A DNA stretch of 32,000 nt from Alkalilimnicola ehrlichii MLHE-1 (GTDB lineage Bacteria > Pseudomonadota > Gammaproteobacteria > Nitrococcales > Halorhodospiraceae). The translations under genes and the position numbers were made by a program. Within the stretch, counting starts at the first letter, position 1; the number at the start of each line of letters is the position of its first letter. Positions 1 to 32,000 of this stretch are shown piece by piece. Location of the stretch: NCBI RefSeq assembly GCF_000014785.1, contig NC_008340.1:2310001-2342000 (forward strand), read 5' to 3'. The notes beneath the pieces are model-generated. The model saw only the letters and a program-made list of their open reading frames with translations. It searched no databases and was not told the DNA's origin.

Positions 1-292
1 GGGCGCACCGGACCTCCTCACGCACCATCCCCAGACTGCGGTCCTCCAGGATGCGCAGGTGATCGTCCGAAATCGGCGCCCAGAAGCTGGGCCAGCCGGA
101 GCCGGAGTCATACTTGGCCCTGCTGGAGAACAACGGCGCATCACAGCACACGCAGTGATAGGTGCCCGGCTCCTTGCAATGGTAGTAGGCGCCGGAGAAC
201 GGTTGCTCCGTGCCCCCCTGGCGACAAACCGCGTATTGCTCATCCGTCAATTGCGCCCGCCACTCGGCATCGCTCTTCTCCACCTCAACCAT
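1..292 (-). CDS. msrB: peptide-methionine (R)-S-oxide reductase MsrB, 3' end cut by window edge
   Basis: Absent from the ORF track because it runs off the window. The reverse complement from ATG at 292 reads MVEVEKSDAEWRAQLTDEQYAVCRQGGTEQPFSGAYYHCKEPGTYHCVCCDAPLFSSRAKYDSGSGWPSFWAPI... This shows the CxxC zinc motif and the GSGWPSF signature of SelR/MsrB. Confidence 0.85.
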   Translation of the reverse strand, partial: MVEVEKSDAEWRAQLTDEQYAVCRQGGTEQPFSGAYYHCKEPGTYHCVCCDAPLFSSRAKYDSGSGWPSFWAPISDDHLRILEDRSLGMVREEVRCA

Positions 293-365
293 GATCTCTC
301 TCCTCCTGCTGTTCGGTCGGGAGGGCGTTTGGCCCCTGCGCGCTCTTTACCCCGGAAGCATGGCG

Positions 366-1091
366 CTAGTCGCACGCGATCGCCACCAGCCGGGGCAGCC
401 ATTCCGCCGCCTTGCCCCGCAGGCGGTAGAGGGTGCGCCCCTTCAGGGGGGTGGGTTCCGGGTTGATCTCCACCACCGGAACGCCGGCGGCCAGGGCCTC
501 CGCCGGCAGCGAGGCCGCCGGCTGAACCAACGTCGATGTGCCCACGCTGAGCACCAGGTCCGCCTCGGAGACGGCGCCAAGGGCGCGCCGCAGGGCCGGC
601 TCCGGGAGCATCTCACCGAACCAGACCACGTCGGGCCGCAGCGGACCGCCGCACTGGGCACAGACCCGCGCCGGCGTCTCCGCCCGCTCACCACAATGGT
701 GGCAGCGGTCGCGGTCGATCCGGCCGTGCAGTTCCACCACGTTCCGGCTACCGGCCCGCTGGTGCAGCCCGTCCACGTTCTGGGTGACGATCACCAGCGC
801 TGCACACGCCGCCTCCCAGCGCGCCAGCGCCTGGTGCCCGGCGTGGGGCCGGGCCTTGGCCACCTGCTCCCGGCGCCAGGCGTACCAGTCCAGCACCCGT
901 TGTGGATGGCGCTCAAAGGCCTCCGGGGTGGCCAGTTCCACGGGGTCGAACCGGGCCCACAGACCGCTCTGCGCCTCCCGGAAGGTGGGCACGCCGCTCT
1001 CGGCGGACATGCCGGCGCCGGTGAGCACCACCGGCCGGCGAGCGCCCCGCAGGTGTTCCATCAGGTCCGTATCAAGGGGCACGTTGGCCAC
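366..1091 (-). CDS. cobB: NAD-dependent protein deacylase, Sir2/CobB family
   Basis: 241-aa ORF with sirtuin motifs: VVLTGAGMSAESGVPTFR, TQNVDGLHQRAG, a catalytic His in VELHG, and Zn-ribbon cysteines CHHCG...CAQCGG. GTG start at 1091 is preceded by GGGAG. Confidence 0.9.
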   Translation of the reverse strand: MANVPLDTDLMEHLRGARRPVVLTGAGMSAESGVPTFREAQSGLWARFDPVELATPEAFERHPQRVLDWYAWRREQVAKARPHAGHQALARWEAACAALVIVTQNVDGLHQRAGSRNVVELHGRIDRDRCHHCGERAETPARVCAQCGGPLRPDVVWFGEMLPEPALRRALGAVSEADLVLSVGTSTLVQPAASLPAEALAAGVPVVEINPEPTPLKGRTLYRLRGKAAEWLPRLVAIACD

Positions 1092-1165
1092 ATCCCACTC
1101 CCGCTTTCGCTACAATGGCCCACCGCGACAGCATGACCCATCAGCCAGAGGGAACCCAAGCGATC

Positions 1166-2380
1166 ATGAGCGAGATCATCCTCATCAACGTCTCCGGCCA
1201 GGACCAACCCGGGCTTACCTCCTCGCTGATGGGCATCCTGGCCGAATACAACGTGGGCATCCTGGATATCGGCCAGGCGATGATCCATGACACCCTCTCC
1301 CTCGGCATCCTCATCGAGGTGCCGGAGGAGGCCAATGTCTCGCCGGTGCTCAAGGATGTGCTCTTCCACCTGCATGAGAAGGGGATGCAGGTGCGCTTCA
1401 CCCCGGTCAGCGCCGAGGACTACAGCGCCTGGGTGGCCGGGGCCGGCCGCGCCCGTTACATCATCACCCTGCTGGGCCGGCGGATCACCGCCGAGCAGAT
1501 CGCCCGCATCGCCAGTGTGATCAGCGCCCAGGGCCAGAACATCGAGGATGTCATCCGGCTCTCCGGCCGCCGCCCCCTGCACAAGGCGGATGAACGCTCC
1601 CGCGCCTGTATCGAGCTGACGGTGCGCGGCCAGCCGGTGGACCTGGATACCATGAAGCGGGACTTTCTGGAGATCTCCGGCCAACTGGGCATCGATATCT
1701 CCTTCCAGGAGGACAACGTCTATCGTCGCAACCGGCGCCTGGTGGCCTTCGACATGGATTCCACCCTGATCCAGCAGGAGGTCATTGACGAGATGGCCAA
1801 GGCGGCGGGCGTGGGCGATCAGGTTTCGGCGGTGACCGCGGCCGCCATGCGCGGCGAGATCGATTTCAAGGAGAGCCTGCGCCAGCGGGTGGCCTGTCTG
1901 GAGGGGCTGCCGGAGTCCACCCTGCGGAGCGTGGCCGACCGCCTGACCCTCACCGAGGGGGCGGAACGCCTGGTGCGCACCCTGAAAAGCTTTGGCTACC
2001 GCACGGCGATCATCTCCGGCGGCTTCACCTACTTTGGGCGCATGCTGCAGGAGCGCCTGGCGATCGACTACGTGTTCGCCAACGAGTTGGAGATCGAGAA
2101 TGGCCTGCTGACCGGCCGGGTCACCGGCCCGATCGTGGACGGCCCGCGCAAGGCCGAGCTGTTGCGCGAGATCGCTCAGCGCGAGCAGATCCGGCTGGAG
2201 CAGGTGATCGCCATCGGCGACGGCGCCAACGACCTGCCCATGCTGCGTCTGGCCGGCCTGGGCATCGCCTTCCACGCCAAACCGGTGGTACGGGAGAGCG
2301 CCCGCCAGTCCATCTCCACGCTGGGCCTGGACGCCACCCTCTACCTGATGGGTATCAAGGATACCGAGACACCGGCCTGA
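1166..2380 (+). CDS. serB: phosphoserine phosphatase SerB with N-terminal ACT-like regulatory domains
   Basis: HAD motifs are present: motif I FDMDSTLI, the SGGF region, and IAIGDGANDLPML. The N-terminus IILINVSGQDQPGLTS is ACT-like. The ORF opens at 1115, but I prefer the ATG at 1166 (MSEIILINV) because homologous SerB proteins begin at this motif. Confidence 0.88.
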   Translation: MSEIILINVSGQDQPGLTSSLMGILAEYNVGILDIGQAMIHDTLSLGILIEVPEEANVSPVLKDVLFHLHEKGMQVRFTPVSAEDYSAWVAGAGRARYIITLLGRRITAEQIARIASVISAQGQNIEDVIRLSGRRPLHKADERSRACIELTVRGQPVDLDTMKRDFLEISGQLGIDISFQEDNVYRRNRRLVAFDMDSTLIQQEVIDEMAKAAGVGDQVSAVTAAAMRGEIDFKESLRQRVACLEGLPESTLRSVADRLTLTEGAERLVRTLKSFGYRTAIISGGFTYFGRMLQERLAIDYVFANELEIENGLLTGRVTGPIVDGPRKAELLREIAQREQIRLEQVIAIGDGANDLPMLRLAGLGIAFHAKPVVRESARQSISTLGLDATLYLMGIKDTETPA

Positions 2381-2576
2381 GTCGATGGCGGGCGGGGTGT
2401 TCCGGTGGGCCGCCTTGCGCGCACCGAGCAACGCAGGGAAAAATCGGGAAAAGCGCGTGCCTGTTCGAGCGAAGCGAGTTCACGCGCGCCGATTTTTCCC
2501 GAGTAGCGCAGGGCACCCCGAAGGGGTGCGCGCTTGAAGGCCCACCGGAACACCCCGCCCGCCATCGACTCAGGCC
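2374..2576. repeat. ~203-bp palindromic (MITE/REP-like) element with perfect 37-bp terminal inverted repeats
   Basis: 2374-2410 (ggcctgagtcgatggcgggcggggtgttccggtgggc) is the exact reverse complement of 2540-2576. Internal blocks also pair: gcgcgcacc, gggaaaaatcgg/ccgatttttccc, and gcgcgtg/cacgcgc. The serB stop codon (2378-2380) lies inside the left arm. Confidence 0.65.
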
Positions 2577-2666
2577 AGACTCAATCGGCGTTTACGGTGT
2601 CGACCTATTTGCAGATAATCCATCAGGGGAATCGGTGTTGGGACGCCAAGAACACAAGGGGGCGAA

Positions 2667-3725
2667 ATGAGCTGTCCAGGTTGCGAGAAGGTCCCGAAGC
2701 AACCGCAGGGTGCGGGAACACTCTACATCCTGCCCGCCCAACCGCACGCGGCCGCCACCATCGTCGAGGCCCTGGTGGGCGACGGCCTGACGCCAGAGCA
2801 GCACGGCGACTCGATCCTAGCCGTGCCGGTGGAGCCCGGGGCGTTGAACCGGATCATGGCGCTGCTCGGCGGTGCCCTGACGCCACAGGAGCAGGCCGCC
2901 TGCCAGGCGAATTTCTTCGCCGACGGCGGCGACTGGTCCCCCGAGACGCTGCTGGCGACCCGCCCGCTGGACGTGCTGGTGGCGCGCAGTCAGTTTGTCT
3001 GGCTGAACGAACTGATCGAGGACCTGCGGCTGCAGATGCACTTTCAGCCCATCGTCCACGCCGATGATGGCCGCACGATCTTCGCCTACGAATCGCTGGC
3101 CCGCGGCCTGGACCACGCGGGGCAATTGATCTCCCCGGGCCGGCTCTTCCCCGCAGCGCGGGCGGCCAATCTCCTGTTTCACCTGGATCGGGCGGCACGC
3201 ATCAGCGCCATCCGACAATCCCACCAGCACCGTATCCAGCAGCCGGTGTTCATCAACTTCAATCCCACCGCCATCTACGACCCGGGCTTCTGCCTGCGTA
3301 CCACCTTCAAGGAGGTCCGGCGGCTGGGCATCGACCCGGCCAATTTCGTCTTCGAGGTGGTGGAGACCGACTCGGTGACCGACGAGACCCACCTCAAGTC
3401 CATCCTCGAGGAGTACCGCCGGCAGGGCTTTCGTATCGCACTGGATGACCTGGGGGCGGGATTCGGCTCACTGACACTGCTGAAACAGATCCGCCCCGAC
3501 TTCATCAAACTGGACCGGGAACTGGTGGACGGGGTGCACTGGGACAACTACAAGGCGTCCATCACCGCGCACCTGATCCGCATGGGCAAGGATCTGCAGG
3601 TCCGGATCATCGCCGAGGGCATCGAACAGCCGGAGGATTGGCACTGGCTGCGCGAGCGCGGCGTGGACTACGTCCAGGGTTTCCACTTCGCCCGGCCCGC
3701 CTCACCGCCTCCCGTCCTGGGCTGA
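2667..3725 (+). CDS. EAL-domain c-di-GMP phosphodiesterase with uncharacterised ~130-aa N-terminal domain
   Basis: EAL-domain signature residues are present: FQPIV, YESLARG (EAL variant ESL), INFNP, FEVVE, ALDDLGAGF, IKLD, IAEGIE and YVQGF. The N-terminus begins MSCPGCEK (CxxC). Confidence 0.85.
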   Translation: MSCPGCEKVPKQPQGAGTLYILPAQPHAAATIVEALVGDGLTPEQHGDSILAVPVEPGALNRIMALLGGALTPQEQAACQANFFADGGDWSPETLLATRPLDVLVARSQFVWLNELIEDLRLQMHFQPIVHADDGRTIFAYESLARGLDHAGQLISPGRLFPAARAANLLFHLDRAARISAIRQSHQHRIQQPVFINFNPTAIYDPGFCLRTTFKEVRRLGIDPANFVFEVVETDSVTDETHLKSILEEYRRQGFRIALDDLGAGFGSLTLLKQIRPDFIKLDRELVDGVHWDNYKASITAHLIRMGKDLQVRIIAEGIEQPEDWHWLRERGVDYVQGFHFARPASPPPVLG

Positions 3726-3739
3726 GGCCGCCCCGCACC

Positions 3740-5197
3740 TCAACCCAGTCCGTGGCGCCGCAGCTTGCGGTAAAGGGTCCGCTCACTCACCCCGAGCAGG
3801 CGGGCCAGGCTGGCCCGGTCGCCCTGATGCAGGGCCAGTGCCCGGCCCAGATAGTGCGCCTCCGCCTCCTCCAGGCTCAGCAGCTCGTCCTCCGGCAGCA
3901 CCGCAAGCCCCTGCCGCCCCCTGACCTCTGGTGACAGGTGCTCTGGCAGGATCTCCGGGCCGTCCGCCAGCAGGCTCGCACGCTCCAGGACATTGCGCAG
4001 CTCGCGGACATTGCCCGGAAAGTCATAGCCCTGGAGCTCCGCCAATGCCTCGTCGGAGAGATACCGCCCCTGGCCGTACTGCAGCCGGCGCAGGATGGCC
4101 TGACAGAGCAGCGGCAGGTCATCCAGCCGCGCGCGCAGTGGCGGCACATCGATGGGAAAGGTGGAGATCCGGTAGTAGAGGTCTTCGCGGAACTGGCCCT
4201 GCTCCACCATCCGCCGCAAGTCGCGGTGGGTGGCCGCCACGAGGCGGAAATCGGCCCGCCGCGGCTCGACACTGCCCACCCGGCGGAAGCTGCGAGTCTC
4301 CAGCAGGCGCAGCAGCTTGACCTGGAGGGCCAGGGGGATATCCCCCACCTCGTCGAGGAAGAGCGTCCCGCCCGAGGCCGCCTCCACCAGGCCGATCCGC
4401 GAGGAGACCGCACCGGTGAACGAGCCCTTCTCATGACCGAACAGCTCGCTCTCGAACAGGGTCTCGGTGAGCCCCGAGCAGTCCACCGGCACGAAAGGCG
4501 CCTCCTGGCGCAGGCTGGCCTGGTGCACGGCACGGGCCACCAACTCCTTGCCGGTCCCGGTCTCGCCCTGCAGCAGCACAGAGGCATCGCTGGGGGCGGC
4601 CCGGCTGATCAGCCCAAGCATCCGGTTGAAGGCGCGGCAGCGGCCGGTCAGCTCACCGCCGTTGGCCTGGGCACTGGCCACCGGCAGCCGGCGCAACACC
4701 TCAATAAAGAACTGCACCTGCCCGTCCGGCCCGGGGACCGGCCAGGTCTCCACATCCACGTGCTCCTGACCCTCAGGGCCATGATGGACGTGCAGCACCC
4801 GGTGCCGCCGCCCGGAGCGCAAGGACTCGCGCAGCGGACAGGCCTCACCGGCCTGGTCACAGGGGACGTTGTAGTGGTGGGAGACCTCGAAACAGCGCTG
4901 CCCCCGGTCGATGGGGGCATCGCCGTAGAGGCGTTGGTAGGCGTCGTTGGCCGCGACGATCACGTAGTCGAGGCCGATCAGGATGGCCGCCTCGTCAAAG
5001 GCCTCCAGCATCGCCCGCGCATCGGGCTGCCAGCGCCCGGTGCCCCCTGCCGTGCCCACCTGCTCCGGTAGCCGGCACTCACCCTCTTCCTTGAGCGGGC
5101 AGGGTTCCACCTCGGCATCCCGCAGGATGCATTGATCGGGGGCGTTGCGGGCACAGGGGCCACGAGGATCGTCACTCATGGCCCCATGATAGCCCAT
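3740..5197 (-). CDS. sigma-54-dependent transcriptional activator (Cys-rich N-terminus + PAS-like sensor, AAA+, Fis-type HTH)
   Basis: AAA+ motifs: Walker [15 protein letters not shown] (GAFTGA variant), Walker B LFLDEVG. C-terminal HTH: [21 protein letters not shown]. The track ORF extends to 5524 but would overlap cydB. ATG at 5197 sits 5 nt after GAAGGAGG and 17 bp downstream of the cydB stop. Confidence 0.88.
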
Positions 5198-5214
5198 TAC
5201 CCCCTCCTTCGGCC

Positions 5215-6216
5215 TCAGTGATAACCCTCGCCAGGGCGCACCTTGCCGCGGAAGACCCAGTAGGTCCAGGCGGTATACCCCATGACCACGGGCAGCAAGA
5301 GGAGCATGCCCACCAGCAGGAAGAGCTGGGCATCCGGGCTGGACGAGGCATCCCAGAAGGTGTGGTGCGGCGGCACCGCGTAGGGCCACATGCTGATCAG
5401 CAGACCCACGTAGAAGGTGGCAAACAGGGCCATGGCGGCAACGAAGGGCGTCCCCTCCTGGCGCTGCTGCAAGGCCCGCCACAACCAGTAGCTGACCAGC
5501 AGCGTCACCACCGGGAAGAGCCACAACCAGTTCAGGTTATCCAGCCACCGGCTCATGACCTCGGCATGGGCCAACGGGGTCCACAGGCTGACGATGACGA
5601 AGAAGGCCAACACGGCCAGGAGCGTACGGCTGGCGACCCGGCGTGCCCAGTCCTGCAGCTCCCCCTCGGTCTTCATGATCAGCCAGGTGGCGCCCAACAG
5701 CGCGTAGCCGGCCACCACGCCGAGACCGGTCATCACGACGAACGGCGTCAGCCAGTCCAGCGGACCGCCCACATAGGTGAAGCCTTCGGTCTCGAAACCC
5801 TGGATGTAGGCCCCGACCACGGCGCCCTGGGCGAAGGAGGCCACCCCGGAACCCAGGGTGAAGGCCCAGTTCCAGAAGGGCCGGGAACGGTTCGCCTTGG
5901 CCCGGAACTCGAACGCCACCCCGCGGAAGATCAAGCCCGCCAGAAGCAGGAAGACACCGATGTAGAGCGCCGGCAGAAAGACCGAGTAGACCAGCGGGAA
6001 GGCGCCCAGCAGGCCGGCACCACCCAGCACCAGCCAGGTCTCGTTGCCGTCCCACACCGGGGCCACCGAGTCCATCATCAGGTCACGCTCCTCCTCGCCG
6101 GGGGCGAAGGGATAGAGAATCCCCACGCCCAGGTCGAAGCCGTCGAGCAGGACGTACATGAACACGCCCAGCCCGATAATGGCAATCCAGACCAGAGTCA
6201 GATCAATCAATTCCAT
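5215..6216 (-). CDS. cydB: cytochrome bd-type quinol oxidase subunit II
   Basis: MELIDLTLVWIAIIGLGVFMYVLLDGFDLGVGIL...VAPVWDGNETWLVLGG are hallmark CydB motifs. ATG at 6216 is preceded by GGGAGG. The longer track ORF (to 6513) overlaps cydA and was trimmed. Confidence 0.9.
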   Translation of the reverse strand: MELIDLTLVWIAIIGLGVFMYVLLDGFDLGVGILYPFAPGEEERDLMMDSVAPVWDGNETWLVLGGAGLLGAFPLVYSVFLPALYIGVFLLLAGLIFRGVAFEFRAKANRSRPFWNWAFTLGSGVASFAQGAVVGAYIQGFETEGFTYVGGPLDWLTPFVVMTGLGVVAGYALLGATWLIMKTEGELQDWARRVASRTLLAVLAFFVIVSLWTPLAHAEVMSRWLDNLNWLWLFPVVTLLVSYWLWRALQQRQEGTPFVAAMALFATFYVGLLISMWPYAVPPHHTFWDASSSPDAQLFLLVGMLLLLPVVMGYTAWTYWVFRGKVRPGEGYH

Positions 6217-6223
6217 GGTGTTG

Positions 6224-7636
6224 TTACCTCCCGCTGGGCTGCGGCATCTCATCATCAAAAGTGGTACCGGCGGCGGACATCGGCCGCTTGGGGTGACCCC
6301 CTTCGCTGGGTGTCTCCACCTCAATCGCTTCCGGACCCTTGCGCACCACTCGGGTGACGTAATAGACGCCCGCACTGAAGACCACGGCGTAGACCGCCAC
6401 GTAGCCGATGAGCGAGAACAGGGCCATCCCCCCGGTAAGCGAGGGCGAGACCGCCTCCTCATACCGCATGATGCCGTGCACCACCCAGGGCATGCGCCCG
6501 ACCTCGGTGACAAACCAGCCGGACAGCACCGCCAGGAAGGGCGCGGGGATCATCCAGGAAAAGCCGCGCAGCAGCTTCTCAGACTCCCACAGGGTGCCAC
6601 GCCACTGCTTCCAGGCGCCCACCAGCGCCATCACGATCATCAGCAGGCCGATGCCCACCATGATGCGGAAGGCCCAGAAGACGATGGGCATATTGGGCCG
6701 GTCCTCCGGTGCCCAATCCTTCAGGCCGTGCACCTCGCCATCCAGGGAGTGGGTCAGGATCAGGCTGGCACCGTAGGGGATGCCGATCTCCATGAAGTTG
6801 CGCTCCTGCTCCATGCTCGGGATGGCGAAAAGCAGCAACGGCGCACCCGACTGGGTCTCCCAGGTGCCCTCCATGGCGGCCACCTTCTCCGGCTGATGCT
6901 CGAAGGTGTTCAGGCCATGGATGTCACCTACCACCAGCTGAGCCGGCGCAACGATGGCGAGCAGCACCAGGGTCATGCCCAGCGCCTTGCGCGACTCCAC
7001 CACCGCGCGGTCGCGGAGCAGATACCAGGCACTCACCCCCGCGACCACGAAACCGGCAGTCAGGAAGGAGGCCAATGCCATGTGGAAGAAACGCGGCCAG
7101 AAGGAAGGATTGAAGATCGCCTCCATCCAGGACGTTATCTGGAACACCCCGCCCTGAAGCTCAACGCCCGCCGGGGTTTGCATCCAGCTATTGGCCGAGA
7201 GGATCCAGAAGGATGAGATAAACGTCCCGATGGCCACCATGCAGGCCGCGAAAAGGTGTGTGCCCCGGGGCACTTTATTACGCCCGAAAAGCAGGATGCC
7301 CAGGAACACCGCCTCGAGGAAGAAGGCCGTGATCACCTCGTAGCTGAGGATAGGCCCAAGGAAATTGGCCGAGGCGTATGAGAACGCGCTCCAGTTCGTG
7401 CCGAACTGGAACGACATGACGATACCCGAAACCACGCCCATACCGAAGACCACGGCAAAGACCTGGGTCCAGAACTTGGCCAAGCGCTCGTACACGGGGT
7501 TGCCGGTGCGGTACAGCAGCCCCTCCAGGGCAGCGATGTACGATGCCAACCCGATGGTGAACACCGGGAATATGGCGTGGAAGGACACCACGAACCCGAA
7601 CTGTAGTCGGGACAGGAAAACCGGATCCAGCTCCAT
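6224..7636 (-). CDS. cydA: cytochrome bd-type quinol oxidase subunit I, short Q-loop (CIO-like length, ~470 aa)
   Basis: MELDPVFLSRLQFGFVVSFHAIFPVFTIGLA...GTNWSAF...EVITAFFLEAVFLG...NSWMQTPAG are CydA signatures. ATG at 7636 lies 6 nt after GGAGG. Its stop is 7 nt from the cydB start. Confidence 0.9.
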   Translation of the reverse strand: MELDPVFLSRLQFGFVVSFHAIFPVFTIGLASYIAALEGLLYRTGNPVYERLAKFWTQVFAVVFGMGVVSGIVMSFQFGTNWSAFSYASANFLGPILSYEVITAFFLEAVFLGILLFGRNKVPRGTHLFAACMVAIGTFISSFWILSANSWMQTPAGVELQGGVFQITSWMEAIFNPSFWPRFFHMALASFLTAGFVVAGVSAWYLLRDRAVVESRKALGMTLVLLAIVAPAQLVVGDIHGLNTFEHQPEKVAAMEGTWETQSGAPLLLFAIPSMEQERNFMEIGIPYGASLILTHSLDGEVHGLKDWAPEDRPNMPIVFWAFRIMVGIGLLMIVMALVGAWKQWRGTLWESEKLLRGFSWMIPAPFLAVLSGWFVTEVGRMPWVVHGIMRYEEAVSPSLTGGMALFSLIGYVAVYAVVFSAGVYYVTRVVRKGPEAIEVETPSEGGHPKRPMSAAGTTFDDEMPQPSGR

Positions 7637-7692
7637 TATCGACCTCCGTTGCAAAACTGCGATGCTGCAGCGAGCTGTTCGTCTGCAGCTTC

Positions 7693-7708
7693 AGCAAGTG
7701 CCATGCCA
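7693..7708 (-). promoter_or_regulatory. candidate sigma-54 (-24/-12) promoter of cydAB
   Basis: The minus strand reads TGGCAT-GGCAC-TTGCT. The consensus is TGGCAC-N5-TTGCW, so there is one mismatch, correct GG/GC spacing, and ~57 nt to the cydA ATG. A sigma-54 activator gene lies immediately downstream of cydB. Confidence 0.6.
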
Positions 7709-7812
7709 CCGTGCAGCCGCCTGAAAGCGATGCCTGATTCCGTTTCGGGATCATGGCCTTACAAAGGACCGCCCGGCCACCGGGTGGCCGTTTGACCCGA
7801 TCGACCTGTGGG

Positions 7813-7847
7813 ATATGACAGCCATGTGTGTCATATGGCTGTCATAT
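7813..7847. promoter_or_regulatory. 13-9-13 perfect inverted repeat, candidate upstream activator sequence
   Basis: ATATGACAGCCAT-gtgtgtcat-ATGGCTGTCATAT. The octamer TGTCATAT occurs three times (7813-7820 inverted, 7829-7836, 7840-7847). It lies ~105-140 bp upstream of the -24 element. A second perfect palindrome, GGCCACC-g-GGTGGCC, is at 7775-7789. Confidence 0.45.
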
Positions 7848-8023
7848 CTGACATGATCACTAAACTCCCGAACCATGGATAACAAACGGCCTGCCTACTG
7901 CCAGCACTGACTATCATAGTCTGCCCCGGCCTCCGCACGCCCCCCTCCTGCGACAATCGGACGCAGTGCGACTGCCACTAACGACAGAGACTCAGCGTAT
8001 CGCTCTGTTATCCAACCGGAGCG

Positions 8024-8845
8024 TCAACCGGAGAAGGTCCGGTGCAGCATGAGAAGCGCGGTGATCAGGAGGAACAGGGCGAAGGCCCTTCTGAGCTGCA
8101 CGGTATTGAGATGCATGGCCAGTCTCACGCCGTAAGGGGCACAGAGCACGGTGGTCGGGGCGATCAACAGGAACCCCAGCAGACTGACATAACCCACGCT
8201 GAACGGCGGCCGCTCCGGCACCCCCATCCCGGCCCAGAGAAAGCCGATCACCCCCGGGATGGAGATGATGCAACCAATGGCCGCGGCCGTCCCCACCGAT
8301 CGGTGCATGGGGAAGCGCAGCGCCTGGAAGATGGGCACGCTCAGGGTACCCCCGCCGATGCCCATCATGGTGGAGACCGTGCCCACAAAGCCGCCAATGG
8401 CGCCCCGGACCCAGGGTCCGGGGGCCCGCTCCGCCAGGTGCGGCGGCGGTGCGGCCCGGGCCATGTTGAGGGCCACCAGCAGCCCCACGAAGCCGAACAC
8501 CCCAGTGAGGACCGCACCGGACACCCGGGCGCTCAGCAGGATGCCGAGCACCACGCCGAGCAACAGCGTCGGCCACAGTTCCCTGAGCAAGGCCACGTCC
8601 ACTGTGCCGTTGCGGTGGTGGCTGATGGCCGAGCGCAGGGAGGTGGGGACCACCACCGCCAAAGAGGTCCCCACCGCCAGGTGCATCTGCACCGCCGGGT
8701 CGACCTCCAACAGGGTGAACACGTAGAAGAGCACCGGCACGATAACGATGCCGCCCCCGACCCCCAAGAGACCGGCCATGATACCGGCCACCACCCCAGT
8801 GCCCAGCAACCCCGCCGCAAGCAATGCCAACTCCGGTGCGGTCAT
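8024..8845 (-). CDS. TSUP/TauE-SafE family (DUF81) anion permease
   Basis: 273 aa, polytopic and Gly-rich, with the internally duplicated signature GLLGVGGGIVIVP ... MGIGGGTLSVP typical of TauE/SafE. Confidence 0.85.
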   Translation of the reverse strand: MTAPELALLAAGLLGTGVVAGIMAGLLGVGGGIVIVPVLFYVFTLLEVDPAVQMHLAVGTSLAVVVPTSLRSAISHHRNGTVDVALLRELWPTLLLGVVLGILLSARVSGAVLTGVFGFVGLLVALNMARAAPPPHLAERAPGPWVRGAIGGFVGTVSTMMGIGGGTLSVPIFQALRFPMHRSVGTAAAIGCIISIPGVIGFLWAGMGVPERPPFSVGYVSLLGFLLIAPTTVLCAPYGVRLAMHLNTVQLRRAFALFLLITALLMLHRTFSG

Positions 8846-10443
8846 AGCCCCGCCACGCCTCCATCGCTACGCGGATCGGATGCCGCCCGGACATGGCCCG
8901 CCCGGTCACGCACCAGGAGGCCGGCGTGGCCCATCGCACTGTTGCGGGGCGGCACCACCTCCACGTCGTGGCCACGGCCCCGCAGCGCTTCCACCAACTC
9001 CGGCGGGAAATCCGCTTCCAGCTTCAGCGTGTCCGTCCCGGCCCCCCAGGTCCTGCCCAACAGCCAGCGCGGCGAGGCCACCGCCTGCTCCGGTGATTGG
9101 CCGTAGAGGGCCACCCGGGTGAACACCGCCGCCTGGGTCTGCGGTTGGCCCTCCCCCCCCATGGTGCCGTATACCAGGGTACGGCCGTCATCCAGAACCG
9201 CCAGGGCCGGGTTCAGGGTATGGAAGGGACGGCGGCCCGGCTTGAGGTCATTCAGGGCATCGGGCGCGAGCGAGAAGCTGCAGCCCCGGTTCTGCCAGAT
9301 CACGCCGGTGTCGGGGACGACCACCCCGCTGCCGAACTCATGAAACAGGCTCTGGATGAAGCTGACACAGCGACCCTCGGCGTCGATGGCCCCCAGCCAT
9401 ACGGTGTCCCCCGGGGAGGCCGGCTGCGGCCAGGCCAGGGCGCGGCTCCAGTCCACCCGATCCGCCAAGGCGTCCAGCGCCTCCGGCTTCAGCCACTGCG
9501 CTGGATCCTCCGGCAGATAGGCGGGATCGGTGACAACGCGGTCCCGCACCAGGAAGGCCTGCTTGACTGCCTCCACCATGGCGTGCAACCACTCTGCGCT
9601 CTCCGCCGCTACCGGGTGGCGCCGCTGCAGCCGGTCAAAGACTCCGAGGATCATCAACGAGGCCAACCCCTGAGTGGGTGGCGGCATGTTCCACAGGGTG
9701 CCCAGGCTGTGCCTCATGTTCAGCGGTGCCACCCGGCGGGCGGCATAGCCCGCCAGGTCCGGGGCCCGTATCGGACTGCCCGCCTCGGCGAGGCCCTCAC
9801 CCAGCGCCTGTGCCAGCTCGCCGGAATAGAAGTCCGCCAGGCCGACCGCCGCCAGGCGTTCCAGGGTGCTGGCCAGCTCCGGCTGGCGGAACGTCTCGCC
9901 CGGGACGGGAAAGGCCCCGCCGGGCAAGTACTGGGCATCAAACCCCGGCTGCGGCCCCAGCTCCGGATGCTTGTCCCGGGTGGCCTCGGCCTGGCTATGG
10001 GTCATCGGGTACCCCTCTCGCGCATGCGCCACGGCGGGCGCCAGGAGCCGGTGCAGGGGCAGGCGCCCCGACCACTGCGAACGACTAAGCGCCAGCGCCA
10101 CCTGCCAGCCGGCCACCGTGCCGGCGACGGTGTTGGCGGCCGCCCCTCCGCGGCTAGGGATGACCGTCAGCCCCCGGTCGCGGTACCAGGCGGGTGTCGC
10201 ACCGACCGCCGCCGGGCCACAGGCCTCGATACCCAGGGGCGCCCTGCCCGGCTCGCGCAACAACCAGAAGCTGTCGCCCCCCAGGCCGTTCATGTGCGGA
10301 TAGACCACCGCAATCGCTGCGGCAGCGGCCACCATGGCCTCGATGGCATTCCCCCCTTCCCGCAGCACGCCGGCGCCCGCCTCGGCCGCCAGATGATGGG
10401 GTGCACTCACCGCCGCCCTCAGCGGCGTGTCATTGGCAAGCAT
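8842..10443 (-). CDS. gamma-glutamyltransferase-family Ntn hydrolase, no signal peptide
   Basis: NGLGGDSFWLL and GDTVWLGAIDAEGRCVS (autoprocessing Thr nucleophile context), plus TMGGEGQPQ. I prefer the ATG at 10443 (GGAGG 8 nt upstream) over the ORF-track start at 10500. The stop overlaps the TauE start by 4 nt (ATGA). Confidence 0.85.
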   Translation of the reverse strand: MLANDTPLRAAVSAPHHLAAEAGAGVLREGGNAIEAMVAAAAAIAVVYPHMNGLGGDSFWLLREPGRAPLGIEACGPAAVGATPAWYRDRGLTVIPSRGGAAANTVAGTVAGWQVALALSRSQWSGRLPLHRLLAPAVAHAREGYPMTHSQAEATRDKHPELGPQPGFDAQYLPGGAFPVPGETFRQPELASTLERLAAVGLADFYSGELAQALGEGLAEAGSPIRAPDLAGYAARRVAPLNMRHSLGTLWNMPPPTQGLASLMILGVFDRLQRRHPVAAESAEWLHAMVEAVKQAFLVRDRVVTDPAYLPEDPAQWLKPEALDALADRVDWSRALAWPQPASPGDTVWLGAIDAEGRCVSFIQSLFHEFGSGVVVPDTGVIWQNRGCSFSLAPDALNDLKPGRRPFHTLNPALAVLDDGRTLVYGTMGGEGQPQTQAAVFTRVALYGQSPEQAVASPRWLLGRTWGAGTDTLKLEADFPPELVEALRGRGHDVEVVPPRNSAMGHAGLLVRDRAGHVRAASDPRSDGGVAGL

Positions 10444-10633
10444 CGCCGTCGCCTCCAATCGATGGCCCGGCTCACCCGCACATGCAACGGTTATCAACAA
10501 GCCGGTCCGGGGTCGTGGTCAAGCACTCACGGTAGCGCATTTTTACGCAGGAGAGCGCGGCTTGCCCCCCAGGCCGCGACCGCACCTCTGGAATCGACTA
10601 TGATCGAATGACCATCGGCCGAAGGAGCCCGAA

Positions 10634-11731
10634 GTGATTGGGGACCGCCGCGTCATCGCCTTCCACGATGCCCGAATGCTGGAGCACCGGCCGGACGTGC
10701 AGGATGCGTATCAGCCGGGCCGCCTGGCCACCCGGGTCAAGCGCATGCTGGACGGGCTCACCATCCAGTGGAACTACCCGGAGCATCCAGGGCGCCTTAC
10801 CGCCATCATGGACCTGCTGGTCCGCGAGCCGGTCCCCGGGGTGACCTTCCGCACTGGCCGGGCCGCCACCCCGGCAGAACTGGGCCGGGTGCATACCCTC
10901 TCCTATCTGGAGACCATCTACGCCCTGCGCGGCAAGCACGCCTGGCTGGATGTGGACACCACTGCGGTCTGCCCGGGCAGTGTGGACGCCGCCGAGGTGG
11001 CGGCCGGCACCGCCATTGCCGCGGTGGAGGCGGTGGTACAGGGTGACGCTGAGGCCGCCTTCGCCCTGGTGCGCCCCCCGGGGCACCACGCCGAGGCGGT
11101 GCGCGCCCGCGGTTTTTGCCTGTTCAACAATGTCGCCGTGGCGGCCGCCCACGCCCAAGCGGCACTGGGCTGCCAGCGGGTGCTGATCGTGGACTGGGAC
11201 GTCCACCACGGCAACGGCACCCAGGACATCTTCCGCGCCGACCCGGATGTGCTCTTTTTCGACACCCACCGGGCCTCGCCCTTCTACCCGGGCTCGGGCC
11301 GACTGGAGGAGGTCGGTCACGGCCTGGGGGAAGGCACCACGGTCAACGTCCCGTTACCGCCCGGGGCCGGTGATGCCGCGCTCCTGCGGGCCTTCCACGA
11401 AATCCTCGTCCCCGCCGCTGACTGGTTCCAGCCCGACCTGGTGCTGGTCTCGGCCGGCTTCGACCCCCACCGGCTGGACCAGGCCCTGAATATGAGTTAC
11501 GAGGGCTTCGCCGCCTTGACCGCAGTGCTGCAGGAGATCGCCACAAGGCACGCCCAGGGGCGGCTGGCCTTCGTGCTGGAAGGGGGCTACAACCTGGAGG
11601 CGCTGTCCCGGGGGGTACGGACCGTGCTGGAGGTGCTGGCCGGCGCCGAACTCGAACCCCTGCAGGCGGCCGGAATGGAAGAGCTGGAACAGGCCATCGC
11701 CTTCCACCGGGATGCCTTCCAGGCGCCCTGA
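10634..11731 (+). CDS. histone-deacetylase-family (AcuC/HDAC-like) Zn-dependent deacetylase
   Basis: [35 protein letters not shown] and the GGYN motif. GTG start is preceded by AAGGAG at 6-nt spacing. Confidence 0.9.
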
Positions 11732-11783
11732 AGGCCGGGCGGGGCTACCCCGTAGGCGGATTCCACCACGCGCACCCCGGGGG

Positions 11784-12926
11784 CTATAGCCCCTCGCGCA
11801 CCACGGCCCGGCGCAATGCGCGCTGGCGGCGCAGGATACTGCGAAAGGCGGCGCGCAACGCCGCGTACTCCCCCCGGCTCAGTGCCGCCACCGGGACCTG
11901 GTTGTGCAGCGGGCGGCCGGCGTCGATGGCCTCGGCGTGCAGGCGGGCGCGGATACCGGCGACAACCTGGTAGCCCTGTATCAGCGCGCCGGCCTCACCG
12001 CGGTCCAGCGTGCCCGCCCCGGCGGCCTGCTGCAGGCGCTCCAGGGTATGGTGGGCGGGCAGGCCCGCGCGCACGGCATAGACCCGGGCCAACTGCACCA
12101 ACGGCAGCAGCCCGCCCTGTTTCAGATCCACCCGGCCCGCATTCGCACCCCACCAGGGGGTCCAGACCCGCCCCAGGCCATGCCACGGTGGGCGCGGCCG
12201 CGTCGCCCCATCGCTCAGCCGGGCGAGGAACCGGCGGTTGCTCGCCGCCCGCTCCAAGGCCTCCCGGCGTACGGGCTCAAACAGGGCCGGATCGCCGGCC
12301 ACCACCCGCAGATCCAGGTAATGGGTGGCCAGCATCACCGCCTTGCGTCCCGGGGCCTCAATGACTGTGAGCAGCGCCCGCCGCCAACTGCCGACGCTGC
12401 GCCGCCAATCACCATTCGCCGGACTGACGCCGCCCGGGCAATGCGGCAAGCCACAGGCCGCCAGCCCTTCCGTCACCCGCCCCGCCAGGCGCCGGTACCA
12501 GTCGTCGGCCCCCGGCGGGAGATCATCCCCATAGACCAGGGCATTATCCTGATCCGTGTGCACGGTCTGCTCACCCCGCCCCTGGGAGCCGCACGCGAGC
12601 CAGGCCCACGGCCCCGGCGCCGGCGTCCCCATTTCCGCCTCCGCGAGGACAATCAACCGCCGGGTCAGGGCGTCCACCCAACCGCTGACGATCCGGGCCT
12701 GGGTCACCGCGTCCCTGCCGGAGCGCTGCAGCGCGGCCTGACCCTCGGGGAAGCGGCCCGCAACGGCCTGGATGGCCGCCAGGTCCGATGCCTGCTCCAG
12801 AGCCCGCCCCAAACCCGTGCCCTCCGCACCGGTCCCTGCCGTTGCCCCGCTACCGGCACCTGATTCACTGGCGCCCGGAGCCCCTTGGTCCTGCGTCTCA
12901 TCCACAACACCCACCTCCCTGAACAC
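11784..12926 (-). CDS. DUF294-type putative nucleotidyltransferase (no sensor domains) with low-complexity Gly/Ala N-terminus
   Basis: LACGSQGRGEQTVHTDQDNALVY is a pol-beta-type GS-x-GR-x-E...DxD motif. The C-terminal half is collinear with the DUF294_C region of the two paralogs at 15293 and 20469. The start (GTG 12926) is uncertain. Confidence 0.75.
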   Translation of the reverse strand: MFREVGVVDETQDQGAPGASESGAGSGATAGTGAEGTGLGRALEQASDLAAIQAVAGRFPEGQAALQRSGRDAVTQARIVSGWVDALTRRLIVLAEAEMGTPAPGPWAWLACGSQGRGEQTVHTDQDNALVYGDDLPPGADDWYRRLAGRVTEGLAACGLPHCPGGVSPANGDWRRSVGSWRRALLTVIEAPGRKAVMLATHYLDLRVVAGDPALFEPVRREALERAASNRRFLARLSDGATRPRPPWHGLGRVWTPWWGANAGRVDLKQGGLLPLVQLARVYAVRAGLPAHHTLERLQQAAGAGTLDRGEAGALIQGYQVVAGIRARLHAEAIDAGRPLHNQVPVAALSRGEYAALRAAFRSILRRQRALRRAVVREGL

Positions 12927-13064
12927 GGCACTGCCCGGCAGCGCCCCTGGGCTGCAGCTTACTCACCTTTCAGGGGCTTCCGCTATGGCCCCACGGCGCT
13001 GCGTACCACCCCGAATCGGCACAGGACGGCGCCCAGCCCCCCCGGTGGTCCGCCCGCCGCTCAT

Positions 13065-13089
13065 AAAAAAAGCCCGCCGGATGGCGGGC
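13065..13089 (-). terminator. rho-independent terminator after the symporter gene
   Basis: The minus strand reads GCCCGCC-atcc-GGCGGGC followed by TTTTTTT, 67 nt past the symporter stop codon. Confidence 0.8.
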
Positions 13090-13107
13090 TTAAGCGTTCA
13101 GTCGGGT

Positions 13108-13136
13108 GGTTGCCGCACCCGGGGGGTGCGGCAACC
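13108..13136 (-). terminator. additional 13-bp GC hairpin directly after the symporter stop
   Basis: ggttgccgcaccc-ggg-gggtgcggcaacc. There is no U-tract. It may be a stabilising or attenuating stem preceding the true terminator. Confidence 0.45.
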
Positions 13137-13155
13137 CAATCGCAGAAGTTAGCGA

Positions 13156-14937
13156 TCAGTCGGCGCGCGGCACACGCACGCTCTCCACCAGCTTCTGGAT
13201 CTCGGCCGGCGGCGGCGCGGTCATCTTCGCCACGGCGAAGGAGACAATGCCGTTCGCCACGGCGCCGATCACACCGAATGCGGCCGGGTTGATACCGAAC
13301 AGCCAGTACTCGGCGGTGTCCGGCAGCAGGGCCAGCTGCGGGAAGAACAGGAAGCCCTTGTAGGTGAAGACGTAACCCAGGGTCACGATCAGACCCGCCA
13401 GCATGCCGGCGATGGCCCCTTCGCGGTTCATCTTCCGGTAGAAGATGCCCATCATCAGGGTCGGGAAGAGGCTGGCCGCGGCGAGACCGAAGGCCAGCGC
13501 CACCACCTCGGCCGCGAAGCCTGGTGGGTTCAAGCCCAGATACCCCGCGAAGATAATGGCGACGGCCATGGAGATACGGGCCGCGAGCATCTCGTTCTTC
13601 TCGCTGATATCGGGTTTGAACACGCCTTTGAGCAAGTCGTGCGAAACCGCCGAGGAGATGGCCAATAGCAGACCGGCCGCGGTGGACAGCGCCGCCGCGA
13701 TACCACCCGCCGCCACCAGGGCGATCACCCAGGTCGGCAGACCGGCGATCTCCGGGTTGGCCAGCACGATGATGTCACGGTCCAGGTTGGTGATCTCCGA
13801 GCCTTCCCAGCCCCACTGCTCGCGGGCCATCTGGTCGAACTCCGCATTGCCGTCGTTGTAGTACTGGATACGGCCGTCGTTGTTCTTGTCCTCCCACTGC
13901 AGCAGACCGGTCTGCTCCCAGCGGTACATCCAGTCGGGCAGGTCCTCATACCGGGTGTGGGCCTCAGCCTCACCGATGCTGTGGCGGTCCACCAGCACGG
14001 TGTCGAGCAGGTTCCACATCGCCATGGCACCCACAGCCGGGGCGGTGGTGTAGAGCAGGGCGATAAAGACCAGGGACCAGCCGGCGGACTTACGCGCGTC
14101 GCGGATACGCGGCACGGTGAAGAACCGGATGATCACGTGCGGCAGACCTGCGGTACCGATCATCAGGGAGATGGTCAGCAGGAACATGTTGAGCATGTTG
14201 AAGCCGCCCTCGGTGGCCGAGTAGGCCGCAAAGCCCAAGTCCACCAGGGTCTGGTCCAGCGCCTCCAACAGATAGGTGTCGGAGCCGGCGAGGGTGCTGC
14301 CGAGACCGATCTGCGGGATCGGCACGCCGGTGATGGCGATGGCGATGAAGACCGCCGGGACGGTGTAGGCGAAGATCATCACGCAGTACTGGGCGATCTG
14401 GGTATAGGTGATACCCTTCATACCGCCGAACACAGCGTAGATGAACACCACCACCATGCCGGAGATCAGGCCCACGGTCAGCGGCACCTCCAGGATGTTG
14501 GAGAAGGCGATACCGACGCCGCGCATCTGGCCGATAACGTAGGTGATGGAGATGGCCAGCAGGCAGATGACCGCAATCACCCGCGCCGTCTTCGAGTAGA
14601 ACCGGTCGCCGATGAACTCGGGCACCGTGAACTTACCGAACTTACGCAGGTAGGGGGCCAGCAGCAGGGCCATCAACACGTAGCCACCGGTCCAGCCCAT
14701 CAGGAAGGCGCCACCCGTAAAGCCCAGGAAGGCAATCAGGCCGGCCATGGAGATGAAGCTGGCGGCGGACATCCAGTCAGCGGCCGTGGCCATGCCGTTG
14801 GCGACGGGGTTGACCCCCTTGCCGGCCACGTAGAACTCGCTGGTGCTACCGGTGCGGGCCCAGATCGCGATACCGATGTAGAGCGCGAAGGTGAGACCCA
14901 CCACGGTCAGGTTGAGTATCTGTTGAGATCCTTCCAT
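13156..14937 (-). CDS. sodium:solute symporter (SSS) large subunit, ActP/VC_2705-like
   Basis: 593 aa and polytopic. The N-terminus EFYVAGKGVNPVANGMATAADWMSAASFISMAGL is typical of the acetate/monocarboxylate SSS clade. It follows a DUF4212 small-subunit gene by 12 bp. Confidence 0.9.
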   Translation of the reverse strand: MEGSQQILNLTVVGLTFALYIGIAIWARTGSTSEFYVAGKGVNPVANGMATAADWMSAASFISMAGLIAFLGFTGGAFLMGWTGGYVLMALLLAPYLRKFGKFTVPEFIGDRFYSKTARVIAVICLLAISITYVIGQMRGVGIAFSNILEVPLTVGLISGMVVVFIYAVFGGMKGITYTQIAQYCVMIFAYTVPAVFIAIAITGVPIPQIGLGSTLAGSDTYLLEALDQTLVDLGFAAYSATEGGFNMLNMFLLTISLMIGTAGLPHVIIRFFTVPRIRDARKSAGWSLVFIALLYTTAPAVGAMAMWNLLDTVLVDRHSIGEAEAHTRYEDLPDWMYRWEQTGLLQWEDKNNDGRIQYYNDGNAEFDQMAREQWGWEGSEITNLDRDIIVLANPEIAGLPTWVIALVAAGGIAAALSTAAGLLLAISSAVSHDLLKGVFKPDISEKNEMLAARISMAVAIIFAGYLGLNPPGFAAEVVALAFGLAAASLFPTLMMGIFYRKMNREGAIAGMLAGLIVTLGYVFTYKGFLFFPQLALLPDTAEYWLFGINPAAFGVIGAVANGIVSFAVAKMTAPPPAEIQKLVESVRVPRAD

Positions 14938-14949
14938 TGTTCTATAGCC

Positions 14950-15234
14950 TCAGTCTTCGTAGACGTCGTATTCGCGATCCAGTTTGTTCATGCGCCAGGC
15001 ATAGAAGAAGATGATCACGAGGAACACGTAGATCGAGCCTTGCTGCGCGAACCAGAACCCGAGCGGATAGCCGCCGATGCTGAAGTTATTCAGCCAGTCG
15101 GCGAGCAACACGCCGAGTACCAGCGAGACAAACGCCCAGACGACCAGGCAACCCCCAATGATCTTGAGGTTCTTTCGCCAGTATTCGCCTCTGTCTTTTG
15201 TCACCTGATTTTCCGAATCAGACATGGATGACAC
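14950..15234 (-). CDS. DUF4212 small subunit of Na+/solute symporter
   Basis: 94 aa with two TM helices. It carries the motif GGYPLGFWFAQQGSIYVF...YAWRMNKLD characteristic of the family that pairs with VC_2705-type symporters. GAGGAG lies upstream of the ATG. Confidence 0.85.
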   Translation of the reverse strand: MSSMSDSENQVTKDRGEYWRKNLKIIGGCLVVWAFVSLVLGVLLADWLNNFSIGGYPLGFWFAQQGSIYVFLVIIFFYAWRMNKLDREYDVYED

Positions 15235-15292
15235 TCCTCTTTCCTAGGATTAAAGGATGATTCGGCAATTCCCTTTGCAGTGCTTACGGCCG

Positions 15293-17284
15293 TTACAGTT
15301 GATACTCCGAAGTGAGTTTTGATTGTAGTTTCCTCGCCTCGCGAAATGCCTCCTTGAGAATCTTTTTATCCAGTTCATTGAGTTCGTTGGGTGAAACATG
15401 ATTGCTGAGCGGCTTCCCGGCCGCTGCCTGCTCCTGGTGCTGCCGGGTGCGCAGCACCTGAATATAGTGGTAGGCGATAACCCACGCCTCCACATCCCCC
15501 CGGACCAGGGCACCGGCCTCGGCCGCCTGCTCCAGGCGGTCCACCGTGTTGGTGGCCGGGAGCCGGTGGGCCAGGGAAAAGATACGCGCCGCGTCCACGA
15601 AGGGCGTGACGCCGTTGAGCTTGAGGTCGATGACGTTGCGCTGATCACCGTGGGTTCGGGTGACGAAATCGCGGATCACCCCCAGCGGGGGCCGGTTGCG
15701 CAGGGCGTTGGCCGCCATCTGCTTGCGGAACCGGCTGTTGCGTGAAGTCCGCTCCAGCAACCAGGTCCGAAGCCCCTCGGCCCCGCCGGTGGGCCCGTGG
15801 ATGACCCGGAAGTCGAAAAAGATGGCGGCCTTGAGCAGGTGCTCCGGTGTCCCCTGGTCGATCCAGCGCTTGAAGCGCTGCTGCCACTCCTCCAGCGACA
15901 GGCAGCACTCCGGGTTGCCGGCCATGATGTTGCCGGGGCAGAGGGGATAGCCGCAGCGGTCCAGGGCCTGGTTGATGCGCTGGGCGACCGGCACCAGCCG
16001 CGCACGGATGGCGTCGGCATCGGGGCCGTCGTCATCGACCATGAACAGGATGCCGTTGTCCTGGTCGGTTTTCAGGGTCTGTTCCTGTCGCCCTTCGCTG
16101 CCGAAGGCGATCCAGCAAAAGTCGATATCGGAGACGTCATCATCGGCCTCGGCCAGGCAGAGCTGGATGATGCGCTCACCGATATGATCGTTGAGCAGGG
16201 TGATCATCTGCATGATCTGCGCGACCTTGACCCCCTGGTCGATCATCTGCCCGACCAGGCGGTGGATGTCCGCCTGCAGCGGCGCCAGGGCCTCGACACT
16301 GGCCGCCCGACGGATGCTGCGGGTGAGATTGACCAACCCCACCCGTTGCAGCGTGAACAGGTCGCGCTCGGAGATCACCCCCTGCAGGCGGCCCCGCTCC
16401 ACCACACAGACGTGGTGGATGCCGTGCTGCGCCATGACCATGGCCGCCTCGAAGGCGAAGGCCGACCGCGGCATGGATACCGGGTCGGAGGTCATCACCT
16501 CGCGCATGGGGCGATCGAGCGGCACCTGGGGCAGGGCCACCCGGCGCAGCAGGTCGTGCAGGGTAAAGACCCCCAGTGGGCGAAGCCGGTCATCGGTGAC
16601 GACAATGCTCCCCACCCGCTGGGTATCCATGGCCTGCAACGCTTCTTTTATTGTGGTCTCCTCCCGGCAGGTCACCGGTTCCCGCCGCAGCCGCTCGCCC
16701 AGCGGGATGTCCAGCGAGGTGTCGCCGTTGCCCAGCCCCTTCACCTCCTGGCTCTGATACTGGGCCAGTAGTTGGTCCAGCATGGTGGAGAGGCGCCGGG
16801 TGCAGAAGGCATGAAACTCCTCCGACACGTGCAGCAAATGGGTAAAGTCGCCTTCCTCGAGTTCGAGGCAGGTGGTCTCCTCCAGGGCGCGATGGATGGT
16901 CCGCGCCGGCTTGCCGGTCACCAGGGCGCCCACCGGGAAGCACTCACCCGCGCGCAATTCCCAGACGTTGCCCGCCTCTTGATCGTCACCCCGCGGCGAC
17001 TCCCCGCCCACCCGGCCGGAACGAATGATAAACAGCCGGTCGACAGGGCCGCGGTCGGGATGGGTCAGCGCCTCGCCCCGGGCATAGACACGGATGGCCA
17101 AGCGGTCCACCAGATAGCCCAAGTGCTCATCGGTCATGTCGTCGAAGGGCGCATACTGGCGAAGAAAGACCCGCACGTCGCCCCGATCGGACGCTGCGCC
17201 CTGCTCCGCCTTGTTGTGTTGGTCGTCGCCCATCTTTATGCCACTGCGCGCTGAAAGTACGGCAGGGAGACTTGCAGAAGTCAT
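15293..17284 (-). CDS. cNMP-binding + CBS pair + DUF294 nucleotidyltransferase signal-transduction protein
   Basis: An N-terminal CAP-effector-like fold (RGEALTHPDRGPVDRLFIIRSGRV...ELRAGECFPVGAL) is followed by two CBS motifs, then IAFGSEGRQEQTLKTDQDNGILF and a DUF294_C tail. An alternative start at 17233 is possible; neither start has a clear SD. Confidence 0.85.
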   Translation of the reverse strand: MTSASLPAVLSARSGIKMGDDQHNKAEQGAASDRGDVRVFLRQYAPFDDMTDEHLGYLVDRLAIRVYARGEALTHPDRGPVDRLFIIRSGRVGGESPRGDDQEAGNVWELRAGECFPVGALVTGKPARTIHRALEETTCLELEEGDFTHLLHVSEEFHAFCTRRLSTMLDQLLAQYQSQEVKGLGNGDTSLDIPLGERLRREPVTCREETTIKEALQAMDTQRVGSIVVTDDRLRPLGVFTLHDLLRRVALPQVPLDRPMREVMTSDPVSMPRSAFAFEAAMVMAQHGIHHVCVVERGRLQGVISERDLFTLQRVGLVNLTRSIRRAASVEALAPLQADIHRLVGQMIDQGVKVAQIMQMITLLNDHIGERIIQLCLAEADDDVSDIDFCWIAFGSEGRQEQTLKTDQDNGILFMVDDDGPDADAIRARLVPVAQRINQALDRCGYPLCPGNIMAGNPECCLSLEEWQQRFKRWIDQGTPEHLLKAAIFFDFRVIHGPTGGAEGLRTWLLERTSRNSRFRKQMAANALRNRPPLGVIRDFVTRTHGDQRNVIDLKLNGVTPFVDAARIFSLAHRLPATNTVDRLEQAAEAGALVRGDVEAWVIAYHYIQVLRTRQHQEQAAAGKPLSNHVSPNELNELDKKILKEAFREARKLQSKLTSEYQL

Positions 17285-17349
17285 GCCAGAAATTGCGAGC
17301 CCAGCAATCAGCGGCTTGGCGCGGGGGTGCAGCGGGCGGTGTCACGCAA

Positions 17350-17410
17350 GGTAACAAGCTGTCACCGTTGGTGACGCGAACCCTTGCCACGGTAGGTAAC
17401 GGAGGGTAAC
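17350..17410. promoter_or_regulatory. repeat-rich intergenic segment (possible internal promoter/operator)
   Basis: Perfect palindrome GTCACC-gtt-GGTGAC (17361-17375) flanked by three GGTAAC hexamers (17350, 17395, 17405) in the 131-bp gap between the sensor-exonuclease and DUF294 genes. Confidence 0.3.
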
Positions 17411-17415
17411 GGGGA

Positions 17416-19560
17416 TCAGGTGCGGGAGGACTCCATCCCCTCGCCCTGTGCACTGAAGACCGCGGAGCGGTGGCGGAGTTCCGCGGCCATCCGCGAGGCC
17501 TTCATCACCTCGCCGAACGTCTGGTAGCCCTGCGCCTCCAGCCGCTCAATGATACGAACCAGCAGCTCGGCGGTGGCCAGGGTATCGCCCAGAGCGGTGT
17601 GACGGCCGGTGATGGCAATGCCGTAGCGGTCGCACAGCGCGTCCAGCGAGTGGTCCTCCTCATCACCGTCCAGCAGGGCCGAGAGCAGCAGGGTGTCGAG
17701 CACCGGATTATCGAAGCGCACCCCGGCCTCGCGCTCCTTCATGCTGATGAACTTCATATCGAAGGCGGCATTGTGCGCCACCAGGACGGCGTCCCCCACG
17801 AAGGATTTAAACTGGGGCAGCACCACCTCGATGGGCGGCTTGTCCTGCACATCGTCGTCGGTGATGCCGTGGAAGCGCACGGAGCCAGGCGGGATGGGGC
17901 GTCCCGGATTGATGATTCGGTCAAAGGTCTCACCGGTCAGTACCCGGCCGTTCACCACCCGGACCCCGGCGATGGAGATGATCTCATCGCCCCCCTCGGG
18001 GTTCAGCCCGGTCATCTCGCAATCGAACACCACGAAACTCAGGTCGGCCAGCCGCCGGGCCGCCAGGGCCTCGTCCCCGGCATACTCCTGCATCAGCCCG
18101 AAGTCGTAGAACTCGGGCCGTGCCGGCAGCCGCTCCTCCTCCTCCATGAACTGGGGCCGGCGGGACATCATCAGCGGCAAGCGCAACAAGGCCTGCCCCT
18201 CGCGCCTGCCCGTCTGGCTCCAGGGCTCACAGCCATGCCGCTCCAGGATATCCCCCAGGTGCTGGCCGCCCACCTCATCGCCGCCGCAGGGGATCGCCAT
18301 CCAGCGGTTCAGCTCGCCGGTAGTGATCGGCTCGCCCTGCCAGCTGATGTCCACGTACACCCGGGTATCGCCCAGCAACGCCTCCACATCGAAGGCCGTC
18401 GCGCCGGTATGGTCATGCACCTGTCGCACCAGGCAATCCAGCGCCAGCATCAGTGAAAGGCTGTCGCCATGGACCCAGAGCGGCAGCCCCACCAGGGTCA
18501 ACCGGACGTCCGGGAGGTCCATCAGCCGCTGCTGCAGGCAGTTGACCAGATCCCCCACGAAGACGTCGGCCATGGGCCACCGCCCCAGGTTGTAGCCCCG
18601 GATCTGGTGGGCCAGCTCGTCGATCTGCTCGCTCAGCTTCTCACTCTCGCTGCGAATGACGGCATCGAACGACTGGCGCTCCTCCGGCTTCATGTCCGGA
18701 TAGCTGGCCACGGTCTCCGCGGCGGCGCGCAGGTTGCCCACCACGCCACGCAGGTCGCGGGTGAGCGCCCGGCGCACGGCGTCACCCTGGGCCAGTCGGG
18801 TGAGATCGCTGGAGATGTCCACCAGGGTGATGAGATAACCGGTAATCTGGCCCTGGCTGTTCTGAATCAAGGCCATGCGCCCATGGAACATGCGCTGGGC
18901 ATCGGCGCTGGTGCAGACGAAGGGGGCGGAGAGTTCCGTCGGCAGGTCCACATCGCCCTTGTGGCGGCGCTCCAGGCGCTCCAGGGTGTGCTGCACCGGC
19001 GGACTGGAGAGCACGTTGAACAGGGGGCGGCCGAGACCGATGGCCTCCGGGTGTCCGAGGATAGTCCCGGCCGCCCGGTTGTAGAGCATGATCTGGTGCT
19101 GGCGGTTGCAGACCAGCACCCCTTCGCTGAGTCCCTGCAGGATGGTCTCCAGCCAGGTCTTCTGCTCGGAGAGTTCGGCGGTGGCCGATTGCATGGCCTT
19201 GCGGGTCTCTCGCCGCGACTTGCGCAACGCATCGGCCAGTGACTCCACCGTGGTCGGCAGGTCCCCGAGGGCATGGCGCCGGGGGAGGATGATCTCCTGG
19301 TTCGCCTGGCGGGATTCCAGCAGCGCCCGGACCCCGCGGCTGAGCTTCCGGGAGGGCCGCATCAACAGGCGCTCCAGCAAGAGCCAGCTGACCAGCCCGA
19401 CGGCCACCACCCCAAGTACCCCGAGGCTGGCCACCAGCGCGGTGTTATCGGTGCCCCCCGGCTCGCTGGGCGTGACGCTGTAGACCGCGAGCACCACTAT
19501 GGCGGCGGCGACGGCAACTGCGCCCGTCAGGACCCAGGTGACGAAGGGCCGCTGCCGCAT
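17416..19560 (-). CDS. membrane HAMP-PAS sensor with degenerate histidine-kinase-like core fused to C-terminal DEDDh (DnaQ/PolIII-epsilon-like) 3'-5' exonuclease
   Basis: Two N-terminal TM helices with a ~13-aa loop, then a HAMP-length linker and a PAS-like segment (LSEGVLVCNRQHQIMLYNRAAGTILG). The H-box position reads LTRDLRGVV, where HisKA has SHELRTPL. There are no clear N/G boxes. Exo motifs are intact: FDCEMTG, VAHNAAFDMKF, HTALGDTLATAEL. Confidence 0.85.
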   Translation of the reverse strand: MRQRPFVTWVLTGAVAVAAAIVVLAVYSVTPSEPGGTDNTALVASLGVLGVVAVGLVSWLLLERLLMRPSRKLSRGVRALLESRQANQEIILPRRHALGDLPTTVESLADALRKSRRETRKAMQSATAELSEQKTWLETILQGLSEGVLVCNRQHQIMLYNRAAGTILGHPEAIGLGRPLFNVLSSPPVQHTLERLERRHKGDVDLPTELSAPFVCTSADAQRMFHGRMALIQNSQGQITGYLITLVDISSDLTRLAQGDAVRRALTRDLRGVVGNLRAAAETVASYPDMKPEERQSFDAVIRSESEKLSEQIDELAHQIRGYNLGRWPMADVFVGDLVNCLQQRLMDLPDVRLTLVGLPLWVHGDSLSLMLALDCLVRQVHDHTGATAFDVEALLGDTRVYVDISWQGEPITTGELNRWMAIPCGGDEVGGQHLGDILERHGCEPWSQTGRREGQALLRLPLMMSRRPQFMEEEERLPARPEFYDFGLMQEYAGDEALAARRLADLSFVVFDCEMTGLNPEGGDEIISIAGVRVVNGRVLTGETFDRIINPGRPIPPGSVRFHGITDDDVQDKPPIEVVLPQFKSFVGDAVLVAHNAAFDMKFISMKEREAGVRFDNPVLDTLLLSALLDGDEEDHSLDALCDRYGIAITGRHTALGDTLATAELLVRIIERLEAQGYQTFGEVMKASRMAAELRHRSAVFSAQGEGMESSRT

Positions 19561-19982
19561 TACATACTTCCGGCGATCGGCGTCGGTGCGGAGGCCAGCG
19601 GTGTATCGCGGCCGGCCTTCATGTAGTGCGCCACCCGCCGGAGCAGATCCCGGGTGCTGAATGGCTTGGTCACGTAATCGTCCGCGCCCAGCGCCAGGCC
19701 CTTCTCACGCTCGGTTTGGCGCCCACGGGCCGTGAGCATGATAACGCCCGCATCCCGGCCCCCCGGCACCTCGCGTAACCGCTGGCAGACCTCGTAGCCG
19801 TCCTCACCAGGCAGCATCAGGTCGAGCAGGATCACTCGGGGCCGATGGACCCGCGCCAGTTCCAGGGCCTGGCATCCGTCGCAGGCCACATGCACCGGAT
19901 AGCCCTCCGCCTGCATCAGAAAACGCAGGGAGAGGACAATGTTGGGCTCATCGTCGACAACGAGAACGGAATGGGACTCCAT
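19560..19982 (-). CDS. stand-alone response-regulator receiver (CheY-like)
   Basis: VLVVDDEPN, ILLDLMLPGEDG, IMLTA and VTKPF together form a complete phospho-acceptor pocket. GGGAGGAG lies upstream of the ATG. The TAA stop shares one base with the ATG of the next gene (TAATG). Confidence 0.9.
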   Translation of the reverse strand: MESHSVLVVDDEPNIVLSLRFLMQAEGYPVHVACDGCQALELARVHRPRVILLDLMLPGEDGYEVCQRLREVPGGRDAGVIMLTARGRQTEREKGLALGADDYVTKPFSTRDLLRRVAHYMKAGRDTPLASAPTPIAGSM

Positions 19983-20048
19983 GGCTCCTCCCGAAACCTT
20001 ACGCCGCCCGGGCCCTGCTTGGGGGAACCCGTTGGTTCAGCGATTATC

Positions 20049-20078
20049 GCTATAGTTTCTGGCTATAGTTTTCCAGAA
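20049..20078. promoter_or_regulatory. tandem 10-bp direct repeat plus overlapping inverted repeat in divergent promoter region
   Basis: GCTATAGTTT occurs at 20049-20058 and 20062-20071 (13-bp period). TTCTGG-N10-CCAGAA spans 20057-20078. The site is ~70-95 bp upstream of the receiver gene and ~125 bp upstream of the 83-aa ORF. Confidence 0.35.
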
Positions 20079-20201
20079 AACATAGCACAGCGGGCTTACC
20101 GCCGTCATGCCGAGCCCTCCACCCCGAGCGCTTGATCAGGCGGGCGTGACTGCCTATTCTGGTCGCCCACTGAGGCGGCGCGGGCGCGCGGAGCAATCAC
20201 T

Positions 20202-20453
20202 ATGGTGCAGGAAAAGAAGCGCAGTGTTATACCACCGGATCGCGGTCTACGCATCCTGATGAAAATCGGTGTTCCTATCGGGGCCATCAGCCTGCTATCG
20301 CTGTGGCTGGCCTATTTCACCGACACCCCGATGTTGATGCCGCTGTTTCTCATTACCGCGCTCCTGGCCTTCGCCATCGGCATGGCGTACAACATTCGCC
20401 TGGTCATCCTGATGGTTCGGCAAAAGCGCCAGGCGGAGCGCCAGCAACCCTAG
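20202..20453 (+). CDS. small hypothetical membrane protein (2 predicted TM helices)
   Basis: 83-aa ORF with basic ends and two hydrophobic stretches (IGVPIGAISLLSLWLAYF, LMPLFLITALLAFAIGMAY). GC is locally lower than in neighbouring genes. I recognise no homology. Confidence 0.5.
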   Translation: MVQEKKRSVIPPDRGLRILMKIGVPIGAISLLSLWLAYFTDTPMLMPLFLITALLAFAIGMAYNIRLVILMVRQKRQAERQQP

Positions 20454-20468
20454 GCCGCCTGCGCCCCT

Positions 20469-21926
20469 TCAGATATCGCCGACCAGGGTCTTACGCAGAC
20501 GCCTGAGCAGCCCCTGGGAGGTCTTCATGCTGCGGACCAACTGATCGTGTTCCCGGCGGGTGAGGGTCTCCGGCGGCAGGTGCGGCCGGGGCGCGCGGCC
20601 CGCCGCCACCTCCTGGACCTGGTGGGCGAGCAGCAGGTGGCACATGAAGCCATGGGCGTGGGTCAGCGCGTCCAGGTCATTGGTGTTCAGCGCCCCCAGT
20701 TCATGGAGCCGCCTCATGCGCTCCCGGGTGGCGGTCGCCTCCACCCCATGGGCCAACGCATATAGGCGCACCGCCTCGACGATGGGCATGATGCCGTGGC
20801 GTTTGAGATTGATCTCGCCCTGGTGGATCGAGTCATCGGACTCCGTGACCAAGCGGTCAAACCACCCCAGCCCCACCTCTTTCGGCGAGTCGGCCAGCAT
20901 CAACGCCCGCATGAATCCCGGTGAGCCGCCCACCCGCTCCACCATCAGGCGGCGCAGCGACTGCCCGAGGGCAACGTCCCCGCAGACCACCCGAAAGTCC
21001 AGCAACACACTGGCGTTGAGCAGTACCTGGGGACGGCGGCTGCGCATCCAGTAGTCGAGTTGTGCCAGCCACTGGCTGTGGCTCTTCCGCCAGAGTGGGT
21101 TGCGGGCCATGACGTGCCCCTGGCAGTAGGGGATCCCCACCTGGTCCAGATCCCGGTTGAGCCGGGCGGCGAACTCCGCGAAATAGGCATCCACCGCGGT
21201 GTGCTCGGCGTCCGGGTAGTCGGCGATGATCAGGCCATTGTCCTGATCCGGCCCGAGGAAGCTCTCACGCCGGCCTCCCGAGCCCATCACCATGACCGCG
21301 AAGGCCGCCGGCGGCCGCCCCCAGCCATCCAGCGCCAGACCCTCCACGGCGTTGGCAGTGAGCTGGCGGTAGATGTCCTCGTTGATTCCGGACAGCAGGG
21401 CCTGGATCTCGGGGGCATCCAGCCTGTCCGCCAGCAGGTCGCCGGCCAGGTCGGACTGGGCCTGCCGGATGGCGCGCAGGCCGGATACCGTCGCCGACTG
21501 GGCGAACCGGTCCAGGCGCTCGAGGTAGCGGGGCAATCCCGCACCCAGGGCGTCGGCCCGGGACAACAGGCCAATCACCCGCCCGGCATCGTCCACCACC
21601 GGCAGGTATTGCGCACGGGTGACACGCATCACCCCCACCAGGCGGTACAACCGCTCATCGTGCCGCGCCACCCGCACCGGCCCGGTCAGCACCTCACTTA
21701 CCGGCGTCTCCGGCGCCACCCTGAAGGCCACGCGATGGGCCACGTCGCGGCCACTCAACTGCCCGACCACCCGCCCCCCGCCGCGGGTGATCACGGCGCA
21801 ATTGCTTCCCGTCTCCGCGAGCCGCGCAATGACCTTTTCGCAGGGGGTGGTACGGTCACAGACCACCACGGCCGGACGCATGGCGTCCTTGGCAGTGCGC
21901 AGGAAGAGCTCCGAATACCCAGCCAC
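20469..21926 (-). CDS. CBS pair + DUF294 nucleotidyltransferase protein
   Basis: An N-terminal CBS pair (MRPAVVVCDRTTPCEKVIARL...VVGQLSGRDV; YLPVVDDAGRVIGLLSRADAL) is followed by VMVMGSGGRRESFLGPDQDNGLII and a DUF294_C tail collinear with the other two paralogs. Confidence 0.85.
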   Translation of the reverse strand: MAGYSELFLRTAKDAMRPAVVVCDRTTPCEKVIARLAETGSNCAVITRGGGRVVGQLSGRDVAHRVAFRVAPETPVSEVLTGPVRVARHDERLYRLVGVMRVTRAQYLPVVDDAGRVIGLLSRADALGAGLPRYLERLDRFAQSATVSGLRAIRQAQSDLAGDLLADRLDAPEIQALLSGINEDIYRQLTANAVEGLALDGWGRPPAAFAVMVMGSGGRRESFLGPDQDNGLIIADYPDAEHTAVDAYFAEFAARLNRDLDQVGIPYCQGHVMARNPLWRKSHSQWLAQLDYWMRSRRPQVLLNASVLLDFRVVCGDVALGQSLRRLMVERVGGSPGFMRALMLADSPKEVGLGWFDRLVTESDDSIHQGEINLKRHGIMPIVEAVRLYALAHGVEATATRERMRRLHELGALNTNDLDALTHAHGFMCHLLLAHQVQEVAAGRAPRPHLPPETLTRREHDQLVRSMKTSQGLLRRLRKTLVGDI

Positions 21927-22095
21927 GTTCCCTCCTTATTCCGCCCGGCCCGCGATAACCCCCCGTGCCCTCCAGTCTGGCACGGGCGCCCGGTACCGTC
22001 TGCCCCGGCGGAGGGCCCCGCGGTTTCCGGCTTAGGCCCATTGGGACCGCATCCGGTACACTCCCACCAGGCTTCGCTAACCGAGCACCTCACCC

Positions 22096-22470
22096 ATGTC
22101 ACAACGACCCCGAGAACCGCACTCCGCGGGCCAGTGGCTGCTGGCCTTCTGGTTCGCCCACTGGCACCTGGCCCGCCTGCCCCGGGACACGGACCGGCTG
22201 GCGCGGGCGGCTTGGTGTCGCGACCACTGCGGCACCTTCGCCGCCCGCTGGTTCATCCTGGCGCTGGTGCTGATTCTGATCCAGACCTCACCGCTGGGCA
22301 CCCTCTTTGTGATCGGCGGCACTCCGGTGCTGATCCTGCTGTTTCTGCCGGCCTTTCTCATCGCCATCGCGCACGTGGCCTGGCAGATCATCTCCCAGCG
22401 GCGGGCGGGACCGCCGCGCATCGACCCGCCCCAGGAGTGGGACGATCAGGACGACGACCGGCGATTCTGA
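22096..22470 (+). CDS. hypothetical membrane protein
   Basis: 124-aa ORF with high GC3 and two clear hydrophobic helices (WFILALVLILIQ..., VLILLFLPAFLIAIAHVAW). It has no SD and no homology I recognise. Its last 25 nt overlap the convergent gene. Confidence 0.4.
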   Translation: MSQRPREPHSAGQWLLAFWFAHWHLARLPRDTDRLARAAWCRDHCGTFAARWFILALVLILIQTSPLGTLFVIGGTPVLILLFLPAFLIAIAHVAWQIISQRRAGPPRIDPPQEWDDQDDDRRF

Positions 22471-23543
22471 TCGCAGCGCCCGGCGGCGGTCAGGGCATTA
22501 CCGGGGGTGATTAGGATGTGGTGTAGCTGGTAGGGCCGCATCATGGGGGCGTCGATATCGATGGTCATATCCATGTTCGCCACGGGGTAGGGTCGTGCGG
22601 TGATGGCCGTGTCCACCGCCTGGTGCCCGCCCACGCTGGAGAAGCCGTTGATCACGCCGGTGAAGGCGTTGCCGGCGGGCGAGACCGTCTCCAGGGGCAC
22701 ACCCGGCGTAATCTCCCCCCGGGCCGCCATCAGCGCGAGTCGGGCCGAGGTCCCGGTGCCGGTGGGACAGCGCCATATCACCCCCGGATGGCCATAGGTG
22801 GCGGAGGCGGCCCACAATCTGCCGTCGGCGCGTCGCTCTACGGGGCCCATGAAATGCAGGAACCGGGGCAGCCCCACGGCCCCCAGTTCCGGGTGCTGAT
22901 AACGGAATTCACGCTGCACGGCGTTGACGATGCGATCGGCAGTCAGGATCATGGCGTTGATCTCCGCCTCCGCCACCCGATGCCCCAGACTGGCCGCATC
23001 CACCATGATGTAATAACCCCCGCTCCAGGCCAGGTCGTAGCGCACCGTCCCCAGACCCGGCACAGTCACGGACTCATCCCTGGCCTGGATGAAGGCCGGC
23101 GAGCCCTGCGCGGTCACCGACTCCACGACCCCGTCACGATTGCGCGTGCGCACCCGGGTCAGGCCCGCCGGCGCCTCCAGGCAGAGCGACTGCTCGCCCT
23201 CCTCCATGGGGACCAGGCCCGCCTCCAGCACCGCGGCCGCGGTGGCGATGGTGTTGGAACCGGAGTAAAAGGGGTACCCCATGACCTCCATGATGACGTA
23301 GCCCAGCTGCGCCTCCGGCAGGCAGGCGGGCATGACCAGGTCGACGCACATGGAGTCGTAACCGAAGGGCTCGCTGATCAGCAACCGGCGCAGGCCGTCG
23401 GCGCGCGACTCCAGATAGTCCATGCTGTCGCGCACCGTGGGCCCCGGGCAGGGGGCCACCCCGCCCATCACCACCCGGTGCACATCCCCGCCCACGTCCA
23501 CATCCACCAGACGAAGCTGGCGCAGGCTGGCTTTAGCGCGCAT
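22446..23543 (-). CDS. proline racemase/hydroxyproline epimerase-superfamily protein with non-canonical catalytic pair
   Basis: Family landmarks: VDVDVGGDVHRVVMGG, GYPFYSGSNTIATAAAVLEAG and WRCPTGTGTSARLA. I prefer the ATG at 23543 (MRAKASLRQLRLVDVDV) over the track start at 23630, which overlaps the upstream gene extensively. Confidence 0.8.
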   Translation of the reverse strand: MRAKASLRQLRLVDVDVGGDVHRVVMGGVAPCPGPTVRDSMDYLESRADGLRRLLISEPFGYDSMCVDLVMPACLPEAQLGYVIMEVMGYPFYSGSNTIATAAAVLEAGLVPMEEGEQSLCLEAPAGLTRVRTRNRDGVVESVTAQGSPAFIQARDESVTVPGLGTVRYDLAWSGGYYIMVDAASLGHRVAEAEINAMILTADRIVNAVQREFRYQHPELGAVGLPRFLHFMGPVERRADGRLWAASATYGHPGVIWRCPTGTGTSARLALMAARGEITPGVPLETVSPAGNAFTGVINGFSSVGGHQAVDTAITARPYPVANMDMTIDIDAPMMRPYQLHHILITPGNALTAAGRCDQNRRSSS

Positions 23544-24633
23544 GGGGGCGGCCCACCTCGTCCCATTTTCGATCAGGCACCACCACCAGCTTGCCGATAT
23601 AGGACTTTTCCATGAAATCCCGCTGCGCACGATGGAAATCGGAGAGCCGGTAGGTGTTGTACAGCAGCGCCCGCACCTGCCCCCTCTCGATATAGCCGAC
23701 CAGGCGCCGAAAATCCCCGCGGGTGCCCTGGGAGGAGCCGTGCAGTTGCAGATGCTTGAGATAGAGCGTCCGCAGATCCAACTGCACCACGGGCCCCGCG
23801 ATGGCGCCGGCCGTGGTATACCGGCCCTCCGGACGCAGCACCCGCAGCAGGTCGTTGAACAGCGGGCCGGCCACCAGATCGGCCACCACGTCGATGGGCC
23901 GGCCTTCGGTGGCCTGGTCCACCGCCGTCACCAGATCGCCACTCTCACGGGGGATGACCGCTTCGGCACCAATCCCGCGCACCGCCTCTGCCTTGTCCCG
24001 GCTGGTCACGGCGTAGGGGATGGCGCCCCGCGCCCGGCACAGCTGTATGATGCCGGAGCCCACGCCGCCGGAGGCACCGGTCACCAGCACCCGCTCCCCC
24101 GCCTGCACCCGGGCCCGTTCCAGCATGTGCTCGCCGGTCAGATAGGCACAGCAGAAGGTCGCCAGTTCGGCGTCGCTCATATCGGTATCCACCACGTGGG
24201 CGTTCTCCGAGGGCACCGCAGTGTACTCGGCATAGCCCCCGTCACGGCCGTGGCCGATGTAGTCGATATCGGCGAGGCTGTCATCCGCCCGGTTATAGAG
24301 GCTGAAGTCCACCATGACCCGCTCACCGATGCGGGCCTCGGGCACGCCCTCGCCTACGGCCACGACGGTGCCGACGATATCGGTGCCCTGGATGCGCGGA
24401 AAGGTCAGGGTCGAGCGGCCCCGGCGCCAGGTGGAGACACTGTCCGGATCGGTCTCGGTGCCGTAGGCCCCCTGCCGCACCCAGACGTCGGTGTTGTTCA
24501 TGCCGCAGGCACTGACCTCGATCAGCACCTCGCCCCTCGCCGGTTCCGGGCGCGGCACATCGTCGCGATAGACCAGGGCATCCAAATCACCGTGGCGGGT
24601 CAGTTGCACGGCGTGCATTGTCTTCTTCGCCAT
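23533..24633 (-). CDS. medium-chain (zinc-type) alcohol dehydrogenase / quinone oxidoreductase family protein
   Basis: GEVLIEVSACGMNNTD, PRIQGTDIVGTVVAVGEGV, and the Rossmann motif VLVTGASGGVGSGIIQL. Confidence 0.85.
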   Translation of the reverse strand: MAKKTMHAVQLTRHGDLDALVYRDDVPRPEPARGEVLIEVSACGMNNTDVWVRQGAYGTETDPDSVSTWRRGRSTLTFPRIQGTDIVGTVVAVGEGVPEARIGERVMVDFSLYNRADDSLADIDYIGHGRDGGYAEYTAVPSENAHVVDTDMSDAELATFCCAYLTGEHMLERARVQAGERVLVTGASGGVGSGIIQLCRARGAIPYAVTSRDKAEAVRGIGAEAVIPRESGDLVTAVDQATEGRPIDVVADLVAGPLFNDLLRVLRPEGRYTTAGAIAGPVVQLDLRTLYLKHLQLHGSSQGTRGDFRRLVGYIERGQVRALLYNTYRLSDFHRAQRDFMEKSYIGKLVVVPDRKWDEVGRPHAR

Positions 24634-24878
24634 AGATACGGAGTCCTCCCTGCTCGACCAATGATCGCCCTTCTACAGCAGGGGACCGGCGGCGCCAGCC
24701 ACCGCCTCCTGCGCTGTCTGCCTCGCGATTGCCCCTGATTCTAGGACCCGTGGGCGGGGTTTTACAGCCTATTGCGGTCTGACCAATTCATGTTATGTTG
24801 CAACGCAACAGAACCTGATGTAGCATTCAGCTTGCAGTGCGTTCACTGCGGCCACACGCTCATCGGAGTGCCGACACC

Positions 24879-25259
24879 ATGAATACGTCAGCTCTCAACC
24901 CCTACGCCATGCCATTGCAGCGGCTGCTGGTCAGCCCGCTGAAGGCACTGACCGGGCTCACCCTGGTCTACCTCGAGCGGTTGATGCTGGAGCAGCTGGA
25001 CAGCGCCCAGCGGCAGCACACCCAAGTCATCGAACTGGCACGCCAGGGCCTGCCCGTGACCACCGGGGACGAGCCGCAGGCCCTGTTACACGCCCAGGAG
25101 CAGGCCTTGCGCCGCTGGCAGGACGAGGTCCTGGGCGCGGCCAAGGTCCAGGCCCGCCTGCATGCGCTCTACCTGGAGCACGTACAGATTCTGAACCGGC
25201 ACACTTCCGAAGGCCTCTCCCAGGCGCTGCGCCACGAGCCCGCACGCCAAGCCGCCTGA
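24879..25259 (+). CDS. hypothetical alpha-helical protein (possibly phasin-like)
   Basis: The ORF opens at 24837; ATG at 24879 (MNTSALNPY) is more plausible. It is Gln/Leu/Ala-rich with helical character. The phasin-like call rests on composition only, with no firm motif. Confidence 0.4.
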   Translation: MNTSALNPYAMPLQRLLVSPLKALTGLTLVYLERLMLEQLDSAQRQHTQVIELARQGLPVTTGDEPQALLHAQEQALRRWQDEVLGAAKVQARLHALYLEHVQILNRHTSEGLSQALRHEPARQAA

Positions 25260-25349
25260 TCCACGGGCCGGGGGACACCCCGGCCCGCCCCTGTCTCCCG
25301 TTAGCGAAAACCGCCATAATCCCCTTTTCAGCACAGTCAGGGAGTGGCT

Positions 25350-26678
25350 ATGGCGGCGGATCATCACTGGTATGCCAATCCGACACTGGACAAGGCCTAC
25401 CGGACGCTGGTGGACGAGGAGGATGCGCGGGTCTGCCGCGACATCAGTGACGAAGCCTGTCAGGTGGTGCCGGGCAACTTTTTCCTGCAGATCCTCAGCC
25501 ATTTCTTCACCAAGCTGGGTGATGCGGTGGCCAACCCGAAGACGGTGCTCGCCTGGCTGCTCAGCGCGCTCTCGGCCCCGGGCTTTTTCACCGCCCTGCT
25601 GGTGCCCATCCGCGAGTCCGGCTCGCTGATCCCGCAACTGTTCATCGCCAGCTACGTGCGGCGCCTGGCGCGACGCCAATGGGCCTTCGTCGTCGGTTGT
25701 ATCCTGCAGGCGGTGGCGGTACTGGCCATGGCCCTGATCGCGGTGGGCCTGGAGGGCGCCGCCGCGGGCACCGCGTTGATCGGCGCACTGGTACTGTTCA
25801 GCCTAGCCCGCGGGCTCTGCTCTGTGGCCTCCAAAGACGTGCTCGGTAAGACCGTGCCCAAGACCCGGCGCGGCCAGGTCAACGGCTGGTCCGCCTCCGC
25901 GGCCGGCCTGGTGACCATCGGCGTGGGCGCCCTGTTGCTGCTGGGAGGGGGCAGCCCTGGCGAGACCGGCATCTATCTGTTGCTGCTCGGCGGGGCGGCC
26001 CTGCTCTGGCTGCTGGCGGCGGCCGGCTATGGCGCGATTCGTGAGTACCCCGGGGCCACCTCCGGCGGCGGCAATGCCTTCACCGAGGCCGTCCAGCGCC
26101 TGGACCGGTTGCGCACCGACGAGCCCTTCCGGCGCTTTGTCATCGCCCGCGCCCTGCTGCTCTGCTCGGCGCTCACCGCCCCCTTTATCATCATGCTGGC
26201 CCATGAGCAGACCGGGGGCGCGGCGCTGGTCCTGGGCCTGTTTGTCATCGCAGATGGCCTGGCGAGCCTGGTCTCCGCCCCCTTCTGGGGCCGGTTCGCC
26301 GACACCTCCAGCCGGCGGGTGATGGTGGTCGCCGGGGCCGGCGCGGGGATGGTGGGCCTGGGACTGGTCCTGCTGGTCCAGGCGCTGCCGCCACTGGCGG
26401 GCAGCGCCTGGCTGTACCCGCTGTTCTTCTTCCTGCTGGCCATCGCCCACGCCGGCGTGCGGCTGGGCCGGAAGACCTACGTGGTGGACCTGGCGGGTGG
26501 GGACAAACGCACCGATTACGTGGCGGTCAGTAATACGGTGATCGGGGTGGTGCTCCTGCTGATGGGGGGGGTCGGATTGCTGACGGCGGTGATACCGGTC
26601 TCCGGCGTCATCCTCATCCTGTCAGGGATGGGGATCGCCGGGGCTTGGCTGTCCGCCCGCCTGCCCGAGGTCACCTGA
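25350..26678 (+). CDS. MFS-type transporter
   Basis: ~442 aa with about 12 hydrophobic segments and an MFS-like loop (GRFADTSSRRV). ATG at 25350 lies 5 nt after AGGGAG. Confidence 0.8.
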   Translation: MAADHHWYANPTLDKAYRTLVDEEDARVCRDISDEACQVVPGNFFLQILSHFFTKLGDAVANPKTVLAWLLSALSAPGFFTALLVPIRESGSLIPQLFIASYVRRLARRQWAFVVGCILQAVAVLAMALIAVGLEGAAAGTALIGALVLFSLARGLCSVASKDVLGKTVPKTRRGQVNGWSASAAGLVTIGVGALLLLGGGSPGETGIYLLLLGGAALLWLLAAAGYGAIREYPGATSGGGNAFTEAVQRLDRLRTDEPFRRFVIARALLLCSALTAPFIIMLAHEQTGGAALVLGLFVIADGLASLVSAPFWGRFADTSSRRVMVVAGAGAGMVGLGLVLLVQALPPLAGSAWLYPLFFFLLAIAHAGVRLGRKTYVVDLAGGDKRTDYVAVSNTVIGVVLLLMGGVGLLTAVIPVSGVILILSGMGIAGAWLSARLPEVT

Positions 26679-28865
26679 GGTCGGCCCCCGTGCCCCGGGG
26701 CCATCGTCACCGCAGGGCCCACCGCTGTCGCTCTCCATGCGCACGCTGAGCCGGGGCGCGGCCACATCGATGCCCCGCTCCTCCATCAACCGCTTGAGCC
26801 GCAGGTTGAAGCCCCGCGCCACGTCCCACTGCCACTCCGGGGCCGTGCGCATACGCACCCGGAGGATCGCGCCCCCCTCGTCGAAGCGCTCCACCCCCTG
26901 GACCTCCAGACCCGACCAGACCCGGAAGCCCAGGAAGCTGTCCCGGCGCAAGTCAGCGGCCACCTCGCGCAGCAGGGCGATGGTGTCGTCGACACCCATC
27001 ACCGGCGGCACCCGGACCCGGATCAAGGCGATACCGAACTGACGGGACATGTTGTGGATGGCCTGGATCTGGCTGAAGGTGATGATGTGCAGGACACCGT
27101 CCAGATCACGCAGACGCACGGTGCGCAGGGTGAGCCCCTCGACGGTGCCCATATGGCCCTCGATCTCCACGAAGTCGTCCACCGCCAGTGAATCCTCGAT
27201 GAGGATGAAGATCCCGGTGATCACGTCCTGGACCAGCTTCTGGGCGCCAAAGCCCAGGGCAAGGCCCACCACACCGGCCCCGGCGAGCAGCGGCGTCACG
27301 TTGACCCCGAGATTGGCCAGCACCGCGATACCGGTCAGCACCAGGATCAGGCTGAACAGGATGTTACGTAGCATGGGGGTGACCGTCTGCACCCGCGCCA
27401 CGTTCACCCGCCGGCCGCGGGCCCGCGCCGTGGAGGTCAGCGCCCGCTGGATGGCGGTATCGGCCAGGATCCAGACCAGCCAGGCAAGCAATACCGTGAC
27501 CACCACGGCGAGCACGGTCTGGCCCAGTTGCGCCGCGACGCCCTTGCCGCCCAGACCCACCAGGGTGCCACCCCAGACCTGCAGGGTCAGTTCGACGAAC
27601 GCCACCCAGATGACCAGATGCAGCAGGGTGTGCCCAAACCGCTCCAGGCGCTCCCGGTAGAGGGTCATCCGACGCCGGGTCATCCGCCGCTCGCCCTGGC
27701 GTCGGAGCAGGCGGGTCACGACCAACGTAAGCACCAGGAGGGCGGCGCTGATCATTGCCCGGGTCACCGCGGCCCCGGGATCGCCGGCCTCCATCAGCAC
27801 CGCCAGCACTGAGGCGCCAACCAGCACCAGCGCCGGGATGTGCCAGACATTGCCCAGCAGCCGCAACACGTCGTCGGCGGTGCTCCAATGGTGACGCTGC
27901 GAGTAGGGGCGGTTGACCAGCAGGTGGCGCACCGGCCGTTTGAACCAGACCACGAATGCCCCCGCCAGAATCGCTGCCGCCAGGCTGGCCAGCAACGAGA
28001 TCAGCTCGGCCAGTTCCGGCCCCAGGAATCCGGCCACCCGCTGGCTGTCCAGGGCATCGGCCAGGGCGACCAGGACACCGATAGCCGACAGCAGGCCCAG
28101 GGAACGCTCACGCAGGATGCGCACCGCCACCCGGCGGTGACCGCGGGTGTAGAGCGAGAATACGGTCTCCGCGGCCAGCGCCAGCAGACGACCGAGGAGC
28201 GCCACGTAGGCGACCACCAGCGCCGCCGCATGGCCGGGTGAGGTCGGCAGGAACTGGTTGAGGCCCAGGATCAGCGCGAAGGCCAGCGCCCAGGGCAGCA
28301 CCCGCCGGGTGAAATGCACCACCAGGAGAAAGACGCGGGCCTCATTGGGCAGACGCAGTGGCCAGTCCTGCCGCCGGTCGAGCAATCGGGCCAAGCCCAT
28401 GAGCAGGAACAGGGTGAACACCCAGAGGGCGAGCAAAACCCCGGCATCCAACAGAAACTGCCCCACCGCTCCGGACCCGGCCTCGGCGAACAACCGGCCC
28501 AGGTCATCGCGCGCCGCCTCGAAGCGCTCGGACCAGGACTCGATGGGCGCCTCCCCCGCCTGTGCCATCTCCCGCAGTTCGCTCAGCCCCTCCCCCAGCA
28601 CCCCGAGGACACCCTGCCGGCCAGGAGCGTCCAAAAGGTCCTGGTCCTCGCCCAACACCGCCCGCAGCCGACGCAGGTCCTGCAGCAGCAGATCCCGCTG
28701 CTCCCCGTCCTCCAGGGTCTGGATGACGTCGTCCAGCGACTCCAGCGCCGACTCCCGCTGCTCAGGTTCCTGACCGCCGGCCACCGATACGGGCGCCGTT
28801 GCCGCCCCCAGCAGCAGGGTCAGCAGGACCAGAAACAGAGACAGGAGACGGCGGCATTCCGGCAT
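26622..28865 (-). CDS. large MscS-family mechanosensitive channel (MscK/MscM-like, N-terminal signal peptide)
   Basis: The core LLAGAGVVGLALGFGAQKLVQDVITGIFILIEDSLAVDDFVEIEGHMGTVEGLTLRTVRLRDLDG is the MscS pore helix/beta domain. Multiple upstream TM helices are present, along with a signal-like N-terminus. Confidence 0.85.
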   Translation of the reverse strand: MPECRRLLSLFLVLLTLLLGAATAPVSVAGGQEPEQRESALESLDDVIQTLEDGEQRDLLLQDLRRLRAVLGEDQDLLDAPGRQGVLGVLGEGLSELREMAQAGEAPIESWSERFEAARDDLGRLFAEAGSGAVGQFLLDAGVLLALWVFTLFLLMGLARLLDRRQDWPLRLPNEARVFLLVVHFTRRVLPWALAFALILGLNQFLPTSPGHAAALVVAYVALLGRLLALAAETVFSLYTRGHRRVAVRILRERSLGLLSAIGVLVALADALDSQRVAGFLGPELAELISLLASLAAAILAGAFVVWFKRPVRHLLVNRPYSQRHHWSTADDVLRLLGNVWHIPALVLVGASVLAVLMEAGDPGAAVTRAMISAALLVLTLVVTRLLRRQGERRMTRRRMTLYRERLERFGHTLLHLVIWVAFVELTLQVWGGTLVGLGGKGVAAQLGQTVLAVVVTVLLAWLVWILADTAIQRALTSTARARGRRVNVARVQTVTPMLRNILFSLILVLTGIAVLANLGVNVTPLLAGAGVVGLALGFGAQKLVQDVITGIFILIEDSLAVDDFVEIEGHMGTVEGLTLRTVRLRDLDGVLHIITFSQIQAIHNMSRQFGIALIRVRVPPVMGVDDTIALLREVAADLRRDSFLGFRVWSGLEVQGVERFDEGGAILRVRMRTAPEWQWDVARGFNLRLKRLMEERGIDVAAPRLSVRMESDSGGPCGDDGPGARGPTSGDLGQAGGQPSPGDPHP

Positions 28866-28967
28866 GGGCGGGACATCTGAGCGGCAGCGGTGATTGCCAG
28901 CAGTCTAACGCACCCGTCTCCTTGGGGCGTCTTCGGCTTATCGGGCGGAGCGGGCCTGGCGTGGGGC

Positions 28968-29984
28968 TCAGACCAATCGTGCCAGCTCGTCTTGACCGGG
29001 CGGCGCCAACGGCCCGCAGCCGGTCTCCGTGCACCAGATAACCGCTGCCGGCCCCGCCTCGACGCCGCCGATATCGGCGCAGGGGATGTCAGAGCCGTCC
29101 AGTGCCTGTCGCACCGCCGGCGCCTCAGCAGCCGGCACCGCCAACAGCAGCGCGCCGGAGGCGATGGTCGCCAGGGGGTCCAGACCGAGATGGCTACAGA
29201 TCCGGCGCGACAGTGCCGGCACCGGGATCGCTCCCGCCTCCACCCGCAGACGACGCCCGCTGGCCTGCGCCAGCTCCCACAGTGCCGCCTTCACGCCCCC
29301 CTCCGTGGGGTCGTGCATGGCATTGACCCGCCCCGCCGCCAGGGCAATGCGGGCGTCCGCCACCACGCTGATCCCCGGCCGCTCCAGGAACGCCGCCGCC
29401 GCGTCCAACTCCGCCACGCTGAAGCGGTCCGCCAGCCGCGCCCGGCAATCGCTGGCCAGGATCGCCGTCCCCTCCAACGGCACGCCCTTGGTCAGCAGGA
29501 GCCGATCGCCCGGTCGGGCACCCTGCGGCGTCACCAGCCGCGCCTCGGTCACCTCGCCCAGCAGGGCGCCGACCGCCACCGGCCGGGTGACCGCCGTGGT
29601 CACCTCCGTGTGTCCACCGATCAGTGCGATCCCCAACCGCTCACAGGCCTCGCTGATCTGTCCCATGAGCTGCTCCGGGAGGGCCCGCGGCGTGCCTCCG
29701 GCCGGCAGCAACAGCGTGACCAGCAACCAGCGCGGCGTAGCACCGGTGGTGGCGACATCGTTGGCATTCACCTGGACCAGGTAGTGGCCCAGGTCATCGG
29801 CCACGAAGGTGATGGGGTCGGACTTGCAGACCAGCAGGTGCCCACCGTGGCGGACCACGGCACAGTCCAGCCCGACCCCCGGCCCCATCACCACATCGGC
29901 GCCGGTGGGCGGCAGGCCCGCCAGCAGTCGGGCGAGCTGTTCCGGCGGCAGCTTGCCGCTCTCCAGCATGGGGTCGTCGGTCAT
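28968..29984 (-). CDS. AIR-synthase-related (PurM/HypE/ThiL-fold) ATP-binding protein
   Basis: GLDCAVV, DPITFVADDLGHYLVQVNANDVATTGATPRW, LIGGHTEV and MHDPTEGG. ATG at 29984 lies 8 nt after GGAGGAGG. The track ORF extension to 30401 was rejected. Confidence 0.8.
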   Translation of the reverse strand: MTDDPMLESGKLPPEQLARLLAGLPPTGADVVMGPGVGLDCAVVRHGGHLLVCKSDPITFVADDLGHYLVQVNANDVATTGATPRWLLVTLLLPAGGTPRALPEQLMGQISEACERLGIALIGGHTEVTTAVTRPVAVGALLGEVTEARLVTPQGARPGDRLLLTKGVPLEGTAILASDCRARLADRFSVAELDAAAAFLERPGISVVADARIALAAGRVNAMHDPTEGGVKAALWELAQASGRRLRVEAGAIPVPALSRRICSHLGLDPLATIASGALLLAVPAAEAPAVRQALDGSDIPCADIGGVEAGPAAVIWCTETGCGPLAPPGQDELARLV

Positions 29985-30240
29985 GGCATCGTCCCTCCTC
30001 CGTTCAGCGGACCGGGGCGTCCGCAGCGACCCGCCCCTTTTAGGCCGCCAGCCCGGGCAGGTCAACCGGTTGCCGGCTTCACACGCCGGCACCGGACGGG
30101 CACACTGAGCAGACCAACCAGGGGGGACGCCCATGTCCGACACCAGCCCGATTGCCACCCTCACCGCCGGCCTCTCGACCCTCACGCCCGCGATGGGCAC
30201 GCGCCTCGGTGTCATGGCCTGACGCGGGGCGGTCACCACC

Positions 30241-31614
30241 ATGGCAGCAGCGCCCAGCCCCCGTCGCCCGACCCTGAGGGCTCGCCTGCCGGGCGGCCCC
30301 CTGGCGATCTGGGGCGCCATCCTGTTCCTGGGGGTGATCGCCCTCGCCGTCACCTGGCAATTCGTGGAGCCGGCCCCGCCGCGGCAGGTGACCCTGGCCA
30401 CAGGGGCCCCCGGCGGTGCCTACGAACAGATCGGCGCCGGCTACGCCGAGTGGTTCGCCGACAAGGGGATCACCCTGGAGACGGTCGCCACCCAGGGGGC
30501 CACGGAGAACTGGCAGCGGCTGCTGGCCGGCGAGGTGGACGCCGCCATCGTGCAGGGCGGCACCGCCCCGGCCGGGGCCGGCGACCAGCTCGAGGGGCTG
30601 GTGAGTGTCGCCTACGAGCCGCTGTTCGTCTTCTACCGGGAGGACGCGCTGAATGCCGCCCACCTGCTGGGCGGCGACCCACCGGTGCCACAGCGACTGG
30701 AGACCCTTTCCGGGCTGCGCATCGCCATTGGCTCCGAGGGCAGCGGCACCCGGACCCTGGTCCGGACCCTGCTCGATGAGCTGGGTCTGGCCACGGACGA
30801 TGCAACCGACACCGCGTTGGTGGCTATCGGCGGCGAGGCCGCTGCGCGGGGATTGCTGGAGGGCAAACTGGGTGCGGCCGCCTTCGTCATGTCACCCACC
30901 GCCCCGCTGGTACAGCGCCTGCTGGCCGCCGAAGGCATCGGGGTGCTCAATCAGGCCCAGGCCCCCACCTTCACCCAGCGGCTGCCCTACCTGGCCACCG
31001 TCACCCTGCACGAGGGGGTGGTGGACCCGCGCCGCAACCTGCCCCCGCACCGGGTTCAGATGCTGGCGCCGGCCACCTACCTGGTCACCCGCAAGGACAC
31101 CCACCGCGCCATCGCACAGCTGCTGGTGGAGGCGGAGCAGCGCAGCCGCCGCATACACCTGGTGGGCAACGGGGATCAATTCCCGTCGCTGGCCCACATG
31201 GACATCCCGGTCTCCGACCAGGCCCGCTACTTCTTCCAGCGCGGCCCCGGGTTTCTGCACCGCCACCTGCCCTTCTGGGCCGCCTCGCTGGTGGATCGCC
31301 TGGCCATTCTCATCATCCCGCTGCTGACCATCATCATCCCCTTGGTGCGCATCGCCCCGGCGGCGGTGACCTGGAGCATGCGCCGGCGGATCTTCCGTTG
31401 GTACCGCCAGTTGCGGGTGATCGACGAGGAGCTGGGCCGGCCACAGCTGCCCGTCGCCCGGCTGGAGAGCAACCTGGCCCAGTTGAAGCAACTGGACCAC
31501 GACGTGTCCGGGACGGAGGTGCCGCTGTCCTACATGGAAGAGTTTTATAACCTGCGGCTGCACATCGCCTACATGCGCCAGCGGGTCCGCGAGCGCCTCG
31601 GCAACAGCGTCTGA
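30241..31614 (+). CDS. TAXI-family (TRAP-associated, COG2358-like) solute-binding protein with N- and C-terminal membrane anchors
   Basis: TLATGAPGGAYEQIGAGYAEWF...ETVATQGATENWQRLLAGEVDAAIVQGG is the TAXI signature. There is an N-terminal TM (LAIWGAILFLGVIALAV) and a C-terminal TM (LAILIIPLLTIIIPLV) followed by a helical tail. Confidence 0.8.
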   Translation: MAAAPSPRRPTLRARLPGGPLAIWGAILFLGVIALAVTWQFVEPAPPRQVTLATGAPGGAYEQIGAGYAEWFADKGITLETVATQGATENWQRLLAGEVDAAIVQGGTAPAGAGDQLEGLVSVAYEPLFVFYREDALNAAHLLGGDPPVPQRLETLSGLRIAIGSEGSGTRTLVRTLLDELGLATDDATDTALVAIGGEAAARGLLEGKLGAAAFVMSPTAPLVQRLLAAEGIGVLNQAQAPTFTQRLPYLATVTLHEGVVDPRRNLPPHRVQMLAPATYLVTRKDTHRAIAQLLVEAEQRSRRIHLVGNGDQFPSLAHMDIPVSDQARYFFQRGPGFLHRHLPFWAASLVDRLAILIIPLLTIIIPLVRIAPAAVTWSMRRRIFRWYRQLRVIDEELGRPQLPVARLESNLAQLKQLDHDVSGTEVPLSYMEEFYNLRLHIAYMRQRVRERLGNSV

Positions 31615-31615
31615 A

Positions 31616-32000
31616 TCACATTCGGTCCACATCCGCAGGGCGGAGCCCCACCACCTCGGCCAGACCCGGCTCGGCTTCCCAATGGATATCCAGGTCGTAG
31701 AGGCGTACTGCGTAGCGGCGTCGGGTGTCGCGCTGATAGGCCGGGCGCGGGTCGGCGGCCAGTACCGCCTCGATCAACGCCACCAGCCCTGGGTGGCGGC
31801 GTTCGGCCATCTCCGCCTCGCTGCGCGCCGTCGCCAGCCAGCGCACCGACAGGGCCGGCTGGGGGGCCCTGCCGGCAAAGCCGCCGGTGGCGTCCGGACA
31901 GGCATCGCAATAGGGCACATAGGGCTTCACGTCGAGCAGCGGGGTGCCGTCCAGCAGATCGGGCCCCCGTACCTGAATTGAGGCGCGCGCCCCGGACAGG
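31616..32000 (-). CDS. trmO: tRNA (t6A37 N6)-methyltransferase TrmO/TsaA (YaeB family), 5' end outside window
   Basis: The frame stays open to the window edge upstream of the track ORF: ...IQVRGPDLLDGTPLLDVKPYVPYCDA... This is the conserved LDGTPLLDIKPY motif of the YaeB/TrmO fold. Confidence 0.75.
   Translation of the reverse strand, partial: LSGARASIQVRGPDLLDGTPLLDVKPYVPYCDACPDATGGFAGRAPQPALSVRWLATARSEAEMAERRHPGLVALIEAVLAADPRPAYQRDTRRRYAVRLYDLDIHWEAEPGLAEVVGLRPADVDRM

Follow-up and report, generated by a model that had tools for sequence, protein, structure and literature searches.

Within the 32-kb stretch of Alkalilimnicola ehrlichii MLHE-1 DNA analysed here (the window), cydA (7636..6224), cydB (6216..5215) and a gene for a 485-aa sigma-54 activator (5197..3740) make up a compact cluster on the minus strand. 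The product of cydA is cytochrome bd oxidase subunit I, of the short Q-loop type (470 aa; Pfam Cyt_bd_oxida_I, E 3e-164), and that of cydB is subunit II (333 aa; Pfam Cyt_bd_oxida_II, E 4e-99; TIGR00203 cydB); the cydA stop and the cydB start are 7 nt apart. CydA matched PDB entry 7ose_A at E 2e-87, with about 55 Q-loop residues absent, and the aligned protein carries residues identical to His19, Glu99, Glu107, His186 and Met393 of E. coli AppC. Judged by the Pfam matches and the conserved AppC residues, cydA and cydB encode genuine bd subunits. The cydB stop (5217..5215) is separated from the activator ATG at 5197 by a 17-nt spacer (5198..5214, minus strand) that contains a Shine-Dalgarno sequence, GGAGGGGG. 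No terminator-like site was detected between the two genes, confirming an earlier note on this DNA in which the activator gene was placed 17 bp past the cydB stop, with a Shine-Dalgarno sequence and no intervening terminator.

Immediately upstream of the cyd operon region, on the same strand, lies a tauE/safE-family gene for a putative sulfite exporter (8024..8845; Pfam TauE, E 1.5e-49), a synteny that is kept in an 86%-identical relative, L001. The FisR operon of A. baumannii includes tauE (PMC7315123); here we treat the gene as context. None of pdo, sqr, sulP or yeeE is found within the 32-kb window, so it is the regulator family and the related loci that underlie the sulfide theme developed below.

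A predicted sigma-54 (-24/-12) promoter, TGGCATggcacTTGCT (7693..7708, minus strand), precedes cydA, with 56 nt between the element (TGGCAT-N5-TTGCT) and the cydA ATG at 7636. It is the sole exact match to TGGCAYN5TTGCW in the whole 32 kb (7708..7693); shuffled sequence gave a mean of 0.07 matches, with at least one match in 6 of 100 shuffles. Transcription is predicted to start near 7682–7683. The resulting predicted 5' UTR (7637..7682, minus strand), which has a GGAGG Shine-Dalgarno sequence, is unusually conserved in L001, with just 3 substitutions over the last ~63 aligned columns of UTR and first cydA codons. The L001 counterpart of the promoter, TGGCATacggcTTGCT, is at an equal distance from the ATG, and its N5 spacer and flanks differ. 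A simple scan of 3500..8200, which weak or non-canonical promoters could escape, detected no sigma-70-like site. These observations suggest that cydAB expression is RpoN-dependent.

Upstream of the promoter we found sites matching the box TG[TC]CA-N4-TG[AG]CA, a consensus derived here from 82 related loci. Its frequency is 1.16 per kb in the regulatory regions of these loci and 0.019 per kb elsewhere (~60-fold). Its single match in the 32 kb, where 0.14 were expected, is TGTCAGATATGACA (7840..7853, minus strand), a predicted activator binding site (UAS) centred 138 nt upstream of the -24 element and at about -162 from the predicted start site. A distal FisR-box-like site, TGTCGTTAGTGGCA (7973..7986, minus strand), has one mismatch to the consensus and is centred 271 nt upstream from the start of the -24 element. 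In L001 the proximal box is TGCCAAAAATGACA, 139 nt upstream, and TGCCGTCATTGGCA occupies the equivalent distal position, 272 nt upstream. The relative thus keeps the -24/-12 box and both upstream boxes at the window's spacing (138/271 versus 139/272), whereas the remaining intergenic DNA is just 45–70% identical. Box-to-promoter distances are likewise kept between two other relatives, L033 (95/126/149/185) and L086 (97/128/151/187). We infer that the activator binds to the predicted boxes.

The proximal box belongs to an array of TGTCA/TGACA half-sites (7807..7853, minus strand) with a 22-nt imperfect inverted repeat. Within the array are a 13-nt perfect inverted repeat, ATATGACAGCCAT (7847..7835) and ATGGCTGTCATAT (7825..7813), and an 11-bp tandem repeat (7824..7845), which amounts to one helical turn more than in L001. 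Together with a GC-rich perfect palindrome, GGCCACC-C-GGTGGCC (7775..7789), TGTCAGATATGACA and the 13-nt repeat sit 67–145 nt upstream of the -24 element. All of the upstream palindromes described in the earlier note are present, but the GC-rich one (7789..7775) is not conserved in L001 and is probably outside the system.

FisR-family proteins are sigma-54 activators that respond to sulfane sulfur by inducing the pdo-sqr genes of sulfide oxidation. The third gene of the cluster (3740..5197, minus strand) is fisR-like by its Pfam domains (PAS_4; Sigma54_activat, E 3e-67; AAA_lid_14; HTH_8) and by 52% identity over 431 aa to the FisR orthologue of Cupriavidus metallidurans, whose gene is divergent from pdo-sqr. 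The protein comprises a PAS-like sensor domain (aa 53–175), an AAA+ domain (aa 184–349) with the Walker A motif GETGTGKE and a GSFTGA loop, and a Fis-type HTH (aa 441–481); the structural model has a pLDDT of 82, except over aa 1–52. A sensory cysteine loop, C102-x10-C113-x6-C120 (codons at 4838..4894, minus strand), aligns with Cys53/Cys64/Cys71 of the C. metallidurans protein, and the C-x10-C-x6-C motif was present in 120/120 top homologues. Three conserved cysteines have been reported for FisR (PMC9774590), and the C. pinatubonensis protein is reported to form a Cys53–Cys64 tetrasulfide (PMC9495516). A. baumannii FisR is functional without the three cysteines (PMC7315123), which leaves some doubt about how family members sense their signal. 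On this evidence the activator is FisR-type, a member of a sulfide/persulfide sensor family that the earlier note had not named; the regulator class is therefore known, and its likely signal is sulfide. Two features count against the locus being a sulfide-responsive switch. The sigma-54 contact loop is GSFTGA instead of the canonical GAFTGA, and aa 1–52 form a 4-Cys N-terminal extension, with conserved C15/C23/C33/C41, that occurs in the window clade alone and is absent from characterised FisR proteins. This extension could alter what the activator senses.

To place the locus in its family, we surveyed 84 related loci with neighbour clusters, scoring cyd linkage within 6 kb of the regulator. 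pdo was found in 38/84 and an sqr-family gene in 34/84, mostly in a divergent pdo-sqr(-sulP) operon that matches the layout of characterised FisR systems. cydA or cydAB was linked in 18/84; on the activator tree these loci fall into at least seven separate clades, and they show four gene arrangements: divergent cydAB-pdo-sqr, divergent (cydP-)cydAB, pdo-sqr-sulP-cydA, and same-strand cydAB-EBP. A -24/-12-like element preceded cydA or cydP in all 15 loci read, those in which a cydA or cydP-cydA unit directly follows the regulatory region; two of them (L032 and L057) have GGGCAT at -24. Of 82 loci, 37 have the element directed away from the regulator and 5 have it facing the regulator. In the cultured Thioalkalivibrio sp. 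ALM2T (L086), cydA also has a -24/-12-like element upstream, and the layout is sqr-cydDC <> cydAB-fisR: an SQR-family gene, with cydD and a second ABC gene after it, is divergent from cydAB-EBP, and sigma-54-like boxes on both strands flank the shared FisR boxes. An SQR-family gene is also divergent from cydAB-EBP in L033. Both the cydAB-EBP synteny and the -24/-12 box thus recur in relatives, including L001. The sigma-54 box that the earlier note had read on the coding strand before cydA is confirmed (7708..7693, 56 nt from the ATG), and its proposal that cydAB is under a sigma-54 promoter and the adjacent activator gains support from conservation in L001, the elements of the relatives, the family box and the recurrent linkage.

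A gap of 17 nt (13 nt in L001), with no terminator detected between cydB and the activator gene, is consistent with co-transcription with cydAB and with probable positive autoregulation of the activator. Pure positive autoregulation requires a promoter for basal expression, which weighs against this scheme, and our scan detected no internal promoter in the operon. In L001 an opposite-strand AsnC-family gene sits between tauE and cydA, so that basal read-through from the tauE operon is unlikely in that relative. It is possible, if on balance doubtful, that the sigma-54 box drives cydAB while most expression of the activator gene comes from a weak constitutive promoter of its own, located within cydB or beyond it, with no meaningful autoregulation and with tight spacing reflecting gene packing only. 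A loop cannot start if the activator is wholly self-dependent, the regulator of most family members is divergent and has its own promoter, and the gap is 67 nt in Thioalkalivibrio L086. Against this, the gaps in the window and L001 are short, no terminator-like site separates the genes, and the simple scan of 3500..8200 found no sigma-70-like site.

We also considered that the same promoter and activator respond to oxygen, redox state, NO, cyanide or a metal, sensed through the PAS-like domain and/or the 4-Cys extension, in a hypoxia or respiratory-poison response. The classical inducer of bd oxidases is low O2, and these enzymes are NO- and cyanide-resistant too; the extension, by its appearance, is a possible metal or Fe-S site, and the window is devoid of sulfide-oxidation genes. 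FisR proteins, moreover, do not all need the three cysteines (PMC7315123). We nevertheless judge a signal other than sulfide unlikely: pdo-sqr is the dominant neighbour across the FisR-type family, L033 and L086, the nearest relatives of the same architecture, carry an SQR-family gene across the same regulatory region, and the activator retains every invariant residue of a 26-sequence sensor-domain alignment, as it must because it is itself a member. A further alternative is that the -24/-12 match and the palindromes arose by chance or are relics, with cydAB under ArcA/FNR/ANR-like control at an unrecognised sigma-70 promoter and the activator's targets elsewhere. This is highly improbable, despite the chance matches in 6 of 100 shuffles and the sigma-70 basis of classical cyd/cio regulation, given the positional conservation of promoter and both boxes in L001 against a diverged background, the same combination before cydA or cydP in 15 other related loci that we read, the lack of a detected sigma-70-like site and the position of the window's only FisR box exactly here.

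FisR-pdo-sqr systems have been characterised in Cupriavidus pinatubonensis JMP134 (Li et al. 2017, Mol Microbiol 105:373) and in Acinetobacter baumannii (Walsh et al. 2020, PMC7315123). The present locus shares with them the regulator family, a PAS-like R domain with three cysteines, the AAA+ sigma-54 domain, the Fis-type HTH, a target with a -24/-12 promoter and palindromic upstream boxes common to the family and, with the A. baumannii operon, a nearby tauE. It differs in its target, which encodes a cytochrome bd oxidase in place of persulfide dioxygenase and sulfide:quinone reductase; in the position of the regulator gene, which comes last in the target operon and is not transcribed divergently; and in the 4-Cys extension and the GSFTGA loop of the activator. 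Classical cydAB/cioAB operons are controlled by ArcA/FNR (E. coli), CydR (Azotobacter) or ANR/RoxSR (Pseudomonas) at sigma-70 promoters. The kind of enzyme is the same, a bd oxidase brought in when heme-copper oxidases are limited or poisoned, but in place of these global redox or oxygen regulators the operon here encodes an AAA+ activator dedicated to it, and its promoter is of the sigma-54 type. A comparable logic is seen in NorR-norVW/hmp, where the enhancer-binding protein, also a sigma-54 activator, itself detects a respiratory poison and turns on adjacent protective genes; NorR, however, detects NO at the non-heme iron centre of a GAF domain, in contrast to a Cys-containing PAS-like domain, and induces a detoxifying reductase instead of a poison-resistant terminal oxidase.

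We hypothesize, with a probability of roughly 65%, that the locus is a sulfide-responsive respiratory switch made up of a FisR-type activator, a sigma-54 promoter, a bd oxidase operon and feedback. By analogy with characterised FisR proteins, sulfide would be the inducing signal: as sulfide or polysulfide accumulates, sulfane sulfur would cross-link the sensor cysteines, as in Cupriavidus FisR. The activated protein would bind the TG[TC]CA-N4-TG[AG]CA boxes, which precede the start site by ~160 and ~295 bp, and its ATP hydrolysis would open the sigma-54 holoenzyme complex at TGGCAT-N5-TTGCT. Transcription would then run through cydA and cydB into the activator gene, giving positive feedback. 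Sulfide does not inhibit bd oxidases, and it induces cydAB in A. baumannii, E. coli and M. tuberculosis (PMC7315123); in the papers we read, the induction in E. coli and A. baumannii is not assigned to a dedicated sulfide sensor. The A. ehrlichii enzyme is by analogy likely to be sulfide-resistant, and its short-Q-loop class, with no sulfide inhibition, would let respiration go on while heme-copper oxidases are poisoned. It would also re-oxidise the quinol from sulfide:quinone reductase, consistent with the prediction of Walsh et al. that the quinone pool links SQR and CydAB (PMC7315123). Since the activator belongs to the FisR family, sulfide probably turns on a sulfide-resistant oxidase. The earlier note had regarded the architecture as undescribed; our literature searches found no paper linking FisR to cydAB, but the architecture is widespread and not unique to the window. 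Our best reading of these sequences is sulfide-inducible, RpoN-dependent expression of an oxidase likely to resist sulfide, probably with positive autoregulation, under a regulator of an already known class.

On the minus strand of the window, cydA (7636..6224; 470 aa; Pfam Cyt_bd_oxida_I, E 3e-164), cydB (6216..5215; 333 aa; Pfam Cyt_bd_oxida_II, E 4e-99) and a gene for a sigma-54 enhancer-binding protein (EBP; 5197..3740; 485 aa) follow one another closely. cydB starts 7 nt past the cydA stop, and the cydB stop is separated from the EBP ATG by 17 nt that include GGAGGGGG. CydA aligns with subunit I of E. coli bd-II (PDB 7ose_A, E 2e-87), and the heme-ligand and proton-channel residues characteristic of a cytochrome bd quinol oxidase (His19, Glu99, Glu107, His186 and Met393, E. 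coli AppC numbering) are all identical in the alignment. About 55 Q-loop residues are missing relative to 7ose_A, so the enzyme is a short-Q-loop bd oxidase. In a scan of 3500..8200, no terminator-like site was found between cydB and the EBP gene, and a simple scan of the same interval gave no sigma-70-like promoter. Three weak terminator-like hairpins were rejected: they lie inside the cydB and cydA coding sequences, the one within cydA on the opposite strand, and are no more numerous than in shuffles. The 17-nt gap and the lack of a terminator-like site in it bear out the arrangement described in an earlier note, in which cydAB is followed by an activator gene with no intervening terminator.

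With this layout, transcription of cydAB would read through into the EBP gene, and the predicted co-transcription would probably result in positive feedback. A loop in which the EBP depends purely on itself needs basal expression, and the EBP could be expressed from its own promoter, with no real autoregulation. The scan of 3500..8200 revealed no internal promoter that could provide such basal expression. Basal read-through from upstream is unlikely in a close relative, locus L001, since an AsnC/Lrp-family regulator gene on the opposite strand (L001 4691..5134) is inserted there between tauE and cydA; a remnant of this gene was sought in the window (7860..8023) and left no trace. We consider expression from a separate EBP promoter possible, if the less probable arrangement, and it is compatible with activation of cydAB by the EBP.

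The EBP has the three-domain layout of the FisR family: an N-terminal regulatory domain with a PAS_4 match (aa 64-169), an AAA+ sigma-54 domain (Sigma54_activat, E 3e-67, with AAA_lid_14) and a C-terminal Fis-type HTH (HTH_8). An AlphaFold model (mean pLDDT 82, confident over aa 53-485) places a PAS-like fold at aa 53-175, then the AAA+ and HTH domains. The Walker A motif reads GETGTGKE. At aa 258, the sigma-54 contact loop has Ser in place of the Ala of GAFTGA and so reads GSFTGA, a variant that was also present in one of nine homologue sequences inspected (P0093). In a homology search, full-length relatives of the EBP numbered in the thousands, at about 60% identity; most came from Gammaproteobacteria that oxidise sulfur or from Betaproteobacteria (for example Thioalkalivibrio, Thiohalomonas, Ectothiorhodospiraceae and Nitrosomonadales). 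A C-x10-C-x6-C motif, formed in the window EBP by C102, C113 and C120, is present in the N-terminal domain of all 120 top homologues listed, where its consensus opens with C[YF] (a further 19 letters are not shown).

The characterised member of the family is FisR of C. pinatubonensis, a sulfane-sulfur-sensing sigma-54 activator, for which the C. metallidurans orthologue served as a congeneric proxy. This homologue was located on a megaplasmid of C. metallidurans CH34 by tblastn with the sensor domain against plasmids and chromids (PLSDB), and its gene is divergent from genes for persulfide dioxygenase and sulfide:quinone reductase (SQR). It shares 52% identity with the window EBP over 431 aa (E 4e-137). 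Its cysteines at 53, 64 and 71 align with C102, C113 and C120, and these positions agree with those of C. pinatubonensis FisR. Residue 71 is reportedly the third FisR cysteine. Three conserved cysteines have been described in FisR (PMC9774590), and a Cys53-Cys64 tetrasulfide in the C. pinatubonensis protein (PMC9495516). A PDB profile search with the sensor domain returned weak PAS/LOV matches alone (E > 0.02) and no solved FisR sensor domain. On domain layout, cysteine motif and homology, the EBP is assigned to the FisR family as a predicted FisR-type sulfide sensor, which sharpens the interpretation of the earlier note. Three features call for caution in this assignment: the GSFTGA loop, a clade-specific N-terminal extension, and the absence of pdo and sqr from the window.

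Residues 1-52 of the EBP (5042..5197, minus strand) form an N-terminal extension that is unique to the window's clade and has no counterpart in any other family member. P0001-P0003, its three nearest homologues, retain all four of its cysteines (C15, C23, C33 and C41) while the residues in between vary, and the first 34 EBP codons differ from those of L001 at 2 nt. The extension had no Pfam match, and AlphaFold gave no usable structure for it (pLDDT < 50). In a single comparison it was weakly similar to the FisR Cys loop itself (E 0.02), and it could therefore be a degenerate duplication of that loop, or a metal or redox site. Through this extension or the PAS-like domain, the EBP might respond to something other than sulfide, for instance to O2, NO, cyanide, a metal or the redox state. 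The linkage to sulfide genes expected of FisR was not found in the 32-kb window, where pdo, sqr, sulP and yeeE are all lacking. It is found in two sister loci, L033 and L086 (Thioalkalivibrio sp. ALM2T), in which an SQR-family gene is divergent from cydAB-EBP; this ties the window's gene arrangement to sulfide. We regard a signal other than sulfide as unlikely and favor a sulfide-responsive, FisR-type EBP.

Upstream of cydA, TGGCATggcacTTGCT at 7708..7693 lies 56 nt before the ATG, and nowhere else in the 32 kb is TGGCAYN5TTGCW matched exactly (mean of 0.07 in shuffles). Its GG and GC are 10 nt apart, as in the consensus TGGCAC-N5-TTGCW, and it has a gene downstream and candidate activator sites at a distance, as expected of an RpoN-dependent promoter. 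Unique in the window and kept in L001, it supports the sigma-54 promoter that had been proposed at this position. One-mismatch matches at 17273..17288, which overlaps a start codon, and at 24821..24836 were discarded, their number being no higher than expected by chance.

The predicted binding site of the EBP is the box TG[TC]CA-N4-TG[AG]CA, a FisR-family motif that we derived from 82 related loci. Its only match in the 32-kb window (0.14 expected) is the palindrome TGTCAGATATGACA at 7853..7840 on the minus strand; allowing one mismatch, a second box-like site was found at 7973..7986, also on the minus strand. Measured from their centres, the two boxes lie 138 and 271 nt from the -24 element in the window and 139 and 272 nt from it in L001, despite differing box sequences. 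Perfect 13-nt arms of an inverted repeat lie at 7847..7835 and 7825..7813 (minus strand), and an 11-bp tandem repeat at 7824..7845 (ATGTGTGTCAT / ATGGCTGTCAT, plus strand) duplicates a box half-site, adding one helical turn within the predicted upstream activator sequence compared to L001. The upstream palindromes of the earlier note are all present and one of them is the family box, but the GC-rich palindrome GGCCACC-C-GGTGGCC (7789..7775) is not conserved in L001 and was rejected as part of the system. By eye, no convincing IHF consensus (WATCAANNNNTTR) was seen between the boxes and the promoter.

Aligned with L001, the intergenic DNA of the window shows conserved islands at the boxes, at the -24/-12 element and in the 5' UTR, against 45-70% identity elsewhere; CCGATTGTCGCAGG (window ~7947..7960), a block of 14 nt, is also perfectly kept in both. 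The predicted cydA 5' UTR (7637..7682, minus strand) is nearly identical in the two loci, which differ by 3 substitutions over the final ~63 columns of the alignment, the first cydA codons included. It fits no known RNA family, a Rfam scan of the whole window having given no matches, and may exert control at the level of RNA or translation.

To place the window locus among its relatives, we used the sensor-domain alignment to scan a single genome of each species, which gave more than 545 loci; the best 80 were kept. Neighboring ORFs were clustered and representatives annotated, the clustering covering 84 related loci. The classical FisR layout dominates among these: pdo occurs in 38 and an sqr-family gene in 34, mostly as an operon divergent from the EBP gene and often with sulP next. 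In 18 of the 84, cydA or cydAB lies at most 6 kb from the EBP gene. The order cydA-cydB-EBP on the same strand is shared by the window, L001 (whose EBP is 86% identical to that of the window), L033 and L086, so that the synteny check suggested with the original proposal turned out positive. Other loci carry cydA-cydB-pdo-sqr divergent from the EBP gene (L011, Zhongshania aquimaris; L074, Spongiibacter pelagi; L083, Azoarcus taiwanensis), divergent cydA-cydB and then pdo (L067, L072), divergent cydAB alone, with or without the small cydP gene (NF045611) in front (L016, L027, L032 of Oceanospirillum sanctuarii, L039, L054, L057 and L073 of Hydrogenophaga taeniospiralis), or pdo-sqr-sulP-cydA (L023, L055, L048). 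In L086 (region 1..4524), the product of the SQR-family gene carries a TAT signal; cydD comes next, and then another ABC-transporter gene that is presumably cydC. In a neighbor-joining tree, cyd-linked EBPs fall into at least seven separate clades, mixed among pdo-sqr-linked ones. Linkage to cyd has therefore arisen on several occasions, and this recurrence speaks for a functional connection. Paralogues of T. nitratireducens (L002) and T. sulfidiphilus (L003/L004) do not adjoin cyd and were excluded as cyd-linked EBPs.

A -24/-12-like element leads into cydA or cydP in all 15 directly adjacent cyd loci that we read, as well as in L086. Examples are TGGCATacggcTTGCT in L001, TGGCATgtgcaTTGCT in L011, TGGCACaggcgTTGCT in L074, TGGCATggccgTTGCT in L027, TGGCACgatacTTGTT in L033 and TGGCACggtacTTGTT in L086; in L032 and L057 the -24 element is GGGCAT, not TGGCAY. 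Across the 82 loci, sigma-54-like elements point away from the EBP gene in 37 and toward it in 5. The box is about 60-fold enriched in regulatory DNA (55 in 47 kb versus 16 in 836 kb elsewhere), and its distances to the -24 element are nearly superimposable between L033 (95/126/149/185) and L086 (97/128/151/187). Given this positional conservation and recurrence in relatives, it is very improbable that the -24/-12 box upstream of cydA is fortuitous and control of the operon sigma-70 based. In L086, sigma-54-like elements occur on both strands around shared boxes, with TTGT rather than TTGC at -12, and a second one, TGGCATgcaacTTGTA, faces the divergent sqr gene; judging from this layout, one set of boxes may serve both the sqr and cydAB operons.

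Several neighborhoods were recorded alongside these comparisons. In the window, the cyd promoter region is immediately preceded by a tauE-family gene, which a gamma-glutamyltranspeptidase gene overlaps by 4 nt (8024..10500, minus strand). This synteny is kept in L001, and the pair hints that the handling of glutathione (persulfide) and sulfite may be connected with the locus. Further along, 11784..21926 (minus strand) holds three DUF294/DUF294_C nucleotidyltransferase paralogues, one of them bare, another with CBS domains and the third with cNMP-binding and CBS domains. They are accompanied by a sodium:solute symporter gene (13156..14937) and by one for a PAS-RNase T exonuclease fusion (17416..19560), in an unusually repeated sensor-nucleotidyltransferase neighborhood. 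In Thioalkalivibrio sulfidiphilus (L003/L004, 9326..14701), a FisR-like paralogue is followed by a cluster that encodes cytochromes c, a flavocytochrome c sulfide dehydrogenase and two proteins lacking annotation, with a TGGCATggcctGTGCA element and CGCCATATTTGGC(G/A)G repeats between the paralogue and the flavocytochrome c cluster. FisR-like regulators of Rhodocyclales and Comamonadaceae are divergent from ccoG/fixG-like (Fer4_18 + FixG_C) and/or Rieske genes (L040, L042, L047, L049, L053, L060, L071, L076, L079 and L084, at ~3500..5900 in each), and in L072 a Rieske gene lies between cydB and pdo. Further respiratory-chain components may thus be under FisR-type sensors.

Promoter and box conservation together with the recurrent linkage support the initial interpretation of a sigma-54-driven cydAB under its adjacent EBP. 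We propose that sulfane sulfur derived from sulfide would modify the Cys loop of the FisR-type EBP, which, bound at boxes centred some 160 and 295 bp before the transcription start, would activate the sigma-54 holoenzyme at 7708..7693; transcription would start near 7682 and proceed through cydA and cydB. The output would be a bd oxidase, presumably as refractory to sulfide as others of its class, that re-oxidises the quinol made by SQR. A link between SQR and CydAB through the quinone pool has been predicted for A. baumannii, where cydAB is sulfide-induced with no regulator assigned (Walsh et al., PMC7315123). We put the probability of the mechanism as a whole, a FisR-type EBP acting with sigma-54 on a sulfide-induced cydAB, at about 0.65. 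A broader and much more speculative view, which we hold to be doubtful, is that FisR-type sensors are general, as yet unrecognised direct regulators of terminal oxidase choice in environmental Proteobacteria, with cydAB (and, in Rhodocyclales, ccoG/Rieske genes) in the core sulfide regulon. The window's clade would then have a self-amplifying, possibly bistable switch embedded in the operon, whose 4-Cys extension would be a second sensor (of metal, Fe-S cluster or redox state) combining oxygen/redox and sulfide input.

Classically, cyd and cio genes are controlled from sigma-70 promoters, on which ArcA/FNR, CydR or ANR/RoxSR act, whereas the window cydAB has a predicted sigma-54 promoter. The FisR family, sigma-54 promoters and sulfide-resistant bd oxidases are each already known; here a known sensor class would be wired to a new target and, in some lineages, embedded in the target operon. 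The earlier note had considered this architecture undescribed. In the full-text literature, from which subscription journals are mostly absent so that absence is not proof, we found no paper linking a FisR-type or any sigma-54 activator to cydAB; the architecture itself is not unique to the window, since relatives carry versions of it. An August 2026 review of sulfur-species sensor regulons, FisR included, names SQR, PDO, persulfide reductase, sulfurtransferases and transporters including TauE and YedE/YeeE. Cytochrome bd is sulfide-induced in E. coli, A. baumannii and M. tuberculosis, and respiration in the presence of sulfide is sustained by bd oxidases; in the literature accessible to us, no dedicated sulfide sensor has been tied to a cyd promoter.

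The window locus and its relatives combine an activator of the FisR type with a sigma-54 promoter and a DNA box that can be defined, and in this way make the link from sulfide to oxidase directly testable. The same or a closely variant arrangement is found in cultured Thioalkalivibrio sp. ALM2T, Hydrogenophaga taeniospiralis, Zhongshania aquimaris, Spongiibacter pelagi and Azoarcus taiwanensis, with Oceanospirillum a further cultured carrier of a FisR-cyd version, so the system is readily accessible to experiment. If the proposed mechanism is true, sigma-54 would join the known means of bd oxidase control, and the FisR regulon would reach from sulfide detoxification to remodelling of the respiratory chain. 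These results suggest a compact sulfide-to-oxygen module of SQR and bd oxidase, relevant to sulfur-cycle ecology and to sulfide-removal bioreactors.

Follow-up and report, generated by a model that had tools for sequence, protein, structure and literature searches.

Organization of the locus

The window analysed here, a 32-kb stretch (32,000 nucleotides) of the Alkalilimnicola ehrlichii MLHE-1 genome, carries on its minus strand five predicted open reading frames (ORFs), which encode a receiver, an exonuclease, a nucleotidyltransferase and the two subunits of a symporter. These genes, two further nucleotidyltransferase genes and the associated non-coding features are as follows:

19560..19982, minus strand: stand-alone receiver (Response_reg, PF00072), 140 aa
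17416..19560, minus strand: fusion of a pseudo-histidine kinase with a DEDDh exonuclease (model-based; PAS and RNase_T matches), 714 aa
15293..17284, minus strand: nucleotidyltransferase with cNMP_binding, two CBS, DUF294 and DUF294_C domains, 663 aa in the longest ORF
14950..15234, minus strand: symporter small subunit, DUF4212 (PF13937, TIGR03647), 94 aa
13156..14937, minus strand: symporter large subunit, SSF, VC_2705 family (TIGR03648, PF00474), 593 aa
20469..21926, minus strand: CBS-DUF294-DUF294_C nucleotidyltransferase paralog (Pfam matches), 485 aa
11784..12926, minus strand: bare DUF294-DUF294_C nucleotidyltransferase paralog (Pfam matches), 380 aa, or 373 aa according to the public call
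19983..20201, minus strand: non-coding region 5' of the receiver gene, likely promoter region (repeats, GCTATAG enrichment)
17285..17415, minus strand: intergenic region between the exonuclease and nucleotidyltransferase genes, probable operator and internal promoter (two palindromes)
13065..13137, minus strand: GC-rich hairpin (13108-13136) followed by a rho-independent terminator (stem 13091-13070)

The five co-directional genes described in the initial annotation are all found on the minus strand, with the same coordinates and domains according to the ORFs and the Pfam/TIGR profiles, and the TAATG stop/start overlap at 19560 can be read straight from the sequence. The intergenic distances of 131, 58 and 12 nt hold for the longest ORFs, but the public gene call, in which the nucleotidyltransferase starts 17 codons later (ATG 17233, 646 aa) and the DUF4212 protein 3 codons later (ATG 15225, 91 aa), gives 182, 67 and 12 nt. 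The proposed extent of the system (13065-19982) does contain the five genes, but it leaves out the two DUF294 paralogs (21926-20469 and 12926-11784). Both belong to the A. ehrlichii system, and the locus extends over approximately 11784-21926. Close relatives keep all seven genes, albeit in a different order. In two related loci, L084 and L085, the ortholog of the CBS-DUF294 paralog is found directly 5' of the receiver or exonuclease gene, and the ortholog of the bare paralog comes after the symporter gene, as in A. ehrlichii.

Transcription signals

Both structures previously reported at the end of the gene cluster were recovered: a GC hairpin with perfect 13-nt arms and, 65 nt past the symporter stop codon, a rho-independent terminator whose 9-pair stem contains 7 G-C pairs and runs into TTTTTAT. 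The bare DUF294 paralog lies downstream of this terminator. The single operon that was originally postulated is made less likely by the presence of a conserved operator inside the unit. The gap between the exonuclease and nucleotidyltransferase genes contains two GTYAC-N5-GTRAC palindromes (17341-17355 and 17361-17375) and additional GTTACC half-sites; both matches to this palindrome in the 32 kb fall in this gap, with 0.03 expected. The motif has been also found 5' of the orthologous nucleotidyltransferase unit in L083, L084, L085, L027 and L029, where it is kept despite differences in the gene that precedes the unit. Its 5-bp spacer matches that of published examples of the ACTU inverted repeat, which marks promoters of the CrbS/CrbR (MxtR/ErdR) acetate-utilisation regulon, but its sequence is different. 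As judged from the sequence, the palindrome-bearing region 17285..17415 is probably the operator and internal promoter of the nucleotidyltransferase-symporter unit. Such a conserved operator between the two genes suggests that there are probably two transcription units, one comprising the receiver and the exonuclease, and the other comprising the nucleotidyltransferase, DUF4212 and the symporter.

The region 5' of the receiver gene (19983..20201) exhibits a 13-nt tandem direct repeat (20044-20069), with GCTATAG occurring twice, and is enriched in GCTATAG; a search for the sigma-70 consensus in this region found none. Searches of the window for Rfam RNAs and for conserved RNA structures were likewise negative.

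Conservation and gene fusions

We surveyed 80 related species-level loci, which come from Alpha-, Beta- and Gammaproteobacteria, Nitrospirota, Chloroflexi, Acidobacteriota, Actinobacteria and Desulfobacterota. The initial annotation had stated that DUF294 and DnaQ-like proteins recur in the vicinity of symporters, and had suggested that the co-occurrence of the five families be quantified. The survey bears the statement out: DUF294 is present within 10 kb in 61/80 loci and an SSS symporter in 45/80, while a homologous receiver gene is located directly 5' of the exonuclease gene in 70/79. Natronocella has no receiver gene at all. The gene order is shuffled among the loci, with the content retained, and the association survives these rearrangements across at least 8 phyla. 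The locus is a real and widely conserved signalling module. Of the 41 loci with full flanks, seven lack both DUF294 and a symporter in the vicinity, which implies that the receiver-exonuclease pair can function when these are not encoded in cis.

In 54 of the 80 loci, a gene for a kinase of about 908 aa, comprising SLC5, HisKA and HATPase_c domains, is adjacent to the receiver-exonuclease pair and co-directional with it. The same combination (SSF/SLC5 + HisKA + HATPase_c) characterizes the SLC5/STAC kinases CbrA, CrbS/MxtR and RpuS, which according to published work govern carboxylate and amino-acid uptake and the expression of acs. Unlike these kinases, however, the one adjacent to the locus is partnered by a receiver and a pseudo-kinase-exonuclease, and not by a DNA-binding regulator. 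Neither an SLC5 kinase, such as the hybrid kinase CrbS, nor a LuxR-type regulator, such as CrbR, was found in the 32-kb A. ehrlichii window, which also lacks the receiver's kinase.

The nucleotidyltransferase and the exonuclease have been also found within one polypeptide. RNase_T-CBS-DUF294 fusions form at least 120 sequence clusters, all of the best 120 homologs have the same architecture with both catalytic sites retained, and the fusion gene adjoins DUF4212-SSS in 2 of 3 sampled loci. Single proteins with both active sites support, at the level of sequence, a functional link between the two enzymes.

A pseudo-histidine kinase fused to an exonuclease, and its receiver

The exonuclease protein comprises TM1 (residues 3-29), a TM2/HAMP-like region (40-143), a PAS domain (147-248), a DHp-like hairpin (250-320), a degenerate CA-like domain (331-465), an invariant RPEFYDF motif (481-487) and the exonuclease domain (508-680). 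In its AF2 model (pLDDT 86.5), the two TM helices provide a membrane anchor. In a Foldseek search, the N-terminal 470 residues matched full-length histidine kinases with the HAMP-PAS-DHp-CA fold, including WalK (9a5d), VicK (4i5s), YF1 (4gcz), ThkA (3a0r) and HK853, with E-values from 1e-20 to 1e-10, as well as the pseudo-kinases NifL and DivL (4q20). R268 aligns with the H of 'THELRTPL' of a bona fide partner-type kinase, and none of the 196 relatives has the phospho-acceptor His, the position being occupied by R, E, D, T, Q or K. Residues 250-497 gave no Pfam match to HisKA or HATPase_c even at E-values up to 10, and the N-box Asn, DxGxG and GxGxG motifs are absent from the CA-like domain on inspection by eye. 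The "sensor-exonuclease" of the initial annotation does have its PAS and RNase_T domains, but is really a complete look-alike of a HAMP-PAS-DHp-CA kinase that lacks the His. Judging from the model, a pseudo-histidine kinase anchored in the membrane is here joined to a DEDDh exonuclease that has stayed intact. We also considered a functional histidine kinase, which is ruled out by the missing His at the DHp position and an unrecognisable ATP-binding domain.

The C-terminal part matches PolC-exo, epsilon and DinG-exo in Foldseek (34% identity and rmsd of 1.5-2.4 Å to E. coli epsilon and PolC-exo), and the RNase_T profile scores 140 bits. In an alignment of 79 sequences, the predicted DEDDh residues D513, E515, D601, H654 and D659 are invariant, and the Exo I (DxE), Exo II (D) and Exo III (H-x4-D) motifs can be recognized; some sources label the protein DNA polymerase III epsilon.

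The receiver belongs to PF00072 (E 1.3e-27; 96.5 bits, where 30.2 is the cut-off), and its translation displays the characteristic residues D10, D11, D54, T84 and K106. Since its sensor part is only a pseudo-histidine kinase, the exonuclease protein most likely takes its input from the receiver. A similar arrangement has been described for Caulobacter, where DivL is described as a kinase that has been put to use in sensing a phosphorylated receiver (PMC4211667), so that signalling flows from the receiver DivK to the kinase-like protein; the same reversed flow is proposed for A. ehrlichii. Both DivL and the A. ehrlichii protein are folded like histidine kinases, lack the phospho-acceptor His and have a stand-alone receiver as a partner. 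In DivL, however, the His is replaced by Tyr and the protein acts on another kinase, CckA, whereas the A. ehrlichii family has R, E or D and its output would be the fused exonuclease.

The DUF294 nucleotidyltransferases

The cNMP/CBS nucleotidyltransferase matches PF03445 (165 bits) and PF10335 (161 bits), and its AF2 model (pLDDT 88) has GlnE AT-C (3k7d), GlnE AT-N (1v4a) and Legionella DrrA (6yx5) as the best Foldseek matches, with 340-405 aligned columns (340 for the DrrA AMPylation domain). No CCA-adding enzyme, poly(A) polymerase, CD-NTase or OAS was found among the best 50 matches. G395, S396, D407, D409 and D491 are invariant across the alignment of DUF294 sequences, both extra paralogs included; they correspond to the predicted Pol-beta-superfamily signature G[SG]-x(9-13)-DxD with the third carboxylate, followed by a C-terminal helical domain. 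The three paralogs differ in their sensors: cNMP and CBS in one, CBS only in another, and none in the bare one.

On the basis of this model, the DUF294 fold suggests protein nucleotidylylation of the GlnE/DrrA kind; fold similarity as such leaves a protein substrate unproven. GlnE, the glutamine synthetase adenylyltransferase, and GlnD, the PII uridylyltransferase, carry opposing activities, adding and removing nucleotides under the control of metabolite sensors. GlnE shares with the A. ehrlichii enzymes the nucleotidyltransferase fold, the helical substrate-binding domain and the G-S...D-x-D...D motif. However, the remover is a second nucleotidyltransferase domain in GlnE and an HD domain in GlnD, while the partner in A. 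ehrlichii is a DEDDh exonuclease; the sensors are ACT or PII binding in the GlnE/GlnD systems and cNMP and CBS in A. ehrlichii; and neither of the GlnE/GlnD targets, GS and PII, is implicated in A. ehrlichii. In the DrrA/SidM-SidD system, the writer and the eraser have separate catalytic folds, as proposed here, but SidD has a PP2C-like phosphatase fold and not a DEDDh fold, and the target is a host GTPase, unlike in the A. ehrlichii module.

We have also considered anti-phage defence of the CBASS type. PADLOC detected none of the three DUF294 paralogs and gave just generic matches to DEDDh domains for the exonuclease, and this function is ruled out by the lack of a DUF294 match, the metabolic gene context and the absence of a CD-NTase-type cyclase.

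The symporter and published genetics

The large subunit matches TIGR03648 with 821.7 bits (cut-off 320.75) and also PF00474, and the DUF4212 subunit matches PF13937 with 121 bits and TIGR03647 with 116.1 bits (cut-off 26.05); with their genes 12 nt apart, they make up a two-subunit Na+/solute symporter of the VC_2705 family. The same TIGR03647 + TIGR03648 family includes the lactate and D-alanine symporters Sama_1522/1523 and Psest_0346/0347, whose substrates have been assigned, whereas the A. ehrlichii transporter is known from its family membership. In Shewanella amazonensis and P. stutzeri, DUF4212 and the symporter are cofit with a neighbouring gene for an RNase T-domain protein (bioRxiv 10.1101/072470).

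The closest known counterparts are PP_0354/PP_0353 of P. putida KT2440, which correspond to Pflu5625 and its neighbour, and to PA3233/PA3232 beside actP-yjcH in P. aeruginosa, and which are directly targeted by MxtR/ErdR (CrbS/CrbR). As in A. ehrlichii, the pair consists of a cNMP-CBS-DUF294 nucleotidyltransferase and an RNase_T-type exonuclease and is tied to a monocarboxylate symporter and to acetate/pyruvate metabolism. However, PP_0353 has been reported only as an RNase_T-family protein, while the A. ehrlichii exonuclease has a TM-HAMP-PAS-pseudo-kinase sensor and a receiver partner; the P. putida system involves ActP with YjcH under transcriptional control via CrbR, in place of the DUF4212/VC_2705 symporter; and three nucleotidyltransferase paralogs are found in A. 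ehrlichii. Publications as recent as 2026 continue to describe PP_0354/PP_0353 as unexplained, in keeping with the earlier remark that the pair has no assigned biochemical role. The suggested link to carboxylate uptake also gains support, both from the cofitness mentioned above and from P. putida pyruvate phenotypes: deletions of pp_0353 (exonuclease) and actP-I share a pyruvate growth defect, and the deletion of pp_0354 (nucleotidyltransferase) leaves growth normal (PMC9927547). This is what one would predict for a nucleotidyltransferase that inhibits and an exonuclease that lifts the inhibition. According to published work, the P. putida exonuclease gene is controlled directly by MxtR/ErdR and its loss has a carbon-source phenotype. 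The phenotypes in P. putida are mild, however, and were obtained with a short form of the exonuclease that has no sensor part.

Proposed mechanism and alternatives

We tentatively propose (with a probability of roughly 0.4) that the locus is a module for post-translational control of the DUF4212/VC_2705 Na+/monocarboxylate symporter by reversible nucleotidylylation. The writer/eraser scheme suggested in the initial annotation thereby gains indirect support, from the GlnE/DrrA-like fold, the exonuclease-CBS-DUF294 fusions and the P. putida mutants. The DUF294 enzymes would attach NMP to a hydroxyl of the symporter, or of a protein that controls it, and thereby damp uptake; two of them would sense adenylate via CBS, and one of these also cNMP. 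The epsilon-like DEDDh domain, held at the membrane in a histidine-kinase-shaped dimer, would hydrolyse the phosphodiester and restore uptake. The kinase-like part, predicted to be incapable of autophosphorylation because it has no His and its ATP-binding domain is degenerate, would be an input device, in which the PAS domain would read a ligand and the DHp-like hairpin would dock the phosphorylated receiver in the manner of DivL and DivK. The receiver would be phosphorylated by a kinase encoded outside the window, which in most related loci would be the adjacent SLC5-transporter-like histidine kinase. The receiver-exonuclease and nucleotidyltransferase-DUF4212-symporter units would be transcribed apart, the latter under its own palindromic operator.

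The more specific claim, that the DEDDh enzyme is a protein de-nucleotidylylase of the DUF294 marks, switched by a dead kinase that reads a phospho-receiver fed by the SLC5 kinase, is the more doubtful one. We know of no precedent for a DEDDh exonuclease that removes NMP from a protein. The closest structural relatives of the domain are the DNA proofreading domains of epsilon and PolC, which counts against such a role; it also counts against the mechanism that the DUF294 paralogs could be both writer and eraser, leaving another role for the exonuclease. The loci that have no DUF294 or symporter in the vicinity, the lack of the receiver's kinase in the window, the missing receiver gene of Natronocella and the mildness of the P. 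putida phenotypes are further points against it.

Alternatively, control could be exerted on RNA: a regulated 3'-5' exoribonuclease would trim or degrade a small RNA or a specific transcript, such as the symporter or acs mRNA, and set the expression of the symporter rather than its activity, with the DUF294 enzyme tailing the same RNA or acting separately. Degradation of mRNA has been speculated by Henriquez et al.; RNase T, which gives the Pfam domain its name RNase_T, and Orn are DEDDh enzymes, and RNA-tailing enzymes exist among nucleotidyltransferases of the Pol-beta superfamily. We consider this scenario unlikely, as DUF294 with DUF294_C resembles GlnE/DrrA and not poly(A) or CCA enzymes, the nearest exonuclease structures are DNA proofreaders, a tether of two TM helices would be odd for a general RNase, and searches of the window found no Rfam or conserved structured RNAs.

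In GlnE, AMP is added by AT-C and removed by AT-N, and both domains are top structural matches of the DUF294 model. By analogy, with three nucleotidyltransferase paralogs in the system, the eraser could be another DUF294 protein, and the receiver, pseudo-kinase and exonuclease would form a separate branch of the same SLC5-kinase pathway, with a nucleic-acid substrate. Both the window and L083-L085 retain three catalytically intact paralogs with differing sensors, pairs of a bare and a sensor-bearing DUF294 are present in ~12 other loci, and some loci have the receiver-exonuclease pair without DUF294 nearby. Most loci, however, have a single DUF294, and the widespread exonuclease-CBS-DUF294 fusion argues that the two enzymes are an obligate pair, which makes this arrangement less probable still.

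As one of two options, the initial annotation had envisaged a short oligonucleotide signal. In this reading, DUF294 would make a linear or cyclic oligonucleotide messenger, which the exonuclease would degrade in the manner of a cyclase and a phosphodiesterase. Orn and similar DEDDh enzymes break down dinucleotides derived from second messengers (see the review PMC9779919), and both enzymes of the locus carry sensor domains typical of second-messenger enzymes. We regard such a messenger as quite improbable: the GlnE/DrrA-like fold points to protein nucleotidylylation instead, CD-NTases and OAS are absent from the best 50 structural matches, DUF294 has no PADLOC/CBASS match, and no conserved candidate receptor or effector is found in the related loci. 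Finally, the similarity to epsilon and PolC-exo and the epsilon name used by some sources would fit a DNA repair or proofreading accessory in a neighbourhood of inherited synteny without shared function, but this is very improbable in view of the association that persists through rearrangements in at least 8 phyla, the exonuclease-DUF294 fusions, the MxtR/ErdR control with its carbon-source phenotype, and the membrane anchor of the exonuclease together with its two-component partners.

If the DEDDh enzyme does act as a de-nucleotidylylase switched by the dead kinase, the locus would represent a two-component pathway that ends in an enzyme carried on a pseudo-kinase, and not in a transcription factor.

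Gene content and transcriptional organization

Listing of open reading frames together with Pfam and NCBIfam scans bears out the five co-directional genes and the domains assigned to them in the initial annotation; all lie on the minus strand, as do two further genes of the DUF294 (predicted nucleotidyltransferase) family.

Genes of the locus (window coordinates)
21926-20469, minus: CBS-DUF294 paralog
19982-19560, minus: stand-alone receiver, 140 aa (PF00072)
19560-17416, minus: 714-aa protein with PAS (residues 137-250) and RNase_T (510-667)
17284-15293, minus: nucleotidyltransferase, 663 aa, with cNMP_binding, two CBS, DUF294 and DUF294_C
15234-14950, minus: DUF4212 protein (TIGR03647)
14937-13156, minus: VC_2705-family symporter (TIGR03648; 821.7 bits versus a cut-off of 320.75)
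12926-11784, minus: bare DUF294 paralog

The TAATG overlap of the receiver gene with the 714-aa gene is seen directly in the sequence, and both the GC hairpin and the rho-independent terminator are present, the latter as a stem at 13091-13070 followed by a T-run. Intergenic gaps of 131, 58 and 12 nt hold for the longest ORFs but become 182, 67 and 12 nt with the public gene call, which starts the nucleotidyltransferase and DUF4212 genes later (17233 and 15225).

The initial annotation treats the five genes first described (13065-19982) as one operon, but the gap between the exonuclease and nucleotidyltransferase genes points to a different organization. It contains two GTYAC-N5-GTRAC palindromes (17341-17375) in addition to GTTACC half-sites; the 32 kb contain no further match to the palindrome, and the expected number of matches is 0.03. 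Across 88 fetched loci (1.54 Mb) the motif occurs 13 times, ten of them just upstream of the orthologous nucleotidyltransferase/DUF4212-symporter unit in loci of the Ectothiorhodospiraceae clade, regardless of which gene precedes that unit.

Palindrome sites in loci of the Ectothiorhodospiraceae clade
L083: 12190-12224
L084: 2472-2486
L085: 3174-3188
L027: 5114-5128
L029: 5188-5202

Judging from its sequence, the gap looks like an operator with an internal promoter, and the locus probably comprises two transcription units. A terminator search of the gap came up empty, so that read-through from the receiver-exonuclease unit may occur. The palindrome resembles the CrbR 'ACTU' inverted repeat in geometry (a 5-bp spacer) but differs from it in sequence. 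In L085, an OmpR-type two-component pair adjoins divergently. No sigma-70 promoter was found by a scan of 11500-22500, and an Rfam scan of the whole window returned no RNA family, which leaves no riboswitch or known small-RNA explanation. The AT-rich heptamer GCTATAG occurs five times in the window (0.63 expected; one of 100 shuffles reaches five), always inside this locus.

Repeat and palindrome positions in the window
20049-20055 and 20062-20068: two GCTATAG copies within a tandem repeat of 13 nt that precedes the receiver gene
14942-14948: GCTATAG within the 12-nt DUF4212-symporter junction
11783-11790: GCTATAGC, a palindrome where the bare DUF294 gene has its stop codon

A pseudo-histidine kinase fused to an exonuclease

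The 714-aa protein, initially described as a sensor-exonuclease, combines a pseudo-histidine kinase and an epsilon-like exonuclease in one chain. It shows 100% identity to a protein of Alkalilimnicola ehrlichii MLHE-1, by which the window is identified. Its AlphaFold2 model, with 79 homologs as input (mean pLDDT 86.5), begins with two transmembrane helices separated by a loop of ~10 residues and continues through a long HAMP-like helical segment, the PAS domain, a helical hairpin (250-320) and an α/β domain (331-465) to the exonuclease (508-680). In Foldseek searches of the PDB, residues 1-470 resemble the full-length histidine kinases WalK, VicK (4i5s), YF1 (4gcz), ThkA (3a0r) and HK853, as well as the known pseudo-kinases NifL and DivL, while the C-terminal domain resembles PolC-exo, the DinG exonuclease and E. 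coli epsilon (34% identity, rmsd ~2 Å). Pfam matches neither HisKA nor HATPase_c in this protein and assigns no significant family to residues 1-144 and 250-497, its kinase-like nature being visible only from the fold and from pairwise alignment with a partner-type kinase.

In the pairwise alignment with a genuine kinase of that type, R268 stands opposite the phospho-acceptor His of "THELRTPL". The equivalent position is occupied by R, E, D, T, Q or K, and by His in none of 196 family members; in the 80 species-level loci Glu is dominant, and Glu and Asp together account for 65. Arg is characteristic of the Alkalilimnicola clade, most other family members having Glu or Asp. An acidic residue at the lost phospho-His position could mimic phospho-His. 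The five DEDDh residues are invariant in the alignment of 79 homologs, as is an RPEFYDF motif directly before the exonuclease domain, which is confined to the long form; the N-terminal module is almost exclusive to the ~700-aa architecture (236 clusters at 50% identity, E ≤ 1e-30). A special clade uniting the exonuclease domains of the long form and of the fused form described below cannot be claimed, as comparisons with the fused form and with epsilon both give ~34% identity.

Conserved neighbourhood and a candidate kinase for the receiver

Scanning a single genome for each species yielded >463 relatives. The best 80 loci, which cover Alpha-, Beta- and Gammaproteobacteria, Nitrospirota, Chloroflexi, Acidobacteriota, Actinobacteria and Desulfobacterota, were searched for partners with the window's own proteins as probes.

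Partners of the exonuclease gene in the best 80 loci
Receiver gene immediately upstream: 70 of 79 loci
DUF294 within 10 kb: 61 of 80 loci (34 of 41 with full flanks)
SSS symporter within 10 kb: 45 of 80 loci
DUF4212 within 10 kb: 29 of 80 loci
AMP-forming acyl/acetyl-CoA synthetase: 25 loci

The recurrence of DUF294 and DnaQ-like exonuclease genes near symporters, which the initial annotation had put forward, is supported across these loci. In seven Rhodocyclales loci (ORF cluster 24; e.g. L035, 14817-15482), an ORF of ~220 aa, weakly similar to the DnaQ-like models PRK07740 and PRK09145, follows the full-length DUF294 gene; its Exo I glutamate seems to be missing (D-I-V versus D-x-E), so that, besides the long sensor exonuclease, these loci encode a short one that may be degenerate.

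A gene whose ~900-aa product has an SSF/SLC5 domain at the N terminus together with HisKA and HATPase_c is a co-directional neighbour in 54 of the 80 loci (e.g. L005, 12415-15141, and L047, 6535-9255), in the order kinase-receiver-exonuclease in 39 and receiver-exonuclease-kinase in 15. It was discovered through ORF cluster 6, which is antisense to it; in such high-GC loci many of the ORF clusters obtained were antisense artefacts (among them 1, 5, 6 and 8). This transporter-like protein is the obvious candidate kinase for the adjacent receiver, and its partner at these loci is a stand-alone receiver, not a DNA-binding regulator. The SLC5 kinase is absent from the A. ehrlichii window, as is any HisKA or HATPase_c gene throughout the 32 kb. 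In Natronocella acetinitrilica (L085, 8547-12127) the whole cluster is present without a receiver gene, the stop codon of CBS-DUF294 overlapping the start codon of the exonuclease, which indicates that the receiver is dispensable in some lineages.

Three DUF294 paralogs and fusions with the exonuclease

The system extends beyond the interval originally delimited, as the two additional DUF294 genes belong to it. In L084 and L085, whose exonucleases are 70% and 66% identical to that of A. ehrlichii, the gene set forms a single co-directional cluster in the order cNMP-CBS-DUF294, DUF4212, symporter, bare DUF294, CBS-DUF294, (receiver), exonuclease. The window order is a cyclic rotation of this cluster, which defines two blocks: CBS-DUF294, receiver and exonuclease; and cNMP-CBS-DUF294, DUF4212, symporter and bare DUF294.

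Several other genes lie nearby. Between the CBS-DUF294 and receiver genes, the other strand carries a hydrophobic ORF of 83 aa (20202-20453, plus), which is called by public pipelines in A. ehrlichii and in an 87%-identical relative (L083, 9098-9349); it has no counterpart in L084 or L085 and no Pfam family. A histone-deacetylase-family (AcuC-like) gene (10634-11731, plus) faces the bare DUF294 gene in convergent orientation. In Bacillus, deacetylases of the AcuC type restore the activity of acetylated acetyl-CoA synthetase; the proximity may be coincidental, since the gene is not adjacent in L084 or L085. Elsewhere in the window (2667-5524 and 5215-7654), genes for an EAL-domain protein, a sigma-54 activator with a PAS domain and both cytochrome bd oxidase subunits, I and II, gave no evidence of a link to the locus.

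By sequence, the DUF294 core matched no PDB chain, only the CBS and cNMP domains being found, and a predicted structure searched with Foldseek was therefore needed. For the AlphaFold2 model of the nucleotidyltransferase (pLDDT 88), the best PDB matches are both nucleotidyltransferase domains of glutamine synthetase adenylyltransferase, GlnE (3k7d and 1v4a, ~400 aligned columns), together with Legionella DrrA, whose AMPylation domain is bound to Rab8a in 6yx5; for the CBS and cNMP domains the matches are the expected ones. The top 50 include no CCA-adding enzyme, poly(A) polymerase or cGAS/CD-NTase. The modelled fold favours a protein hydroxyl as the acceptor. A role in defence was rejected by PADLOC.

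In L014, RNase_T, two CBS domains, DUF294 and DUF294_C are combined in one protein of 715 aa. All of its best 120 homologs (49-99% identity) have the identical architecture and keep both active sites. The fusion gene is divergently adjacent to DUF4212-symporter in two of three sampled genomes and near an AMP-binding synthetase in the third. Such fusions indicate that exonuclease and nucleotidyltransferase act together, like the paired activities of GlnD and GlnE. Two other candidates were set aside: a 1231-aa ORF (L047, 9637-13332) is a long-ORF artefact with no RNase_T match in frame, and P0385 (1154 aa; pseudo-kinase, partial RNase_T, CBS and DUF294) occurs only once, and its match to the exonuclease is truncated. 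Fusion-bearing loci also contain two or three small ORFs of 100-128 aa, after the symporter gene or before the fusion gene (L086, 557-1700; L088, 3077-4245; L087, 6208-6861), which have no Pfam family and may be additional conserved components of this variant.

Proposed mechanism and alternatives

The locus belongs to a recognised gene association without characterised biochemistry. In Pseudomonas the DUF294/exonuclease pair ranks with the genes that depend most strongly on the acetate/pyruvate regulator MxtR/ErdR (CrbS/CrbR). The CrbS/R regulon includes Pflu5625, a cNMP-CBS-nucleotidyltransferase gene that can be deleted without a phenotype (PMC5715377). MxtR/ErdR directly targets the P. putida operon of pp_0354 (nucleotidyltransferase) and pp_0353 (exonuclease); deletion of pp_0353 impairs growth on pyruvate as does deletion of the symporter gene actP-I, whereas growth on pyruvate is unimpaired without pp_0354 (PMC9927547). 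According to fitness data, use of lactate or D-alanine requires DUF4212 and its symporter, which are cofit with a neighbouring RNase T-domain gene (bioRxiv 10.1101/072470). A 2026 preprint still calls the function of the pair unclear, a question dating from at least 2017. In the open-access literature we found no paper describing the pseudo-kinase form, its receiver and SLC5-kinase partners or the fusions; these features, the three-paralog layout and the GlnE/DrrA-like fold appear to be undescribed.

The best-supported reading, held tentatively at a probability of about 0.4, is that reversible nucleotidylylation gates carboxylate uptake. Under the control of cNMP and, via CBS, of adenylates, the DUF294 enzymes would write an inhibitory NMP mark, and the membrane-tethered DEDDh domain would remove it; the dead kinase would serve as a scaffold combining the PAS signal with the phosphorylated receiver, in the manner of DivL and DivK. 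The gene set and its conservation, the intact catalytic motifs, the folds and the fusions are observed; the model's other steps are inferred, namely a protein as substrate, the way in which regulation runs, docking of the receiver and which molecule is the target. Loss of the putative eraser reproduces the pyruvate defect of transporter loss and loss of the putative writer leaves growth unaffected, which fits an inhibitor/reliever pair. The initial observation is borne out, and the interpretation given with it holds in part and has been sharpened.

Among the alternatives, control at the RNA level by a regulated RNase is unlikely. It is less probable still that writer and eraser are both to be found among the DUF294 paralogs, all three of which keep the G-S...D-x-D...D catalytic columns in the alignment; the fusions join DUF294 to the exonuclease. 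We regard a nucleotide messenger as improbable, cGAS/CD-NTase being missing from the top 50 Foldseek matches. That there is no joint system is very improbable, as the varying gene order and orientation argue for selection on co-location, not inherited synteny.

Implications

The DUF294/exonuclease pair, spread over many phyla, has become experimentally approachable through a nucleotidyltransferase predicted to be of the GlnE/DrrA type, an often-fused exonuclease, and a membrane-tethered pseudo-kinase form accompanied by a receiver and an SLC5 kinase. Should the enzyme act on RNA instead, it would still be a new signal-gated membrane RNase. If reversible nucleotidylylation is confirmed, protein AMPylation or UMPylation would acquire a new eraser chemistry and two-component signalling a new output class, and short-chain carboxylate uptake would be under a post-translational brake with consequences for acetate overflow, for pathogens that use the short-chain fatty acids of their host and for strain engineering.

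Follow-up and report, generated by a model that had tools for sequence, protein, structure and literature searches.

The window, that is, the whole stretch of 32 000 nucleotides of Alkalilimnicola ehrlichii MLHE-1 DNA that was analysed, carries a run of five genes in the order response regulator, exonuclease fusion, cNMP/CBS-DUF294, DUF4212 and sodium:solute symporter (SSF). The coordinates of these genes, of the segments of the fusion protein and of the neighbouring features are collected in Table 1. The regulator and fusion genes share 1 nt where the stop codon of the former runs into the start codon of the latter (TAATG), which couples them translationally, and the cNMP/CBS-DUF294 gene follows the fusion gene after 131 nt; the latter gene, which the initial annotation (made from the sequence without database searches) had placed beside the fusion gene, is real according to its Pfam match. 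The fusion protein is 100% identical to a database entry from A. ehrlichii MLHE-1 described as 'exonuclease domain-containing protein'. The hairpin located after the symporter gene is the strongest of six terminator-like sites (no other site on the minus strand is as strong, and all sites from 19982 down to 13156 lie inside genes) and likely marks the end of the operon. Two more DUF294 paralogues are found outside this run. DUF294 is a predicted GlnD/GlnE-like transferase and not a known cyclase.

Table 1. Genes, protein segments and other features of the window, in order of position
Feature	Position	Strand	Basis or remark
Third DUF294 paralogue, DUF294 + DUF294_C only, 380 aa	11784..12926	-	Pfam; beyond the terminator
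Intrinsic-terminator-like hairpin, 9 bp, 7 GC, then T5	13070..13091	-	After the symporter gene
Sodium:solute symporter (SSF), large subunit	13156..14937	-	Pfam SSF, E = 8e-52; last gene of the putative operon
Sodium:solute symporter, DUF4212 small subunit	14950..15234	-	Pfam, E = 2.5e-35
cNMP-binding + 2 CBS + DUF294 nucleotidyltransferase, 663 aa	15293..17284	-	Pfam, E = 1e-48
Fusion gene (TM-TM, HAMP-like, PAS, DHp-like, CA-like, DEDDh exonuclease)	17416..19560	-	ORF, 714 aa, ATG start
DnaQ-type DEDDh 3'-5' exonuclease domain, aa 505-680	17521..18048	-	Pfam RNase_T; PolC/epsilon matches
R-P-E-F-Y-D-F motif, aa 481-487, joint between CA-like and exonuclease domains	18100..18120	-	Near-invariant
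CA-like (degenerate HATPase) domain, aa 328-465	18166..18579	-	VicK/HK853 alignment; Foldseek
DHp-like helical hairpin, aa 251-320; Arg268 at the phospho-His position	18601..18810	-	HMM alignment to VicK and HK853 H-boxes
Arg268 codon	18757-18759	-	Same position as in the initial annotation
PAS domain, aa 137-250	18811..19152	-	Pfam PAS, PAS_9, PAS_4; WalK PAS structures
HAMP-like helix-connector-helix, ~aa 63-125, into coiled coil	19186..19374	-	AF2; profile alignment
TM helix 2, ~aa 40-62	19375..19443	-	Hydropathy peak, residues 47-58; AF2 helix 39-82
TM helix 1, ~aa 7-29	19474..19542	-	Hydropathy peak, residues 13-24; AF2 helix 3-29
Single-domain response regulator, 140 aa	19560..19982	-	Pfam Response_reg, E = 1.3e-27
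Second DUF294 paralogue, 2 CBS + DUF294, 485 aa	20469..21926	-	Pfam; upstream of the regulator gene

Domains of the fusion protein

The components that had been read from the sequence (an open reading frame, TM helices, a PAS-like module and a region resembling HisKA + HATPase) were all found using Pfam, hydropathy, AF2 and profile alignment, and the domain matches of the protein are far beyond chance. The outside loop between the two TM helices is only ~10 amino acids long; therefore, the protein has no periplasmic sensor domain. The HAMP-like segment directly follows the second TM helix and is modelled by AF2 as a first helix ending at residue 82, a connecting loop (83-100) and a second helix (101-143), a geometry and location that would suit a HAMP domain. 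The family profile pairs this segment with the N-terminal HAMP region of VicK, weakly with Af1503 HAMP chimeras (E = 0.3-0.5) and also with HtrII (E = 0.017), and Pfam HAMP gave no match in the fusion protein at E ≤ 0.1. The PAS domain is recognised by three Pfam models: PF00989 (residues 137-249, E = 4.5e-8, 33.5 bits for a cut-off of 22.6), PF13426 (30.1 bits, cut-off 27) and PF08448 (24.2 bits, cut-off 23.1). It also matches WalK PAS structures (profile search, E = 4e-6), and AF2 folds residues 147-248 into a five-stranded sheet with helices.

The fusion protein is shown to keep the PAS-DHp-CA fold of WalK/VicK-like kinases, behind the HAMP-like segment. The family profile aligns residues ~67-460 with the whole HAMP-PAS-DHp-CA portion of VicK (4i5s, E = 6e-11), and AF2 places two helices (250-286 and 292-320) ahead of an alpha/beta domain (331-465), the CA-like part of which is matched by Foldseek to the CA domains of YycG/WalK (E = 2e-8). 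The check for a DHp/CA-like fold that had been proposed with the annotation returned VicK, WalK, HK853 and YycG; Foldseek also found DivL and PolC/epsilon. The pLDDT is 87.9 for the full-length protein and 92.0 for the CA-exonuclease segment; the layout of the domains relative to each other is of moderate confidence (pTM 0.49 and 0.67, respectively) and is silent on how the nuclease might be gated. Neither HisKA nor HATPase_c of Pfam matched the protein at E ≤ 0.1.

The residues on which kinase activity depends have been replaced. In the HMM alignment, T-R268-D-L-R-G stands opposite S-H-E-L-R-T of VicK and HK853, so that the absence of the phospho-accepting His, first noticed at this same codon, is upheld. 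Among 117 close homologues, position 268 is Arg in 89, Glu in 15 and His in none; among 101 diverse members it is Glu in 55, Asp in 14 and His in a single one, whose CA domain is also degenerate. The DHp hairpin of the 117 close homologues has no further conserved His; the nearest partly conserved His column, 323 (74/117), lies just beyond the hairpin and is Tyr in the A. ehrlichii protein. The HisKA phosphatase motif (H-E/D-x-x-T/N) has likewise been lost, its +4 position being occupied by Gly (67), Ala (26), Ser (10) or Gln (8) in these 117 sequences. The most conserved stretch of the DHp is found in alpha-1, just below position 268 (R271, L277-R-A-A-A-E282); the surface of DHp alpha-1 is the docking face for the regulator in the HK853-RR468 complex. 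In the CA-like domain, the N-box Asn is missing and its position holds Arg, Gln or Glu (alignment to VicK/HK853; 101 diverse representatives), the G1 motif DxGxG reads W407-x-G409-x-P, and of the G2 motif GxGLGL a single Gly is left. All three boxes are as unrecognisable as had been described, and other residues have become conserved in this domain (W328-P-M, W362, D366, W407, H442, W447 and R460 in the 101 diverse representatives). As the family as a whole has lost both the phospho-His and the ATP-binding boxes, canonical autophosphorylation is predicted not to be possible.

The RPEFYDF motif marks the joint between the CA-like and exonuclease domains. A set of 57 sequences shows no variation at its R, P, F, Y and D and very little at its E and last F, and conservation per position is 76-95% in the 101 diverse representatives. 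The exonuclease domain that follows is matched by Pfam RNase_T over residues 510-667 (E = 1.3e-40). All Exo I, II and III residues listed initially are borne out by conservation: D513 and E515 (Exo I, D-C-E) are invariant in the 57 sequences and present in 96/101 diverse representatives, D601 (Exo II, H596-N-A-A-F-D601) is invariant and present in 97/101, and H654 and D659 (Exo III, H654-T-A-L-G-D659) are invariant and present in 95/101 and 97/101, respectively. These catalytic residues form the most conserved part of the fusion protein and, at the level of sequence, the active site is shown to be intact. The original description of a membrane pseudo-histidine-kinase lacking phospho-His and ATP boxes and joined to an intact DEDDh exonuclease was thus right and, by profile, fold and conservation, applies to the whole family.

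Sequence matches in PDB include the PolC exonuclease (2p1j, E = 1.7e-28) and Pol III epsilon, and the RNase H-like fold agrees with PolC at an rmsd of 1.5 Å and with epsilon at a TM score of 0.85 (Foldseek); similarity to Pol III epsilon/PolC (E = 1e-28 to 1e-44) is far closer than to RNase T (1e-3 to 1e-5). Such a domain could belong to a DnaQ-like paralogue acting in repair or replication proofreading, or to an anti-phage nuclease, that merely happens to carry sensor domains: its best sequence and fold matches are the exonuclease domains of Pol III epsilon, PolC and DinG, and the DEDDh and PDC-S48 models of PADLOC match it. However, the PADLOC matches cover the generic exonuclease domain only, DUF294 has no PADLOC match, and repair or defence genes are absent nearby. 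A membrane anchor, a PAS/pseudokinase/regulator context and a constant linkage to symporter, acs and DUF294 genes do not suit such a role, and mutation of the Pseudomonas putida homologue gives carbon-source rather than repair phenotypes. We consider this explanation highly improbable.

Distribution and gene neighbourhood of the family

Fusions of the TM/pseudokinase part to the exonuclease occur at no fewer than 468 loci of reference genomes. This answers the question of how widespread the architecture is: it is phylogenetically broad and comprises 214 clusters at 50% identity. A sequencing-derived fusion of two genes is ruled out by the same loci (at least 468). Shorter relatives also exist in which TM-HAMP-PAS is joined straight to the exonuclease without DHp-CA; an [FY]DF remnant of the RPEFYDF motif persists in them. 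Across the stand-alone, PAS-only and full-length forms the exonuclease is the constant element, the kinase-like part being optional. Stand-alone exonucleases are represented by a metagenomic one adjoining DUF294 (47% identical) and one from Vibrio (28%).

At 68/80 related loci the regulator gene is immediately upstream of the fusion gene and has the same orientation. Its receiver domain is intact in A. ehrlichii (D10, D11, D54, T84 and K106), the residues of the phospho-chemistry are invariant in 31 orthologues, and the regulators remain 55-64% identical even where the fusion proteins are only ~43% identical. Moreover, the regulator is present at 78/93 loci with DHp-CA forms versus 0/13 loci with forms lacking DHp-CA (Fisher P = 2e-9, a value that ignores phylogenetic non-independence). 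A full-length form without regulator was found in four close A. ehrlichii relatives (L001, L002, L004 and L038) and, among 17 metagenomic or plasmid loci that encode this form, at 7; therefore, regulator input is dispensable in some lineages. A true kinase gene (SSF + HisKA + HATPase_c, with SHELRTPL at the H-box) is located directly downstream in ~46/80 loci and nearby in several more, and is preceded by a gene for a small membrane protein; the 918 amino acid kinase of locus L043, for example, matches only SSF, HisKA and HATPase-type models in Pfam. No histidine kinase gene was found within the 32-kb window.

The regulator, the SSF kinase and the co-occurrence of regulator and DHp-CA, none of which the initial annotation had noticed, together suggest that the regulator signals by way of the pseudokinase and that a PAS/HAMP relay is not the whole input. 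From gene order and conservation we infer that the regulator binds the DHp-like domain. Of the model put forward in the initial annotation, the signal-regulated, membrane-tethered nuclease stands as the most reasonable reading; the PAS/HAMP relay as its sole input is less likely, given a regulator that is so often directly upstream and is found only with DHp-CA. Were PAS/HAMP the only gate, the DHp-CA would be a rigid dimerising spacer and the regulator would have a separate task, such as serving the SSF kinase as a phosphate sink. The TM-HAMP-PAS-exonuclease relatives have no regulator, so that PAS evidently can drive the nuclease alone, several full-length loci likewise do without one, and residues of the PAS pocket are strongly conserved (C151, Y160, N161, R178 and H191, from column counts). 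Gating of this kind nevertheless leaves unexplained a DHp-CA of ~220 amino acids with its own newly conserved residues, the restriction of the regulator to forms with DHp-CA and the higher conservation of the regulator than of the fusion protein, and we regard it as rather unlikely, though worth keeping in view.

The DHp-like core and the DHp/CA of the SSF kinase encoded next to it are 25-43% identical. It could thus be that the fusion protein chiefly tunes the two-component pathway, either by binding or dephosphorylating the regulator or by heterodimerising with the SSF kinase, as DivL acts on CckA (PMC4211667), with an exonuclease that is accessory or inactive in vivo. Nevertheless, the catalytic residues of the exonuclease are the best conserved of the protein, the phosphatase motif has been lost (Gly, Ala, Ser or Gln at +4) and it is the kinase-like part, not the exonuclease, that is optional among the architectures; this alternative is very unlikely. 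Regulator input through the pseudokinase to the nuclease is the reading that we pursue below.

Another neighbour of the exonuclease is DUF294. In related loci, too, the cNMP/CBS-DUF294 gene follows the exonuclease, many loci carry the type with two CBS domains and DUF294 no more than 9 kb from the fusion gene, and a third DUF294 copy is also present at L001, L003, L004 and L024. In Paracoccus, Ruegeria, Shinella and Limimaricola the order is (acs)-DUF4212-SSF-DUF294-hypothetical-[regulator]-exonuclease, with acs adjoining the DUF4212/SSF pair in Paracoccus and Limimaricola. Linkage of exonuclease and DUF294 thus extends over Gamma- and Alphaproteobacteria and over three exonuclease architectures. 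Whatever its regulation, the exonuclease might reverse the DUF294 reaction, either by trimming 3' additions from RNA or DNA, by cleaving a nucleotidyl-protein adduct or by degrading a nucleotide messenger, as the initial annotation had suggested. In addition to this linkage, such a role would fit the occurrence of a single exonuclease amid three DUF294 paralogues in the window, the PP_0353/PP_0354 operon of P. putida and the chemistry, as Pol-beta-type esterification of NMP and release of 5'-NMP by DEDDh enzymes would be opposite reactions. However, DUF294 was found within 9 kb in 43 of 80 fusion loci and in the other 37 there was none, the domain is nearest to DNA proofreading exonucleases and not to Orn or RNase T, and, as far as a messenger is concerned, DUF294 is unrelated to the known messenger cyclases. 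We consider this assignment of the substrate unlikely.

Proposed pathway and its significance

We propose that the membrane-anchored pseudo-histidine-kinase, fused to a predicted-active DnaQ-type exonuclease, is the enzymatic output of a two-component pathway, and give this reading a probability of about one half. As in Caulobacter DivL, the kinase-dead DHp/CA would have taken on a new role, that of binding the regulator and sensing whether it is phosphorylated; a metabolite or redox input would come from the cytoplasmic PAS domain; and both inputs may alter the geometry of the DHp dimer such that the two C-terminal exonuclease domains are switched on or off. The A. ehrlichii operon would make the nuclease part of the module to which the PP_0353/PP_0354 pair of the Pseudomonas MxtR/ErdR acetate regulon belongs. 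Its exonuclease probably strips 3'-terminal nucleotides from a nucleic acid tied to DUF294 activity while short-chain carboxylates are taken up and assimilated. A more complete scheme is offered as a speculation with the odds clearly against it: a symporter-domain kinase would phosphorylate a receiver-only regulator that gates the nuclease via the dead DHp/CA, and the nuclease would oppose DUF294 in a reversible 3'-nucleotide switch (on RNA or on a nucleotidylylated protein), thereby tuning acetate and short-chain carboxylate uptake and assimilation.

Two-component signalling normally proceeds from kinase to regulator and on to transcription, or acts on c-di-GMP or chemotaxis. In the present family, which is widespread and unstudied, such a pathway probably controls a nuclease instead of a transcription factor. 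If true, (i) this would be a new class of output, a nuclease under post-translational two-component control in a large and phylogenetically broad family, (ii) a dead kinase core that reads the phosphorylation of a regulator would have evolved independently a second time, DivL being the first case, and (iii) the fused forms would name the likely inputs (phosphorylated regulator and PAS ligand) for the exonuclease/DUF294 pair, which is the strongest MxtR/ErdR target in the acetate regulon of Pseudomonas and Vibrio. The fused forms would also offer a soluble, assayable construct.

Comparison with known systems

A functional analogue would be DivL of Caulobacter crescentus, a pseudo-histidine kinase whose core now serves to sense the phosphorylated regulator (DivK~P; PMC4211667) and which is also among the fold matches of the fusion protein (4q20). 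Both have PAS-DHp-CA, a replaced phospho-acceptor His and, as known or probable partner, a single-domain regulator; the likeness is one of functional analogy rather than of demonstrated orthology. The replacing residue is Tyr in DivL versus Arg, Glu or Asp in the fusion family. DivL keeps its CA and relays to CckA, whereas the fusion family has no ATP boxes and its output is a covalently attached exonuclease. The class I kinases WalK/VicK/YycG (4i5s, 9a5d, 4u7o and 5c93) and HK853 share the TM-PAS-DHp-CA order and fold with the fusion protein, which has a HAMP-like segment in the place of their HAMP, aligns to the WalK/VicK type over ~390 residues (E = 6e-11) and retains the H-box neighbours xxLRxPxxxxxxxxE. 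Unlike these kinases, it lacks the phospho-His, the N-box Asn, DxGxG and GxGLGL, and has an additional C-terminal exonuclease.

The exonucleases of Pol III epsilon, PolC and DinG-N have complete DEDDh motifs and 33-36% identity with the fusion exonuclease. The latter belongs to neither a polymerase nor a helicase but is tethered to the membrane behind sensors and placed after the family-specific RPEFYDF motif. CbrA/CrbS-type SLC5(SSF) kinases, in which SSF is fused to HisKA-HATPase, resemble the kinase downstream of most fusion loci; however, at these loci the SSF kinase gene is separate from the fusion, and it is absent from the A. ehrlichii window. In P. putida, PP_0354 has the same cNMP-CBS-DUF294 architecture as the gene next to the fusion in the window (15293..17284; PMC9927547, bioRxiv 10.64898/2026.09.07.749794), and PP_0353 (an RNase_T-family exonuclease) and PP_0354 are targets of MxtR/ErdR (CrbS/CrbR) with mild pyruvate and propionate phenotypes (PMC9927547, PMC8402216, bioRxiv 10.64898/2026.09.07.749794). 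As in the window, an exonuclease lies beside DUF294 and is linked to an acetate/solute symporter, and the P. putida pair is controlled by an SSF-domain kinase system. For PP_0353, compared here with the fusion by architecture, only RNase_T is reported, and its operon is reported to be a transcriptional target of ErdR; the fusion exonuclease has its own sensor, pseudokinase and receiver-only regulator, which implies post-translational control.

Domain organization of the fusion protein

The 714-aa fusion protein is 100% identical to an A. ehrlichii MLHE-1 entry named 'exonuclease domain-containing protein'; database labels in its family are 'exonuclease domain-containing', 'PAS domain-containing', 'histidine kinase' and 'DNA polymerase III subunit epsilon'. 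Hydropathy analysis places hydrophobic segments centred at residues 13-24 and 47-58, and an AF2 model built on an alignment of 57 sequences (mean pLDDT 87.9) has N-terminal helices at 3-29 and 39-82. Since the loop between the two transmembrane (TM) segments spans only ~10 residues, the protein is predicted to be membrane-anchored without a periplasmic sensor domain. Three Pfam PAS models exceed their curated cut-offs in the region that follows (Table). Its pocket residues C151, Y160, N161, R178 and H191 are 85-100% conserved (N161 in 101/101 sequences of a diverse set, C151 in 95/101, Y160 in 87, R178 and H191 in 86 each), and H191 lies on a long helix (186-202). Conservation of this polar set suggests that the PAS domain binds a specific small molecule or cofactor; heme or a carboxylate would be candidates.

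Residues 250-500 gave no Pfam match, to HisKA and HATPase_c included. A family profile made from 57 homologues matched VicK (4i5s) with an E-value of 6e-11, the alignment running from HAMP through PAS and DHp to CA (profile positions 67-460), and matched HK853, YycG and EnvZ chimeras more weakly. A second profile, limited to the N-terminal 440 residues, was used for residue-level alignment. The family consensus 'altrdlRgpvanlRaAaEtl' aligned with 'NVSHELRTPLTSVKSYLEAL' of VicK and 'NISHELRAPLTAIKAYAETI' of HK853, which places Arg268 at the phospho-His position; opposite the VicK N-box 'NILNNAIKY' the family has 'alirr.iae', and opposite the G1 box 'SDQGLGIP' it has 'vWkGepvp'. In the AF2 model a helical hairpin (250-286 and 292-320) is followed by an alpha/beta domain (331-465); Foldseek searches of the PDB with this model returned WalK-YycH, VicK, LOV-kinase chimeras, ThkA, HK853, YycG and DivL (E 1e-9 to 5e-20). 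A second AF2 model, of residues 321-714 (pLDDT 92.0), again retrieved the CA domains of YycG/WalK (E 2e-8).

Column 268 is occupied by Arg in 89 and Glu in 15 of 117 close homologues, the rest having other residues and none His; among 101 representatives of 50%-identity clusters we found E55, D14, Q6, R5, others and a single His. In the one protein that has this His, W-R-G replaces DxGxG and the N-box is absent. A hidden or shifted phospho-His was rejected, as the DHp hairpin contains no conserved His column and the CA domain of the one exception is degenerate. Residual phosphatase function was judged unlikely because the T/N of H-E-x-x-T/N is missing, position +4 being Gly, Ala, Ser or Gln. 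The CA-like domain has near-invariant residues of its own (W328-P-M, W362, D366, W407, G409, H442, W447 and R460); together with the family-wide loss of the boxes, this argues for selection for a new function rather than decay. Judged from its sequence, the central part of the fusion protein is a histidine-kinase core stripped of its chemistry.

The C-terminal part contains an RNase_T-family exonuclease (Pfam, aa 510-667, E 1.3e-40), preceded by a near-invariant R-P-E-F-Y-D-F (481-487). Its residues D513, E515, D601, H654 and D659 vary in none of the 57 sequences, and their conservation across the diverse set is 95-97%. By sequence, the top solved relatives comprise the Thermotoga PolC exonuclease domain (E 1.7e-28, or 7e-44 with a profile) along with PolC, DinG and Pol III epsilon, with RNase T at just 1e-3 to 1e-5, and Foldseek gave an rmsd of 1.5 A to PolC and a TM-score of 0.85 to epsilon. 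The initial annotation, made from sequence alone, had proposed a DHp/CA-like fold without the phospho-His at residue ~268 and without N, G1 or G2 boxes, joined to an exonuclease with all Exo I/II/III residues; profiles, models and conservation bear out each of these points. A role in anti-phage defence is unsupported: PADLOC matched the generic DEDDh domain only, and the gene context is metabolic.

Features of the fusion locus and of related loci (L numbers)
Sequence	Feature	Position	Strand	Remark
Window	Fusion gene	17416-19560	minus	714 aa
Window	Codon of Arg268	18757-18759	minus	Phospho-His position
Window	PAS domain	18811-19152	minus	aa 137-250, Pfam
Window	Regulator gene	19560-19982	minus	140 aa, receiver only
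Window	DUF294 paralogue	20469-21926	minus	Sensor set: 2 CBS
Window	DUF294 paralogue	15293-17284	minus	Sensor set: cNMP + 2 CBS
Window	DUF294 paralogue	11784-12926	minus	Sensor set: none
Window	Strong terminator	13091-13070
Window	Hydrophobic ORF	20202-20453	plus	83 aa, no Pfam match
Window	EAL-domain protein	2667-3725	plus
Window	PAS-containing sigma-54 activator	3740-5524	minus
Window	Cytochrome bd oxidase subunit I	6224-7654	minus
Window	Gamma-glutamyltranspeptidase	8842-10500	minus
L081	~170-aa hypothetical	7814-8311
L082	~170-aa hypothetical	7799-8317
L083	~170-aa hypothetical	8824-9354
L084	~170-aa hypothetical	8847-9368
L085	Stand-alone exonuclease, Vibrio aquimaris	8873-9598

Architectural series and the response regulator

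A pattern search of a single genome from each GTDB species identified at least 468 loci for the N-terminal (non-exonuclease) part, and these occur in Ectothiorhodospiraceae, Rhodospirillales, Rhodobacterales, Competibacteraceae and bins labelled Nitrospirae or Desulfobulbales. An exhaustive HMMER search (E<=1e-30) gave 214 clusters at 50% identity, almost all of ~700 aa. Given that this architecture recurs in complete genomes and in hundreds of independent assemblies, the sequencing-made fusion of two genes that the initial annotation had allowed for is excluded.

Departures from the ~700-aa form were also found. Alphaproteobacterial replicons have the gene order (acs)-DUF4212-SSF-DUF294-hypothetical (~170 aa)-[regulator]-exonuclease; acs belongs to it in Paracoccus and Limimaricola. 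When these exonucleases were mapped onto the family HMM, those of Limimaricola (464 aa) and Ruegeria (479 aa) ran from TM-HAMP-PAS straight into the exonuclease, that of Shinella (561 aa) had in addition the start of DHp only, and that of Paracoccus denitrificans (659 aa) included the CA-like domain; the regulator accompanies the last and none of the other three. Stand-alone exonucleases adjoin DUF294 in Vibrio (241 aa, 28% identity) and in a metagenome (273 aa, 47%), and a ~410-aa form in Magnetospirillum comprises half of DHp, the CA-like domain and the exonuclease. The constant element is therefore the exonuclease; PAS is the first add-on, and the kinase-dead DHp-CA the second, arriving with the regulator.

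Three ~410-aa proteins from Magnetospirillum and relatives (P0133, P0142 and P0179) begin in the second DHp helix and continue through CA-like domain and exonuclease; since they lie on long contigs and have N-terminal sequence of their own, they appear to be genuine truncated forms and not fragments. The Vibrio aquimaris stand-alone exonuclease, beside DUF294, reads VVHYQRIEREF at the HNAxFD site, so that its Exo II motif may be atypical.

The regulator gene lies upstream of the fusion gene, its TAA sharing one base with the ATG. In 68 of 80 related loci it is the immediate upstream neighbour in the same orientation, and four further loci begin at a contig edge. Its product is better conserved (55-64% identity throughout) than the fusion protein (42-72%), and in 31 extracted orthologues D10, D11, D54, T84, Y103 and K106 never vary. 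In a metagenome scan the regulator accompanied 0/13 short forms with a readable upstream region versus 10/17 long forms. For the genome and metagenome sets together, it was found with 78/93 forms possessing DHp-CA and 0/13 short ones (Fisher test ignoring phylogeny, P = 2.4e-9); the plasmid and metagenome set alone gave P = 1e-3. The chief rival explanation, in which PAS and HAMP by themselves gate the exonuclease and DHp-CA is a spacer, has to be weighed against this association and the near-invariant residues of the CA-like domain; forms with PAS running straight into the exonuclease do exist, and we regard this explanation as rather improbable.

Within DHp, conservation is highest in alpha-1 immediately below position 268 (R271, N276-L-R-A-A-A-E282), a stretch that, from HK853-RR468, we take to be the regulator-docking surface. 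DivL offers the precedent of a kinase core turned into a sensor for the phosphorylation state of a single-domain regulator (PMC4211667). By analogy, the DHp/CA module of the fusion protein would read the phosphorylation state of its regulator, which would be phosphorylated by the SSF kinase where one exists; phosphorylated regulator and PAS ligand together would then change the DHp dimer and, through it, how active the paired exonuclease domains are. We assign this DivL-like gating a probability of about 0.5. Docking of the domains was checked in the AF2 model of the CA-exonuclease segment, which is not decisive on gating (pTM 0.67, linker pLDDT ~70).

Neighbouring genes

When all ORFs of the related loci were clustered without bias, the most frequent neighbour after the regulator proved to be a ~918-aa protein encoded directly downstream of the fusion gene. 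It combines an SSF transporter-like domain with HisKA (E 1.6e-20) and HATPase_c (E 1.6e-29), and its boxes are canonical (SHELRTPL, NLLSNAVKF, DNGPGIP, GTGLGL). This SSF kinase is directly downstream in ~46/80 loci, and close by or cut off by the contig end in several others. The pseudokinase core may descend from it; at 25-43%, their identity falls within the range of generic HisKA paralogy. A ~90-aa membrane protein without Pfam match is usually encoded before the SSF kinase (the two together at L043 3702-6712 and equivalents, ~46 loci), a likeness to the DUF4212+SSF small-subunit/symporter order; the pair is possibly a transceptor.

No kinase was found in the window by tblastn with the SSF kinase or by Pfam searches of ten further ORFs. 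In the A. ehrlichii clade, the fusion gene is instead followed by a cNMP-CBS-DUF294 nucleotidyltransferase, DUF4212, an SSF symporter and then a terminator, and a Halorhodospira locus (L010) has both the SSF-kinase and the DUF294-symporter arrangements. The window contains no non-coding RNA or riboswitch at Rfam gathering thresholds, and no sigma-70-like promoter was matched in 11500-22200.

Three DUF294 paralogues surround the one exonuclease, as also in related Ectothiorhodospiraceae loci (L001, L003, L004, L024). The 83-aa ORF that separates the regulator gene from the DUF294 gene upstream is conserved in the equivalent place in L001, L002, L010 and L038 (41-61% identity). The ~170-aa hypothetical of alphaproteobacterial and many metagenomic loci, apparently with 2 TM segments and without Pfam match, always lies between DUF294 and the (regulator-)exonuclease; the window lacks it. 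The EAL, sigma-54 activator, cytochrome bd and gamma-glutamyltranspeptidase genes have no evident link to the fusion.

Possible role and relation to known systems

The initial annotation suggested, from adjacency, that the nuclease may destroy a messenger made by DUF294. It would be somewhat more natural for the two enzymes, a transferase of the Pol-beta type and a 3'-5' exonuclease, to work against each other at a 3' end or a nucleotidyl adduct; in 37/80 fusion loci DUF294 is missing within 9 kb. Full-text literature searches (DUF294 with exonuclease; pseudo-histidine kinase with exonuclease) returned no description of the fusion itself. Matches to 'DUF294' were mostly DUF2946 in copper uORF work, and a HEPN paper lacks the term as a whole word. 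Each component is of a known kind; what is new is their combination, in which a kinase-dead histidine-kinase core would regulate a nuclease, with a receiver-only regulator and a transporter-like kinase as partners of the fusion. The family is worth experimental follow-up.

In Pseudomonas, PP_0353 (RNase_T family) and PP_0354 (cNMP-CBS-DUF294) are the genes that depend most on MxtR/ErdR, a system with an SSF-domain kinase; their mutants have mild pyruvate and propionate phenotypes only, and their function is termed unknown there (PMC9927547; bioRxiv 10.64898/2026.09.07.749794). The linkage of the fusion to DUF294, DUF4212/SSF symporters and acs resembles this pair, and therefore a role in the control of short-chain carboxylate uptake or assimilation is likely.
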